DNA from: Octopus bimaculoides
Lineage: Eukaryota
Assembly: GCF_001194135.2 (NCBI RefSeq)
Contig: NC_069003.1
Location: 25,288,936-25,352,935, forward strand
DNA: 64,000 nucleotides
Reading direction: 5' to 3'
Shown in pieces: positions 1-64,000 of the stretch. Every line of letters starts with the position of its first letter. Positions within the stretch are counted from its first letter, which is position 1. The translations under genes were made by a program, and so were the position numbers. The notes under the pieces were generated by a model. The model saw only the letters and a program-made list of their open reading frames with translations. It had not been told where the DNA came from and searched no databases.

Positions 1-834
1 GATCGATGAAATGGACTAGACGCCTCCCACGAAATTTCAGACCTTATGGCTATGGTAGAAACGACTATCATATTTTACTTCTCAGAGCTCTTGATTTTAC
101 TTGCTCCGGTTAATTCCGTTTATCTTCTTGTTCTGAGTTCAAATTCCGCCGAGGTCGATTTTACCTTTCATCCCTTCGGGGTCGAGAAAATAAGTACCAA
201 TTGATGTTATCGACGTGCCCTTCCCCCGAAATTGCTGGCCTTGTGCCAAAATTTGAAACAAATATTTCTATGAATCATCCTTAAAGTAAATAAAACTATG
301 AGCATTTTTTTTTTTTCCTAACACAGTAGAGTATGATCTGCAGAAGATTTGGTTGCTATTTCTAGCTTTCAGAACGATTACGTATACGATAAAAGAAGAG
401 TGGTGAATAATCCCTTCATTAAAAACAAGTAAAACTGGATAACTAATTGTAAATTAAGCAAAATAATAACTGCTGCATAGACGGAATGTAGCGTTAAATT
501 GCTTAACGATAATCACTGACTTGTAAAAACTGTGATTGCAAACGGAATAACAAATAAAAAGAAGATAATGTATGATTAATAGTCATGAAGTGTGACTATA
601 AGCGGAATTATTGACTCGTATCGGGGTGGGCTGGTGTGCTTATGAATAGGTGTATATATGTCTGGTAATACTAGCATCCCTTGAAAGCTGGGTTCATCAG
701 CAACAATTCTTTCTCGTCTCCCTTCCTCTGGCACTCTTTCTCTCTATCTTCCCACGCATTCCCAAATAATCTCGGTCTTTCACTCGCTCTAACAACACAC
801 ATATTCTTTCACTAATAAAGCATGTATCATATTG

Positions 835-883
<49 letters not shown>

Positions 884-1074
884 CATTTTGTCGCCAATAT
901 TAATAGTGTTGTCTGTTAGTAATTTTTTTAATTGGATACGGAACAACGGCTACTGCGAAGAGGGCACTAACTCTGCACGAAAATACGCGACAAAGAGAAC
1001 GAAAGAAACTTAGTAATAAATGGAGAAAAGCTAGAGAGAGGAAAAAGGATTGTGTAATAAAGGGGTGGAAGAGA

Positions 1075-1430
1075 GATAGGAAAAGAAACACTAATAAAGA
1101 GATAGGAGTGAGGAATAGTAATAAAGAAACGCGAGAGAAATAGAGTAAGAAATAAAACGAAGAGAGCGAGGTCTATAGTTATAAAAGAGGAGAGAGAGAG
1201 AGAAAGAAACAGTAATAAAGGGAGGGAAGAGAGAGAAAGAAACAGTAATGAAGGGAGAGGAAAGAGAGAAAGAAACCGTAATAAAGGGAGGGGAGAGAGA
1301 AAGAAGCAGTAATAAACGAAATTGGGGAGTGAGAGAAAGAAACAGTAATAAACGAAGGTGGGGAGAGAGACAGGAACAATAATAAAGGGAGGAGAGAGAG
1401 AGTAAGAAAGGAAGGTGGGGAGAAAGAGAA
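1075..1430. repeat. Purine-rich minisatellite, roughly 30-bp units (AGAGAGAAAGAAACAGTAATAAAGGGAGG variants)
   Basis: Motif gaaagaaacagtaataaa recurs many times with variable GA spacers; it produces the spurious Leu/Ser/Phe-rich minus-strand ORFs. Confidence 0.85.
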
Positions 1431-3154
1431 GTCAAGTAAATTAACTCAAGCCATGGAAGGTGTAAACTTAATCCCTCCGTTTTATCTAAATTACATCGCA
1501 AACCACTGCTCAGAAAATACTATTTCATGTTGATTCTTTATTAGTTTTTTTTTTTCACCAATAGAGACCCCGGACAAGTAGGAAATAATTTATTTCTAGA
1601 TTTATTTACGTCTTTTTTATGCTTTAATTTCTAACTGAATCTCACCAGTTGTTGACATTGCCTTTTCACTTTATAATCCGTCTCATTGAACACATTTCGC
1701 CAAAACTATAATATTTACCTCGGTTTTATTATTGGGCTTTTATTTTTGGCAAATATCAATTATATGAAGTAAGTTCTTGTTTAATATCATTAACTACTAT
1801 TTTCTTTTCTGATCGTCCATCCGTCTTACTACAGCTTTCTACCGTCCAGCATCAGTTTTATTTCGATTGCTGTTACCTTGAAAGGAGGACATATTTCTTC
1901 CCTATATTTTTTAAATTAACATCAACAACACAATACCAACCTGTCGTGCAGGTGAAAGAAAAAAAAACAATTGAAATTATTGAGAAGATAGCAAACCAGC
2001 AGAAGAAAGTCGTTAATCTTCCTCCTGTTAATTATGTAAATATTCTATTTTTATTTTAACTTATTTCATATTCACCCTTCTACGAAACGTCCAATGCAGA
2101 ATACTTGAAGAAATTTGTAATCGAATTTTGCTGCTCATTTTCTGAAATAGAAATAATTCTAACGATAATTTAATGTTTCTCAAGACAGGAGGAAATTTGA
2201 CACCAAGAACATCCGACAGTTCGTTTGCTTCCGAAATTATTTACTCGTGTTTCGTTTTTGTTTTCTTTTAAATTTTTCTATATCTACTGGACTATCCGAA
2301 ATTAGACATGACTTTTTCCATGGGTGTTTCGTGGTTCCTTCCAAGCTTTCATTGCTTTACTGCTGCTGATAATTTAAAGAAACGCGTCTGGATGTCTTGT
2401 GTACCACCACTGAATGTTTCTTGATTCCAAATGGCCTGACATGGATCGCCCTCTCTTCTGAGTCCTCTCTATTTACTGACGAACATCGAAGCTGCAAGTG
2501 CTACCTATAATCCGTCCATCATTCCGTCACTTAAAAACCTCATTTTGTTGGGGGTTTTGCCACTATCAATTAACCAGCCTTCAATATGGATTTATAATGA
2601 AACAAATCATGTAACGAAACTAATGAGAATCATTTGTAAAATCTAATTAATCGGACCATATTACTTATTTACATTTCTTATTTATTTATTCTCCTTCGTC
2701 TTCAACGAACAACCTTTCCACATACCAAGTTGTAAATGAATAGTCAACTATAATTAGATATTGTAACAAACATACCAGCTACTGCATTGCTGAAGGAAGT
2801 GTTCGTTATATAAATGCTCGCTCGAGCCTGTAAGCTTCAGCTTGTTTCTACTCAACCTCCTATATTACACACCATATTCAGTGTCCCAACCAAGTTTTTA
2901 AAAATCGTCATCGTACTGTTTGCATGAAAGTTATTCTTTTGAATAACTTTTACAGTTCCAAGGCGCTATCTTATATTGACAGTCTAATACACACACTAAC
3001 GAGTTTTTCTAGATAGTGTTGGTATTATCTCTACTGATCAAAATCTGTTATGGTTTAAGTCGGAATATATACAAATATACAAGAAGAAGTGTGTAACATT
3101 GACTTGTGAGAAAGAAACTACGTTGTCCAGTATCATTTGCAGCAGGCTTTTACA

Positions 3155-3285
3155 ATGAAGTTTGCCATGTGGAAGAAATCCTCCATGTGGATTTTATTTG
3201 GAGGAATGGTGATGTTTTTCCTGTCATTAAGCACTTGTTTCGCCTATCTACTGGCCGGTGTCTACCACCGGTGGCAACTCGACAG
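3155..3285 (+). CDS. First coding exon of a type II membrane sulfotransferase-fold protein (cytosolic tail plus signal-anchor)
   Basis: Translates MKFAMWKKSS-MWILFGGMVMFFLSLSTCFAYLLAGVY-HRWQLD: short basic tail, then a hydrophobic helix. Preceded by acceptor tttgcag (3142) and ends ag|GTAAGT at 3286 in phase 2. That phase matches the acceptor at 16411, where ag+g gives Arg and the frame stays open. Intervening exons are not excluded. Confidence 0.8.
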
Positions 3286-4754
3286 GTAAGTTTCCAACTT
3301 GTGTACATTTACTTGTTTTCGGCTTCTTTGTGACTACCAGAACCTCAGTATGTTTTCTAATATATATATATATATATAAAGAATGGTGGCAGCTGATGAA
3401 GGAAACGTTCTCTATGTGGCCTGTGTGTTTTCTGTACTCTGTTTATCATTTTGTCCACGTTTTGTTTTGCATTGTCCTGTACCCAGATATGCATCTATAT
3501 ATACAGGTAGATGTAAGTATGTATATATGCATATACTCATTTATTATTTATATATATGTATATATATATATATATGGCATAGCTGATTCAAGGACTTTGA
3601 ATTTTTTATGTTTTTCTCCTCCAATTAACAACTCAACACTAACATACTTTGCATTCAGTTTAATATGCAATCTTTCCTGTATAGGAAAACCTGCTGACAT
3701 TCGTAAGTTTTTAATATATAGTCCTTTACTAAGGCGACGAGCTTACAGAATATGCTTAGTGGCATTTCGTCCGTCTTAAATTTCTGAGTTCAAATTCCGC
3801 ATTTTTTGCCTTTCATCCTTTCGGGGTCGATAAAATAAGTACCTGTTGTACACTGGAGTCGATGTAGTCGTCTTATCCCTTCCCAAAATCTCCTGCCTTA
3901 TGCCAAAATTTGAAACCTATATATAGTCATTTACCGTTACAGAACACGAGCAAACTTAAAAGGTGGCACAGAGATTTCATACCGTTAAAATATATATATA
4001 TTAATTTTTCTGGTTTTAATTGCTGGACTATGGCCCTGCTCGGTCATACTACCATCGAGGTTTCCCTCCCAGTTGACCCTAGCTCTCTCGGATCGACCTC
4101 GAAAAACCAAATTGACCTCGTCGTGAAGGGAGATAACCATTTTGCTTGATCTTATCTGACCCGGGACGAAACGATGTAAAAAGACAAATACATTCCAAGA
4201 TAGATATGGGCAAAATGCTGAAATGCACACGCACACACATGCTGTTTTGCCTCAGATCAATCTTTATGTATAGACAGTCCACCCGTAACTAACCTGTTGT
4301 TTCAATGGAACATTAGATAAGCTTCAACTGTCGGCTACCTTACCCAATGTCTCATTTTTTTTTTTTGACGGTGCTAGGCTATTTCTAATTGACCGAACGA
4401 TCTCGACGCACACACATCGACTGACTTCAGCTCTACATAATTCTTCACCATTTTTAACCATCGTCGTAAGTTTAGGACTTTTAGAGGTTATGTTTTATGG
4501 TATGATGCATTTCCTATCGCCAACTCTTTGCAAGTCGCTCTTTACAATGCAGTCTATGCAATTAGTTGACTTATTGCTTAAAGAGATAGTCATAGCTTGA
4601 ATGCCTTAATGCTAAACAATCAAATGGTCAAAGCAAGTCTTAGAGCTGTCACTTGTCCCGAATATATTGCAGAGTGACATGATTTTTGTCCTTGGGTAGC
4701 AACTGTTATGTGCTTCAGTTGACAAGAATTATAATTAAAACGAAAGATAGCCCT

Positions 4755-5167
4755 TATTTGCTTACCCTTAGAAAGTGTGAAAAACGGCTTCAAACTTTGC
4801 TTTTGTTACATTTATTCAAACCCCCAAACAATCCTCTCAGCACATGGCTATGATGCTCCCCCACTACTCCTGTTCATGATCAGAGATGCACATATTGTCG
4901 GCCACTAAGGGACCTGCTCTAGTGGTTATGGTCAAGTAACTAACAAGCAAATCTGTGGTATTGAGCAGAATATTTGCTATAACAAGATTTCTGCTTCAGC
5001 AACTCAGCACTGAATCTGTCTGAAATGTAATGGAAAATAGGTCAGTTTTAAAATATTGATGTCCAGGTGACAAAAGCAAAGTTTGAAGGGAATAGTAGTC
5101 ATTTCCTTTAATTTCTAGACAGAAGTAAATAGGAATTTTACACTTACTAACCAAAGACAAAAAAAGA
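4755..5167. mobile_element. About 410-bp dispersed repeat with internal 22-bp inverted repeats; second copy at 58399-58830
   Basis: Colinear similarity between the two copies over their full length; cttcaaactttgcttttgttac (4788) is inverted at 5067-5088. Confidence 0.75.
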
Positions 5168-5858
5168 TTTAATTTTCTTTTGATGTTATTTAACTGTTGA
5201 ATTCCTATGTTTCGAGTCATATCGAAGGAATGCCTGAATGAATCTGTTTGCATAATTAAGTAGTGGCTATATTCATTTCCCCCCCATTTTAAGAGATTAG
5301 TTTAAATACTTTAACACAAGGATTTTAATACAATGCATTTATTGTCCGTGCCAGTATAAGAATTACTCAGTCTAATAAACCAAGCATCTAACATTAGTTT
5401 TTAACCTGTTTGGAAATGGATCCACCTCAGCCAACCTGAGAACTTTTATCAGCTTGAAAGAGTGGTGCAGATTCCCTATATATAATTGTCTAGTTTGCTT
5501 TATAGAGTATAGCTGTTCTGAAACTTAGTTGCTGTTCAAATTAACAAACGATCATTAGTATAACATTATTCAATGTCTTCCTTTTCTTAAACTATTTCAA
5601 GTCTTTGAAGGAAACTTGGTTGCTATTTCTGATTGTTCCAGCTACTATGTAGGTTGAATAATGGTAGTTTCTAAGTGCACTAGATTTTGTTTTCATGTTC
5701 CACAAAAAGCTAGTTCAATTGGTAGATGGTAGAGTCCATATGGCTATAAGCCACACTGAGGTACTAAAAGACCCAGACACCATTCTACAATTACATCTCT
5801 TCATGAGTAAATGGGGGTGCTTCTACCAGCTTAGAAAAAAAATAATGGAGCTCCTTAA

Positions 5859-6077
5859 CTCTTTAGCATTTCTACTGGCTATATCCAACCCAAATATTCT
5901 TCCTGTTTTATATCCAAATTAGCCAGATCTGGCTTCTTATACCTATCCTAGAATGCCATTCCTAAACTAAAGAGATCTCATCATTGAAATCTCAAAGCTA
6001 CAAAAGAACACATGTAATTCAAAATAATGTAGATATATAAGCATTCTATTTGATAGGGTCATCTGACTGCTAAAGGG
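5859..6077. mobile_element. piggyBac-like MITE (TTAA TSD, CCCTTTAGCA-type TIR); related copies near 8408, 16150, 36436-36615, 40874-41091, 56492-57126, 61770-61973
   Basis: TTAA-ctctttagca...tgctaaaggg-TTAA, with internal sequence shared among copies. Confidence 0.8.
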
Positions 6078-6228
6078 TTAAATAAACCTATATAAATTCT
6101 AAGGAGAAGGTTATTGTAGCTAGAAAACCTCTGATCATAGATCTGATCAGTAGTTAAACAAATTTGAGCCAATTTAGAGTCAAACCTCCTTCAAACTACA
6201 TCAGCTGCAACAAGATGAATTTAAGCAT

Positions 6229-6760
6229 GTCACACCGAGGATAATAGAAGTCTCCAGAATATAACATCTGATACGGTCTTTTGTTCAGCGTAGAAGTAAA
6301 CAGGAAAGTCTTGGTTAGAGATGGGTGAAATGTGTCCAAAAATCTCCTCTTTGGTCTTGGGTTGATGCCATGAAATGTTTTGAACCTTCATGAGAGGCTT
6401 TGTGTATGTACCATCAAGGCAATCTTGAAACTCCTTCTTCATGGTCTGGGTGTTGACTTTCTAGAGAAGGTGGCTCTCTACTGTCATTAGGAGGGCCAGC
6501 TTTGTTGACTTTGAGTTACTTGATTGCCAGATGTTTTGAAGCTTGTTACAGGCACCCTAGGCTTGTCTCTTGCATGTCAGAAAGTCTTTCTTTCTGTCTC
6601 TTGCATTGAGACCTGAGGTACTTAAAGTTACTTATCTCCTTGAATTGTGTGCTGTTAGAACAATTTTGCAGCTGGCTTTCATCTTTACTGTTGGTCGTGT
6701 ATTCCATATTCTTTGCATTGAGAGACAGACCAACTTTGACTGCAGCATTCTCAAGGGATA
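6229..6760 (-). mobile_element. Decayed RTE-like LINE, C-terminal part of the reverse-transcriptase ORF
   Basis: Minus-strand peptides ENAAVKVGLSLNAK...NFKYL and LDGTYTKPLMKVQNISWHQ...EEIFGHISPIS resemble the RTE-type post-RT region; contains stops and frameshifts. Confidence 0.7.
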
Positions 6761-8104
6761 TTAACTAGTTTTGTGCATCACACAGTTGATGAAATATGAA
6801 GGGAAATATTATCAAGATAGACAAGGACATTGAGATACTGGATCTGCTAGCATCTTGATCTCTTCTGCTTATAATGGTGAGAGCTTTGGCTTATATGGGG
6901 GTCAGAACTTTGCCTGAGGATGTAGTCCTCAATTGTCACAAAGAGAAAAAGTAGCTGGGATGTCTCCTTGGAGGATACTGGCAGTCACAAATTCTCTAAG
7001 TTGGATCATCATCATCATCATCATCCATTTTCCATGCTAGCATGGTTCAGATGGTTTGATCAGAGTTGGTAAGCAAGAGAGCTGCACCAGGTTCCGGTCT
7101 GATTTGGCTTGATTTCTATGGCTGGATGCCAACCACTTTGCAGAGTGTGTTGGGTGCTTTTTTTTATGTGACACTCTCACTTATGCTTACCATATTTTAC
7201 TGTTCTAAGAGGTGAAGGCATCATTGGAGAATGTAATTGATGTTTTCACCAAAGATTCTTTCCTATGTGCTTCCAAACATTTTCTATTGACTGATATCAA
7301 ATTAACTCCCTTACTTACTTTTTAAATCTTCAGCACCCTCTACAGGGAGACTTCATCGACTAATTGCATGAATAACATGTAATAACCTGCAAAACTCTGA
7401 CAACCAACAGCATCGACAAACTAACAAGAAATCTTCTTCATGGTCTCTCCAATAAGCTCCCTTTCCGGCACCACACAAAAAGCATTCTTGCTGGTTCCAC
7501 ACAAATGCACCCATGCAGGTGCCACATGCAAAATTCCCCAATGCACTTTGTAAAGTGTTTGGCTTTAAGAAGGGCATCCTACTGTAGAACTCATGCCAAA
7601 ACAGAATTGAAGCCTGGGCAGCTCTCTAATGGGTCAGCTCCTGTCAAACTGTCCAACCTATGCCAGCATAGAAAACAGACACTAAATGATGATGATTACA
7701 GCAAAGGAAACATGAGCAAACACTTGATCAATGACAGTCCAGTCATGACCCTCTGGAAGTCATTAACTAACAGCGTCAATCTCACTGATCTCAGCTCAGT
7801 CTTTCTAGGATTGCAAAGGCCATGGTTACTACTCTCTTTGTTTGTCCAAACCTCTAGGTTTGGAGGAAGATACTCGTGGCAATGAATTTATAGACAAATC
7901 CATAATTGATTGATATTCTGTAATTTTTCTCCACTTTGACTGATTTGGTGGAAATCTTCACCACCACTACAGCTGTGCAGTATTTATTCCTGTCGGTTCT
8001 AGATCCTTTTATATCAGTGTTTCTCAGTAATTTTTTTTTTACCTGTGGACCCCTTTGATTCCTGTTTTATTCAGATGGACCCTCCTAGCCATTTGATGTT
8101 TTAA

Positions 8105-8379
8105 GCCGATGGACTGGCTCCTGTGCAGATGGCACGTAAAATACACCATTTCGAGCGTGGCCATCACCAGTACCGTCTGACTGGCCCTCGTGCCGGTGGC
8201 ACATAAAAGCACCCACTACACTCTCGGAGTGGTTGGCATTAGGAAGGGCATCCAGCTGTAGAAACTCTGCCAAATCAGATTGGAGCCTGGTGTAGCCATC
8301 TGGTCCACCAGTCCTCAGTCAAATCGTCCAACCCATGCTAGGATGGAAAGCGGACGTTAAACGATGATGATGATGATGA
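8105..8379 (+). mobile_element. SINE family B (central GAGTGGTTGGCGTTAGGAAGGGCATCCAGCTG, V-domain-like; tail CATGGAAAGCGGACGTTAAACGATGATG)
   Basis: Near-identical copies at 13305-13463(-), 13681-13969(+), 34219-34510(-), 50745-51086(+), 63310-63525(+), plus many degenerate ones; (GAT)n tail. Confidence 0.85.
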
Positions 8380-9006
8380 TAGTATTAGAAACTGTATAAA
8401 AAGAATTTACCCTTTAGCATTCAGACTACTTTTTCAAATATAATGCTTATTCAATTTTTTTTTTTTTATTAATTATGTATTATCTTGTACCTTAGAGATT
8501 TTGAAGATGTAATTGTTTATTTTTAGAATGACATTGTAGGGTAGGTATGAGATGCTGGATATGGCGAGTTTGAGCATAAAAGAGATAGACTATTTGGGCC
8601 AGATATGGTTAGTTTACGATATTTTGTGTATTGTAGAAGTATAACCAATTTATTGCACAAATTTTGCCACCAAAATCTTATGTGTACCTCCAAGGATCAT
8701 ATGGATCCTAGTTATGAACTACTGCTCTAAGTGGATGCAGCGCTTCTGAATGGATGGAAGAGAAGCCAAAAGTTTTGTGCAATGGTTAATACATCCATCA
8801 TGGGTACAGAAAATGCAGGTTGACATCCTTTGGATAGCCATTGACCTTTTCACCATTCAAGGGGTTTTTAACCTAAAATACTACTTATTATTTCTAGCTG
8901 TATCCACTTCAAAACTAACTCTTAAAAATGATTAATTTCACATTTTCTCAGAGCTTCTACATTTTACATGCAGACAGACTGTCTTTACATGCAATATTAT
9001 GCAAAA

Positions 9007-9243
9007 CTGTTGTGTCTGGGGTGAGTCATTTTTTTTATTGTGCCTTAAAAATTAACACACTCACCGTTACAACTTCCACTTATTTTTATTTTCCTAAAAT
9101 TTTCGTTGCGTCTTGCAACCTTTTCGATAGTCTTGACACAACGAAAATTTTAGGAAAATAAAAATAATAAGTGGAAATTTTAACGGTGAGTGTGTTAATT
9201 TTTAAGGCACAATAAAAAAAATGACTCTCCCCAGACACAACAG
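9007..9243. mobile_element. Long palindrome / fold-back MITE (arms 9007-9112 and 9135-9243, 22-nt spacer)
   Basis: The arms are reverse complements with few mismatches; the ORF track shows near-identical peptides on both strands. Confidence 0.85.
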
Positions 9244-11637
9244 AATATGCTTCAACACACGAAATCACATAAAAAATCTTGCAAACCAAATCCAAAAACG
9301 AAATATTATACAAAACACTATTTGTTAAATGCACCGGTCTTGTGGGGCTAGACAGACCTGTTGNNNNNNNNNNNNNNNNNNNNNNNNNNNNNNNNNNNNN
9401 NNNNNNNNNNNNNNNNNNNNNNNNNNNNNNNNNNNNNNNNNNNNNNNNNNNNNNNNNNNNNNNNNNNNNNNNNNNNNNNNNNNNNNNNNNNNNNNNNNNN
9501 NNNNNNNNNNNNNNNNNNNNNNNNNNNNNNNNNNNNNNNNNNNNNNNNNNNNNNNNNNNNNNNNNNNNNNNNNNNNNNNNNNNNNNNNNNNNNNNNNNNN
9601 NNNNNNNNNNNNNNNNNNNNNNNNNNNNNNNNNNNNNNNNNNNNNNNNNNNNNNNNNNNNNNNNNNNNNNNNNNNNNNNNNNNNNNNNNNNNNNNNNNNN
9701 NNNNNNNNNNNNNNNNNNNNNNNNNNNNNNNNNNNNNNNNNNNNNNNNNNNNNNNNNNNNNNNNNNNNNNNNNNNNNNNNNNNNNNNNNNNNNNNNNNNN
9801 NNNNNNNNNNNNNNNNNNNNNNNNNNNNNNNNNNNNNNNNNNNNNNNNNNNNNNNNNNNNNNNNNNNNNNNNNNNNNNNNNNNNNNNNNNNNNNNNNNNN
9901 NNNNNNNNNNNNNNNNNNNNNNNNNNNNNNTTTTTTTTTTTTTTTTTTTTTTTTCGTCTCCTCAACCCCATCTTACTAGTGATGTTGCTGTCGGTAACTA
10001 TATAGTACGGTAGCGATGTTGATGGTGTTATTGTTGTTGTAGTAGTGTTGCTGTCAGTAATATAGTGGTGGTGGTGGTGGTGTCAGCCGAGACAGGGATA
10101 CATTCCTCTATAATCAGTTCTATTTGGCAGAGGAGAGAGAGAGCTAAAAATGACATGCAGTGTCTGAAATGTTTGACACTAGCTCTATAATAGATGTCAA
10201 CACTGAATAGCTACCGGGGTGGTTTAGGGAGCTACGTAGAGCTGTGGTGGTGGTGGCGGCGATGTAGTGAAGCTATCAGCTTCCACTCCGACTTCCCTAC
10301 CCCCGCTTCACTCTCTTTTTCAGTTTTTTTTTTGTCTTTTCGTCTTGTTTTTTTTTAAGTATTGCTGATAAACTTCCCGAGGGTGGAAGTGAGAGAGTGC
10401 TCTGTGTGAGAGTGTCAGTGCCAAAAACTTTTATTGTAGACATGCTACTTGCCAACCCTTCTCCCAACGTTTTTTTTTTTTTTGACGGGGGGAGGGGGGT
10501 TGCAATTTTTTTTTAAATTTTTTTGTGTACTCACCGCCTCCATCAACCTCCTTTATGTCATCGTGTCACTACCACTACCACGACTACTAAACTACTGCGG
10601 TTTACGTCTGTCTTGCTTTCTCTCTCTCTCTCACTGCCTGCCATACTAAGCCTTGTTTGACAGGTCCTCGGTAAACAACCACATTCACATCTGGCATTCG
10701 CGAACCCCCCTCCCCCTCTTTCACCTCACTCTCGTAAATACACACTTAACTGTTGAAAAAATATTAATGTGGGTTATATAGGTTTACGTAAGCATGCAAC
10801 TATAAGAGATTTTAAAACTACACGTTTACACATTCTTTCTCTTTTTCTCTATCGCACCTGTACACACACACACACACACACACACACTCTCTCTCTTTCT
10901 CCCTCTCTCTCTCTCTCTCTCCCCCCCTCTCTCACACACACACACACAAATGCCCCTTAAACACAATAGTATTGTCTCTCCTAAATCCTTGTAATCTACC
11001 CTCTTATTTTTATCATTTACTTGTTTCAATCATTAGACTGCGGCCATGTTGGGGCGCCGCCTTGAAGAATTTTTAATCGAATGAATCGACCCCATTCCTT
11101 TTCTTTTTTTTTTTTTTAGCCTGATACTTATTCTATTGGTCTCTTTGCCCAACTGCTAAGTTACGGATACGTAAACACAAACAAGTTGTGGTGAGGGACA
11201 AACTCACACACACACGGCAGGCTTCTCTCAGTTTCCGTCTACCAGAACCGCTCACAAGGCTTTGGTTGGCCCGAGGTTACAGTAAAAGACACTTACCTAA
11301 GGTGCCATGCACAGGGACTGAACCCGGACTGTGTGGTTGCGAAGCAATCTTCTGACCACACAGCCACGCCTACGCCTCGGGCCGACAAAAGCCTTGTGTG
11401 TGGATTTGGTTGACGGAAACTGAAAGAAGCCCATCATTTTATGTGTGTATGTGTGTACATATATCTGTGTCTTTGTCCCTCATCACTGTTTGACAACCAG
11501 TGTTGGTGTGTTTGCATCCCTGTATCAGCAGTTCGGCAAAAGAGACAAATAGAAATAAGTACTGAGGTTAATTCTTCGATGTGGTGCCCCAGCATGGCTG
11601 CAATGTAATGACTGAAACTAGTAAAAGCTAAAAGATT

Positions 11638-11668
<31 letters not shown>

Positions 11669-12097
11669 CAGTCTTGCTACATCTACACCCAACACCAAAT
11701 CTCTATCATATTTACCTCCCACCCAAAACCACTCTGCTGTATCTACTTTCCACTCACATCCATACACACATCCTACACAGTGTCTCTGTTACCTGTCAGC
11801 TTGTAGATGGAGAAGGAATTCCATCTGCATCTCGTACCATCTCCCAGCCTCAGCTGTAAATGAAATTGCCATCCTTCAGTACAACCACATTTTCTACTTT
11901 GGATGTTTTGTAAAACAAATCTTACACAAGTGAAATATGTTGAAAGGTAATACCAAAGTAAGATGCTATGAGCACATGAAAACAAACTTATTTTTTAGAG
12001 ATAGGTTGGGTGACATTCGAGGAAAGTTTGACTGCTATTTCTAACCACTTTGAATACCAGCATCGTTTTAAGACATTGTACTCTTTTATGTGTATAG

Positions 12098-12301
12098 CTC
12101 TTTTACTTGTTTCAGTCATTTGACTGCGACCATGCTGGAGCACTGCCTTTAGTCGAATCAAATCGACCCCAGGACTTATTTTTTGGAAGCCTAGTATTTA
12201 TTCTATCGGTCTCTTTTACCGAACCGCTAAGTTACGGGGACGTAAACACCAGCATCGGTTGTCAAGCGATATTGGGGGGACAAATACAGACACACACACA
12301 C

Positions 12302-12335
<34 letters not shown>

Positions 12336-12493
12336 GATGGGGCTTCTTTCAGTTTCCGTCTACCAAATCCACTCACAAGGCTTTGATTGGCCCGAGGCTA
12401 TAGTAGAAGACACTTGCCAAACGGGCCACGCAGTGGGACTGAACCCAGAACCATGTGGTTGGTAAGCAAGCTACTTACCACACAGCCACTCCC
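12098..12493 (-). mobile_element. SINE family A (tRNA-derived head, CCTTGGGCAAGTG central block, internal CA/TA microsatellite, (AGTAAAAG)n tail)
   Basis: Minus strand begins GGAGTGGCTGTGTGG (A box)...GGTTCAGTCCC (B box). Other copies at 11021-11377, 18135-18525, 20946-21337, 30581-30935, 33905-34207, 45350-45700, 46381-46773, 59987-60387 and many fragments. Confidence 0.9.
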
Positions 12494-13969
12494 ATGCCTA
12501 GCTGCATTACTCTCGCGCATGCAAAAATGTGATCATATGTAATGTACATACACACTTAACACATGTACAATTATGTTAATAGTCTTCACACCTGCAAAAC
12601 TGCAATTGCGCATAATCGCAATCAACACCTGCTTTTACGACTATTATGCTCTGAAAAGTGGTTGCCCGGGAGGGGGCGAGGTCTGTTTTTGTGTTGTTCT
12701 TTTTTAAACTGTTACGCATGGCTTTTGCAGACTCTGCTCTGCAAGGCTGTTGGGATGGCACACAGTTAACATTCTTGAACATTTGTTGCAAGGCGACAGC
12801 TGCAGGGAGGAATAACTAGTTGCAGCGCAGGGGAGAGGATGCCTGTGTAGGTGGTGAGAGGAAAGATGAGTGAGTGAAAGGTGCCTGGTTGTATGTGGCA
12901 CGAGACCAGCTGTAGCAGTTGGTAGTTGAGAAAGGAGATAACACACTGGAGGAAGGAGTCAAGTATGTTGGTAAACAACTTAATGCTAATTAGGCAAGCA
13001 GTCTTTATTTGGATATGGTCCAACGTTCCCTCTAATTCTTTTGTTTTGTGTGTGTGTGTGTGTGTGTAGAAATTTGCTTATGCTTGCTCTTTTACTTGTT
13101 TCAGTCATTTGACTGCAGCCATGCTGGAGCACTGCCTTGGAGGGTTTTAGTCGAACAAATCAACCCCAGCATTTAATTTTTTAACCCTAGTATTTATTCT
13201 ATCAATCTCTTTTACTGAACTGCTAGGTTATGGAGACATAAACACATCAACACCAGTTGTCAAGCAGTGATGGGGGAACACACATATACATAGATATACA
13301 TATCATCATCATCGTCGTTTAACGTCTGCTTTCCATGCTAGCATGGGTTGGACGATTTGACTGAGGACTGGTGAACCAGGAGGCGACACCAGGCTCCAAT
13401 CTGATTTGGCAGAGTTTCTACAGCTGGATGCCCTTCCTAACGCCAACCACTCCGAGTGGTTATATATNNNNNNNNNNNNNNNNNNNNNNNNNNNNNNNNN
13501 NNNNNNNNNNNNNNNNNNNNNNNNNNNNNNNNNNNNNNNNNNNNNNNNNNNNNNNNNNNNNNNNNNNNNNNNNNNNNNNNNNNNNNNNNNNNNNNNTCAT
13601 ACCACACACACACACAAGCATGCTCGTGTAAAATGAATATACATATATCTATAGACACACGCACACACATATACATACATATTCGAGCGAGGTTGTTGCC
13701 AGTGCCGCTGGACTGGCTCCTGTGCAGGTGGCACGTCAAATACACCATTTCGAGCGTGGCCGTTGCCAGTACCGCCTGACTGGCCCTCGTGCCGGTGGCA
13801 CGTAAAAGCACCCACTACACTCTCTGAGTGGTTGGCGTTAGGAAGGGCATCCAGCTGTAGAAACTCTGCCAAATCAGATTGGAGCCTGGTGTAGCCATCT
13901 GGTTTCACCAGTCCTCATTCAAATTGTCCAACCCATGCTAGCATGGAAAGAGGATGTTAAATGATGACA

Positions 13970-14086
<117 letters not shown>

Positions 14087-14369
14087 ACAGACTTCTTTCA
14101 GTTTCCGTCAACCAAACCCAGTCACAAGGCAAGAAGACATTTGTCCAAGGTGCCACATAATGGAACTGAACCTAGAACCATGTGGTTGGGAAGCAAGCTT
14201 CTTACCAATGCGCGAATTTTATTTTGCATATCTAAAAGAATAATCACCTTCATTTAAAAAAATTCAATTTCACCTTTAAAATTATTTGTGCACGTTTTTT
14301 ACTCCCATGCACTAGATGCAAAATGTGTGATGTCACCTAAGAAGTCTGTATGTGTGTATCTGTAATCTT

Positions 14370-14690
14370 GGCACGTGGCTTAGTGGTTAGAGCATTTGGC
14401 TCACAATCGTAAGGTCGTGAGTTCAATCCCCGGCAATGTGTTGTGTCCTTGAGTGAGACACTTTATTTCATGTTGCTCCAGTTCACTCAGCTGGCAAAAA
14501 TGAGTAGTACCTGTATTTCAAAGGGGCCAGTCTTGTTGCACCTTGTGTCACACTGAATCTTCCTGAGCACTACATTAAGGGTACACATATTTGCGGAATG
14601 CTCAGTCACTTGCACGTTAATTTCATGAGCAAGCTGTTCCGCTGATCGTATCAGCTGGGACCCTCACCGTCATAACCAATGTAGTGCTCC
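14370..14690 (+). mobile_element. tRNA-headed SINE sharing its 3' half with SINE family D
   Basis: Head TGGCTTAGTGG...GAGTTCAATCC; from about 14510 it aligns with the 3' half of 39891-40275. Confidence 0.75.
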
Positions 14691-14974
14691 TACTACATCT
14701 GTAGCCCAAGCTAAAGTATGCGATCTGTAGTTTATTGTGGGGTTTCAGTTCAGCTTTGTAGAGTATTTGGTAGCTAGTGTGGAGAGGGCCAAAGACATTT
14801 TTGATCTGAAGAAGGTGGCTAGCTTATGGCTGTTGCCAGTAGTGATTGCCACTGATGGTGAGGCCCAGAATTTATAGTGATATTGAGGGTTCTAGTTTGT
14901 TGTTGTTCATGTTCAGTGGATGACTATGATGTATAGTGATATCTTGTGAAGGCCAGAAATTTGTAAGTGTAAAA

Positions 14975-15375
14975 AAAACCAACCTCTTCGACTGTGATAA
15001 ACTTTTTACATGAATTGTTTGCAAGATTTGGCATCCCAGACAAGATAGTGTCTGACAATGGAATACAATTTGTGTCTACCGAATTTTAAAAGTTTTGTGA
15101 AATGTTCGTGGTAGAACATGTAACTACTGCACCATATCATTCCCAGATCTAATGGACAGGCAGAATGCTTTGTCGATACCTTCAAAAGAACCGTTAGAAA
15201 ATCAAATAAGGAAGTCATGGATGAAGTAGCTCTACAACAATTTTTAAGAGTATACTGTGTGACACCAAATCTGAACACACCAGCAGATAGCTCACCAGCA
15301 GAACTGATATTTGCAAGGAAAGTAAAATCAATCTTTGATAAATTGCTACCAGGCAAGAAAAGAAAAAGTGCTAGG
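14975..15375 (+). mobile_element. Ty3/Gypsy LTR retrotransposon integrase fragment (pseudogenic)
   Basis: FLHELFARFGIPDKIVSDNGIQFVSTEF*KFC...TTAPYH/(frameshift)RSNGQAECFVDTFKR...SPAELIFARKVKSIFDKLLP. Confidence 0.85.
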
Positions 15376-16411
15376 GAACTGCTAAGTGACGCGGGACATA
15401 ATAAACACACTAGCATCGGTTGTCAAGCAATGCTAGCAGGGACAAACACATACACACACACACACACATACATATATACGACGGGCTTCTTTCAGTTTCC
15501 GTCTACCAAATTCCACTCATAAGGCTATAGTAGAAGACACTTGCTCAAGATGCCACGCAGTGGGACTGAACCCAGAACCATGTGGTTGGTAAGCAAGCTA
15601 CTTACCACACAGCCACTCTTGCATTATGCAATTAATTTTTTTTTTTTTTTTTTGCTTTCCACAATGCAGCAGTGTAATCAAATCTTTCCATGGGTCTACC
15701 TTAAGTGGTATTTGAAAACATGCTAAAGAGAGAGTCGCGATGTTATTGCTCATCGTACTAGAAACAACAGCAAATCCCACCTCGAATTACCCTAACATCT
15801 TTAGAAAGATTAAAAGAATGACATGTTGGATATTGTAGACAGGGATATACAATACTGGAAAAAGTACTGTGATGGTCATGGCTAGAAGGCCTTCGTTCAT
15901 AGGTTTACTTGATCAGTACTGGTTTAATTCTACCACTAATCTTTCAGCTATGAAAGGAGTATGTCGAAGTAAGAAGAATTGTGCCCCTTAATTCAGAAGT
16001 ACAACAGGACAGCTTTAGCAAGTTTTATGTAGCACCTTTACTGTAGAAGTAAGAGTAAAGCCCATCTTGTGTCTTTACTATACAAATGTCTTAATTGTTG
16101 AAGCTGTATTAAATATAATGACTTGTTTGGAAGAAAGAAATTATTTTAAACCGGCCATATCCAGCCAGAATATTTTACAAGTTTTATGTTCAGATCGGTC
16201 AGATCTGGTCTCTCACACCAACTCTACAATACCATTCTAAAAATTAGTGGTTACCTCATCAAAATCTCAAAGCTACAAGACAATGTATACCTCATTCAAA
16301 ACTATGTGAATAAAGAAGCTTTACTTTTGACAGAATAATATGAATGATAAAAGGTTAATAAAACAAATTTGAAGAACATTTTCTAAAACTTTTTACTTTT
16401 TTTATTTTCAG

Positions 16412-17471
16412 GAAAGAATCGGTTGAATTACAAAACATAATGGTGTCTCTGGGCCGGCTGAAAGACAACTCCAATGTATATAAAGTCCTGCAAGAGGAAC
16501 TAATGGAATCTACAGTTCAAAGAGTATTTCCATGGTTACCAAAGAACAACACTTTGCCAAACTATTTCTTTCACCAGCAAACCAGAAAGTCTCCAGCCAG
16601 TTACCAACACAGCAATATCGTCTTTATGACAAATACTCATGACAGTAGCAATTCATTCTCAGATTGTCTTCATGACATAGCCACTGACCACTCGTTGCCC
16701 ATGTCTCCATTCATGTCCATTCGCAACCGGAGGGCATGGGAAGAGGCTGAGGGCAACGAGCGCATGCTCCATGACCGGATTAAGATCCACCATGGAAATT
16801 ATGCCTTTGGCATGTGCGAGAATCTCACCAGTTCATGCTCGTATTTTTTAATGCTCCAAGATCCAATAGAGCGAGCCATCTCGACCTACCATTACTGTAA
16901 GGATGCCATCAGAGATGAACTCTGCAGTGTAGTGAATGCCAACAAAGTTTCCGTCCATGATTGGGCAGTCCACCAAGGAAGTTTGTTCTTCCGTCAGTTA
17001 TTGTTCAAACCTGACTTTTGCGACATAGAAGTGAATAGTTCTCTCATAGCAGTCCAAAATATTAACAAGCTCCCCTGTTGGTACAAGCAAAAGCTTTATT
17101 TTGATTCCTTATCGAATGCTGATGTTACAGAAGCTCTCAACTATGTTGGAAAGCATCTTGACCAGTGGTTTTCAGTTGTGGGTCACGTCGATGACTACTC
17201 CGCCTCCGTCAAAATGTTTGAATATGTTTACCGGTTACCATTTTCTAAATGTTATGATTCCTCTCTGGCCTTCCAAGAAGAACCTAGCAATAATAACAGG
17301 GCATACACAGTAGATCAAAATGAAGAAACTTTAGACAAGCAAGAAGTGTTCCTTCTAAAACAAAGTGTCACTGTTCAAAAAGCTTTACATGCCGACTACA
17401 GAATTTATAATGAAGCCAAAAAGTTATACCAAATTCAAAGACAGGTTTTATTTAATCAAATAGGACATTAA
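16412..17471 (+). CDS. Large terminal coding exon, sulfotransferase-fold lumenal domain (HS2ST/UST/Gal3ST-like), possibly catalytically degenerate
   Basis: Acceptor tttattttcag at 16411 opens frame KESVELQNI into the 343-aa ORF. Contains NIVFM-TNTHDSSNS at the 5'-PSB position, YFLMLQDPIERAISTYHY (3'-PB-like R-D-P-x-x-R-x-x-S) and C-terminal ADYRIYNEAKKLY helix; stop TAA at 17469-17471. Confidence 0.85.
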
Positions 17472-19905
17472 TGAGATGTTTGATAACAATCTGATCATTG
17501 ATGAAACCAAGCAACAATTTGTATATAGACTGTATTGTGTATATAAAAATCAACAACTGTACATCTGTATAAAGTATTTAAAAAGATTTTACATTCTAAA
17601 ATATTTATTTGTTTAGAATTTTTTGAATATTTTGTGTTTTCTGTTTTTAATTAAATTCCCTTAAATTCTGTTCTTTTATTAACTTCCCCACTGCCTTTTA
17701 TCCATGTTCCTCTAAATTCTTGAAAAACCAATTCATCACTTTAAAAATCCTCAGGATCACTCTACTTTTAGGGTCTTGTCTGTGATAGGCAAGTTTTCTC
17801 AAAGCTAAAGTAATTCCATGAAATGGGGCAGTAGCAATTTGAGGATGATTCCAAGGTTCAAACTGAAATATTGGGTTTGTGTACTGCGTATAGGACAACA
17901 ATTGGTAAAGTCGTTAGAGCATCAGATAGAATGGTTTGTGGTACTTTTTCAACGGTTTGAGTTCAGATACCACTGAAACCAACGTTGTTAATCACCCCAC
18001 CACCACCACCACCACTACCACCATCCATACCAAAAAACAAAAACAAAAGGACAAGTAAAGTAGCAGTACAGAGCAGTGTATTAACAGGTTTGTTAGAGCA
18101 TTGGATCAGATGCCTTGTAGGATCTGTTCTGGCTCTCTTTACTCTTTTACTCTTTTACTTGTTTCAGTCATTTGACTGTGGCCATGCTGGAGCACCGCCT
18201 TTAGTCGAGCAAATCGACCCCAGTACTTATTCTTTGTAAGTCTACTACTTATTCTATCAGTCTGTTTTGCCGAACTGCTAAGTTACAGGGACGTAAACAC
18301 ACCAGCATCGGTTGTCAAGCGATGGTGGGGCGACAAACACAGACACACAAACACACATACATATATACGACGGGCTTCTTTCAGTTTCCGTCTACCAAAT
18401 CCACTCACAAGGCTTTGGTCGGCCCGAGGCTATAGTAGAAGACACTTGCCAAAGGTGCCACGCAGTGGGACTGAACCCGGAACCATGTGGTTGGTAAGCA
18501 AGCTACTTACAACACAGCCACTCCTGTGTGTAATTTCTTTTTTTTTTTTTTTTTTTTTTGTGGAATACAAGATATGAACTTGTTAGTATGCATTTTAAAC
18601 AATTTTAGGACGTTTGTTGCCTAAAATTTAGTTTCCAGTATCTCACTGCCTGACATACAAGAACATTGCACCTTCTTGTATGCCAGGCATTGCATCACTG
18701 TGTCTCTTCATATGCAAGATATGTTGCTATATTTAAGCTATATTCAGAATAGATGTATGACAGCAGGCTGGCAACTCTTGAGGTGTGTTGCTAAATAAGA
18801 TACAAAAGGATGATCAACAAAGATAAATGGAGGGTGCTTACGTGTATAGATATACTGTCTGCAGTAAAATTATTAAAGATATTCTGTTCAAGTAGTGCAT
18901 TTGTTTGTGTTGTATTCCAGTTCTAAGTGGAAATTACTTATTAAGAATGAGGAATTCTGCTGAAAGGTTAAAAATAAGGTGTGAGATTTTAATGTAAATG
19001 ATATGGATTTCTCACAAAAGCACAATAACTCGAATTTAAAGGAGAGGTCATCATCATCATTTAACATCCGTTTTCCATGCTGGCATGAGTTAGATGGTTT
19101 GACCAGAGCTGGTAAGTTTGAGAGCTTCGCTAGGCTCCAGCCATGTTTCAGTTTGGTCTCTATGGCTGGATGCCCTCCCTAATGCCAACCACTTTATAGA
19201 AGTGTACTAGATGCCCTTTTATATGTCATTGGCATGAGTACTCTTTTACGTATCATTGGCAGATGTGCCCCTATTGTGTTACTGGCACTGGCCACAACCA
19301 CAATTTTACCTAGCTTGATGTCTGTTAAGCACTGCAAATCACCAGGAATCTTGGTCACTTGCCATCACTTCCATGAGACTCAACAACCAAAGATCATAGA
19401 TCAACACCTCATCCCACGTCTTCCCGAGTCTACCTCTTCCACAGGTTTCCTCCACAAATAGAGATCAGCACTTGTTTACATAGAGTTGTTTATATCAACT
19501 TCTGTACATGACTGGTTCTTTATCAAATCTGGAAAGATAAAAGGCAAAATTGAACTTAACATCATAAGGGACTTTTTTTTTTTAGTATTTTGTCAGAGTT
19601 TCAAGGAAAGTGGGAGTAAGTTATCCTCATTGGAGACCTGGCCTAAATGCTTGCAACAGACTGAAGTCAACAGCACCCAGGGAGGAAATGAAGATGCTAA
19701 ACTTGACAGGGGAACTAATTCTGCCACCCAGCAACTCAGAATACACAAAAGAGTCACCAGATATTACAAGGTGTCACATCTAATGTGTTGACTATTCCAC
19801 CAATCTTCTACCCTTTTTCAACCTTGAAAGGCAAAGTTAACTTCAGTAAAATTTAGACTCTGAGCATAGGCAACTAGAACAAATACTGCTGATATGACTG
19901 ATTAA

Positions 19906-20128
19906 CCCTTTCGTTACTGTATTTTTTTTTTTGAGAAGCTCTCTATTTTTTTCAGTTACTTTAAATATAACAAAGAATTTAGTAAAATAACTTAGTTATC
20001 ATTAAGCTAGTGTTAGAAACCTAAATTGTGACTAAGGTTTGGTGGAAGATTTTAATTCAAAACTTATGAAAACAAGACATTTGTACTCAGAGCCAGAGCT
20101 GGTTTCAGCCAGGTTGGTAACGAAAGGG
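19906..20128. mobile_element. Second piggyBac-like MITE, 223 bp
   Basis: TTAA-CCCTTTCGTTAC...GTAACGAAAGGG-TTAA: perfect 12-bp TIR and TTAA TSD. Confidence 0.88.
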
Positions 20129-22089
20129 TTAAGGAGCTTGACAACTGGTGTTAGTGTGTTTACATCCCCATAACTTAGCAGTTTGGCAAAAAAGATCAAT
20201 AGAATAGGCTATAGGAAAAATAAGTTTTGAGGCCAATTCATTTGATTAAAAATTCTTCAAGGAGGTACCCCAGCATGGCCTTAACCAAATGGCTGAAACA
20301 AGTAAAAACAAAAACAAAAATATCCAGGATAATGTAGTCCTGATGAATGGCCAAGCTTAAACACAGCTTACATAGTTTAAACATTGTTTGCATAGTTCTG
20401 TTTAGTCAGGACTTATCAAAGATTATGTAAAGGATTAAGAGCTCTACTAGCTTAGCAATAAAAATGGCAACAATTTACTTTAGTCCATCAAATCAAGTTA
20501 GAGAAGTAACGAAATAAGGATATCATCATGCAAGTAAATGAAGGTAAAAAAAATGCCGTCCAACACAACTCTCAGATTATTGTTTTTCATGTTAGATTGT
20601 TGATGTTGTTTGTTCCTTCTCAAGCCATGCCTGGCTCTTAAGGGCCAGTTTCCCTGTTTCATTGGCATATAGGTTCCCCACTGGTCCATTGCAGGTGAGC
20701 TGCTAAATGCAGGAGGAAAGGGTGAGAGAAAGTCGTGGCAAAAGAGTCAGCAGAAGTTCACCATTACCTTCTGCCAGAGCCACGTGGAGCTTAGGTTCTT
20801 CGCTCATAAACACACACATCACCCGGTCTGAGATTTGAACTTGCAATCTCTTGACCGCGAGTCCACTGCTCTAACCACTAGGCCATGTGCCTCCACATCA
20901 TTTTCCCCACCAGCATGTGGGAAAACATTTTTTTTTTCTTTTTTCCTTTACTTGTTTCTTTAATTACACTGTGGCCATATTGGAGCACTGCTTTGAAGAA
21001 TTCTTAGTGAAGTGAAATGCCATCGGTACTTTTTTTCCCCTGTACTTGAAGCCTGACACTTATTCTATCAATTCCTTTTGCTGAACCACTAAGTTACAGG
21101 GACATACCCATAAACACACCAACACTGGTTGCCAAGCAGTAGTGGAGGACAGACACACACACACAGACATATATATGACAGACTTCTTTCAGTTTCTGTC
21201 TACCAAATCTATTCTCAAGGCTTTGGTCAGCCCAAGGCTCTAGTAGAAGGTACTTGCCCAAGGTGTCATGCAGTGGGACTGAACCCAGAACCATGTGGTT
21301 GTGAAGCAAGGTTTTTACCTCACAACCACAGCTGCACCGAAGTCTGCTTCATTGATGAGGTTACAATAATACTGGTACTTGTCTGGAGTTCTTAATGAAA
21401 ATAATCAAACAAATGTCAGTTATTGACTAATATTGAAATTTTTATTTCTTCACTTCAGTTATTTTCTTAACTTCTTAATCATTCTTGCGTTAAATGTATT
21501 AACACTAACTTACCATTCAATTAAAACAAGACGTTGTTAACAGTAACATTTACCTGTTTCTTTCAATACACATAATTCCTCAATGAGTGGGTTTTTATTA
21601 ACATGGAACCAACTAATAGAAATATATCGGTGCTACTTTGGCGTGTGATCTACAATTTAAAGGGGGATTACTTTAGGTTACTTTTTCAATTTCAAAGTTT
21701 TTTTATAAATTCCTTTATACATAGGTATTTTTCAAAAAATTTTACAATTTTAATAATAATAACCATATTTCATTGATATCTTAGTAAATGATAAGGCCCG
21801 AAATTTTGAGGGAGGAGGTAAGTCGATTACATTGACCCCAGTGTTTCACTGGTACTTAATTTATCGACCCCAAAAGGATGAAAGTCAAAGTCGACCCCAG
21901 CAGCATTTGAACTCAGAACACGAAGACAAACGAAATACCACTAAGCATTTCGTCAGGCGTGCTAACGATTATGCCAGCTCACTGCCTTTCTTATGTGTAA
22001 CAAATATTGATACTGAAAAATGCCTGAAAGGCAAAACGGTGTAAGAAATTTGAAAAACATGGATTTCTGAAATATTTATTTATTTATTT

Positions 22090-22153
22090 GGTACTACTAA
22101 AGCAGCGCGGACCCGAACGCGCAGTCGCGCGTCCGCGCTGCTTTAGTAGTACC
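22090..22153. mobile_element. 64-bp GC-rich hairpin mini-MITE with perfect 23-bp TIRs, Merlin-like termini
   Basis: GGTACTACTAAAGCAGCGCGGAC / GTCCGCGCTGCTTTAGTAGTACC; flanks tatttattt and tatttgttt. Confidence 0.75.
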
Positions 22154-24545
22154 TATTTGTTTATTCCGTGATTTACAAGTGTTTCAGAATGTTCGATATA
22201 ATAAAATGATGAGAAGTACCAAAAAAAATTCATTTTAATCATGACAGCTATTTCGATGTCATGATACACAAACAAGAAGCTTGAAAAACATGGATTTTAA
22301 AAAAAATAAATTTAATACGAATTATGCGTTTTAGAATGTAGGATATAATAAACTGACGAAAAATACCGAAAAACAAATTTCTTTTTAAACGTGACAGTTA
22401 TTCTGAGCTGGTAATATCATAAGGAATTGCCATAATAAAGTATATCCTTCCAAGTGGTAGTGGTATCAGTTACATATGGCTGCTATTTCTAGCACATCGA
22501 TGCTCTCTTGTCTGGCCACACGTTTTCGCGGGTGAAATGATATAGTAAACCATACTAGAAGGTTCTATCTTTAAGGTTGTCATCTTACCAGCATTCATTG
22601 CATTAGATAAATAACTAGAAATAAGAGTCACGTGGTTATTCTTTTCGTGTTGTGCTGGCAATAACCAGTTCGTGAAACAATTAAAATTATGATGGCCTGG
22701 CGGTTTAATCAGAATCAAGCAATACTTCCAGCTGCTGACTACGAGGAAACTAATAATGCTCCGTAAGTTACTTCCCCTTTACCATTGTAAACATCACATA
22801 CACATGCATACATTTTATTCACACACACACACATATACTCTTTACTCTTTTACTTGTTTCAGTCCTTTGGCTGCAGCCGTGCTGGAGCACCGCCTTTAGT
22901 CGAGAAAATCGACCCCGGGACTTATTCTTTGTAAGCCTAGTACTTATTCTATCGGTCTCTTTTTGCCGAACCGCTAAGTTACGGGGACGTAAACACACCA
23001 GCATCAGTTGTCAAGCGATGGTGGGGCGACAATAACACATACATATATATATATGGTAATCATCAAGTTTAGGGGAATAAAAAAAAATTTAAAAAAATAT
23101 TCAAGGGAAGTAACTGAACGTCTTACCAGTATTCTCCGTACATCTCTGTTTATAAATAAATCACACACNNNNNNNNNNNNNNNNNNNNNNNNNNNNNNNN
23201 NNNNNNNNNNNNNNNNNNNNNNNNNNNNNNNNNNNNNNNNNNNNNNNNNNNNNNNNNNNNNNNNNNNNNNNNNNNNNNNNNNNNNNNNNNNNNNNNNNNN
23301 NNNNNNNNTATATATAAATATATATATAGGATCTTTCTGATTTGACGGGCAACACTTGTTTTCTTAACGAAACACTTTCAAACTTGGGATACTGGTAGAA
23401 TGTATCATATAAAACATCTTTTTCTCTTAGCTTTCTTAACAAAAATTTATATATTGCAAGTTATTTCATGTTAAAGTTGTATTTCTGTAATTTCAACCAA
23501 TCACTGTCGTCTATATATATATATATATACACACACACATATACGACAGGCTTCTTTCAGTTTCTGTCTACCAAATCCACTCACAAGGCTTTGGTCGGCC
23601 CGAGGCTATAGTAGAAGACACTTGCCCAAGGTGCCACGCAGTGGGACTGAACCCGGAACCATGTGGTGTCCACAAAGTCTGGGTACATAAGGATTAATAT
23701 ATACTTTAAGATCGCCGAAATAGTAATTGCGATCTTTCGATACTAATCCTTTTTCTGTCATCTCTTTATTTACATCAATTCGGCAGTCTCCGTAAAAAAA
23801 TGTTTTGTTAGGCAAGTGGGAAAGGACGCGAAAGAGATAGATCGCCCCCTGGATATATATAAACATGAATTTTAATATATATATTACACACAAGACGGAG
23901 AGCTGACAGGATCATTACCACGCTCAGCAGGATTTCGTTCCTCTTTATGTTGAGTTCAAATTTCGCCGAGATCGAGTTTACTTTTCATCTTTTCGGGATC
24001 GATAAAAGAAGTACCAGTTGAGTATAGGGGACAATGTAATCAACTTAATCCCTCCCCGGAATTTCTAGCATTGTGCCAAAATTTTAAACCAACGTGTGGG
24101 GGGTGGATAAGGTTCCTAGTTTTAAGGGTGTCGCGTAAAGCTTGGTTGGAGGCCCAACGTTCCAAGATCTTTTACAAGGCTTAGAAAAACTGAAGGGTCG
24201 CTGCAATAAGTGTGTGAATCTGAGAGCAGAATATGTTTAATAAAATCATAATGAACTGATCCTCCTGTATTCTTTTTTACCCAAAGCCAAGAATTTTTCA
24301 GCCCCCACCCCCTTACAGACCTCGTATATATTATACACACAGGAGCCAACGAGAGGTAGAGCTACATCGAGCAGGAGTTATTAAACTTTCTTACAATTCT
24401 TGACCTACAAGAGGTTGCTTAATATCTTCCATAGCCCCATTGTTCCTTTTGAATGACTTCGGAAGATGCCAATAGGCTTGATTTCTTCTTGGAAAAGAAC
24501 GAGAAGGAAAATCATGAAAGATTTTATTATATTAATATAAAGAAA

Positions 24546-25524
24546 GGATCTTTGTGATTTGACGGGCAACACTTGTTTTCTTAACGAAACACTTTCAAAC
24601 TTGGGACACTGGTAGAATGTGTCATACAAAACAACTTTTTCTCTTAGCCTTCTTAACAAAAAATTATACATCGCAAGTTATTTCATGTTAAAGTTGTCGT
24701 ATTTCTGTAATTTCAACCAATCACTGACGTCTATTCAGCTGAATACAGTCAGTGCTTGCCGGTCATAAAAATGTTATTCCCTGTGACATTTCATCCGGTT
24801 TAATCGTAATTTATACGCATATATTGTTTATATAATAAATTACGCTGTGCGTATCTGTGTGTATATTTTTCCCATAACNNNNNNNNNNNNNNNNNNNNNN
24901 NNNNNNNNNNNNNNNNNNNNNNNNNNNNNNNNNNNNNNNNNNNNNNNNNNNNNNNNNNNNNNNNNNNNNNNNNNNNNNNNNNNNNNNNNNNNNNNNNNNN
25001 NNNNNNNNNNNNNNNNNNNNNNNNNNNNNNNNNNNNNNNNNNNNNNNNNNNNNNNNNNNNNNNNNNNNNNNNNNNNNNNNNNNNNNNNNNNNNNNNNNNN
25101 NNNNNNNNNNNNNNNNNNNNNNNNNNNNNNNNNNNNNNNNNNNNNNNNNNNNNNNNNNNNNNNNNNNNNNNNNNNNNNNNNNNNNNNNNNNNNNNNNNNN
25201 NNNNNNNNNNNNNNNNNNNNNNNNNNNNNNNNNNNNNNNNNNNNNNNNNNNNNNNNNNNNNNNNNNNNNNNNNNNNNNNNNNGTCAGAACTAACGGGGAT
25301 TAATACCATATACACCGTCACAGCACTGACTGTATTCAACTGAATAGACGTCAGTGATTAGTTGAAATTATCGAAATAAGACAACTTTTAACGTGAAATA
25401 ACTTCGAATACAAAATTTATTATCTGTTCTATACCACAAAATATACAAGTATACGAAGTTTGAAAGTGTTTCGGTACCAAAAACACTACATAAAAAAATG
25501 TTGACCGTCAAATCACAAAGGTCC
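24546..25524. mobile_element. GGATC-ended fold-back MITE, subfamily 1 (contains N-gap 24878-25281)
   Basis: Left end GGATCTTTGTGATTTGACGGGCAA; right end TTGACCGTCAAATCACAAAGGTCC; internal inverted block AATTTCAACCAATCACTGACGTCTATTCAGCTGAATA. Left half of another copy at 23329-23512; inverted left arm at 25525-25618. Confidence 0.75.
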
Positions 25525-25618
25525 AAAATATGTTTTATATGACACATTCTACCAGTATCCCAAGTTTGAAAATGTTTCGTTAAGAAAACAAGTGTTGCCC
25601 GTCAATTCAGAAAGATCC

Positions 25619-26043
25619 CCATCGTCTTTTCCTTGAAGAACATCGGTGGATGGAGAGGCTGGTGTGTATGGGCGACTGCTGGTCTTCCATAAACAATCTT
25701 GCCCGGACTTGTGCCGCGGAGGGGAACTTTCTTGGTGCAATCTCATGGTCATTCATGACTGAATGGAGTCTTACATAACTATATTTCATTCAAAGCTGCT
25801 TTGTATGCCTCGTTTATTCCATCATGACGAAGCTTTACGCATATCTGCACGTCAATTGAGAAAGATCCGACAATGGCCGATACAGCTTGGCACCAATGAC
25901 GTTGCAACTCAAATTCTACAGCTGAGTGAACTGGAGTAACATGAAATAAAGTGTCTTACTTAAGAACACAACACACAGCCGAGTCTGTGAATCGAACTCA
26001 CTACCTCATAATTGTGAGCCCGACGCTCTAACCACTGAGCCAT
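25619..26043. mobile_element. tRNA-derived SINE split into two oppositely oriented halves (3' half + strand 25619-25772; head half - strand 25869-26043)
   Basis: Minus-strand head GGCTCAGTGGTTAGAGCG...GAGTTCGATTC. The halves rejoin through an inverted 8-bp duplication CCATCGTC / GACAATGG. That the two halves belong to one SINE rests on my recollection of the family consensus. Confidence 0.65.
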
Positions 26044-26151
26044 GTATAGTTACGTTTAACATGCTCATAAGGCTGGTTTCCCAGATTCTTTGCCGAACAT
26101 ATTACCAACCGCTTGAACGAGACGCCGGCCCGTCGCAAGATTACTCATTTT

Positions 26152-26764
26152 GGATCTAGTTTAAAACGGGGGCACCAGTATATTCTTAACGAAACACTAA
26201 CGAAACACTTTGAAACTTGGGACACTGGTAGAATGTGTCATATAAAACATCTTTTACTCTTAGTCTTCTTAACACAAAAAAAAAGGAATTCGCAAGTTAT
26301 TCCATGTTAAAGTTGTCGTATTTCTGTAATTTCAACCAATCACTGACGTCTATTCAGCTGAATAGAGTTACTGCTGGGCGGTCATAAAAATGTTATTCCC
26401 TGTGACATATTTCATCCGGTTTAATCGTAATTTATACGCATATATTGTTTATATAATAAATTACGCTGTGCGTATCTATGTGTGTAACAATTTTAGAGTT
26501 CGGATTCTAGAGTTAGGGTTACGGTTAGGGTTAGGGGATTAATAGGATACACACCGTTACAGCGCTAACTGTTTTCAACTGAATAGACGTCAGTGATTAG
26601 TAGAAATAAGACAATTTTTTACATGAAATAAATTCGAATACAAACATTTTTTTCTGTTCTATAACACAAAATAGATAAGTATACGAAGTTTGAAAGTCTT
26701 TCGGTACAAAAAACACTACATAAAACATAAATGAAAACTGGTGCCCCCGTTTTAAAATAGATCC
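26152..26764. mobile_element. GGATC-ended fold-back MITE, subfamily 2, with central TTAGGG-like repeats
   Basis: GGATCTAGTTTAAAACGGGGGCACCAG ... CTGGTGCCCCCGTTTTAAAATAGATCC; centre gttagggttacggttagggttagggg. Confidence 0.85.
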
Positions 26765-27654
26765 AACGATTCTCCCAGCTCGTCGCCATCCCTTCAGACT
26801 AATATTAACAGACTCAGAAAAAGTATTGCACAATCAAATTATCATTAAGTGCAAAGTGAATAATAAATTCAGGAAACACCAGCTGCAACTTTATGATAGA
26901 CTGTTCAAAGTCAATAGAAACTGCCGACAAGAAACTTAACGAGCAAACTAATCTCCTCCAAATACGAATTGCGAGCTGCTTGTCAAGATTTTCGTTACCG
27001 GGGGAAAAAACTTGAATTCAAAACCGTCAATTGCAAGTGTGCACTAAAAGCGGATGTATCGCGCAGTATTGTAACACTTGAGTTTATAGGTCGTTGTTTG
27101 TTAGTATTAGTTAGCAGCATGTTGTCCCATAATAAACCAAATACGAACTTTGTTGAAATACATTTTGTTGTTGTTAGAGTAATTTACATTTACACACAGT
27201 TTTCTAGGTGTTATCAGTAGTGTATTGCAGAAAGCTAGAAGCGAATACAGCTGTAATTAAATTACGGATAAAAATGATAACTGTCCCGTGGGAGGAGAAA
27301 ATAGTGTTTGCTCGTCCTAGAGGAAGAATTTCTTTTTACCCTGGGCTGAATTTCAGTGAAGGAAAACTTGACGTTGCAAAGGCTGAAGGGCCACTTTCTG
27401 GTTGATCCTGGTGAGCTTTCGCTTTATAAATACAAACACTCGGGAACTTGTAGAACCTTGTAGAATATTCTACTATATGTCGTGATATATTTCTACAAAC
27501 CTATTAATTAATAACCAGGATACATCACCTGACTTGAGTGTGGTCTTATATTGGCAACTGAAACTGCTAGGCTTCGATTTTAGGTCTCGATACAGTATTA
27601 AAGGCCATACCATGAAGGTTATAAAAGCCCTACTCCAGGATGACCTAGAGTAAT

Positions 27655-29460
27655 TTTGAAGCCATGAAATCACGTGGTTAAATGAGTACTGCACGCACAT
27701 CTCCAAAAATTTATACCAACCGTGAAACTCTCCTAACGATTGTTGCAAAACTACCGACAGAAGATCACATAGAAGAGACCAAGTAAATGTTTATTGGTAC
27801 AGAAAGCTCACATTCTAAAGAGAACCTTTCGCCAACCCGTTCAAAAGAACAATGAACGCTGGAATTGACGTGCCAGACTGGCTAACAGTTTCACGTACAA
27901 CACTAGTAGCTGAAATCTGGGAGATACATGAGGACGAAAACTAGACCATGGCATGTTTGAATGTGATGTATAAATCATACACAAGTTACTTGAAGCTTTC
28001 TTCTATGTTCACTGTGAAACACAATGTGTTGACTGAAAAGCATGTAGGAAGAAATAAAGGAGCCTGAGCCCGTGTCGAACAGCTCCTCGTCAACAAAGCT
28101 GTGCTTAAAGAAGCGAAACAGCACCGTCGAAACCTGCTGATTATATGGTTAGACTGTAAGAAGGCGTTTGACTCTGTTCCTCACTCACAAGTAACAGAAC
28201 CACTACGTCTTGCCAAGGTTCCAGTTGCTCTAGTCTGTACCATTAAGAGACTGACAACATCATGATCTGCTGAGCTATCGATAAGAATTGAACCTACCAC
28301 TAAAATCACTAACAGAATTTATACATCAACAGGAATATTTCAGGGCGACATCTTATCAGTAATGCTTTTGGTTCTGGCAGTAAACCTTTTGTCAGCTCTG
28401 TTAAGGAAATCCAAAGGCTCTGCAAATAAAAGGAAGATGAGTTTCATCCAAATCTTATTTGTTGATGACCTTGAGTTGTACTCGAGTAATTTTCATAACA
28501 AAATGTAGTTAGATTTTGTCACAACATTCTCACAGGGCTTAAGAACGGAAGGGATCTTTTTTAAAACGGGGGCCACATTTTTCATTAACGAAAAACTTTG
28601 AAACTTGGAACACTGGTAGAATGTGTCATATAAAACATCTTTTTCTCTTAGTCTTCTTTAAAAAAAAAGAAATCCATAAGTTATTCCATGTTAAAGTTGT
28701 CGTATTTCTGTAATTTCAACCAATCACTGACGTCCATTCAGCCGATATACATTAAGTGTCGACTACATAAACAAACGATTCTGAAACAATTAACCCTAAC
28801 CCTAACCCTAACCCTAACCCTTGGGTTAGGGTTAGGGTTAAAGCAAATTTAAAATGAAAAAAGCAAATAAAACGAAGGTATGGAGATTAAATACGCTTTA
28901 CATCGCTTAATCAGCCAAAGGAGTAAATATAAACAACTGAATACTTGTCAGTGATTGGTTGAAATTATCGAAATAAGACAATTTTTTACATGAAATAAAT
29001 TCGAATACAAAAATATTTTTCTGTTCTATAACACAAAATAGATAAGTATACGAAGTTTGAAAGTCTTTCCGTACCAAAAACACTACGTAAAACATTAATG
29101 AAAAATGTGGCCCCCGTTTTAAAATAGATCCGAATGAAGCTTGATCGGAACAAGTGTTTATATTTGATTGCCAAATGAGAAAACATGTCGACCAAGCAAG
29201 TAATATGGACATCAATGGTTTCTCTAACTCCCCTATCACTAGTGAAAAATGTTACAAATAACTTGAAATTGATGAGAATATTGTATGTGTTAATGTCGTG
29301 AGCAAAGCTAGAGTAATAAAAGAATTTCGGAAAATATGAAAGTCAGAACTGGCATCATTCAATAAAACTATATCCAAAAATGCTTTCGCAATATCAATGC
29401 TAGAATAAACATTTAGGGTATTAAACTGGACACTTAAATCCGCAACATGGATAATCTTTG
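27655..29460 (+). mobile_element. Decayed R4/Dong-clade non-LTR retrotransposon reverse transcriptase, interrupted by the MITE at 28552-29131
   Basis: VPDWLTVSRTTL...EQLLVNKAVLKEAKQHRRNLLIIWLDCKKAFDSVPH (28077-28184), GIFQGDILS (28331), LFVDDL (about 28456). Resumes after the MITE with RNKC and W*KSELASFNK-like sequence; multiple stops. Confidence 0.8.
28552..29131. mobile_element. GGATC-ended fold-back MITE, subfamily 2, with (CCCTAA)n/(TTAGGG)n core
   Basis: TIR GGATCTTTTTTAAAACGGGGGCCACATTTTTCATTAA / TTAATGAAAAATGTGGCCCCCGTTTTAAAATAGATCC; degenerate TSD gaacggaag / gaatgaag. Confidence 0.85.
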
Positions 29461-30406
29461 GTAAATTCTACAGTAACAGCAACACTGGCAGGATCTATGT
29501 AAAACAGTGGGCTGACAGTTGATACAGTCGAGAGATCTAGCTAGTTCCGAGACACGTGCACATCATGCCCAAGTCATACGGTCTTGTCTTGATTTTTAAC
29601 CAAATAGCTTGCAGTGATATCATGAACACTATCTCAAATGTCCTTAAAGTCCACGCACTTTTCTCAATATTAAAACAGTTTCGCATCAAGAATAACGGCA
29701 GAAGTCCGAGGCTTCCACCAGAGACACGCATTTTCACTCCTCGCCACAAAGAAGCAGAACATAGCCTAGTATGGCAGAAGCAACGCTAAGTTTTTCCTGC
29801 TGAATTCCAGCCAGAAGCAGGGCCGGCACCAGGAAGTGCGGGGACCAATTAGAAAATTGTCAGTGGGGCCCTCTACTCTACAAGAGCTGAAGATTGGTGT
29901 TTTGTGCTTCGTGTAGTACGCTAGTCCCAGCTAAGAATTGTTGAGGGCTTGGGGCTCCACCATACACTACAATGATATGCTAAAAATTGAAAACTTATAT
30001 GAAAATTTGATGTTTTATTACAAGTCAAGATAATTACTGACATACTGCTTGTGAGTAGGCCTTCTAAAAACAGGCTTTCCTGGCTTTTCTTTTTATATTT
30101 GAGAAGTCTTTCAAAATCATTTCAAAGTCGATAGTTCTTATAGTCATTTTCTATAAATAGCATGCATGCATGTATTCATACATACATACATACATAGATA
30201 CATACATACTCAAAGGTGTAGCGCAAGTTACGCTGACCGCATCCACTTTAGATGTTTGCTGTAGTCGAAGGCATGTTACGTTTGAGGATAAGGACAACTA
30301 AAAAGAGAAACCAAAAACCCACGATACGTTATTGCGATCATGAGTGCGCGCGCTTAATTTTTTCTGCTTGTGTGTGTGTGTGTGACTGTCTGTAGCGTAT
30401 GTGCGT

Positions 30407-30449
<43 letters not shown>

Positions 30450-30998
30450 NNNNNNNNNNNNNNNNNNNNNNNNNNNNNNNNNNNNNNNNNNNNNNNNNNN
30501 NNNNNNNNNNNNNNNNNNNNNNNNNNNNNNNNNNNNNNNNNNNNNNNNNNNNNNNNNNNNNNNNNNNNNNNNNNNNNNNNTTTCAGTCTTTTGACTGTGG
30601 CCATGCTGGAGCACCGCCTTTTTTTAGTCGAGCAAATCGACCCCAGGACTTATTCTTTAGAAGCCTAGTACTTATTCTATCGATCTCTTTTGCCGAACCG
30701 CTAAGTTACGGGGACATAAACACATCAGCATCGGTTGTCAAGCGATGTTGGAGGGACAAACACACACATACAAACATACACACATACATATATATATATA
30801 TACATATATACGACGGGCTTCTTTCAGTTTCCGTCTACCAAATCCACTCACAAGGCTTTGGTCGGCCCGAGGCTATAGTAGAAGACACTTGCCCAAGATG
30901 CCGCGCAGTGGGACTGAACCCGGGACCATGTGGTGTATGTATGTATTTATGTTTGTTTGTGTATGAGAGAGATAGAGGGTGAGGCATAATCAGTAACC

Positions 30999-31888
30999 GG
31001 GGCAAAATGAGTAACTTCTGATTTCTCGTTATTTTCTCCTTATCTGTTTGAAATCATTACATTGCAAGTATTGCATCGTTATTTTATACTGTTGAATCAT
31101 GTTCAGGAGTAAAAATTGATCGCTATTGTTGTTGTTGAAATTGAGAGAATCCGAAACAAAGTCAGGTGGCAGGTTCTCTTTTTTTTTTTTCCAAGAAATT
31201 TTTCATCAACTTTTGACCAGATTTTAATTGAGGTTGGATAATTTTTGGTGTTTAACCATCGATATTCTTTTTCCGTTGGACTCTAAGTTAATTTTTCCCA
31301 CACTAATGTCTAATTTGATAATTTTCAAGTTTCAAAACATGATGTCTAAAATGGGGTAAAGTGAGTAATGACTAATTTAGAAAATTTCGTCTTTTTCACT
31401 GCATGGTACATAAATATATCAAGAAAAGTACTCACCAGCAGATTGTGAAGAAGCTATAGAGAATATTCTATGTTGAGTTTTTTTTTTTTTTCTTTTCATC
31501 TAGTCGAGTTTCGTTAATTTCATATCACATGCCATTTTCCCCTGATCCTCTCTCATTTGACCTAGATATTTTAATTTTCTATTTTCCATTTCTGATCTTT
31601 CTGCTGCCTAGGGGTGGATGTTAATGTGTATGAGTCTGTTTCCTGGAGAACTGAAGCGGCAAATTTACTTTTATCTTGGCCTACTCGTTTTTGGCCCAGC
31701 CAAATTTGTCTTTTATATGCTCAAAGAGAACGGCGATAATTTTCTGAAATAATGATCAGATTATATTATAATGCTTTTAATGCATTTAGGGAAGGTCATT
31801 TGCTTAGTTGAACAGTTTGTTAAATATATATATGTATATATATATATANNNNNNNNNNAATTGCAGTAAAAATACCTCATTTTGCCCC
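30999..31888. mobile_element. Probable degraded TIR DNA transposon remnant
   Basis: ggggcaaaatgagta at 30999 is inverted as tacctcattttgcccc at 31873-31888; internal repeat ggggtaaagtgagtaa near 31352. No transposase recognised. Confidence 0.4.
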
Positions 31889-31958
31889 ACAAATATTCAA
31901 CTTATCGACGAGAGAGGTCAGCGAAAATTAATGTTGTATTATATTATACACACACAGA

Positions 31959-31994
<36 letters not shown>

Positions 31995-32345
31995 AGTCTA
32001 TTATAAATATTTATATTCTACACTGTGCAGTGAGTAAACGTTTCTAAACTTGTGTGTGTGTGTATTACATATGAAATCACGTCTTAAATGCTATAATTAA
32101 TATACTTAATTTTTTCTAAAAAGAAAATAATACATTTATTAGAAATTTTTATTCTCCGTTATGAATAATTTCAAAATTATGTTTGAAATTTAATTAATTT
32201 TCTTGAAAGAAAAACCGAAGACAAAAAGGTAAGTAACGGAATAAAAATTTTAAGGGTTTAAAAAATGAGGAGGAATGGTATGAGAAACAGAATGAAAGAT
32301 TAATCGAATAACAGAATACTAAAAATACGAAGGTAGCGTTACAAG

Positions 32346-32363
32346 ATGGCTTCCTTCTTGCAG
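32346..32363 (+). CDS. VPS11: VPS11 coding exon 1 (MASFLQ)
   Basis: caagATGGCTTCCTTCTTGCAG|gtaggc. Joins in phase 0 to WRRFNFF at 43347, matching the VPS11 N-terminus as recalled (human MAAYLQWRRFVFF). Confidence 0.85.
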
Positions 32364-33031
32364 GTAGGCGTTTGTTGACATCCTATATTTTTGTTTTCTG
32401 CTTGATATATTTCAGCTGATTTATTTCAATAAATGTCCCAAGAAGGATTTTTCTGATACTTCTATTATTCTTTCGTATCAGTTTGATTTTTGTGGAACTA
32501 TTGCTTATTTTTTTCTCAGTTTATAATCAACAATTGTCCATGCTAATTCTGTTTTTTTTTTCCTGTTAGACACGTCTCGGTTGTTTTGCTTTAACATATT
32601 CTGTTTTTTAAAGATTATTCCTACATATTTAAACACACAATAACCATAACAGTCTATATCTTCTATAACACAAATTAATTATGGTAAAATAAATTACAGT
32701 TACGAAAGAGAAGACCGACTCAAAATCCGGGACTGTCACTTTTTTCACTGATAAAGTATAACACCCATTTCTCGGTCTCTGAGTACTTTTTCAGTTAATA
32801 CTTAGAAATATAATAGGTTGTTGGAGTGGCTTTCATGCCTCTCGCATAGCTATTGATAAAGGTAAAGGTGTAAGTGAAGTGATATACAGTGGTTTTAACT
32901 GGGATATAAATTCTAGTCGCAAACTCGCCTTGACATTCTCGACCGCATCTACATTTATAATTTTCTTAATTTGATTAAAAAAAAATACATGGTTATTTTT
33001 CTCTGCCCTTTTTAAAAATTTTCATAGCATA

Positions 33032-33104
<73 letters not shown>

Positions 33105-33394
33105 ATGTGTGTAAATTGTTTGACTCATCACCACAAAGTTTCGTGGGTGTGGACAAGCCGAGTTAAAGCTGTTATTAAATGCATATAACTTCAACTGAAT
33201 GTATTGAGTGCCCCTTTCTTTCGTTTGCTGACTCTTGTATGTTATATATACATATATAATAGTAGTTATTCAAAGCTTGAGTTTACCAAATAGTGATTCA
33301 TATTTGCCAACGTAAGTAGAAACAATACTCACTGAACAGCTATATAACCCTAAATCTAACCCTAACCACTGGGTGTACGTAATCTTTACTTTCG

Positions 33395-33472
<78 letters not shown>

Positions 33473-34814
33473 TTCCAATTACGTTTTTCTATTCTACCTA
33501 ATAGTATCGGACACTTCCTTTTTATTTTCCTTCTTTTGGGTTATTGTTTTTTTGTTCCGCTTAATTACAATTCACATCAATGTGAAATCGCAATTATATA
33601 TGAGCCGTGGTGAAGAGTATATGGTCCTGAAGTAACAAATAATTGGCAAGACAGTATTTTCTTTATTTGTGGCTGATAATTTGTGGCACTAATAGTGGTA
33701 GGGACAGTGTGTGTGTGTGTGTGTGACTTTTAGCTTCTTACCCTTGTAAAAATTGATACCTTTCATTTAACAGAAAGCTACAGCACTACAGATGATGAGT
33801 ATATTGTGGATTAAGGTATAATATTCGGCTGGATTTCAACCCAGGACAGAGTACGCAGCTAAATAGTTTCAGTGTTAAACACACACACACACACTCACAC
33901 ACCTTTTATTTTTTACTGCCTTGAAGAATTTTAGTCGAATGAATAGACCCCAGTGCTTATTTTATTTAAAGCCTAGTACTTATTCTATCGGTCTCTTTTG
34001 CTGAACCGCTAAGTTACGAGGATTTAAACACCAGTATCAGTTGTCAAACGGTAGGGGTGGGGACAAACACAGACGCAACACATACACGTACACCAAATCC
34101 ACTTACAAGGCTTTGGTCAGCCCAAGGTGCTACAATGGAATTGTGGAATTGAACCCAGAACCATATGGCTAGGAAGCAAGTTTCTTACCACATAGCCACG
34201 CCTGTGCCTCTGTATATATCATCATCATCGTTTAACGTCCGCTTTCCATGCTAGCATGGTTGGACGATTTGACTGAGGACTGATGAACCAGAAGGCTACA
34301 CCAGGCTCCAATCTGATTTGGCAGAGTTTCTACAGCTGGATGCCCTTCCTAACACCAACCACTCCGAGAGTGTAGTGGGTGCTTTTACGTGCCACCAGCA
34401 CGAAGGCCAGTCAGGCGGTACTGGCAACGGGCGCGCTCAAAATGGTGTATTTTACGTGCCACCTGCACAGGAGCCAGTCCAGTGGCACTGGCAATGATCT
34501 TGCTCGAATGTCTTTACAAGTGCCAGGAAGGCGACGGTGCCATCACAATTTCACTTTCGCTTGCCCCAACAGGCCTTCGCAAGCCGAGTTTCGTGTCCAA
34601 TGAAGGAGACGACGTTGATAAAGTGGAAGAAATACATGAAGATTCTACTGTTTTGATGACAGTAGCTGATTAGTGCCATTGTTAGAAGGATAATGGAGGG
34701 ATGAGTGTTACATAGATGAGAGGTGTGGAAAACTTGATGGGTACAGATTGGGGGCTAGGCAATGCCTGGTGAGTGTATAGACATATGCAATACTTTTCTT
34801 TTTTTTTTTTTTTG

Positions 34815-35020
34815 AGTACTGTGAAATGCCAACCATCTCGGTCCTTTGTCATCTCTTCTGTAAGGCTCAACATTTTAAAATCAGTCCATTTCATCCTAGA
34901 TTTTGCACTGTCACATGTTCCATCTACTTTCAAGCTATCTGCATTTCTTTATAGACCTGTCACCCATACATATCACCTGACCATACCGGAGAGACAGATT
35001 TCCATCTATCTCTCATATTT
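34815..35020 (-). mobile_element. 3' end of an RTE-like LINE ORF
   Basis: Minus peptide ...VDGTC...KW...KMLSLTEEMTKDRDGWHFTVL resembles the terminal W..D...L......DR..WR motif of RTE-type ORFs. Confidence 0.6.
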
Positions 35021-35461
35021 GTTGTTTTGAACAGATCAAGCCTGTAAGAGATGTTATCTCGGAACAAATAGTACAACAATTAAAGTTATGGTCAGTTAGT
35101 AATATGGTAATTGCACCTGCTCAAACCGGTAAAGATAGAACAAGTAAAATTGCGGTAATAAAAACAGTTCATACAAATAAAGGAACTTGTTCTATTAATA
35201 TTTCTTCTCACCGTATATTAATAATGGTAGTGATGAGGTTAATAGCTCCTCTGATGGTCGGGGGACGGACAGACAGACACACAAATATATATAAATATGA
35301 CTGGCTTTTTTCAGTTTCCGTCTACCAAATCCACTCACAAGGCTTTGGTTGGCCCGAGGCTATAGTAGAAGACACTGGCCCAAGATGCCATGTGATTGGG
35401 AAGCAAGCTTTTTACTATACAGCCACGCTGCACTGATATGTGTATATATATCTGTCATACC

Positions 35462-35501
35462 GGCCATGACGAAGGGAAATAGCCCTGAAACTCGAGTCGC
35501 C
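35462..35501 (+). ncRNA. Degenerate minimal type I hammerhead ribozyme motif (Penelope-like element remnant)
   Basis: ggc-c(a)UGAcGA-aggg[aaauag]cccu-GAAA-c[ucga]g-UC-gcc: stems I, II and III all pair; one extra or substituted base at C3/U4. Confidence 0.6.
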
Positions 35502-35719
35502 TTTATATACTTATATTTATATATTTGATCCTTTATATTGAACACTCAATATTTCATCTACATTCAATACTTTATTTCATGGTGCCATCCATTTTTATTT
35601 TATTATATATTGTATATTATATTATATATTGTATATTCCATATTCTATACCCCACATTGGTTCTGCAGGAATATAAATAAAACATAAAAAACAGACAGTG
35701 TTGGAACTCTTTTAAGCAA

Positions 35720-35794
<75 letters not shown>

Positions 35795-36352
35795 TTGTAA
35801 GATTCATTTGAATCGAGCATTCAGAACACCAAGAGAGGGTTGAGTTTAACATATACACGTATAAACCACATACAAATACATCCATACATACACTTGTATA
35901 TCCAAACATATCCGTACTTCTGCATATATGTACATGTACACATATATACATGCATGCATATAAATATACATATACATGCAAATATATACCCATGCACACA
36001 CGCATGTAGGTTCACGATCCAATGATACCTAACTGGGAGAGTCAATCCACATCTTGTATTATTTTCTCTGAACCAAATTTTTAATCACCTGAAAGAAATG
36101 GGTTTTTTTCATGATGTAATCAAGCTACTCATCAATAAAAAATGAGTCTGAAACAACTGTAGTGAACCTTTGATCCATTTGTGTTCTTATTTTGTGTGTG
36201 TGTAAGAGAGAGAGAGAGAGATCAGTTAACATCTACTTTTCCATGCCTTGATGGGTCCTGCAGAATACACCTTTCCTGTCACCAACTCTACCCCTTTACA
36301 ACCATCACATGATATCAAGACAAGGTGTCACACATACATGTGTGTGTATATG

Positions 36353-36387
<35 letters not shown>

Positions 36388-38685
36388 CTGCATAGTTAAA
36401 TAAATAGATTGACAGATAGACAAACACAGATTTAACCCTTTAGTGTTTAAACTGGCAATATTTGGCTAAATAATTCTGTTTCATGTTCAAACTGGTCAGA
36501 TCTAGCCTCGCCCATCTGCCCTATAATATCATTCTAAAAATAAGCAATCACATCATCAAAATCTTGAAGTGTCAAGACAATGCTTGATTAATTCAATTAT
36601 CTGAACACTAAAGGGTTAATTTAGAGCCCATTTCAATGACACCATTTGGTCCTTAGGTGCTTTTAGTAGGATTAACTCTGTTATAATCGTCCAGTTTGTG
36701 TGTGTTCTGAAGAGAGGTCCTTCCCTTCCTTCAACCAATCACAGAGGTCCCACAAATTGCCATGGTTGCTACTCTCCTTTCTATTAAAAGAAAAATTGAA
36801 ATTAAACCTGTTTTTAACATGATCCAATCCTACTCCATGTCTGCTATGCAAATATATTGTCCTTCACAGTTACTTTGCAGCCTGTGGAGTTGTAGGAAGT
36901 TTAGGAAGCTTGCTTCCCAGCCACATGGTTTCAATCCTACTGTGTGGCACCTTGGGCAAGTGTCTTCTGCTATAGCCTAGGACCAACTGGCGCCTTGTGA
37001 TTGAATTTGGTTGGCAGCAGTTACTGTCATGTGTGTACATGTGTGTGTAAGCGCTTGTGCCCCTTAACAGAGAGGGTTAAAGTTTAATTTCATTGTTTTG
37101 TGTTGCTCTATGAATCAATTTTGACCACTTCTGATTTGTTTATTTTGTGATACAAGATATTCCAATAAATATTTTCGTTTAGATATCAATTATACTAAAA
37201 CAGTATCCCTTACTATATGTCTAAGTAACAATGATCTAACCAAAATCTACTACCCAGCTTTTGCGATTCAATGCTTGTTTCTTGGTGGTGTTGATATTGG
37301 CATTGTTGTTGAGTCCATAGTGTAATTTCAAGACAACCAATAATGTCAAAATTTGGAATTAACCAAAACTATTTCTGGTTTCTGCCCCACATCTTCCTGA
37401 CTAATCTATACTGTTATTAAAAATAATGTACAAAAATAAAATTCCCTCTTTTTCCTTTCAGTATTCCTGCAGTGTCTCAAAGCCTACACTACTCCAAAAC
37501 ACACCTCATTAAACATTTCGATCTTTCATCTTCAGAATTGCAGCCCTTCTCAAGAATTCTCTCTTTACCTACAATTTCCTCAGAGTTTGTTGGGTTTTTT
37601 TTTTTTTTTTTCAGTTTTTTTTTTTTAATGCTTAGAGGAGGAAGGAGAGCATACATGACCCCCTTCTCAATGCCCCCAAGTATTATTCACAGACTGGGAC
37701 CTTTTATTTGAATGTCTACAACACTATGGAGTCCACTAAAATGAGTTCATAGGGCAGGTAATGGTTGTGGTGGTGGTAATGATGACGACAGCAGTACCGG
37801 TTAACCAAGTGATGGTTTGAGTCTTCCAACCAAGCACAAAAGCAGTCTTTCTAGCAAGTTACCACATTGTTTTCATTTGCCAAATTCTACTCAGAAAACT
37901 TTGGCCCACTCAAGGCTGTGATGGAAGACACTTGCCCAAGATGTCAAAAAATGGCATCAAACACAGTCATGTGAATAATTTATTTAGACAAGGCAGCAAG
38001 CTGGAACAATCATTAGCACACTGAACAAAATGCTTAGTGGCATCTTTACATTCTGAGTTCAAATTCTGCCAAGGTCGACTTTGCTCTTCGTCCTTCCAGG
38101 GTCGATAAAATAAGTACCAGTGATCACTGGGGTTAATGTAAATCAGCTTACCTCCTCCCCTGAACTTGCTGGCCTTGTGCCAGGATTTGAAACAAGCTAT
38201 TTAAGTAGATGCTAGAGGTTGCTGTTTAGTCCAGGTCAACCTTTATTGAGTAGCTTCGTGGTCAGAGGTTTTTCAGATGTGACCATCTAATCATTTTCCA
38301 GTGCAGGGAACTGAAGGTCACATTATCCACCATGTCTTGTGGTAACTGTGAAGAATCCTTCCAGAAAGATTATACTTGTTTTGGGGTGGTAATCTTAACC
38401 TTATCACTCAGTTAAAAACCCACCACTGCCACCATCATTCTTTTAGGTTCTTTTGTGGCTTCCACTCTGAAGCATTTGAACCAGGTCTTCAATCTGCAGA
38501 GAACCCGATTTATAAGCTCCTCCTTTCTCCCCCACCCCACCCTTCAAACCTCAGCTGTTTCCCTTCCTCCTCTAACTTATAAAAATACATTTTATAAAAA
38601 GAAAGAAAAAGCATTAATTGACTACAATTTTCTTTGATCTTTCTGTTTCTTTCAGAAAAGGCTGATTCTAATCTAGATTAAAATA

Positions 38686-38897
38686 CAGGGTGTCCACAAG
38701 GTCTGGGTACATGGAGTAAATAAAATCATAACATGAACAATTAAATATAAGAAATAATAATTTCTTAAAGTATGTGTTAATCCCCATGTGGGTACATGGA
38801 GTAAATAAAATCATAACATAAACAATTAAATATAAGAAATAATAATTTCTTAAAGTATGTGTTAATTCCAATGTACCCAGACTTTGTGGACACCCTG
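38686..38897. mobile_element. Tc1/mariner-type MITE with internal 85-bp tandem duplication
   Basis: TA-CAGGGTGTCCACAAGGTCTGGGTACAT...ATGTACCCAGACTTTGTGGACACCCTG-TA; unit repeats at 38704 and 38789. Confidence 0.88.
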
Positions 38898-39006
38898 TAT
38901 AATATAACTAGTATTAATATTCCAACTATCCTTTTGCCTTTCATTAACAGTCCTATGAATTCATCCACCATTTCATGAAAACAAGTTTGAAGGTCATTTA
39001 ACTCTC

Positions 39007-39038
<32 letters not shown>

Positions 39039-39890
39039 AGTATTCTATATTCACCTTTATTTTATTGCATGTGGTAAATATTTCTAAAGGTATTCCATAA
39101 ACATGTCTTCCTTTGAATTAATTACTACTTGTATTCACCTTCATTGCATGCAACAAATGTTTTTGAAGATATTCCCTAAACCTATGTCTGCTCTTGAAAT
39201 AATTTATTATATTCTTAAAATAAACACTGTCTGATATAAGAACCAATTTGAGACAAATAAAATATATAGATAAATTAATTAATTAATAAAATTGGGCGGC
39301 AATGGTGGTGGTTGTCTTCTGCTAGTGATGTAAACAAGTGCTTATATGCACTGAAAATTCCACATGAGAGGTTCTCTCATGGTAACTATCACAGTATTCT
39401 GTGTTCTAACACAACATCAACTTTTAAATGCGGATAGATATTACCTTCAATAGTGTATAATTAGTCAAAGAGTCACTCAGCAAGTAATTTGTGTGTGTAT
39501 GTGTAAGTCTTGCCAGTGACGGGTTTCTGTCTCCTATCTCAAATTGGTCCTTATAATATCTAATATCTTACCTTATCTATAATTACATTTAGAAGATCAA
39601 GGATTTCAGGTATCTTCATGTGTTCTAAGTGAACTTTTAATTACAGAAAATGTAAGATATTGAGACAGTTACTGTCCAGCATCACCACCAAATCTGCTAA
39701 ATTTCATAATACATTTTGTATTACTCATTATTTCAGAAATCCCTTCACTTATTCTTTGTGAAATGTATTTAATTCATATCAGGTAACTGCATGACTATGA
39801 ACAAGCTGCTCTCTTGATAATTAATCTTATACTGAAGTATAAAGAACATCCACTGGTTATTTTTGGCTGCTATCTAATTGACTAGTGTGT

Positions 39891-40275
39891 GGAGGCGCAA
39901 TGGCCCAGTGGTTAGGGCAGCGGACTCGTGGTCATAGGATCGCGGTTTCGATTCCCAGACCGGGTGTTGTGAGTGTTTATTGAGCGAAAACACCTAAAGC
40001 TCCACGAGGCTCCGGCAGGGGATGGTGGTGAACCCTGCTGTACTCTTCCACCACAACTTTCTCTCACTCTCTCTTCCTGTTTCTGTTGTACCTGTAATTC
40101 AAAGGGGCCAGCCTTGTCACACTGTGTCACGCTGAATATTCCCCAAGAACTACGTTAAGGGTACACGTGTCTGTGGAGTGCTCAGCCACTTGCACGTTAA
40201 TTTCACGAGCAGGCTGTTCCGTTGATCGGATCAACTGGAACCCTCGACGTTGTAAGCGACGAAGTGCCAACACAC
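39891..40275 (+). mobile_element. SINE family D, full length, with 14-bp TSD
   Basis: Head TGGCCCAGTGG / GGTTTCGATTCC; TSD AATTGACTAGTGTG at 39876 and 40276. Confidence 0.9.
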
Positions 40276-41459
40276 AATTGACTAGTGTGCTTGTGTCATC
40301 AAAACCAGTGGTTATTTCATTCTCTGATTCCTTTGTTTCAGTTTCAAATGCTTTGGGTAAATTTTGCTTATCTTAAAATTTCAAATTTTACTTGATTCTT
40401 TTATTTTCTAGGTATATATGCATTAAGACCATCTATGCTTCATCAGTCTGTAAAACTGCCAAAGTTATGGTGATAAGAATCAAGGCAATAATTTTTATTT
40501 ATTATTTATCAAAATTCCATTATCCATTAACAAAAAGAATTTCCTCCCTTAGCTACTGTGATACACAATTCTGGTGCTGATAGTTGACACATAATCAATG
40601 AATGACCATAAGGTGGAATTCTGCGTTAAACACCCTGAACTTTTTTTTTTATTTTTTGGAATTTTCAGAACATTTTTGCAAATTTGTGTTCTACACACAG
40701 GAATTCATACGATTATGCTAAAAAAAAAAATTTTTTTTGGTGTGTGTGATTTAAGGGTGATTAAGCTGTTGTTTTTAGCACATCTCACAATCACCTGATA
40801 ACTTCCTTGTTTCTTTGACACTCTCACATGTATTGATATTTTTCAATATTTTTCTCCCCATAAACACATTTAACACTAAGCATTCAGATTACTCTATCAA
40901 AAGTAACGTTTATTCATATTGCTTTGAATTCATCATGCATTATTATCTTGTAGCTTCAAGTTTTCAATGATGTAATTGCTTATTTTTAGAATGACATTGT
41001 AGGATAGGTGTGAGAGGCCAGATCTGGCCACTTTGAACATAAAATAGATAGAATATTTTGGCTGGATATGGCTTGTTTAAATGCTGAGGGATTAATGGAA
41101 TAATGGTGCACCCAGTGATGGAACTTTTAGGATTTATGGGGAGGAGATTTTTTTTTTTTTCATAATTGCATGAATTCCCATTTGTAGAACACAAATTCAC
41201 GAAAACTTTCTGAAAATTTCCAAAAATAAAAAACTTATGAGGGGTTATATGAGGTGCTTAAACCAGAATTCTGCTAATCATAACATACAAGCACACATCA
41301 AATGCAGGTATAGCCAGCCACGTTTGACAAGTTTGTTTTGCAGGTTCAATCTCACTGCTGTACAGCATACCTTGGGCAAGTGTCTTTGAGTGTGACTTCA
41401 GGTTGACCAAAGCCTAGTGAATGGAATTTAGAAGATGGAAACAGTGGAAGCACTTCATG

Positions 41460-41569
<110 letters not shown>

Positions 41570-41781
41570 TGTGAATTTGTTGTACCTGTATTTGTGTTTA
41601 CCACTATGTCAAGATATGTTCCTTTATATCAAGAGGGTAACTTAGCCATTTGAGAAATAAAGGTTGTTAAAATAAGTACCATACTGAAATGTATCCTGGG
41701 GTAGAATATAATTGATTAGAGCCCTTAAAGGTAGTGCTCCAGCAAGGCCACAATCCAATGATTAAAACCTGTAAAAGAATA

Positions 41782-42022
41782 AGGCGGTGAGCTAGCAGAA
41801 ACGTTTGCACGCCGGGCGAAATGCTTCGCTGTATTTCGTCTGCCGCTACGTCCTGAGTTCAAATTCCGCCGAGGTCGACTTTGCCTTTCATCCTTTCGGG
41901 GTTGATAAATTAAGTATCAGTAACGCACTGGGGTCGATGTAGTTGACTTAATCCGTTTGTCTGTCTTTGTTTGTCCCCTCTGTGTGTAGCCCCTTGTGGG
42001 CAGTAAAGAAATAAAGAAATAA
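41782..42022 (+). mobile_element. SINE family C (tRNA-like head; central GCCTTTCATCCTTTCGGGGTCGATAAATTAAGTACC block)
   Basis: Copies at 131-259, 3732-3917, 21794-21987(-), 23903-24090, 37992-38195, 46190-46364(-), 50065-50285, 52054-52460 (tandem pair), 63594-64000; two alternative 3' tails. Confidence 0.88.
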
Positions 42023-42370
42023 GAATAAGCACATTTTCCCCTTTTTTTTCTCCTCTTGAAAGAATGGTGGAGGTTGTCCTTGTGTATATTTCAATCTTTT
42101 TTCTATTATTTCTTTGCTTATCCACAGTGAGTTAATTCTAAAGAACTCTATTTTATGGAGCTCTCAGTGACTTGGTCGGCATTTTGCTAACTAGCAATAC
42201 TGAGTTCAAATTGTACTATGGGTGTGGATTGAAGAGGGATAGCCTACGTTGTTGTTGTTCTTTAGCCCAAGGTTATCCTCATTGAGCCGACCTATGATTA
42301 GAGATGTTCAAGCATCCATGTTCTCCTCCCATTTAAAAAAAATTTTTTCAGGGGTATAATGTATTCAGAG

Positions 42371-42438
<68 letters not shown>

Positions 42439-42448
42439 TTAGAGTGTG

Positions 42449-42485
<37 letters not shown>

Positions 42486-42573
42486 GAGAACTTATGAAAA
42501 AAACAACAGACGAGGACAGGTGGTGTAAACAACAAAAGGATGTATTAGTTTAACACTCGGGAATAGAGAAAGT

Positions 42574-42607
42574 CTTTAACGTTTCAAGCTACACTCTTCA
42601 ACAGAAG
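42574..42607 (-). ncRNA. Second degenerate minimal hammerhead motif (Penelope-like remnant)
   Basis: Minus strand cuu-CUGuUGA-agag[uguag]cuu-GAAAcgUUA-aag; palindromic AACGUU stem III; core A6 replaced by U. Confidence 0.5.
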
Positions 42608-43346
42608 GAATAAGGAGAAGAACACGGAGAAAAAAAACACGGAGAAAAAAATTGGGAGAAAAAAAACATGGAGAAAAAAATTTGAATGTTATGGTCAGCG
42701 ATCTATCATAGCAGTCAAATCTTCCTTTATTGTGTCCATAGGATAGAGCACATCAAATAATGTAGTCCTAGATACTCATAACAAAGATAGGATCATCATG
42801 GGTAGAATTTGGGACTAAACAACAACATTTTCTCCTTTCCCATTCTTATGTCTTTTAATATTCAGATTTTTCTGTCAAAACAGTTTTCAAATTATAAACC
42901 AAACAAGCAGTTTTCATTATTTCTTGACAACATAATACCGTCACTTGTATTATGAATATCTTTAGATGCAGTTACCATGGGGCTCTGTTGTTGTATGCCA
43001 TCCAGCAACTTCCATTCTGTACAATCAGCAAAGCTACCATACACAGGATTTTCTACATTAATCCAGTAATCCTGTACTTTAATTATATAAGGGTCAAAAG
43101 ACAAAGTCAACCTTGGTGAGATTTGAATTCAGACTGTAAAAGGCTGTGACTAAATACTGCAAAGTTTTGTGTCTTCTGTTTACCAATCTACTGGATTATG
43201 AATTAAGGAGACCATATTCTACTGATAAATTAGTATGTGCATGGAAATATTTCATATTTCACATAAACTAACAAACTTTTCTTTACTAAATTCCTGTTAC
43301 TGCTTACTGAATTATCACAATGTCTTTGTTATCTGTCTATTTTCAG

Positions 43347-43421
43347 TGGCGGCGATTTAATTTCTTTGAAAAAGAAAGCACTTACTACCCAGATACCAAT
43401 GAAATATTTGACAAATTAAAG
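43347..43421 (+). CDS. VPS11: VPS11 exon 2
   Basis: tttcag|WRRFNFFEKESTYYPDTNEIFDKLK|gtgag, 75 nt. Confidence 0.93.
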
Positions 43422-43482
43422 GTGAGAGGCTTATAAATTCCACCCTCTTTTTGTTTTTTTTGCTACTTTATTTTGATCAAGT

Positions 43483-43883
43483 GGAGGCACACTGGCCCAG
43501 TGGTTAGGGCAGCGGACTCGCGGTCATAGGATTGCGGTTTCGATTCCCAGACAGGGCGTTGTGAGTGTTTATTGAGCCAAAAACACCTAAAGCTTCACGA
43601 GGCTCTGGCAGGGGATGGTGGCAAACCCTGCTGTACTCTTTCACGACAACTTTCTCTCACTCTTACTTCCTGTTTCTGTTGTGCCTGTATTTCAAAGGGT
43701 CAGCCTTGTCACACTCTGTGTCACGCTGAATATCCCCTGAACTACGTTAAGGGTACACGTGTCTGTGGAGTGCTCAGCCACTTGCACATTAATTTCACTA
43801 GCAGGCTGTTCCGTTGATCGGATCAACTAGAACCCTCGACGTCGTAAACGACGGAGTGCCAACAACAACAACAACAACAACAA
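43483..43883 (+). mobile_element. SINE family D, full length, with (CAA)n tail and 12-bp TSD
   Basis: TSD ATTTTGATCAAG at 43470 and 43884. Confidence 0.9.
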
Positions 43884-46800
43884 ATTTTGATCAAGAATCA
43901 CGGAGAAGAAAATCAAAGAATTCCACATTATAGTATATTGCTATTTGAAATACAGTATTTTATACTCTCATAGGAGCCTATATGTGCATGCATATATTAT
44001 TGCTTGAAAATTTAGTAACTAGTGGAACACATGAATATTTCAAGGAATTAATGGTAAACTTATTGGGTTATTTCTGAAAACTTTATCCAAAAGACCTGAT
44101 AGGTTATGTACTAGGCTTACAAAGAATAAGTCCTGGGGTCAGTTTGTTCAGCTCAAGGTGGTGCTCCAGCATGGCCAAAATCAAATGACTGAAATAAGTA
44201 AAAGAATATATATATACCAATCCACCACAGCAGAATTGATACTAGCGTTGGTGCCACATAAAAAGCACTCAGTACAGTCTGTGGAATGGTTGGTGTTAGG
44301 AAAGCCATGCATGCAGCCATGGAAAACCATGCCAGAACAGACAATGGAACCTGGTGTGGCACCTGGCCTTACCAGCTCCAGTCAAACCTTCCAACCCATA
44401 CCAGTTTGGAAAACAGACATTAAATGAGGATAAAAACTAGGATCCACATTCTGACTGAAATATTCTTTTGGTGGATATCTTCAGAATTTAGAGGTTAGTT
44501 GATTGTAGCTTACAACAAACGCACCTTCTTACACCCATTTGCTTAATGCTAGTTCTCATATGAACTTTAGAAAAACATAGTTTAGTAAAGAAATTTAAGG
44601 GTGAAAAACAGAATACTTAGAAATTAAAATAATTGGTATTGCTGAAACTTGGTGACTTCTAGTTATTAACCTCATTTTCTTCTTTCTTTTTGTTTTTGTT
44701 TGTATCTTTGTTTGCATATCTTTTTAACTATTAACCTCATTTTTAGAGCTGAAAAATTGTTACATCCAGCAGTAAAGTGCCTAATGGATTAGTGTCTTTG
44801 GGCCATCTAAAACCTTGTGAGTAGATTTGATAGACAGAAGCTGCAAGAAGCTCAACATATATATATATATATATATATATAATTATGTGTATTTTTTCTA
44901 TCTTAATGAATAAAAATTCTTCTGATAGAATAAATGGGTTAATAGACACCAATGTAGCAAAGGACACNNNNNNNNNNNNNNNNNNNNNNNNNNNNNNNNN
45001 NNNNNNNNNNNNNNNNNNNNNNNNNNNNNNNNNNNNNNNNNNNNNNNNNNNNNNNNNNNNNNNNNNNNNNNNNNNNNNNNNNNNNNNNNNNNNNNNNNNN
45101 NNNNNNNNNNNNNNNNNNNNNNNNNNNNNNNNNNNNNNNNNNNNNNNNNNNNNNNNNNNNNNNNNNNNNNNNNNNNNNNNNNNNNNNNNNNNNNNNNNNN
45201 NNNNNNNNNNNNNNNNNNNNNNNNNNNNNNNNNNNNNNNNNNNNNNNNNNNNNNNNNNNNNNNNNNNNNNNNNNNNNNNNNNNNNNNNNNNNNNNNNNNN
45301 NNNNNNNNNNNNNNNNNNNNNNNNNNNNNNNNNNNNNNNNNNNNNNNNNCACCACCTTTAGTCGAGCAACTCGACCCCAGGACTTATTCTTTGTAAGCCT
45401 AGTACTTATTCTATCGGCCTCTTTTGCCGAACCGCTAAGTTACGGAGACGTAAACACACCAGCATCGGTTGTCAAGTGACAGTGGTGGGGGGGACAAACA
45501 CAGACACACAAACATACATAAATATATATATATACATATATACGACGGGCTTCTTTCAGTTTCCGTCTACCAAATCCACTCACAAGGCCTTGGTCGGTGC
45601 GAGGCTATAGTAGAAGACACTTGCCCAAGGTGCCACGCAGTGGGACTGAACCTGGAACCATGTGGTTCATAAGCAAGCTACTTACCACACAGCCACTCCT
45701 ATATAATATTTGTGTGTCTTTGTGTTTGTTCCCATAACTTAGCAATTGAATAAGTACTAGGCTTTAAAAAAAATAAGTACTGGAGTCGATTCGTTTGACC
45801 AAAATTCTTCAAAGCAGTGCCCCAGCATGGTCACAGTCTAGTGGCTGAAACAAGTAAAAATAATAAATGAGTGAATATTAGACTGTTTGACACAGTGTTG
45901 TAATATTTTTTTTTTTTATTTTCATCTATAGAAAATATGTAGTTAATTATCTGAAAAATAAAGTGGAATTTGTTGATGAAGTTTGGATAATTCTAAAAAT
46001 TTGACAGGTCCAGATGAGGAATCACTTGAAGGAGTATGTTCCCAGGCCATCATCTCTTTGATTTCATTTCTGTCTGAAGATAGAGACTTCTACAATAATT
46101 CAACTTTCTAGGTGACATTTAGACTTACTAACATCTATATCATAGTGGCTTATGTGTCACCAGCTTGCTATATTGTAAATTAATATTGGTTTCATATTTT
46201 AGCAGAAGACCAGGAATTGATAAACTGGTACTTATTTTATCAACCCCAAAAGGATGAAAGGCAAAGTTGACCTCAGCGGAATTTGAAATCAGAACGTAAA
46301 GACAGACAAAATGTTGCTACGCATTTGGCCTGGCATGCTAATGATTCAGCCAGCTTACCGCCTTATTGTAAATCAATATCTCTCTTTTACTTGTTTCAGT
46401 CATTTGACTGTGGCCATGCTGGAGCACCGCCTTTAGTCGAGTAAATTGACTCCAGGACTTATTTTTTCTAAGCCTAGTACTTATTTTATCAGTCTCTTTT
46501 GCCGAACCGCTAAGTTACGGGGACGTAAACACACCACCATTGGTTGTCAAGCGATGTTGGGGGGACAAACAGACATACAAACATATACACACACATACAT
46601 ATATATACATATATACGACGGCCTTCTTTCAGTTTCCGTCTACCAAATCCACTCACAAGGCTTTGGTCGGCCCGAGGCTATAGTAGAAGACACTTGCCTA
46701 ATGTGCCACGCAGTGGGACTGAACCTGGAACCATGTGGTTCGTAAGCAAACTACTTACCACACAGCCACTCCTATATATGAAATCTTTCATATTAAGGAT

Positions 46801-47049
46801 GATGGATGAGCAGAATCTCTAGGACCTTTATTCCAAAATGCACTGTTGTATATACTTGTGAATCTTTGTTCTAAGTTCAAATCTCACAAAGGTCAACATT
46901 ACCTGTCATTCGTCCAGGATTCATAAAATAAAGTACCAGTTAAATACTGGCCTTCCTCTAAATACTGTGACCTTGTAACTAAGAAAACAATATTTAAAGT
47001 TCTTTTTAAATTAACATATTGTGTTCTCTTTACCTTCTTGTTTTAAAAG

Positions 47050-47223
47050 GATATTAATATATCTGCTTGTGCCAGTGGTCGAGGACAAATCATAATTGGT
47101 GACCACAATGGATTCCTGCATTTTATCAACCGTAAAATGGAAATCACTGAATTTGAAGCTTACAAGATCCGTGTGTCACACTTGTTTCAGATGAAGCAAC
47201 ACAATCTTTTAATTTCCATTGGA
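47050..47223 (+). CDS. VPS11: VPS11 exon 3
   Basis: aag|DINISACASGRGQIIIGDHNG...FEAYKIRVSHLFQMKQHNLLISIG|gtaagt; matches VPS11 SGRG...QAYKLRVTHLYQLKQHNIL. Confidence 0.95.
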
Positions 47224-48151
47224 GTAAGTTCCCAATTTGCCTGTTTCAAACCAAATCAATAATAATTATATTGACGAGTAAGATGTGTGTTTGTATTTTT
47301 TTAGCAAATTTATCTTGGTACAGGTAGATTTCAGAGAAAAAGTAAGAGTTGGTCACCTGTGACTCATACACTGTTCACTTTCCAGGCATTTGTACAATAC
47401 TGCACATGCTTTATGTGCACTTTTGACAAGTTGTAGTGCACCTGTGCACTGTATACAATAATTTCATTATTATTATTATTATTAAAGTGAAGCAGCCATG
47501 AACTTAATCCCTGTCATAGGGCCAGCTTAAGACCCATGGAGGCCCTAAGCACTTGAAAGATTTTGATAGTCCCATATATATGTAATTCAAAATATAAACA
47601 ATGATAAACCATAACACAAATTTTTATTTTTCAAAATGAAACAAAACTAACAGGAGGCATATGGCTAAATGGTTAGGATATTGCACTCTTGATTGTAAAA
47701 TCGTGGTTTCCATTCCTGGACTGGGACAATATGTTGTGTTCTGGAGCAAAACACTTCATTACCAGTTGCTCTGGTTCACTCAGTTGGTGAAAATGAGTAA
47801 TGCTGCAACAGACCAGCAGACATGTGATGATCAAAGATACTCCAGCTATGACCATCCTGTCTTTCTCTCAGGCATTGTATATCTAGGATTACACTGTCCA
47901 TTTTTGTTGTTCTTTTCTCAGGCATTACATATTTAGCACTACGTTTCCCAAGTTATCTCCCTTCTTTTAGGCATTGTGTATCTAGGAGCACAGTGTTATC
48001 CAATGTCTCCTCACTTTTTCAAAACAGCAGGCTTTAATTTGAAGGGGATTGAACTGATTATTTGTTGGCTTATGGAAAATTAAATAAATGTGGTAGGTTT
48101 GTCTCCAAGGAATTTGTGAATGTCTTATATAAACCCCTTTTATATTTTCAG

Positions 48152-48202
48152 GAAGATGAACAAGGGGTCAATCCTCTTATTAAAGTATGGAATCTCGATA
48201 AA
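48152..48202 (+). CDS. VPS11: VPS11 exon 4
   Basis: ttttcag|EDEQGVNPLIKVWNLDK|gtaagt. Confidence 0.95.
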
Positions 48203-48772
48203 GTAAGTGCGAAAAGAAATCCTTTTTATTCTTTTATATATTTCAGCCTTGAGACTGCAGCCATGCTGAGGCACTTATTTAATGAATAGTATTGTGTGGT
48301 AAGAAGCCTGCTTCCCAACTACATGATTCTGAGTTCAATCCCACTGCATGGCATCTTGGGCAAGTGGCTTCTACTATAGCCTTGGGCTAACCAAAGCTTG
48401 TGAGTGGATTTAGTAGGCAGAAACTGAAAGCACGCGTTTGAGATATAAATTTATTTCTGTTCTTACAATACATCTCAACACTTCTAAAAAAGAACAAACT
48501 TTGTTTGTTTACTTTCATCGTAAAGTTGAATATAAAATATATGTATTTATAAACANNNNNNNNNNNNNNNNNNNNNNNNNNNNNNNNNNNNNNNNNNNNN
48601 NNNNNNNNNNNNNNNNNNNNNNNNNNNNAAAATATACGAGGATCAGTTAATTATGATTTTATTCAACATATTCCCCTCTCAGATTCACACTTATTGCAGC
48701 AGTCTTTCAGTTTTGAAAAAATAAAGTATGGTGATATACAGAATTTCATCTGGGGTATAATGTCTGAAAAGT

Positions 48773-48803
<31 letters not shown>

Positions 48804-48957
48804 CATGTTATAATTGCTTTCCAGTGACTAAAAGAAAAAAATTTGAGTCAAGAAATGACTACAAAATAAATAGCTTTCTTTATTTATGAGTGAAAGTAGA
48901 AAGTGATTCTACTGACACCTGGCAGTAAGTAAGCACTGCCAAATGTTTAGTCTAGAA

Positions 48958-49103
48958 CAGTGTTCTGCAACCTTCTTTCACTTGTGGTACATTTATATTC
49001 TTTTCAAAATTTGGCTGCACACCTGAACTAAAGATATAGCTAATTGTATAGGGGAAAAAATTATATTCAGGTTACACTGCAGCACAGCAGTTGTAGGGCA
49101 CTG
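48958..49103. mobile_element. hAT (Charlie-type) MITE, 146 bp
   Basis: CAGTG...CACTG termini; 8-bp TSD gtctagaa / gtctagga fits the NTCTAGAN hAT-Charlie target preference. Confidence 0.75.
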
Positions 49104-49269
49104 GTCTAGGACAACCCATATGTCATAGTTTCTTTTGCCATTTTCTCACCCACTTTGTCATGAAGGTGCTCCAAAAAGATCAAGAACACTTCCCTGTCCT
49201 CTTCTGAATAAGTAATAAAAAAAAATCATTTTTTAATTTAACTCAATAAACATTTTTGTCTTTCTTTAG

Positions 49270-49335
49270 ATGGATCGAGGTATTCCATTATGTACAAGAA
49301 TTGCTCGAGCTATTCCTGGAAATAAACCTTCACAT
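49270..49335 (+). CDS. VPS11: VPS11 exon 5
   Basis: ctttag|MDRGIPLCTRIARAIPGNKPSH|gtaagt. Confidence 0.93.
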
Positions 49336-49660
49336 GTAAGTCACTTTGTTATAATTTCTGATGTTCCTTTTATTTAGAATTTTTTAATGTTATTTTGAAA
49401 AACAATTATAATATAATGCTTTTTCTTTTATTATTATTATTATTATTGGACAAATGTCTTAACTATAACCTCAGATTTACATAGGCCGTGTGAGTGAATT
49501 TGGTAGCTGAAAATTGAAATTGTATAGAAGCCTGTCATGTGTACATGAGTTTATGCACGCATCTGCTCTATTATTGAATCATGTAGCATGTATTTCCTAA
49601 GTATATACTTTCTCAATATCTATTAAAAATTGGTTAACTTATAGATTTTATGAATTTCAG

Positions 49661-49758
49661 GTAACCTGTTTGACAGTCCATGAAAACCTCAACTGGATGG
49701 CCATTGGATTTGAATGTGGCAGTGTGGTTCTTTATAAAGGAGATGTCACACGTGATCG
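49661..49758 (+). CDS. VPS11: VPS11 exon 6
   Basis: tttcag|VTCLTVHENLNWMAIGFECGSVVLYKGDVTRD(R)|gtttgt, phase 2. Confidence 0.95.
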
Positions 49759-51248
49759 GTTTGTAAAAAAAGTTCTAGAATTATTAATTGTAGAGTCACT
49801 AACTATTGTTTGTTTCTTTTATGGTTATGTATAGTTAGTATTATATATGTATTGTAATAGAGAAAAGTCTCTGTCCTTAGACCTTTCAACCTGATAAAGT
49901 TGAAAGGGTTAAGGTCTTTCTGCCAGCAGTACCCACATCAACTTTTTCAAGTTCTCACCTGTGCTGATGCCACATAAAAAGCACCCAGTCCATTTTGCGA
50001 GGTTGTTAGTGTTAAGAAGGGCATTCAGCCATAAAAACCATGCTGAAACACACACAGTAGCCTGAGCTGGCAGAAACGTTAGCACGCCGGGCGAAATGCT
50101 TATCGTTATTTTGTTTGCTGCTATGTTCTGGGTTTAAATTCCGCCATGGTCGACTTTGCCTTTCGTCCTTTCGGGGTTGATTAAATAAGTACCAGTTACG
50201 CACTGGGGTCGATATAATTGACTTAATCCGTTTGTCTGTCCTTGATTGTCCCCTGTGTGTAGCCCCTTGTGGGTAGTAAAGAAATAACACACACAGTAGC
50301 CTGGTATAGTCGTCTATCTGGCTGGCTCCTGTCAAACCTTCCAACCCATGCCAGCATGGAAGCCAGATGTTAAACAATGATGGTGTGAATGTAGAGGGAG
50401 GTGCTGTCCACAAGTGAGTGTATTAAAAGATAGGTGACAGTGGTAAAGATGGCAAGAGTGGATTGGACCCCTATAAATATAAGTTTGTAAATCAGAGAAG
50501 GGCAGTTGAAATCAACTAATCCCCCTCCCCTTAAAATTGCTGGCCTTGTGCCACAAACTCATTTTTGAGTTTGAATCCGGCCATGGTGGAGCTTTGTCTT
50601 TCATTCCTCTAGGATCAATAAAATAAAGTGCCAGTCAAGTACTGGAATTGATTTAATCAATTAACTTCTTCCCTCAAGCTTCTATCCTTGTGTCTATGTT
50701 AATAATTATTATTTGGTATTTCTTGGCACCTGTGCCCAGCGTCGCCTTTCTGGCACTTGTGCCCGTAGCATGTGTAAGGATTTTTGAGCGAGATCCTTGC
50801 CAGTGCCCCTGGACTGGCTCTTGTGCGGGTGGCACATAAAATACACTATTTCGAGCGTGACCGTTGCCAGTACCGCCTGACTGGCCTTCGTGCCGGTGGC
50901 ACGTAAAAGCACCCACTACACTCTCTGAGTGGTTGGCGTTAGGAAGGGGCATCCAGCTGTAGAAACTCTGCCAAATCAGATTGGAGCCTGGTGTTGCCAT
51001 CCGGTTTCACCAGTCCTCAGTCAAATCGTCCAACCCATGCTAGCATGGAAACCGGACGTCAAACGACGATGGTGATGATGATGATGGGTTCAAATCTCAC
51101 TTAAATCAACTTTGCCTGTCATCTTTTCAAGCTTGATAAAATAAAAATACCAGTCAAGTACTGGGACTGATATAAATGACTGACTTCATCCTCATAAATT
51201 CAGGCCATTACGTGTTGTTAAGTCACTCGTTTCCTTTGACATTTTCAG

Positions 51249-51390
51249 GCACAGCAAGTTTCGTGTTGTTTATGAAAACCAACGACCAATCACAGGACTA
51301 GGTTTTCGTATATCAGGAAAGAACATAATTTTGTTTGTGGTCACTGAAACCAGTGTCGTATCCATAAGCATCACCAGTAAGGATCAGAGG
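51249..51390 (+). CDS. VPS11: VPS11 exon 7
   Basis: ttttcag|HSKFRVVYENQRPITGLGFR...LFVVTETSVVSISITSKDQR|gtaagt. Confidence 0.93.
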
Positions 51391-51663
51391 GTAAGTTCTG
51401 TTGTTGTTGTTTAATCCCAGGTCTGCTCTGTTTGAGTGAACCTATTATGGAAAGTATTCCAACCATGACCATCTTGTTTTTTTTTAAGTTTTATGTGCCT
51501 CAGATTATATTGACCAATATGTTAACCAATATGTGCTTGAGAAGACACATCAGGCTAGGTAAAAGTCATCCATATCTACAGGCACATCCTCTACATCCCT
51601 CTCTCAGTCGAGAGATCCCTGTCTTGTCAAGCAATGATGGGGGCAAACACATATGCAGACATG

Positions 51664-51697
<34 letters not shown>

Positions 51698-53527
51698 GTG
51701 GACATCTTTCAGTTTCCATCTACCAAATCCACTCATAAGCCTTTGGTCAGCTCAAGGCTATAGTAAAAGACACTTCCCCAAGATGTCACACAGTGGGACT
51801 GAACCCAGAACCATGTGACTGGGAAGCAAACTTCTTAATGCCCAGCCATGTCTGTGCCTATCTCTGTAATTAATTTGGTAAAAAAATTTGCTATATTGTT
51901 TTCTTATATTTTTTATACATTTTTGTTATTTTATTTTTATCTAGTTACCTCATTTAAATCAAAATGGTGAATTCTTTAATTTATTATATAGTACTTAATC
52001 AATATCAAGGTGTTTATGTGTAGAAAATTTTTTCTGTAACAATGGCAGCACATAAGGCAGTGGGCAAAATGCTTAGCAGTATTTCGTCTGCCACTACGTT
52101 CTGAGTTCAAATTCCACCAAGGTCGACTTTGCCATTCATCCTTTCGGGGTCGATTAAATAAGTATCAGTTACGCACTGGGGTCGATATAATCGACTTAAT
52201 CCGTTTGTCTGCCCTTGTTTGTCTCCTCTATGTTTAGCCCCTTGTGGGCAATAAAGAAATAAGAAACATTAGCACGCCGGGAGAAATGCTTAATGGTATT
52301 TCATCTGTCTTTACATTCTGAGTTCAAATTCTGTCCAGGTCGTCTTTGCCTTTCATCCTTTTGGGGTTGATAAATTAAGTGCCAGTTACATACTGGGGGT
52401 CGATCTAATCGACTGGCCTCCTCCCCAAAAATTTCAAGCCTTGTACCTAGAGTAGAAAAGAGCAATGGCAACACATATCTTTACTGTGATGTTGACCTTT
52501 TACTAACCAAATCAATGTAATTTTGTCCATTTCCTGCTTTCCATACATTATATATATAAAGAGTGAATTTTGTGTGTATGTTTAGAGTTGGTGTAACTGT
52601 GGTGTTCTGGTGATCTGATGAGCAAGCCTTTTTTATTTGCATTAATTTGTGAATATACAATTGTATTGTGTGATGCTGAGCATACATATTACACATGATT
52701 TCCTGTTTACTCAAATTAATATTATGTGAACAAGGTTGTGAAACAGCTGTAACCCTATAGAAGTTGTATGGTTAGATATATTCACCTCCTGACTAGGTTT
52801 TTATATACTCCTCACGGAATAATTTTATCACTCAGATTTTCTAGATTTTCAGTTACATGAACACTTTACATTACACTACTTTGTAATTACTATGTGAACT
52901 GATAACCAGTTCCATAAGAGGAGCTTATTATTATAGCCATATGATTCTCTGAATCCATGTTTTATACTACTCTCTGTTGTATTTATATATTTTGTTTGTT
53001 TCTACACTGGCACCTCCAAGATTGAGTGGTCTCAATGATAATGATATGAAACCACTATGATATTTTGGGTCGTTGACTGACAAAGAAAACTCAGCTGCGA
53101 ATATTCCGTGTATCATGTCTTTGTCTATATTTCCCTGTCCATTAAGTCTTTGTCTAGTTTCCCATTTGCTCTGCTTTTGTCTAACTTTTTCTCCTTGTGT
53201 TCTGTCTGTTCAACCCTTGATACACACACACACACACACATACATATGATTTCATTTTCTGGTTTTTCAACCTTCCACCTTTTATATATATACACACACA
53301 CACATTTCCATCTTGCCTTTTCTCACTTTTTCTGTCATCTCATTTTTAGTTCATTATGCCATGGGGGCAGTGCCTGATGATTGTGCTAGGACACCAAACA
53401 TGTTAAAAAAACAGCTAGGCATGTTCTCATCACATGAAACTAATAGTAGCACATAAAAACATATATTGTGTCCACTAAATAATTATATATACATATGTGT
53501 TGTATAATTGTTTCTTTTTCTTTCTAG

Positions 53528-53617
53528 ATAATTCTTGACCAATTTGGCTGTAAAGCTCGGTGTTCTGTTATGAGTGGTGTGACACAGGACAATCAGCTTG
53601 TGCTTGGAAGATCCGAT
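53528..53617 (+). CDS. VPS11: VPS11 exon 8
   Basis: ttctag|IILDQFGCKARCSVMSGVTQDNQLVLGRSD|gtacgg. Confidence 0.9.
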
Positions 53618-54622
53618 GTACGGTTTTTTTTTTTTTTTATAGTTTCCTTTGTGTTTTTGTGCTTATGTGTAGATTGTATGTTTGTGCAGAGACACAGTAA
53701 TATATTTAACAAAACCGGGGAGCTTCTCTCATCAGTTGCCTATTGGATACCATCATTTTGATGCCATGTGTGTGAATGAATAAATAATTAATTTTTAGGC
53801 TACTTACTTTTATCTGAGGGTCTATGAATATCATGTGCACCAACCACTGGCTGACTAAACTACAATGTATATTTGTTTATTTGTTTCAGTCATTTGACTG
53901 CGGTCATGCTGGAGCACCGCCTTGAATTTTTAGTCAAATGAATCAACCCCAGTACTTATTATTTTTTAAGCCTGATACTTATTCTATTGGTCTCTTCTGC
54001 CGAACTAAGTTACAGGGACATAAACACACCAACACTGGTTGTCAAGCAGTGGTGGGGACCAAACACAAAGACATACACTCACACACACACACACACACAT
54101 ATCTTATATATATAAAATTGAAGATTTCTCTGTGTGTGTACAAAAATTTAATGTACTTCAATAATTTCTACATCTTTCATCCAATTTCTTTAGAATTTTA
54201 TACACAGCTGCTTCATATCCCAGTCCCAAATATAGGCTACTTAGATTTTTTAAAAATCGATATTGGGGCCTCTAGAGTGTACCTAACTAGGTAAATTTTT
54301 ACAAGTACACTCCCATGCTTTTTACCAGAAAAAACACACCCCACGATTTTCCGTGTGGAATCAACTCCCCTTACAACCTTCTACGTCAATAAACCACTAT
54401 TGTTCCTGAAAGTTGTTTTTTATACCTTCTACAAACTGCTTCTTTCAGTTTCCAGCTACCGAATCCACTCACAAGGCTTTGGTCAGCCCAAGGCTATTTT
54501 AGAAGACACATGCCCAAGGTACCACACAGTGAGAGTGAACCCAGAACCATGTGGTTGGGAAGCCAGCTTCTTACCACACAGCCACGAATTCTTTTTCATA
54601 CATATATATGCATTATTTGTAG

Positions 54623-54750
54623 GTTGTGTATTTCTATCAACCTGATGGCCGAGGTCCTTGTCTTGCACTGGAAGGAGAAAAACTGATGCTTGTTTGGTTC
54701 CGAGGATATTTAATCACAGTTCGACGTGAGAAACGTTCTTTGCCACCAAT
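54623..54750 (+). CDS. VPS11: VPS11 exon 9
   Basis: ttgtag|VVYFYQPDGRGPCLALEGEKLMLVWFRGYLITVRREKRSLPP|gtaagt, phase 2. Confidence 0.95.
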
Positions 54751-55597
54751 GTAAGTGAACTTTCCTCTCTAATAATTTTGTTGGTATTTTTTCTCTCTAT
54801 TGTTGTTCTTTATTTACAAAAGTTAAATGGCCCAATGGATAATGTATTAATTTGCCTTCAATTTAACATCCAGGAATGTAAGTTTCTGGCTTAGTGTAGG
54901 ACAGTTAATTTTATTGCCCCTTAGTTCCTTTAGCTAAAAGGAAATAGCTACTAAGATTTCTGGATAGTTTATCTGTGGTTGGCTATCATCTAATCCAAGG
55001 GTTAAGGGGATTTAGACTGGCATGCAACACAACAACCTTCTACACATCTCAATCCCAACCTTATGTTATTTCTTCTGCGAAGTTTTTAATCTTCAAAGCA
55101 ACACTGAATTCTTCCCTGCTAGTCCTTCATCTGTCTTTACTATTCGCGTTGTCCAGGATGTGTTTGACACATTGACTGACTTTCTTCACCTTACACATTC
55201 TCATTATTGCCTGAGAATCTCCATCAGGTTTTTGAGATCTTGTCAATGTATGCCAAAGAAAGAGAGAAGAAATGAATACCAAATAAATGCCTCTCAACAC
55301 ACACAGACAGACACTCACATCCGTGTATTCAGAGAAATATGGATACAGATATGGTAGACTACTTTCTTTCAGTTTCCAGCTACCAAATCCACTCACAAGG
55401 CTTCAGTCAATCTGGGGCATTTGCCCAAGATACCACAATGCTGGACTGAACCCAAACCATCTGGGTGGTAAGCGTCATCATCACCATCATCATTTCACAT
55501 CCACTTTTCCCATGCTTGTGTGGGTAGACAGAATTTGTCGATGCAGATTTTCTACAGTCAGATGCCTTTCCTGTTGCCAACCCTCATGCGCATGCGT

Positions 55598-55635
<38 letters not shown>

Positions 55636-55958
55636 CATGGATGTAAATTATGATATATATCATACATCTTGATCAGGGGTTCTCAACCAGGGTCCATTTA
55701 TGATTTTTGCAGGGTCCGCAGATGCAATATAGTAAATTGGGAGTCCACAGTAATTTTTCAGGCCAGGGTCTACATTAAGACTGCAATTGACTTCAAGCAA
55801 TGCTGCCTGGCTCACTGAGTTTGTTTTCAAATTGAGCTTCTAAACAATCTACTTCCCTAGTCACCTACATACGTTTTACAGTAAAAGGATATGTTTTAAT
55901 TGAATGAACTCTACAAATTATTATTATTATTACATTTATATTCCTCTTTTCATTTCAG

Positions 55959-56100
55959 GAGTAACGATGGTCTTGAGATGAATATTGTAACCATTTATGA
56001 CATCCAAAATAAATTCATAGCTTTCGTTGGACCTTTCCCTGAAATTATTGATATTGTCTATGAATGGGGTTCAATATTCATTTTAGCTGGGGACAAAAGG
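55959..56100 (+). CDS. VPS11: VPS11 exon 10
   Basis: tttcag|SNDGLEMNIVTIYDIQNKFIAF...EWGSIFILAGDKR|gtgagt. Confidence 0.95.
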
Positions 56101-56712
56101 GTGAGTAGAATATCAAAATATACCATATTGAAATATGTCTACAATTTTGTCCTAATATTCTTTTTCTCCTTTTTTTTCATTCTCATCGTTTTTTCTACCT
56201 ACTTTGCATGTTAGTATGGTGGTCAGACAGGATTTTCTCAGAAAGTAGCTTGTATCAAGATATGCTTAGTCTTGCTAGTTGAATGGTGACTTCATTGTGC
56301 TGGCACCATGAAAATAGCTCCCAGTACACTCTGAAAGTGGTTGGCATTTGGAGGCCATTCATAGAAATCATTCCAAAGAATTGGAGCATGATGCAATCAT
56401 CGGACCTGTGATTGGACTATCAAATTGTCCAGTCCATACAAGCACAGAAGTCAGACATTAAAGGATGGTGATGATGATGATGATGATTTAACCCTTTAGC
56501 ATTTAAACTGGCCATATCGGGCCAAAATATTCCGCCTATTTCATGTTCAAACTGGCCAGATTTAGCCCTTCACATCTACCCTACAGTTTCATTCTAAAAA
56601 TCAAGTTACTTCATCAAAATCTGAAATCTGTAATAGACACTATATGATTAATTCAAAACAATGTCAATGAGCAATGCATTTGGTATATATAAGCAATACA
56701 TTTGATAGAATA

Positions 56713-57098
56713 GGAGGCGCAATGGCCCAGTGGTTAAGGCAGTGGACTCGCGGTCATAGGATCGCGGTTTCGATTCCCAGACCGGGCGTTGTGAGTGTTT
56801 ATTGAGTGAAAACACCCAAAGCTCCACGTGGCTCCAGCAGGGGATGGTGGCGAACCCTGCTGTACTCTTTCACCACAACTTTCTCTCACTCTTACTTCCT
56901 GTTTCTGTTGTGCCTGTAATTCAAAAGGTCAGCCTTGTCACGTCACACTGTGTCACGCTGAATATCCCTGAGAACTACGTCAAAGGTACACGTGTCTGTG
57001 GAGTGCTCAGCCACTTGCACGTTAATTTCATGAGCAGGCTGTTCCATTGATCGGATCAACTGGAACGCTCGTCGTCGTAAGCGACGAAGCGCCAACAA
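56713..57098 (+). mobile_element. SINE family D inserted into a piggyBac-like MITE (56492-57126)
   Basis: 11-bp TSD TTGATAGAATA at 56702 and 57099; the host MITE resumes and ends tgctaaagga-TTAA. Confidence 0.9.
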
Positions 57099-57448
57099 TT
57101 GATAGAATAATCTGAATGCTAAAGGATTAAATCAGACGTCTTCAACCATTTTCTTTACCTATGGACCCTAATTTGATTCCTGTTTCACTCAGATGGACCC
57201 TAATAACCATTTGATGTTTAAGAAATCATATTATATATCTTATAATTAAATATTATAAGGAATTGTATAAAATAATTGTTAAATTATTTTGTGTATAGCC
57301 AATTTATTGTATGTAAATTTTGATGGCAAAATCCCCCCCCCCCAGGGCCAAGAAGAGCTCAGATGAGAATCATTGGTTTAAATGAATGCCAAATTATCTG
57401 ATATTTTCAGATCGTTATATTTAATTTAATTGTTCTATTTATTTACAG

Positions 57449-57528
57449 TTTTATCAACTGATTGAGAAAGATACACAAACTAAATTAGATATTTTATTTC
57501 GTAAGAACCTTTACAATATAGCTATCAA
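57449..57528 (+). CDS. VPS11: VPS11 exon 11
   Basis: ttacag|FYQLIEKDTQTKLDILFRKNLYNIAI(N)|gtaagt. Confidence 0.95.
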
Positions 57529-58162
57529 GTAAGTAGGATTTTGCTTTCTTTTGTAAAATTTATATTTTCTTGTTTTTATTATTAGCATGACATAGCTGTG
57601 TGTGTGTATGTGTGTGTGTGCATGCACTAGGAAGGGCATCCAGCCATAGAAACCATACCAGAACAGATAATGGAGCCTGGTGCAGCCTCTGGCCTTACCA
57701 GCTCCAGTCAAACCATCCAGCCTATGCCAGCATGAAAAACGGATGTTAAATGATGATGATGAAAATGTCTTGGGGTAACAAACACAGCCCAACAAGAATG
57801 GTTGGCGACAAGCTAGGTGTATCAGCAGGAGAGCTTCAGTTGCTGGCTAGCTTTAGCTCACTGCACATCCCTCTCAAATTTGCTATGCCTTCCTGTGGGA
57901 AAAACAGTTTTGGTTTATGAATATTTCAGGTGATGAATAGCCTTCAGAAACACATTAAATTCATAATTCCACTGCTCTAAATTTTCTGTTTACACCCCCA
58001 CCTTTTTTTTTTTTTAAAATTTCTTACTTTTAAATTTCAAATAGAAACATTCTCATTAGATGAAATTAGAGTTGTGATAGTGTCTGACTGGAATTCCAGT
58101 TCTAACAAAATTACATATATTTGATTATATTTCTAAACTTTTTTTTTTTCAATCTTCTGCAG

Positions 58163-58316
58163 TCTAGCAAAAAGCCAACATTATGACCAAGGTGGATTGA
58201 TAGATATCTTCACACAGTATGGAGATCATTTATACAGTAAAGGAGACCACGATGGAGCTATTGAGCAATATATTAAAACTATTGGTAAACTGGAAGCTTC
58301 ATATGTAATAAGAAAG
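58163..58316 (+). CDS. VPS11: VPS11 exon 12
   Basis: ctgcag|LAKSQHYDQGGLIDIFTQYGDHLYSKGDHDGAIEQYIKTIGKLEASYVIRK|gtttgt. Confidence 0.96.
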
Positions 58317-59802
58317 GTTTGTGGCTTTCCACTATTATGTTATGAATGAATTATACTGTGTAACACGGTTTTTGTTGTTGGTAGCAATTGTTATTTTGTA
58401 TTTGCTTACCCCTAGAAAGTATGAAAACTGGCTAATATTTCCTTCAAACTTTACTTCTGTTACATTTATTCCAATGCTAAAGAATCCCTCTCAACACATG
58501 GCTATGACGTTCCCCCACTACTTCTGTTCATGATCAAAGATACACATAATGAAAGCCACGAAGAGACATGCTCAGGCGGTTAAGGTCAAGCAAATGACAA
58601 GCAAATCTGTAGTATTGAGCAGAATATTTGCTATAATGATATTTCTGCTTCAGCAACTCGGCACTGAATCTGTCTGAAATGTTATGGATAATATAGGTCA
58701 GTTTCAAAACATTGATGTCCAGGTGACAAAAGCAAAGTTTGAAGGGGATAGTAGTCATTTCCTTTGATTTCTAGACAGAAACAAATAGGAAAAAACACTT
58801 ACTAACCAAAGACACACACAAAAAAAAATATTTGTTGTACAGCGTTATCTGGAAAGATTTCTTTATGCAAATTATAAGCACCACATTGAGACTGGAATTA
58901 TCAAAGGACGACACTGGCATGATGAACATATTGTTATGGGGTGGAGGTTANNNNNNNNNNNNNNNNNNNNNNNNNNNNNNNNNNNNNNNNNNNNNNNNNN
59001 NNNNNNNNNNNNNNNNNNNNNNNNNNNNNNNNNNNNNNNNNNNNNNNNNNNNNNNNNNNNNNNNNNNNNNNNNNNNNNNNNNNNNNNNNNNNNNNNNNNN
59101 NNNNNNNNNNNNNNNNNNNNNNNNNNNNNNNNNNNNNNNNNNNNNNNNNNNNNNNNNNNNNNNNNNNNNNNNNNNNNNNNNNNNNNNNNNNNNNNNNNNN
59201 NNNNNNNNNNNNNNNNNNNNNNNNNNNNNNNNNNNNNNNNNNNNNNNNNNNNNNNNNNNNNNNNNNNNNNNNNNNNNNNNNNNNNNNNNNNNNNNNNNNN
59301 NNNNNNNNNNNNNNNNNNNNNNNNNNNNNNNNNNNNNNNNNNNNNNNNNNNNNNNNNNNNNNNNNNNNNNNNNNNNNNNNNNNNNNNNNNNNNNNNNNNN
59401 NNNNNNNNNNNNNNNNNNNNNNNNNNNNNNNNNNNNNNNNNNNNNNNNNNNNNNNNNNNNNNNNNNNNNNNNNNNNNNNNNNNNNNNNNNNNNNNNNNNN
59501 NNNNNNNNNNNNNNNNNNNNNNNNNNNNNNNNNNNNNNNNNNNNNNNNNNNNNNNNNNNNNNNNNNNNNNNNNNNNNNNNNNNNNNNNNNNNNNNNNNNN
59601 NNNNNNNNNNNNNNNNNNNNNNNNNNNNNNNNNNNNNNNNNTATGCTTTTACTTTGAAACTGCTATAGTTTCAAATTCTTTGGGAGTTAAATTGACAAAT
59701 AGAATTCAACCTTTCTCTTTGAGTTACCATTATGTTTATTATCTTATTGTATTTGATTATTTAATTATATTTTTATTCTTTTTTTTTTTTTTTTCATTTC
59801 AG

Positions 59803-59949
59803 TTTTTGGATGCTCAAAGAATCCACAATCTTACTCGATATCTCCAAGCCTTACACAAACAGACTCTGGCCACTGAAGAACACACTACACTTCTATTAAA
59901 CTGCTACACTCGATTAAAAGATGTGTCAGAACTTGATAAATTCATTAAG
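59803..59949 (+). CDS. VPS11: VPS11 exon 13 (clathrin-heavy-chain-repeat region)
   Basis: tttcag|FLDAQRIHNLTRYLQALHKQ...HTTLLLNCYTRLKDVSELDKFIK|gtaaag. Confidence 0.96.
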
Positions 59950-62414
59950 GTAAAGTCATTAGAAAGAAGCAGTAACAGAGCTCAACCTCTTTTACTCTTT
60001 TACTTGTTTCAGTCATTTGACTGCGGCCATGCTGGAGCACCACCTTAGTCGAGCAAATCGACCCCAGGACTTATTCTTTGTAAGCCTAGTACTTATTCTA
60101 TCGGTCTCTTTTGCCAAACCGCTAAGTTATGGGGACGTAAACACACCAGCATCGGTTGTCAAGCAATGTTGTGGGGACAAACACACAAACACATACACAC
60201 ATACATATATATATATATATACATATATACGACAGGCTTCTTTCAGTTTCCGTCTACCAAATCCACTCACTAGGCTTTGGTCAGCCCGAGGCTATAGTAG
60301 AAGACACTTGCCCAAGGTGCCACGCAGTGGGACTGAACCCTGAACCATGTGGTTGGTAAACGAGCTACTTACCACACAGCCACTCCTGCACCTGTTCAAT
60401 ATGTCTCTAAAGTTCCTTCTACATCACTGCTCCACAACCGGTATGCCGCGGCACACTGGTGTGCCATGAGACGAAGCTAGGTGTGCTGCAGTGTAACCTG
60501 AATATAATTTCTTTCCCGATACTTTTAGTTATATTTTTTAGTTCAGGTGTTCCACCGAATTTTGAAAAGAATATAAGTGTACCACAAGAGAAAAAAAGGT
60601 TGTGAGGACTGTTCTACATAATTGCTTAATACCTACAATGGGTGCTGGTGTCAGGTAAAAAGCACCCAGTAAACTCTGTAAAGTGGTTGGTGTTAGAAAA
60701 GGCATCCAGCTGTAGAAACCAAGCCAAAACAGACTATGGAACCTTGTGTGGCCCTTGGCTTTGCCAGTTCCTATTAAGTCATCCAACCCATACCAGCACG
60801 GAAAAACAGGCATTAAATCATCAGGATGATTTTAGAATAGGGGTGACATGTTTTTAAATCTCAAGTTTAGAAACCTCCCTCATATTCAGTATTGGATAGA
60901 TATAACTAAATTACTGATTCAATGCAGAAATTCGACACAGACATTTTTATATGAATAAATATCTGAGCCTGAAATGGCCAAATCTTTCTCAAATTACACT
61001 CCACTATCTTTGAAAAGAAAACATTTGATAATGTAGACTCAGACTTAAAAAGACAAGATGGTCATAATTGAACATTTTTGATCATAGGTCTGCTTAGACA
61101 GGACTGACCTGGGGCTAAACATGAACAGTATCAACATGGGTGTATCTGAGATACTGGACATGTTACTTAGATTGGTTCTAAGTAATTGATAACTAATTAA
61201 TAAAAAGCAGATAGATACTGGACCTTATGATGAGTACTTTGGGCTTTAAGAGATATTTTAGTTAGCTGGCTCCATAATGAAAAAAGGGATGATAGCCTAG
61301 TAGTTAAGTTATTAGACTTCTCAATCAAAGGCTCGTAGGTTCCATTCCCAGACTAAATAGTACGTTGTGCCTATGGGCAAAGCACTTCATTTCATGATGT
61401 TCCACTTCACTCCGTTAAAATGAGCTGCAGAGTGGAGCTTCATAGACTATTACTCCAACATCTCATGAATGCAAGATATCAATAGCTTTTGATAGCTAGA
61501 GCACTCTTGATGATGGTGGTGGTGGTGGTGGTGGTACTTCTGTGTCTTTTTCTTCTTCAACATGGGGTCTACTAAAGGAGCCACTAAGTTGTTGCTTAAA
61601 CTGTTAGAAATAGCTACCAAATAGGTCTCATCACATACTATCATCTTAAAAACAAGGACATATTAATGTAAGCTAATGTAATCTTAGATACATTATATCA
61701 TTGCTGAAATACTTCTGGTATTAGATGTACTCAGCAGAACTTGTTAAGAACTATAACAACATCAATTAATCCTTTAGCATTTGAAGTACTCTTTCAAATA
61801 TAATGCTTGTTTATTCATGTTGTTCTGAATTAATCCTGCACTATTCTCATAGCTTTGGGATCTCAATGATTATTTTTAGAATGACATCATAGAGTAGGTG
61901 TGAGAGAGGCTAGATCTGGCTGGTTTGAACATAAAACAGGTAAAATATTTTGGCTGGTTTGAATGCTAAAGGATTAGACCTTATTCGGAATACATAGAAG
62001 CTCAGCTTGTCCAGAGAATTTTATCTCATCTGCATGATTCCATAATAAAGAAATAAACCCTTTGTTTAAAAGACTGATGAATCTTAAAGATGCATCTACA
62101 TTTGTCTATCTACAGAACATGAATGGACGGTTTACTTATGTAGAGTTGATCAGGAACTACAATGACAGTTTGAGAATGTGTGGGGTTACCAGAGGTGTTA
62201 GAAATAGTAACTGAATTTCTCTCAAATGACACAAAAACATCTTTAAAAAGGCAGGGGAATGACTATATTGGATAGTATAGCTTTTAGACATACAAAAATA
62301 TGGGATGGTCACAGGGGGAATGTCTGTTCATTCTGAGTTGATCTGGGGATTATACTACTACTACTACAACTACAAAATCGACAATTAAACCAAAGCTTTT
62401 CTTTTTGTTTGCAG

Positions 62415-62606
62415 ACAAAAGACAGGGAAGTTGACTTTGATGTTGAAACTGCCATCAAAGTGTGTCGACAGGCTGGTTATTATGAACATGCCTTATTTCT
62501 GGCTGATAAATACAACATCCACAAATGGTACCTGAAAATCCAATTGGAAGATATCAAAGATTTCAAGAAAGCACTGGAGTACATTGGCAAACTTAGCTTT
62601 GCAGAG
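62415..62606 (+). CDS. VPS11: VPS11 exon 14; gene continues beyond the window
   Basis: ttgcag|TKDREVDFDVETAIKVCRQAGYYEHAL...WYLKIQLEDIK...YIGKLSFAE|gtaatt. Confidence 0.96.
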
Positions 62607-63857
62607 GTAATTAAGCTATCATTTTTGCACCCCTTCCATTATAGCAAGACACCTGTTTCCTACCTCACTGTCTCTCTGTCACACTAACCTTTCATCCTCT
62701 GATACAAGTTCCCTTCCTCAAATGCCCCTGCCCCTCTCATAATTCCTTATCTTGCGAGTTACTTGGTGACCCTGTCAGTGCTGGTACCACGTAAAAAGCA
62801 TCCAGTCCACACTAAAGTGGTTGGCATTTGGAAGGGCATCCAGCTGTAAAAACCATACCAAAACCAACCTTGCCTGTGCTAGTGCCGCATAAAAAGAGCA
62901 CTAAGTCCACTCTGCTGAGTGGTTGGTGTCAGGAAGGGCATCCAGCTGTAAAAACCCTGCCAAAACAGACAGTAGTCTAAGGTAGTTTTCTTCCTGGCCG
63001 GCTCCTGTCAACCGTTCTACCCATGCATGCATGGAAGACAGATGTTAAACAATGATGATGATAAATCTTGTCTCCTTTCATCTTCAGTGAATTAACCATT
63101 AGTATTACTATTTAATATAAGTTATTAATAATGATTATAATTAATATTATTAGCAAACTAGATTTGTCTTTATATCTTTTCACTGTTACAGATTTTTTTT
63201 CCTATCTCCTTTTTTTTCTTCTTCAACCTCAGTTTTGGTTTTCATTCTAATGGCTTATCTCAAATAGAGCCAAGCCAACAATGCAGTGGATCGATGAAAT
63301 TTTTTTGCCAGTACCACCTGACTGGCCTTCGTGCCGGTGTCATGTAAAAGCACCCACTACACTCTCGGAGTGGTTGGCATTAGGAAGGGCATCCAGCAGT
63401 AGAAATCATGCCAAATCAGATTGGAGCCTGCTGTAGCCATTTGGTTCGCCAGTCCTCAGTCAAATCGTCCAACCCATGCTAGCATGGAAAGCGGACGTTA
63501 AACGATGATGATGATGATGATGATGGCTTTCCTACAACTTGTAGCTCTGTACTGATGTGAGAAATCATCATCATCATCATCATTATTATTAAGACAGTGA
63601 GCTGGCAGAATCATTAGCATCATCATCATCATCATCGTTTAACGTCTGCTTTCCATGCTAGCATGGGTTGGACGCCAGACAAAATGCTTAGCAGCATTTC
63701 ATCCATCTTTACGTTCTGAGTTCAAATTCCACTGAGGTCAACTTTGCCTTTCATCTTTTCAGGGTCAATAAATTAAGTACTAGTTATGCACTGGAGTCGA
63801 TGTAATCGACTGGTCCCCACCTCAAAAATTTCAGGCCTTGTGCCTAGAGTAGAAAGG

Positions 63858-63907
<50 letters not shown>

Positions 63908-64000
63908 GAAGGCAAGCTGGCAAATCATTTAGCACACCAGGGAAAATACTAAGCAGTATTTTATCTGTCTTTACACTCTGAGTTCAAATTCTGCTAGAGT

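Follow-up and report, generated by a model that had tools for sequence, protein, structure and literature searches.

The gene and its locus

The window, a stretch of 64,000 nucleotides from a draft assembly of Octopus bimaculoides with many N gaps, carries on its plus strand a gene of two coding exons (Table 1). The first coding exon was located with tblastn using the Octopus sinensis protein P0001 as the query, and its ATG and GT donor are visible in the sequence. The spliced coding sequence of 1191 nt encodes a protein of 396 amino acids, which shares 95% identity with Octopus sinensis LOC115223527. The signal-anchor follows a short, basic cytoplasmic tail, the predicted topology is that of a type II membrane protein, and the luminal domain contains three N-glycosylation sequons. 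The position of the intron after the anchor is the same in O. sinensis, Argonauta and Solemya. The VPS11 gene lies downstream in the same orientation both in the window and in Argonauta, and this common neighbourhood argues for the orthology of the octopus and Argonauta genes. Scans for tRNA genes and Rfam families across the window returned no matches.

Table 1. Coordinates of the gene and of its donor-site features (window positions)
Feature	Position	Strand	Remarks
Coding exon 1	3155..3285	+	ATG to GAC AG/gtaagt; encodes MKFAMWKKSSMWILFGGMVMFFLSLSTCFAYLLAGVYHRWQLD and two bases of the next codon
N-terminal hydrophobic signal-anchor, approximately residues 11-37	3185..3265	+	Read directly from the translated sequence
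Single intron, ~13.1 kb, gt...ag	3286..16411	+	Includes assembly gaps and interspersed repeats
Coding exon 2	16412..17471	+	Stem helix and entire luminal sulfotransferase-fold domain, 352 aa, then TAA stop
Degenerate 5'-phosphosulfate-binding (PSB) strand-loop-helix NIVFMTNTHDSSNSF	16614..16658	+	Family consensus xIVFLHxxK(A/S)GGTTx
T73, codon ACA	16629..16631	+	Replaces family His of F-L-H, 88-93% conserved; cephalopods T/T/S/V/V
H76 (CAT) and D77 (GAC)	16638..16643	+	Catalytic Lys/Arg position and helix N-cap
Degenerate 3'-phosphate-binding (PB) motif LQDPIERAIS	16854..16883	+	Family alignments, profile comparisons
Q149, codon CAA	16857-16859	+	Replaces family Arg, 94% conserved; Solemya codon CGA
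H160, cephalopod-only invariant His	16890..16892	+	PB helix, three residues past S157
H258, cephalopod-only invariant His	17184..17186	+	End of central strand 253-258 (WFSVVGH); hydrophobic in 97% of family

Family membership and fold

The octopus protein has no match in Pfam, even at an E-value of 10, and searches of the PDB with this sequence alone (phmmer) or with an eight-sequence profile gave chance matches only. These failures are what one would see if the protein had no homology to sulfotransferases, or if its motifs had been read in the wrong register, in which case the residues in question were never there to lose. We give this explanation next to no weight, as it is effectively refuted by a larger profile, by a structure search and by a profile-profile comparison. 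Detection of HS2ST and HS6ST by sequence required a profile of 102 family members, which matches HS6ST3 (5t03) and HS2ST (4ndz/3f5f) at an E-value of ~1e-4 with the motifs aligned. The Sulfotransfer_2 family (PF03567) is matched by 70 of the 102 relatives at E <= 0.01 (best 3.6e-8), and the nearest motif-intact relatives score 15-20 bits for it, the gathering score being 22 bits. Finally, an hhalign comparison of the five cephalopod sequences with 28 Lys-type sequences (probability 100%, E-value 2.3e-73) runs without gaps through both motifs.

An AlphaFold2 model has a pLDDT of 91.5 and a pTM of 0.89. In a Foldseek search, its top match is HS2ST with PAP (4ndz; E-value 2.4e-5, probability 1.0, TM scores 0.44/0.53), followed by HS6ST. 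The model thus predicts the alpha/beta architecture of sulfotransferases, with a parallel sheet at the centre, the strand-loop-helix of the PSB and the strand-turn-helix of the PB, in agreement with the maintained fold postulated in the preliminary description. In the PSB element, NIVFM would form the strand, TNTH the loop and the residues from D77 onward the helix, which is the canonical arrangement.

The preliminary description had taken Gal3ST as the comparator and called the protein Cys-rich, and neither point held. The Gal3ST family (PF06990) does not match the octopus protein and matches only 8 of the 102 relatives weakly (best 1e-5), against 70 for PF03567, so membership in it was rejected; the nearest characterised relatives are HS2ST and HS6ST. 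The luminal domain contains eight cysteines, exactly the eight that are conserved family-wide and that probably form four disulfides, and hence the octopus protein is not unusually rich in them. Neither inaccuracy affects the conclusion.

The family alignment was made with MAFFT and comprises 157 proteins. Word-indexed homologue searches returned only 7, 9 and 16 proteins, and with these searches, whose sensitivity is limited, no second family member was seen in Octopus or Argonauta.

Donor-site motifs in cephalopods

The Lys or Arg of the PSB motif keeps the 5'-phosphosulfate in place and stabilises the transition state, and the Arg of the PB motif binds the 3'-phosphate. Sulfotransferases are defined by this PSB Lys/Arg, the Ser of the PB helix and the architecture of the sheet (PMC11625862, a review); in HS2ST, the PSB residue is K83 (PMC6081452). 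Both motif peptides were present on the plus strand where the preliminary description had put them (16617-16890), to within one or two codons. It had reported a PSB loop with an acidic residue and no Lys, and a PB motif with Gln for Arg, and the family alignment bears out both: H76 takes the Lys position of the loop, D77 follows at the helix cap, and Q149 stands opposite the family Arg. The hhalign comparison sets T73/H76/D77/S79 opposite H/K/A/G and Q149 opposite R, and the alignment of the family profile to HS6ST (VIVFLHIQKTGGTTF; YITMLRDPVSRYLS) and HS2ST gives the same register, so the three alignments agree with the motif register originally assumed.

O. sinensis, Argonauta hians, Sepia esculenta and one more cephalopod carry the same substitutions, which are thus not assembly errors. 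H76 is invariant in all five cephalopods. The helix N-cap at position 77 is D/D/D/E/Q in cephalopods and Ala/Ser/Thr in the family, and position 149 is Gln in cephalopods with Glu in P0004. In octopods, G79 is also altered (Ser). The Solemya codon at position 76 is CGY (Arg), from which CAY is separated by one CpG transition. The PSB loop, elsewhere the most conserved stretch, varies among cephalopods (T/S/V, T/S/P, D/E/Q, S/A, S/G, N/S/A/M). D150, P151, R154 and S157 of the PB motif are retained, S157 being present in all five sequences. The H140-G-H142 segment of HS2ST aligns to H127-G128-N129, with H126 also present, and the family has no fixed His there. Basic residues specific to cephalopods include R104 and K178, either of which might extend into the donor pocket.

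Besides H76, H160 and H258, a fourth histidine, H182, is invariant in cephalopods, and the four occur in only 0-2% of the other 97 aligned family members. Three of them belong to elements of the canonical donor pocket, being placed in the PSB loop, on the S157 face of the PB helix and at the C-terminal end of a central strand. H76, H160, H258 and perhaps H182 might therefore form a new site for a metal or another ligand, possibly a pH-dependent one, in a re-purposed PAPS pocket that would confer a new receptor-like or enzymatic activity. We consider this very unlikely: the histidines match no known motif, and with five sequences a constraint peculiar to the lineage is hard to tell from common descent. 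The related proposal of a coleoid-specific, neofunctionalised receptor, lectin or enzyme with a rebuilt His-lined donor pocket, the only family member left in cephalopods, is in our opinion improbable.

Motif loss across the family

The canonical motifs F-L-H-x-x-(K/R)-(A/S)-G-G-T and R-D-P-x-E-R-x-x-S are found in approximately 120 of 156 family proteins. Among the 152 other proteins of the family, position 76 is K in 95 and R in 25, and position 149 is R in 123. Both positions are basic in 118 proteins, both are non-basic or missing in 30, and only 4 are discordant. The loss of one basic residue is closely tied to that of the other throughout the family, a coupling that the preliminary description had not foreseen, and about one fifth of the sampled proteins (30/156) have neither. 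The Lys/Arg of the PSB and the Arg of the 3'-PB are both preserved in homologues from bivalves (Solemya, Saccostrea), nemerteans (Lineus, Tubulanus), hemichordates and echinoderms; the joint losses span several lineages, namely the cephalopods and those to which a gastropod, a scallop and a brachiopod belong.

In a neighbour-joining tree with 100 bootstraps, the cephalopods are not joined with support to the other degenerate lineages, and because its deep nodes have less than 30% support, the tree does not decide between shared and independent losses. The stem branch of the cephalopods does not exceed the other branches in length. Five of the 63 class-conserved family positions, including H73, K/R76 and R149, are changed in all five cephalopods, in which the eight cysteines and the other family motifs are intact. 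The enrichment of losses inside the two motif windows is marginal (Fisher one-sided p = 0.055).

Selection, expression and age

The pairwise dN/dS is 0.116-0.22 between the window gene and O. sinensis and 0.10-0.16 for a Sepia-type pair. A motif-intact Solemya pair gives similar pairwise values of 0.08-0.15. For octopod versus Sepia and Octopus versus Argonauta, dS is saturated and gives no estimate of dN/dS. Purifying selection has thus continued after the loss of the motifs, on pairwise values of 0.10-0.22 in cephalopods.

The coding sequence of P0003 is found contiguous and intron-less in more than 100 RNA-seq contigs, including those of Sepia esculenta larval transcriptomes, and the Sepia orthologue is a spliced transcript. 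The degenerate state was fixed before the split between octopuses and cuttlefish and, as it is common to both groups, it is ancient and maintained.

These findings bear on the suspicion, nourished by the N gaps of the draft assembly and by the missing Pfam match, that the gene is a decaying pseudogene or that its motif differences are artefacts of assembly or annotation. The two-exon reading frame, of which the preliminary description had called the exon-2 ORF intact, is unbroken and has canonical splice sites, the substitutions recur in the four other cephalopod sequences, which derive from separate assemblies and transcriptomes, dN/dS is low and the AlphaFold2 model is of high confidence. 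Together these observations effectively refute the suspicion, which retains a negligible probability.

A candidate pseudo-sulfotransferase

The protein combines clear homology to active enzymes with the replacement of key cofactor residues, which is one mark of a pseudoenzyme. The most probable explanation is that the octopus gene is a candidate pseudo-sulfotransferase, whose PAPS site has been disabled and which is kept for a non-catalytic role. Its candidacy is well supported, and two of the comparisons favour the original proposal outright: motif-intact relatives keep both basic residues that the five cephalopods lack, and dN/dS is at the low level of the motif-intact Solemya pair. The product would be a secretory-pathway protein with type II membrane topology, and we infer that it resides in the Golgi. 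Its luminal domain would retain a fold like that of heparan-sulfate 2-O- and 6-O-sulfotransferases, with a site altered by four changes: the PSB Lys/Arg to His, the phosphate-binding helix cap to an acidic or amide residue, loss of the motif His three residues upstream, and the 3'-phosphate-binding Arg to Gln/Glu. Judging by these residues, PAPS binding and sulfate transfer have most likely both been lost in the octopus protein. Since purifying selection nevertheless persists, we infer a non-catalytic function, which would rely on the preserved scaffold and the acceptor-side surface. The protein could bind a glycan or another acceptor-like ligand, or it could partner another Golgi enzyme.

Several points tell against the dead-enzyme reading. 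The invariant His76 may be positively charged at the pH of the Golgi, so some PAPS binding could remain, and S157 and R154 are retained, as is a His at 126/127, close to where the catalytic His of HS2ST aligns. Moreover, the losses are, as given above, only marginally enriched in the motif windows, and the word-indexed searches in which no intact octopus paralogue appeared are of limited sensitivity. An alternative reading is an active PAPS-dependent enzyme, in which a protonated His76 would replace the Lys/Arg in the acidic Golgi lumen and Ser157 and other residues would hold the 3'-phosphate. The invariance of His76 among variable neighbours, the retention of S157, R154, D150, P151 and H126, and a purifying selection equal to that in intact relatives would all be in accord with it. 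The nearest relatives have Arg for Lys and Stf0 likewise has Arg instead of Lys at the PSB position (PMC11625862), which indicates that this position tolerates some change.

We nevertheless regard sulfotransferase activity as rather unlikely. Four pocket positions are altered together (H73, K/R76, the helix cap, now acidic, and R149), and G79 as well in octopods. The PSB loop has become variable among cephalopods, and position 149 drifts between Gln and Glu. The family-wide co-loss at positions 76 and 149 is what would be expected if donor binding had been given up entirely. No active sulfotransferase is known to have a His at the PSB Lys/Arg position. A review of these enzymes gives only Lys and Arg there (PMC11625862).

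For kinases, phosphatases and proteases, the occurrence of pseudoenzymes is well established. Our literature searches found no description of a pseudo-sulfotransferase of the Golgi carbohydrate-sulfotransferase type, and searches on LOC115223527 and on pseudoenzyme, sulfotransferase and PAPS combined returned nothing specific. The octopus case belongs to an uncharacterised metazoan family that Pfam scarcely detects. The losses in several of its lineages amount to a natural, replicated experiment on what becomes of a sulfotransferase scaffold after sulfation stops, and the residue changes supply a concrete set of revertants for testing. For cephalopod biology, the case flags a conserved secretory-pathway protein that annotation pipelines have left 'uncharacterized'.

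Comparison with known systems

The best structural and profile matches are HS2ST1 (3F5F, 4NDZ) and HS6ST3 (5T03) of the Sulfotransfer_2 family (PF03567). The octopus protein shares with them the predicted type II topology, the same order of the strand-loop-helix and strand-turn-helix elements, the D-P-x-E-R-x-x-S core and the C-terminal W-F-x-V-x-G strand. However, the identity is only 10-17%, the octopus protein is not matched by Pfam, and it has His at the position of HS2ST K83 and Gln at that of the 3'-PB Arg. The family's own P-W-L-P-K-N-N-T-L-P-N-Y-F, eight cysteines, G-S-x-F-F-R-Q-L-L and P-C-W-Y-K are absent from the profile-aligned regions of HS2ST and HS6ST.

Much closer are the motif-intact relatives, which are 34-40% identical to the octopus protein across the luminal domain: Solemya velum ScPMuIL_007733, the 'uncharacterized protein' entries of Lineus, Tubulanus and Saccostrea, and the 'Sulfotransferase' entries of Saccoglossus, Ptychodera and Holothuria. 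They share its cysteines and family motifs and, in Solemya, also the two-exon structure, but keep H-x-x-(K/R)-(A/S)-(A/G)-G-T and R-D-P, which the cephalopod proteins do not. The other degenerate lineages are the Lymnaea stagnalis CAL1539147 group, the Argopecten irradians XP_069106196 group, Lingula anatina LOC106166348 and a 'QHEPGGY / THPLDR' group. As in cephalopods, the basic residue of the PSB loop and the Arg of the 3'-PB motif are lost jointly in an otherwise conserved scaffold, whereas the replacement differs: the Lymnaea group has a deletion in the loop, the others E/D/S.

SULT4A1, an orphan sulfotransferase, is a conserved protein of sulfotransferase fold in which no sulfotransferase activity of the classical kind has been found (PMC8803991). 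Unlike the octopus protein, it is cytosolic, a vertebrate protein and a member of Sulfotransfer_1, the two being related only by superfamily fold. Cosmc (C1GALT1C1) is a glycosyltransferase paralogue that has no activity of its own and serves as the chaperone of T-synthase. It belongs to a different fold and family, and its client is an active paralogue, of which the word-indexed searches showed no intact counterpart in octopus, but as a type II protein of the secretory pathway that arose from a glycan-modifying enzyme and was kept for a non-catalytic role it may be a functional analogue of the octopus protein.

Gene structure and setting

The 343-residue open frame in the window continues upstream as far as a polypyrimidine tract and an AG dinucleotide. 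The closest database protein is LOC115223527 of Octopus sinensis (396 aa, 95% identity), and a tblastn search with it located a separate first coding exon. The two exons splice to a coding sequence of 1191 nt that encodes 396 residues, and the frame is intact, as the preliminary description had stated.

Features of the window (64,000 nt)
Feature	Position	Strand	Remark
Coding exon 1	3155-3285	+	tblastn with LOC115223527; ATG start, AG|gtaagt end
Splice acceptor AG	16410-16411	+	follows polypyrimidine tract
Coding exon 2	16412-17471	+	defined by acceptor and ORF
343-aa ORF	16440-17471	+	ORF reading
NIVFMTNTHDSSNSF	16614-16658		5'-phosphosulfate-binding (PSB) motif
H76	16638-16640	+	invariant in cephalopods
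LQDPIERAIS	16854-16883		3'-phosphate-binding (PB) motif
H160	16890-16892	+	invariant in cephalopods
H182	16956-16958	+	invariant in cephalopods
H258	17184-17186	+	invariant in cephalopods
VPS11 (PEP5) orthologue exons	43323-43427, 47035-47229, 48146-48205, 49255-49329, ~59700-60048	+	one exon: Pfam TPR_PEP5_VPS11, 3e-16
Interspersed ~400-bp repeat	12098-12492, 18140-18539, 46385-46773, 59987-60393		84-92% identity to copies in O. sinensis locus L001
N runs (assembly gaps)	9364-9930, 13468-13596, 23169-23308, 24879-25282, 30450-30580, 44968-45349, 48556-48628, 58951-59641

The product of exon 1 is a short basic tail and, after it, ~25 hydrophobic residues, from which a type II membrane topology is predicted. 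Exon 2 supplies a long stem helix together with a globular domain that has eight cysteines and three N-x-S/T sequons. This layout, in which the anchor is in exon 1 and the entire luminal domain in exon 2 with a single long intron between them, is common to the cephalopods and the protobranch bivalve Solemya velum (exons at 3001-3180 and 26987-28078 of its locus, L010), where the intron is in the same position. The Argonauta hians protein (P0002, locus L002) carries a ~30-residue Asn-rich low-complexity insertion, NNNNNNNYNNLNNNNDYNSNDNNNNNIYNNYNN, at residues ~330-375, in a loop for which the octopus model itself shows disorder (pLDDT <50, residues 298-303).

VPS11 follows the sulfotransferase-like gene on the same strand, with exons from ~43.3 kb to 60 kb of the window, and the gene order is the same in Argonauta, which supports orthology. 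The spacing to VPS11 is ~4.5 kb in A. hians versus ~26 kb in the window. Non-repeat stretches align to the O. sinensis locus at ~88-91% identity, which points to two distinct species of one genus. The ~400-bp repeat is present there in many copies and in both orientations and is hence probably SINE-like; it gives rise to spurious ORFs with LLFYLFQSFDCGHAGAPP. The N runs show the window to be a draft scaffold.

Fold and motif register

As a single query, the window protein had no Pfam match and no sequence match in the PDB. An exhaustive profile search, on the other hand, revealed a large family (1380 proteins at E <= 1e-3, 115 at E <= 1e-30), which is unnamed in databases and whose lophotrochozoan branch is mostly below Pfam thresholds. 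Used as a profile, an alignment of 102 of its sequences (A2) matches HS6ST3 (5t03, E 1.1e-4) and HS2ST1 (4ndz/3f5f, E 1.2e-4), with VIVFLHIQKTGGTTF and YITMLRDPVSRYLS lined up with the two family motifs. The AlphaFold2 model of the exon-2 protein is confident (pLDDT 91.5, pTM 0.89), and its top Foldseek match in the PDB is HS2ST with PAP (E 2.4e-5, probability 1.0, TM 0.44/0.53), followed by HS6ST. The proposal of a maintained fold is thereby borne out. The choice of Gal3ST as comparator is not: Pfam Sulfotransfer_2 matches 70 of the 102 A2 members (best 3.6e-8), Gal-3-O-sulfotransferase only 8, and the nearest characterised relatives are HS2ST and HS6ST.

In the model, NIVFM forms a strand and TNTH a loop, with a helix from D77 on. 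Independently, when a profile of the five cephalopod sequences (A3) was compared with one of 28 Lys-type members (A4), the probability was 100% and E 2.3e-73, with no gaps across either motif; T73/H76/D77/S78/S79 fall opposite H/K/A/G/G, and Q149 opposite R. The register is correct. A wrong family or register is effectively refuted by this comparison, the A2 matches and Foldseek.

Changes in the donor-binding motifs

Both motif peptides had been placed to within 1-2 codons, and both are degenerate as described. The majority family motifs are F-L-H-x-x-K-(A/S)-(A/G)-G-T-T and R-D-P-Y-E-R-x-x-S-S-Y-x-Y-C. The nearest non-cephalopod relatives (S. velum, Saccostrea and the nemerteans Lineus and Tubulanus) have H-H-P-R-A-A-G-T, with Arg for Lys, and keep R-D-P. 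Active TPST also has Arg at the PSB Lys position. So does the active enzyme Stf0 (PMC11625862).

All five cephalopods (the window, O. sinensis, A. hians, P0003 from Sepia esculenta, and a further relative, P0004) lack both features and share the same differences, numbered here by exon 2: family His at position 73 (88-93%) is T/S/V, Lys/Arg at 76 is invariably His, Ala/Ser/Thr at 77 is D/E/Q, Gly at 79 is Ser (octopods only), Arg at 149 is Q/E, and Asp at 318 is S/N. R76H (CGY to CAY) and R149Q (CGA to CAA) each need just one CpG transition from the Solemya codon. Of 63 positions conserved by residue class in at least 85% of motif-intact members, only five (73, 76, 149, 241, 258) are altered in all cephalopods, although conservation at 76 and 149 is partly circular because the reference set was picked by motif state; the losses show only marginal enrichment inside the two motifs (windows around each; Fisher one-sided p = 0.055). 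All eight cysteines are kept, as are P-W-L-P-K-N-N-T-L-P-N-Y-F, G-S-x-F-F-R-Q-L-L, P-C-W-Y-K, W-F-x-V-x-G, L-P-F-S-K-C and D-Y-R-I-Y. Elsewhere in the family no stretch is more conserved than the PSB loop, yet it varies among cephalopods, and its model confidence is below that of the flanking regions.

A protonated His76 might stand in for Lys/Arg in a still active sulfotransferase; in favour are the invariance of His76 and the retention of S157, R154 and H126. We regard this as unlikely in view of the concerted changes at 73, 77, 79 and 149, of the drift between Q and E at position 149, and of the family-wide coupling of positions 76 and 149. Among 156 proteins with at least one of these positions aligned, both are basic in 118, both non-basic or missing in 30, and discordant in four. 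Such joint loss is what would be expected if donor binding had been given up wholesale. Besides the cephalopods, degenerate members comprise the Lymnaea stagnalis group (P0085/86/93/94/95/106; PSB loop deleted, PB motif M-Q-D-P), the Argopecten irradians group (P0019/P0024), Lingula anatina (P0023), a group with Q-H-E-P-G-G-Y / T-H-P-L-D-R, and P0119-P0131 and others. In a neighbor-joining tree the cephalopods form a clade (100%) with a stem no longer than other branches; its deeper nodes lack resolution, and the tree does not fix the number of independent losses.

H76, H160, H182 and H258 occur in 0-2% of 97 other aligned members, and three of the four belong to structural elements lining the donor pocket of canonical enzymes. 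These histidines would fit a re-purposed pocket, which we nevertheless consider improbable.

Maintenance, expression and proposed role

Purifying selection on the degenerate genes is comparable to that on intact ones: dN/dS, a check suggested in the preliminary description, is 0.116 (NG86) to 0.22 (YN00) for the window versus O. sinensis and 0.10-0.16 for P0003 versus P0004, against 0.08-0.15 for the motif-intact Solemya pair (P0005, P0006); synonymous sites are saturated in deeper comparisons. The P0003 coding sequence lies without intron on ~2-kb contigs of >100 RNA-seq assemblies, two of the runs belonging to published S. esculenta larval transcriptomes. In a decapodiform, therefore, the gene yields spliced transcripts. 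As it is common to Octopodiformes and Decapodiformes, the degenerate state is older than their split. A pseudogene or artefact is effectively refuted by the low dN/dS and the recurrence of the changes in five cephalopods.

The most probable explanation, in our judgement, is a non-catalytic protein of the secretory pathway. It would be a type II membrane protein, presumably of the Golgi, whose luminal domain retains an HS2ST-like scaffold with a disabled PAPS site and which most likely neither binds PAPS nor transfers sulfate. Database searches of limited sensitivity surfaced no further family member in Octopus or Argonauta, so the gene appears to be an orthologue whose catalytic activity was lost, and not a surplus copy. 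A non-catalytic function is therefore suggested, perhaps one that the ancestral enzyme already had, and candidate roles are acceptor-like glycan binding or association with another Golgi enzyme.

Comparison with known systems

Most enzyme families include inactive homologues, and a pseudoenzyme here is therefore no surprise in principle. In the literature we found no mention of the locus and no description of a pseudo-sulfotransferase of the Golgi carbohydrate type. The finding belongs to an uncharacterised metazoan family with recurring losses and is directly testable. Measured against active sulfotransferases, the window protein has the fold and the PB Ser, but lacks the PSB Lys/Arg, the 3'-PB Arg and a Pfam match above threshold. 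It resembles a pseudoenzyme whose ancestor was a carbohydrate sulfotransferase of the Sulfotransfer_2 type, and the original reading as a pseudo-sulfotransferase stands as a candidate. Cosmc may offer a functional analogy. A loose precedent is SULT4A1, described as a conserved protein of sulfotransferase fold without classical activity (PMC8803991).
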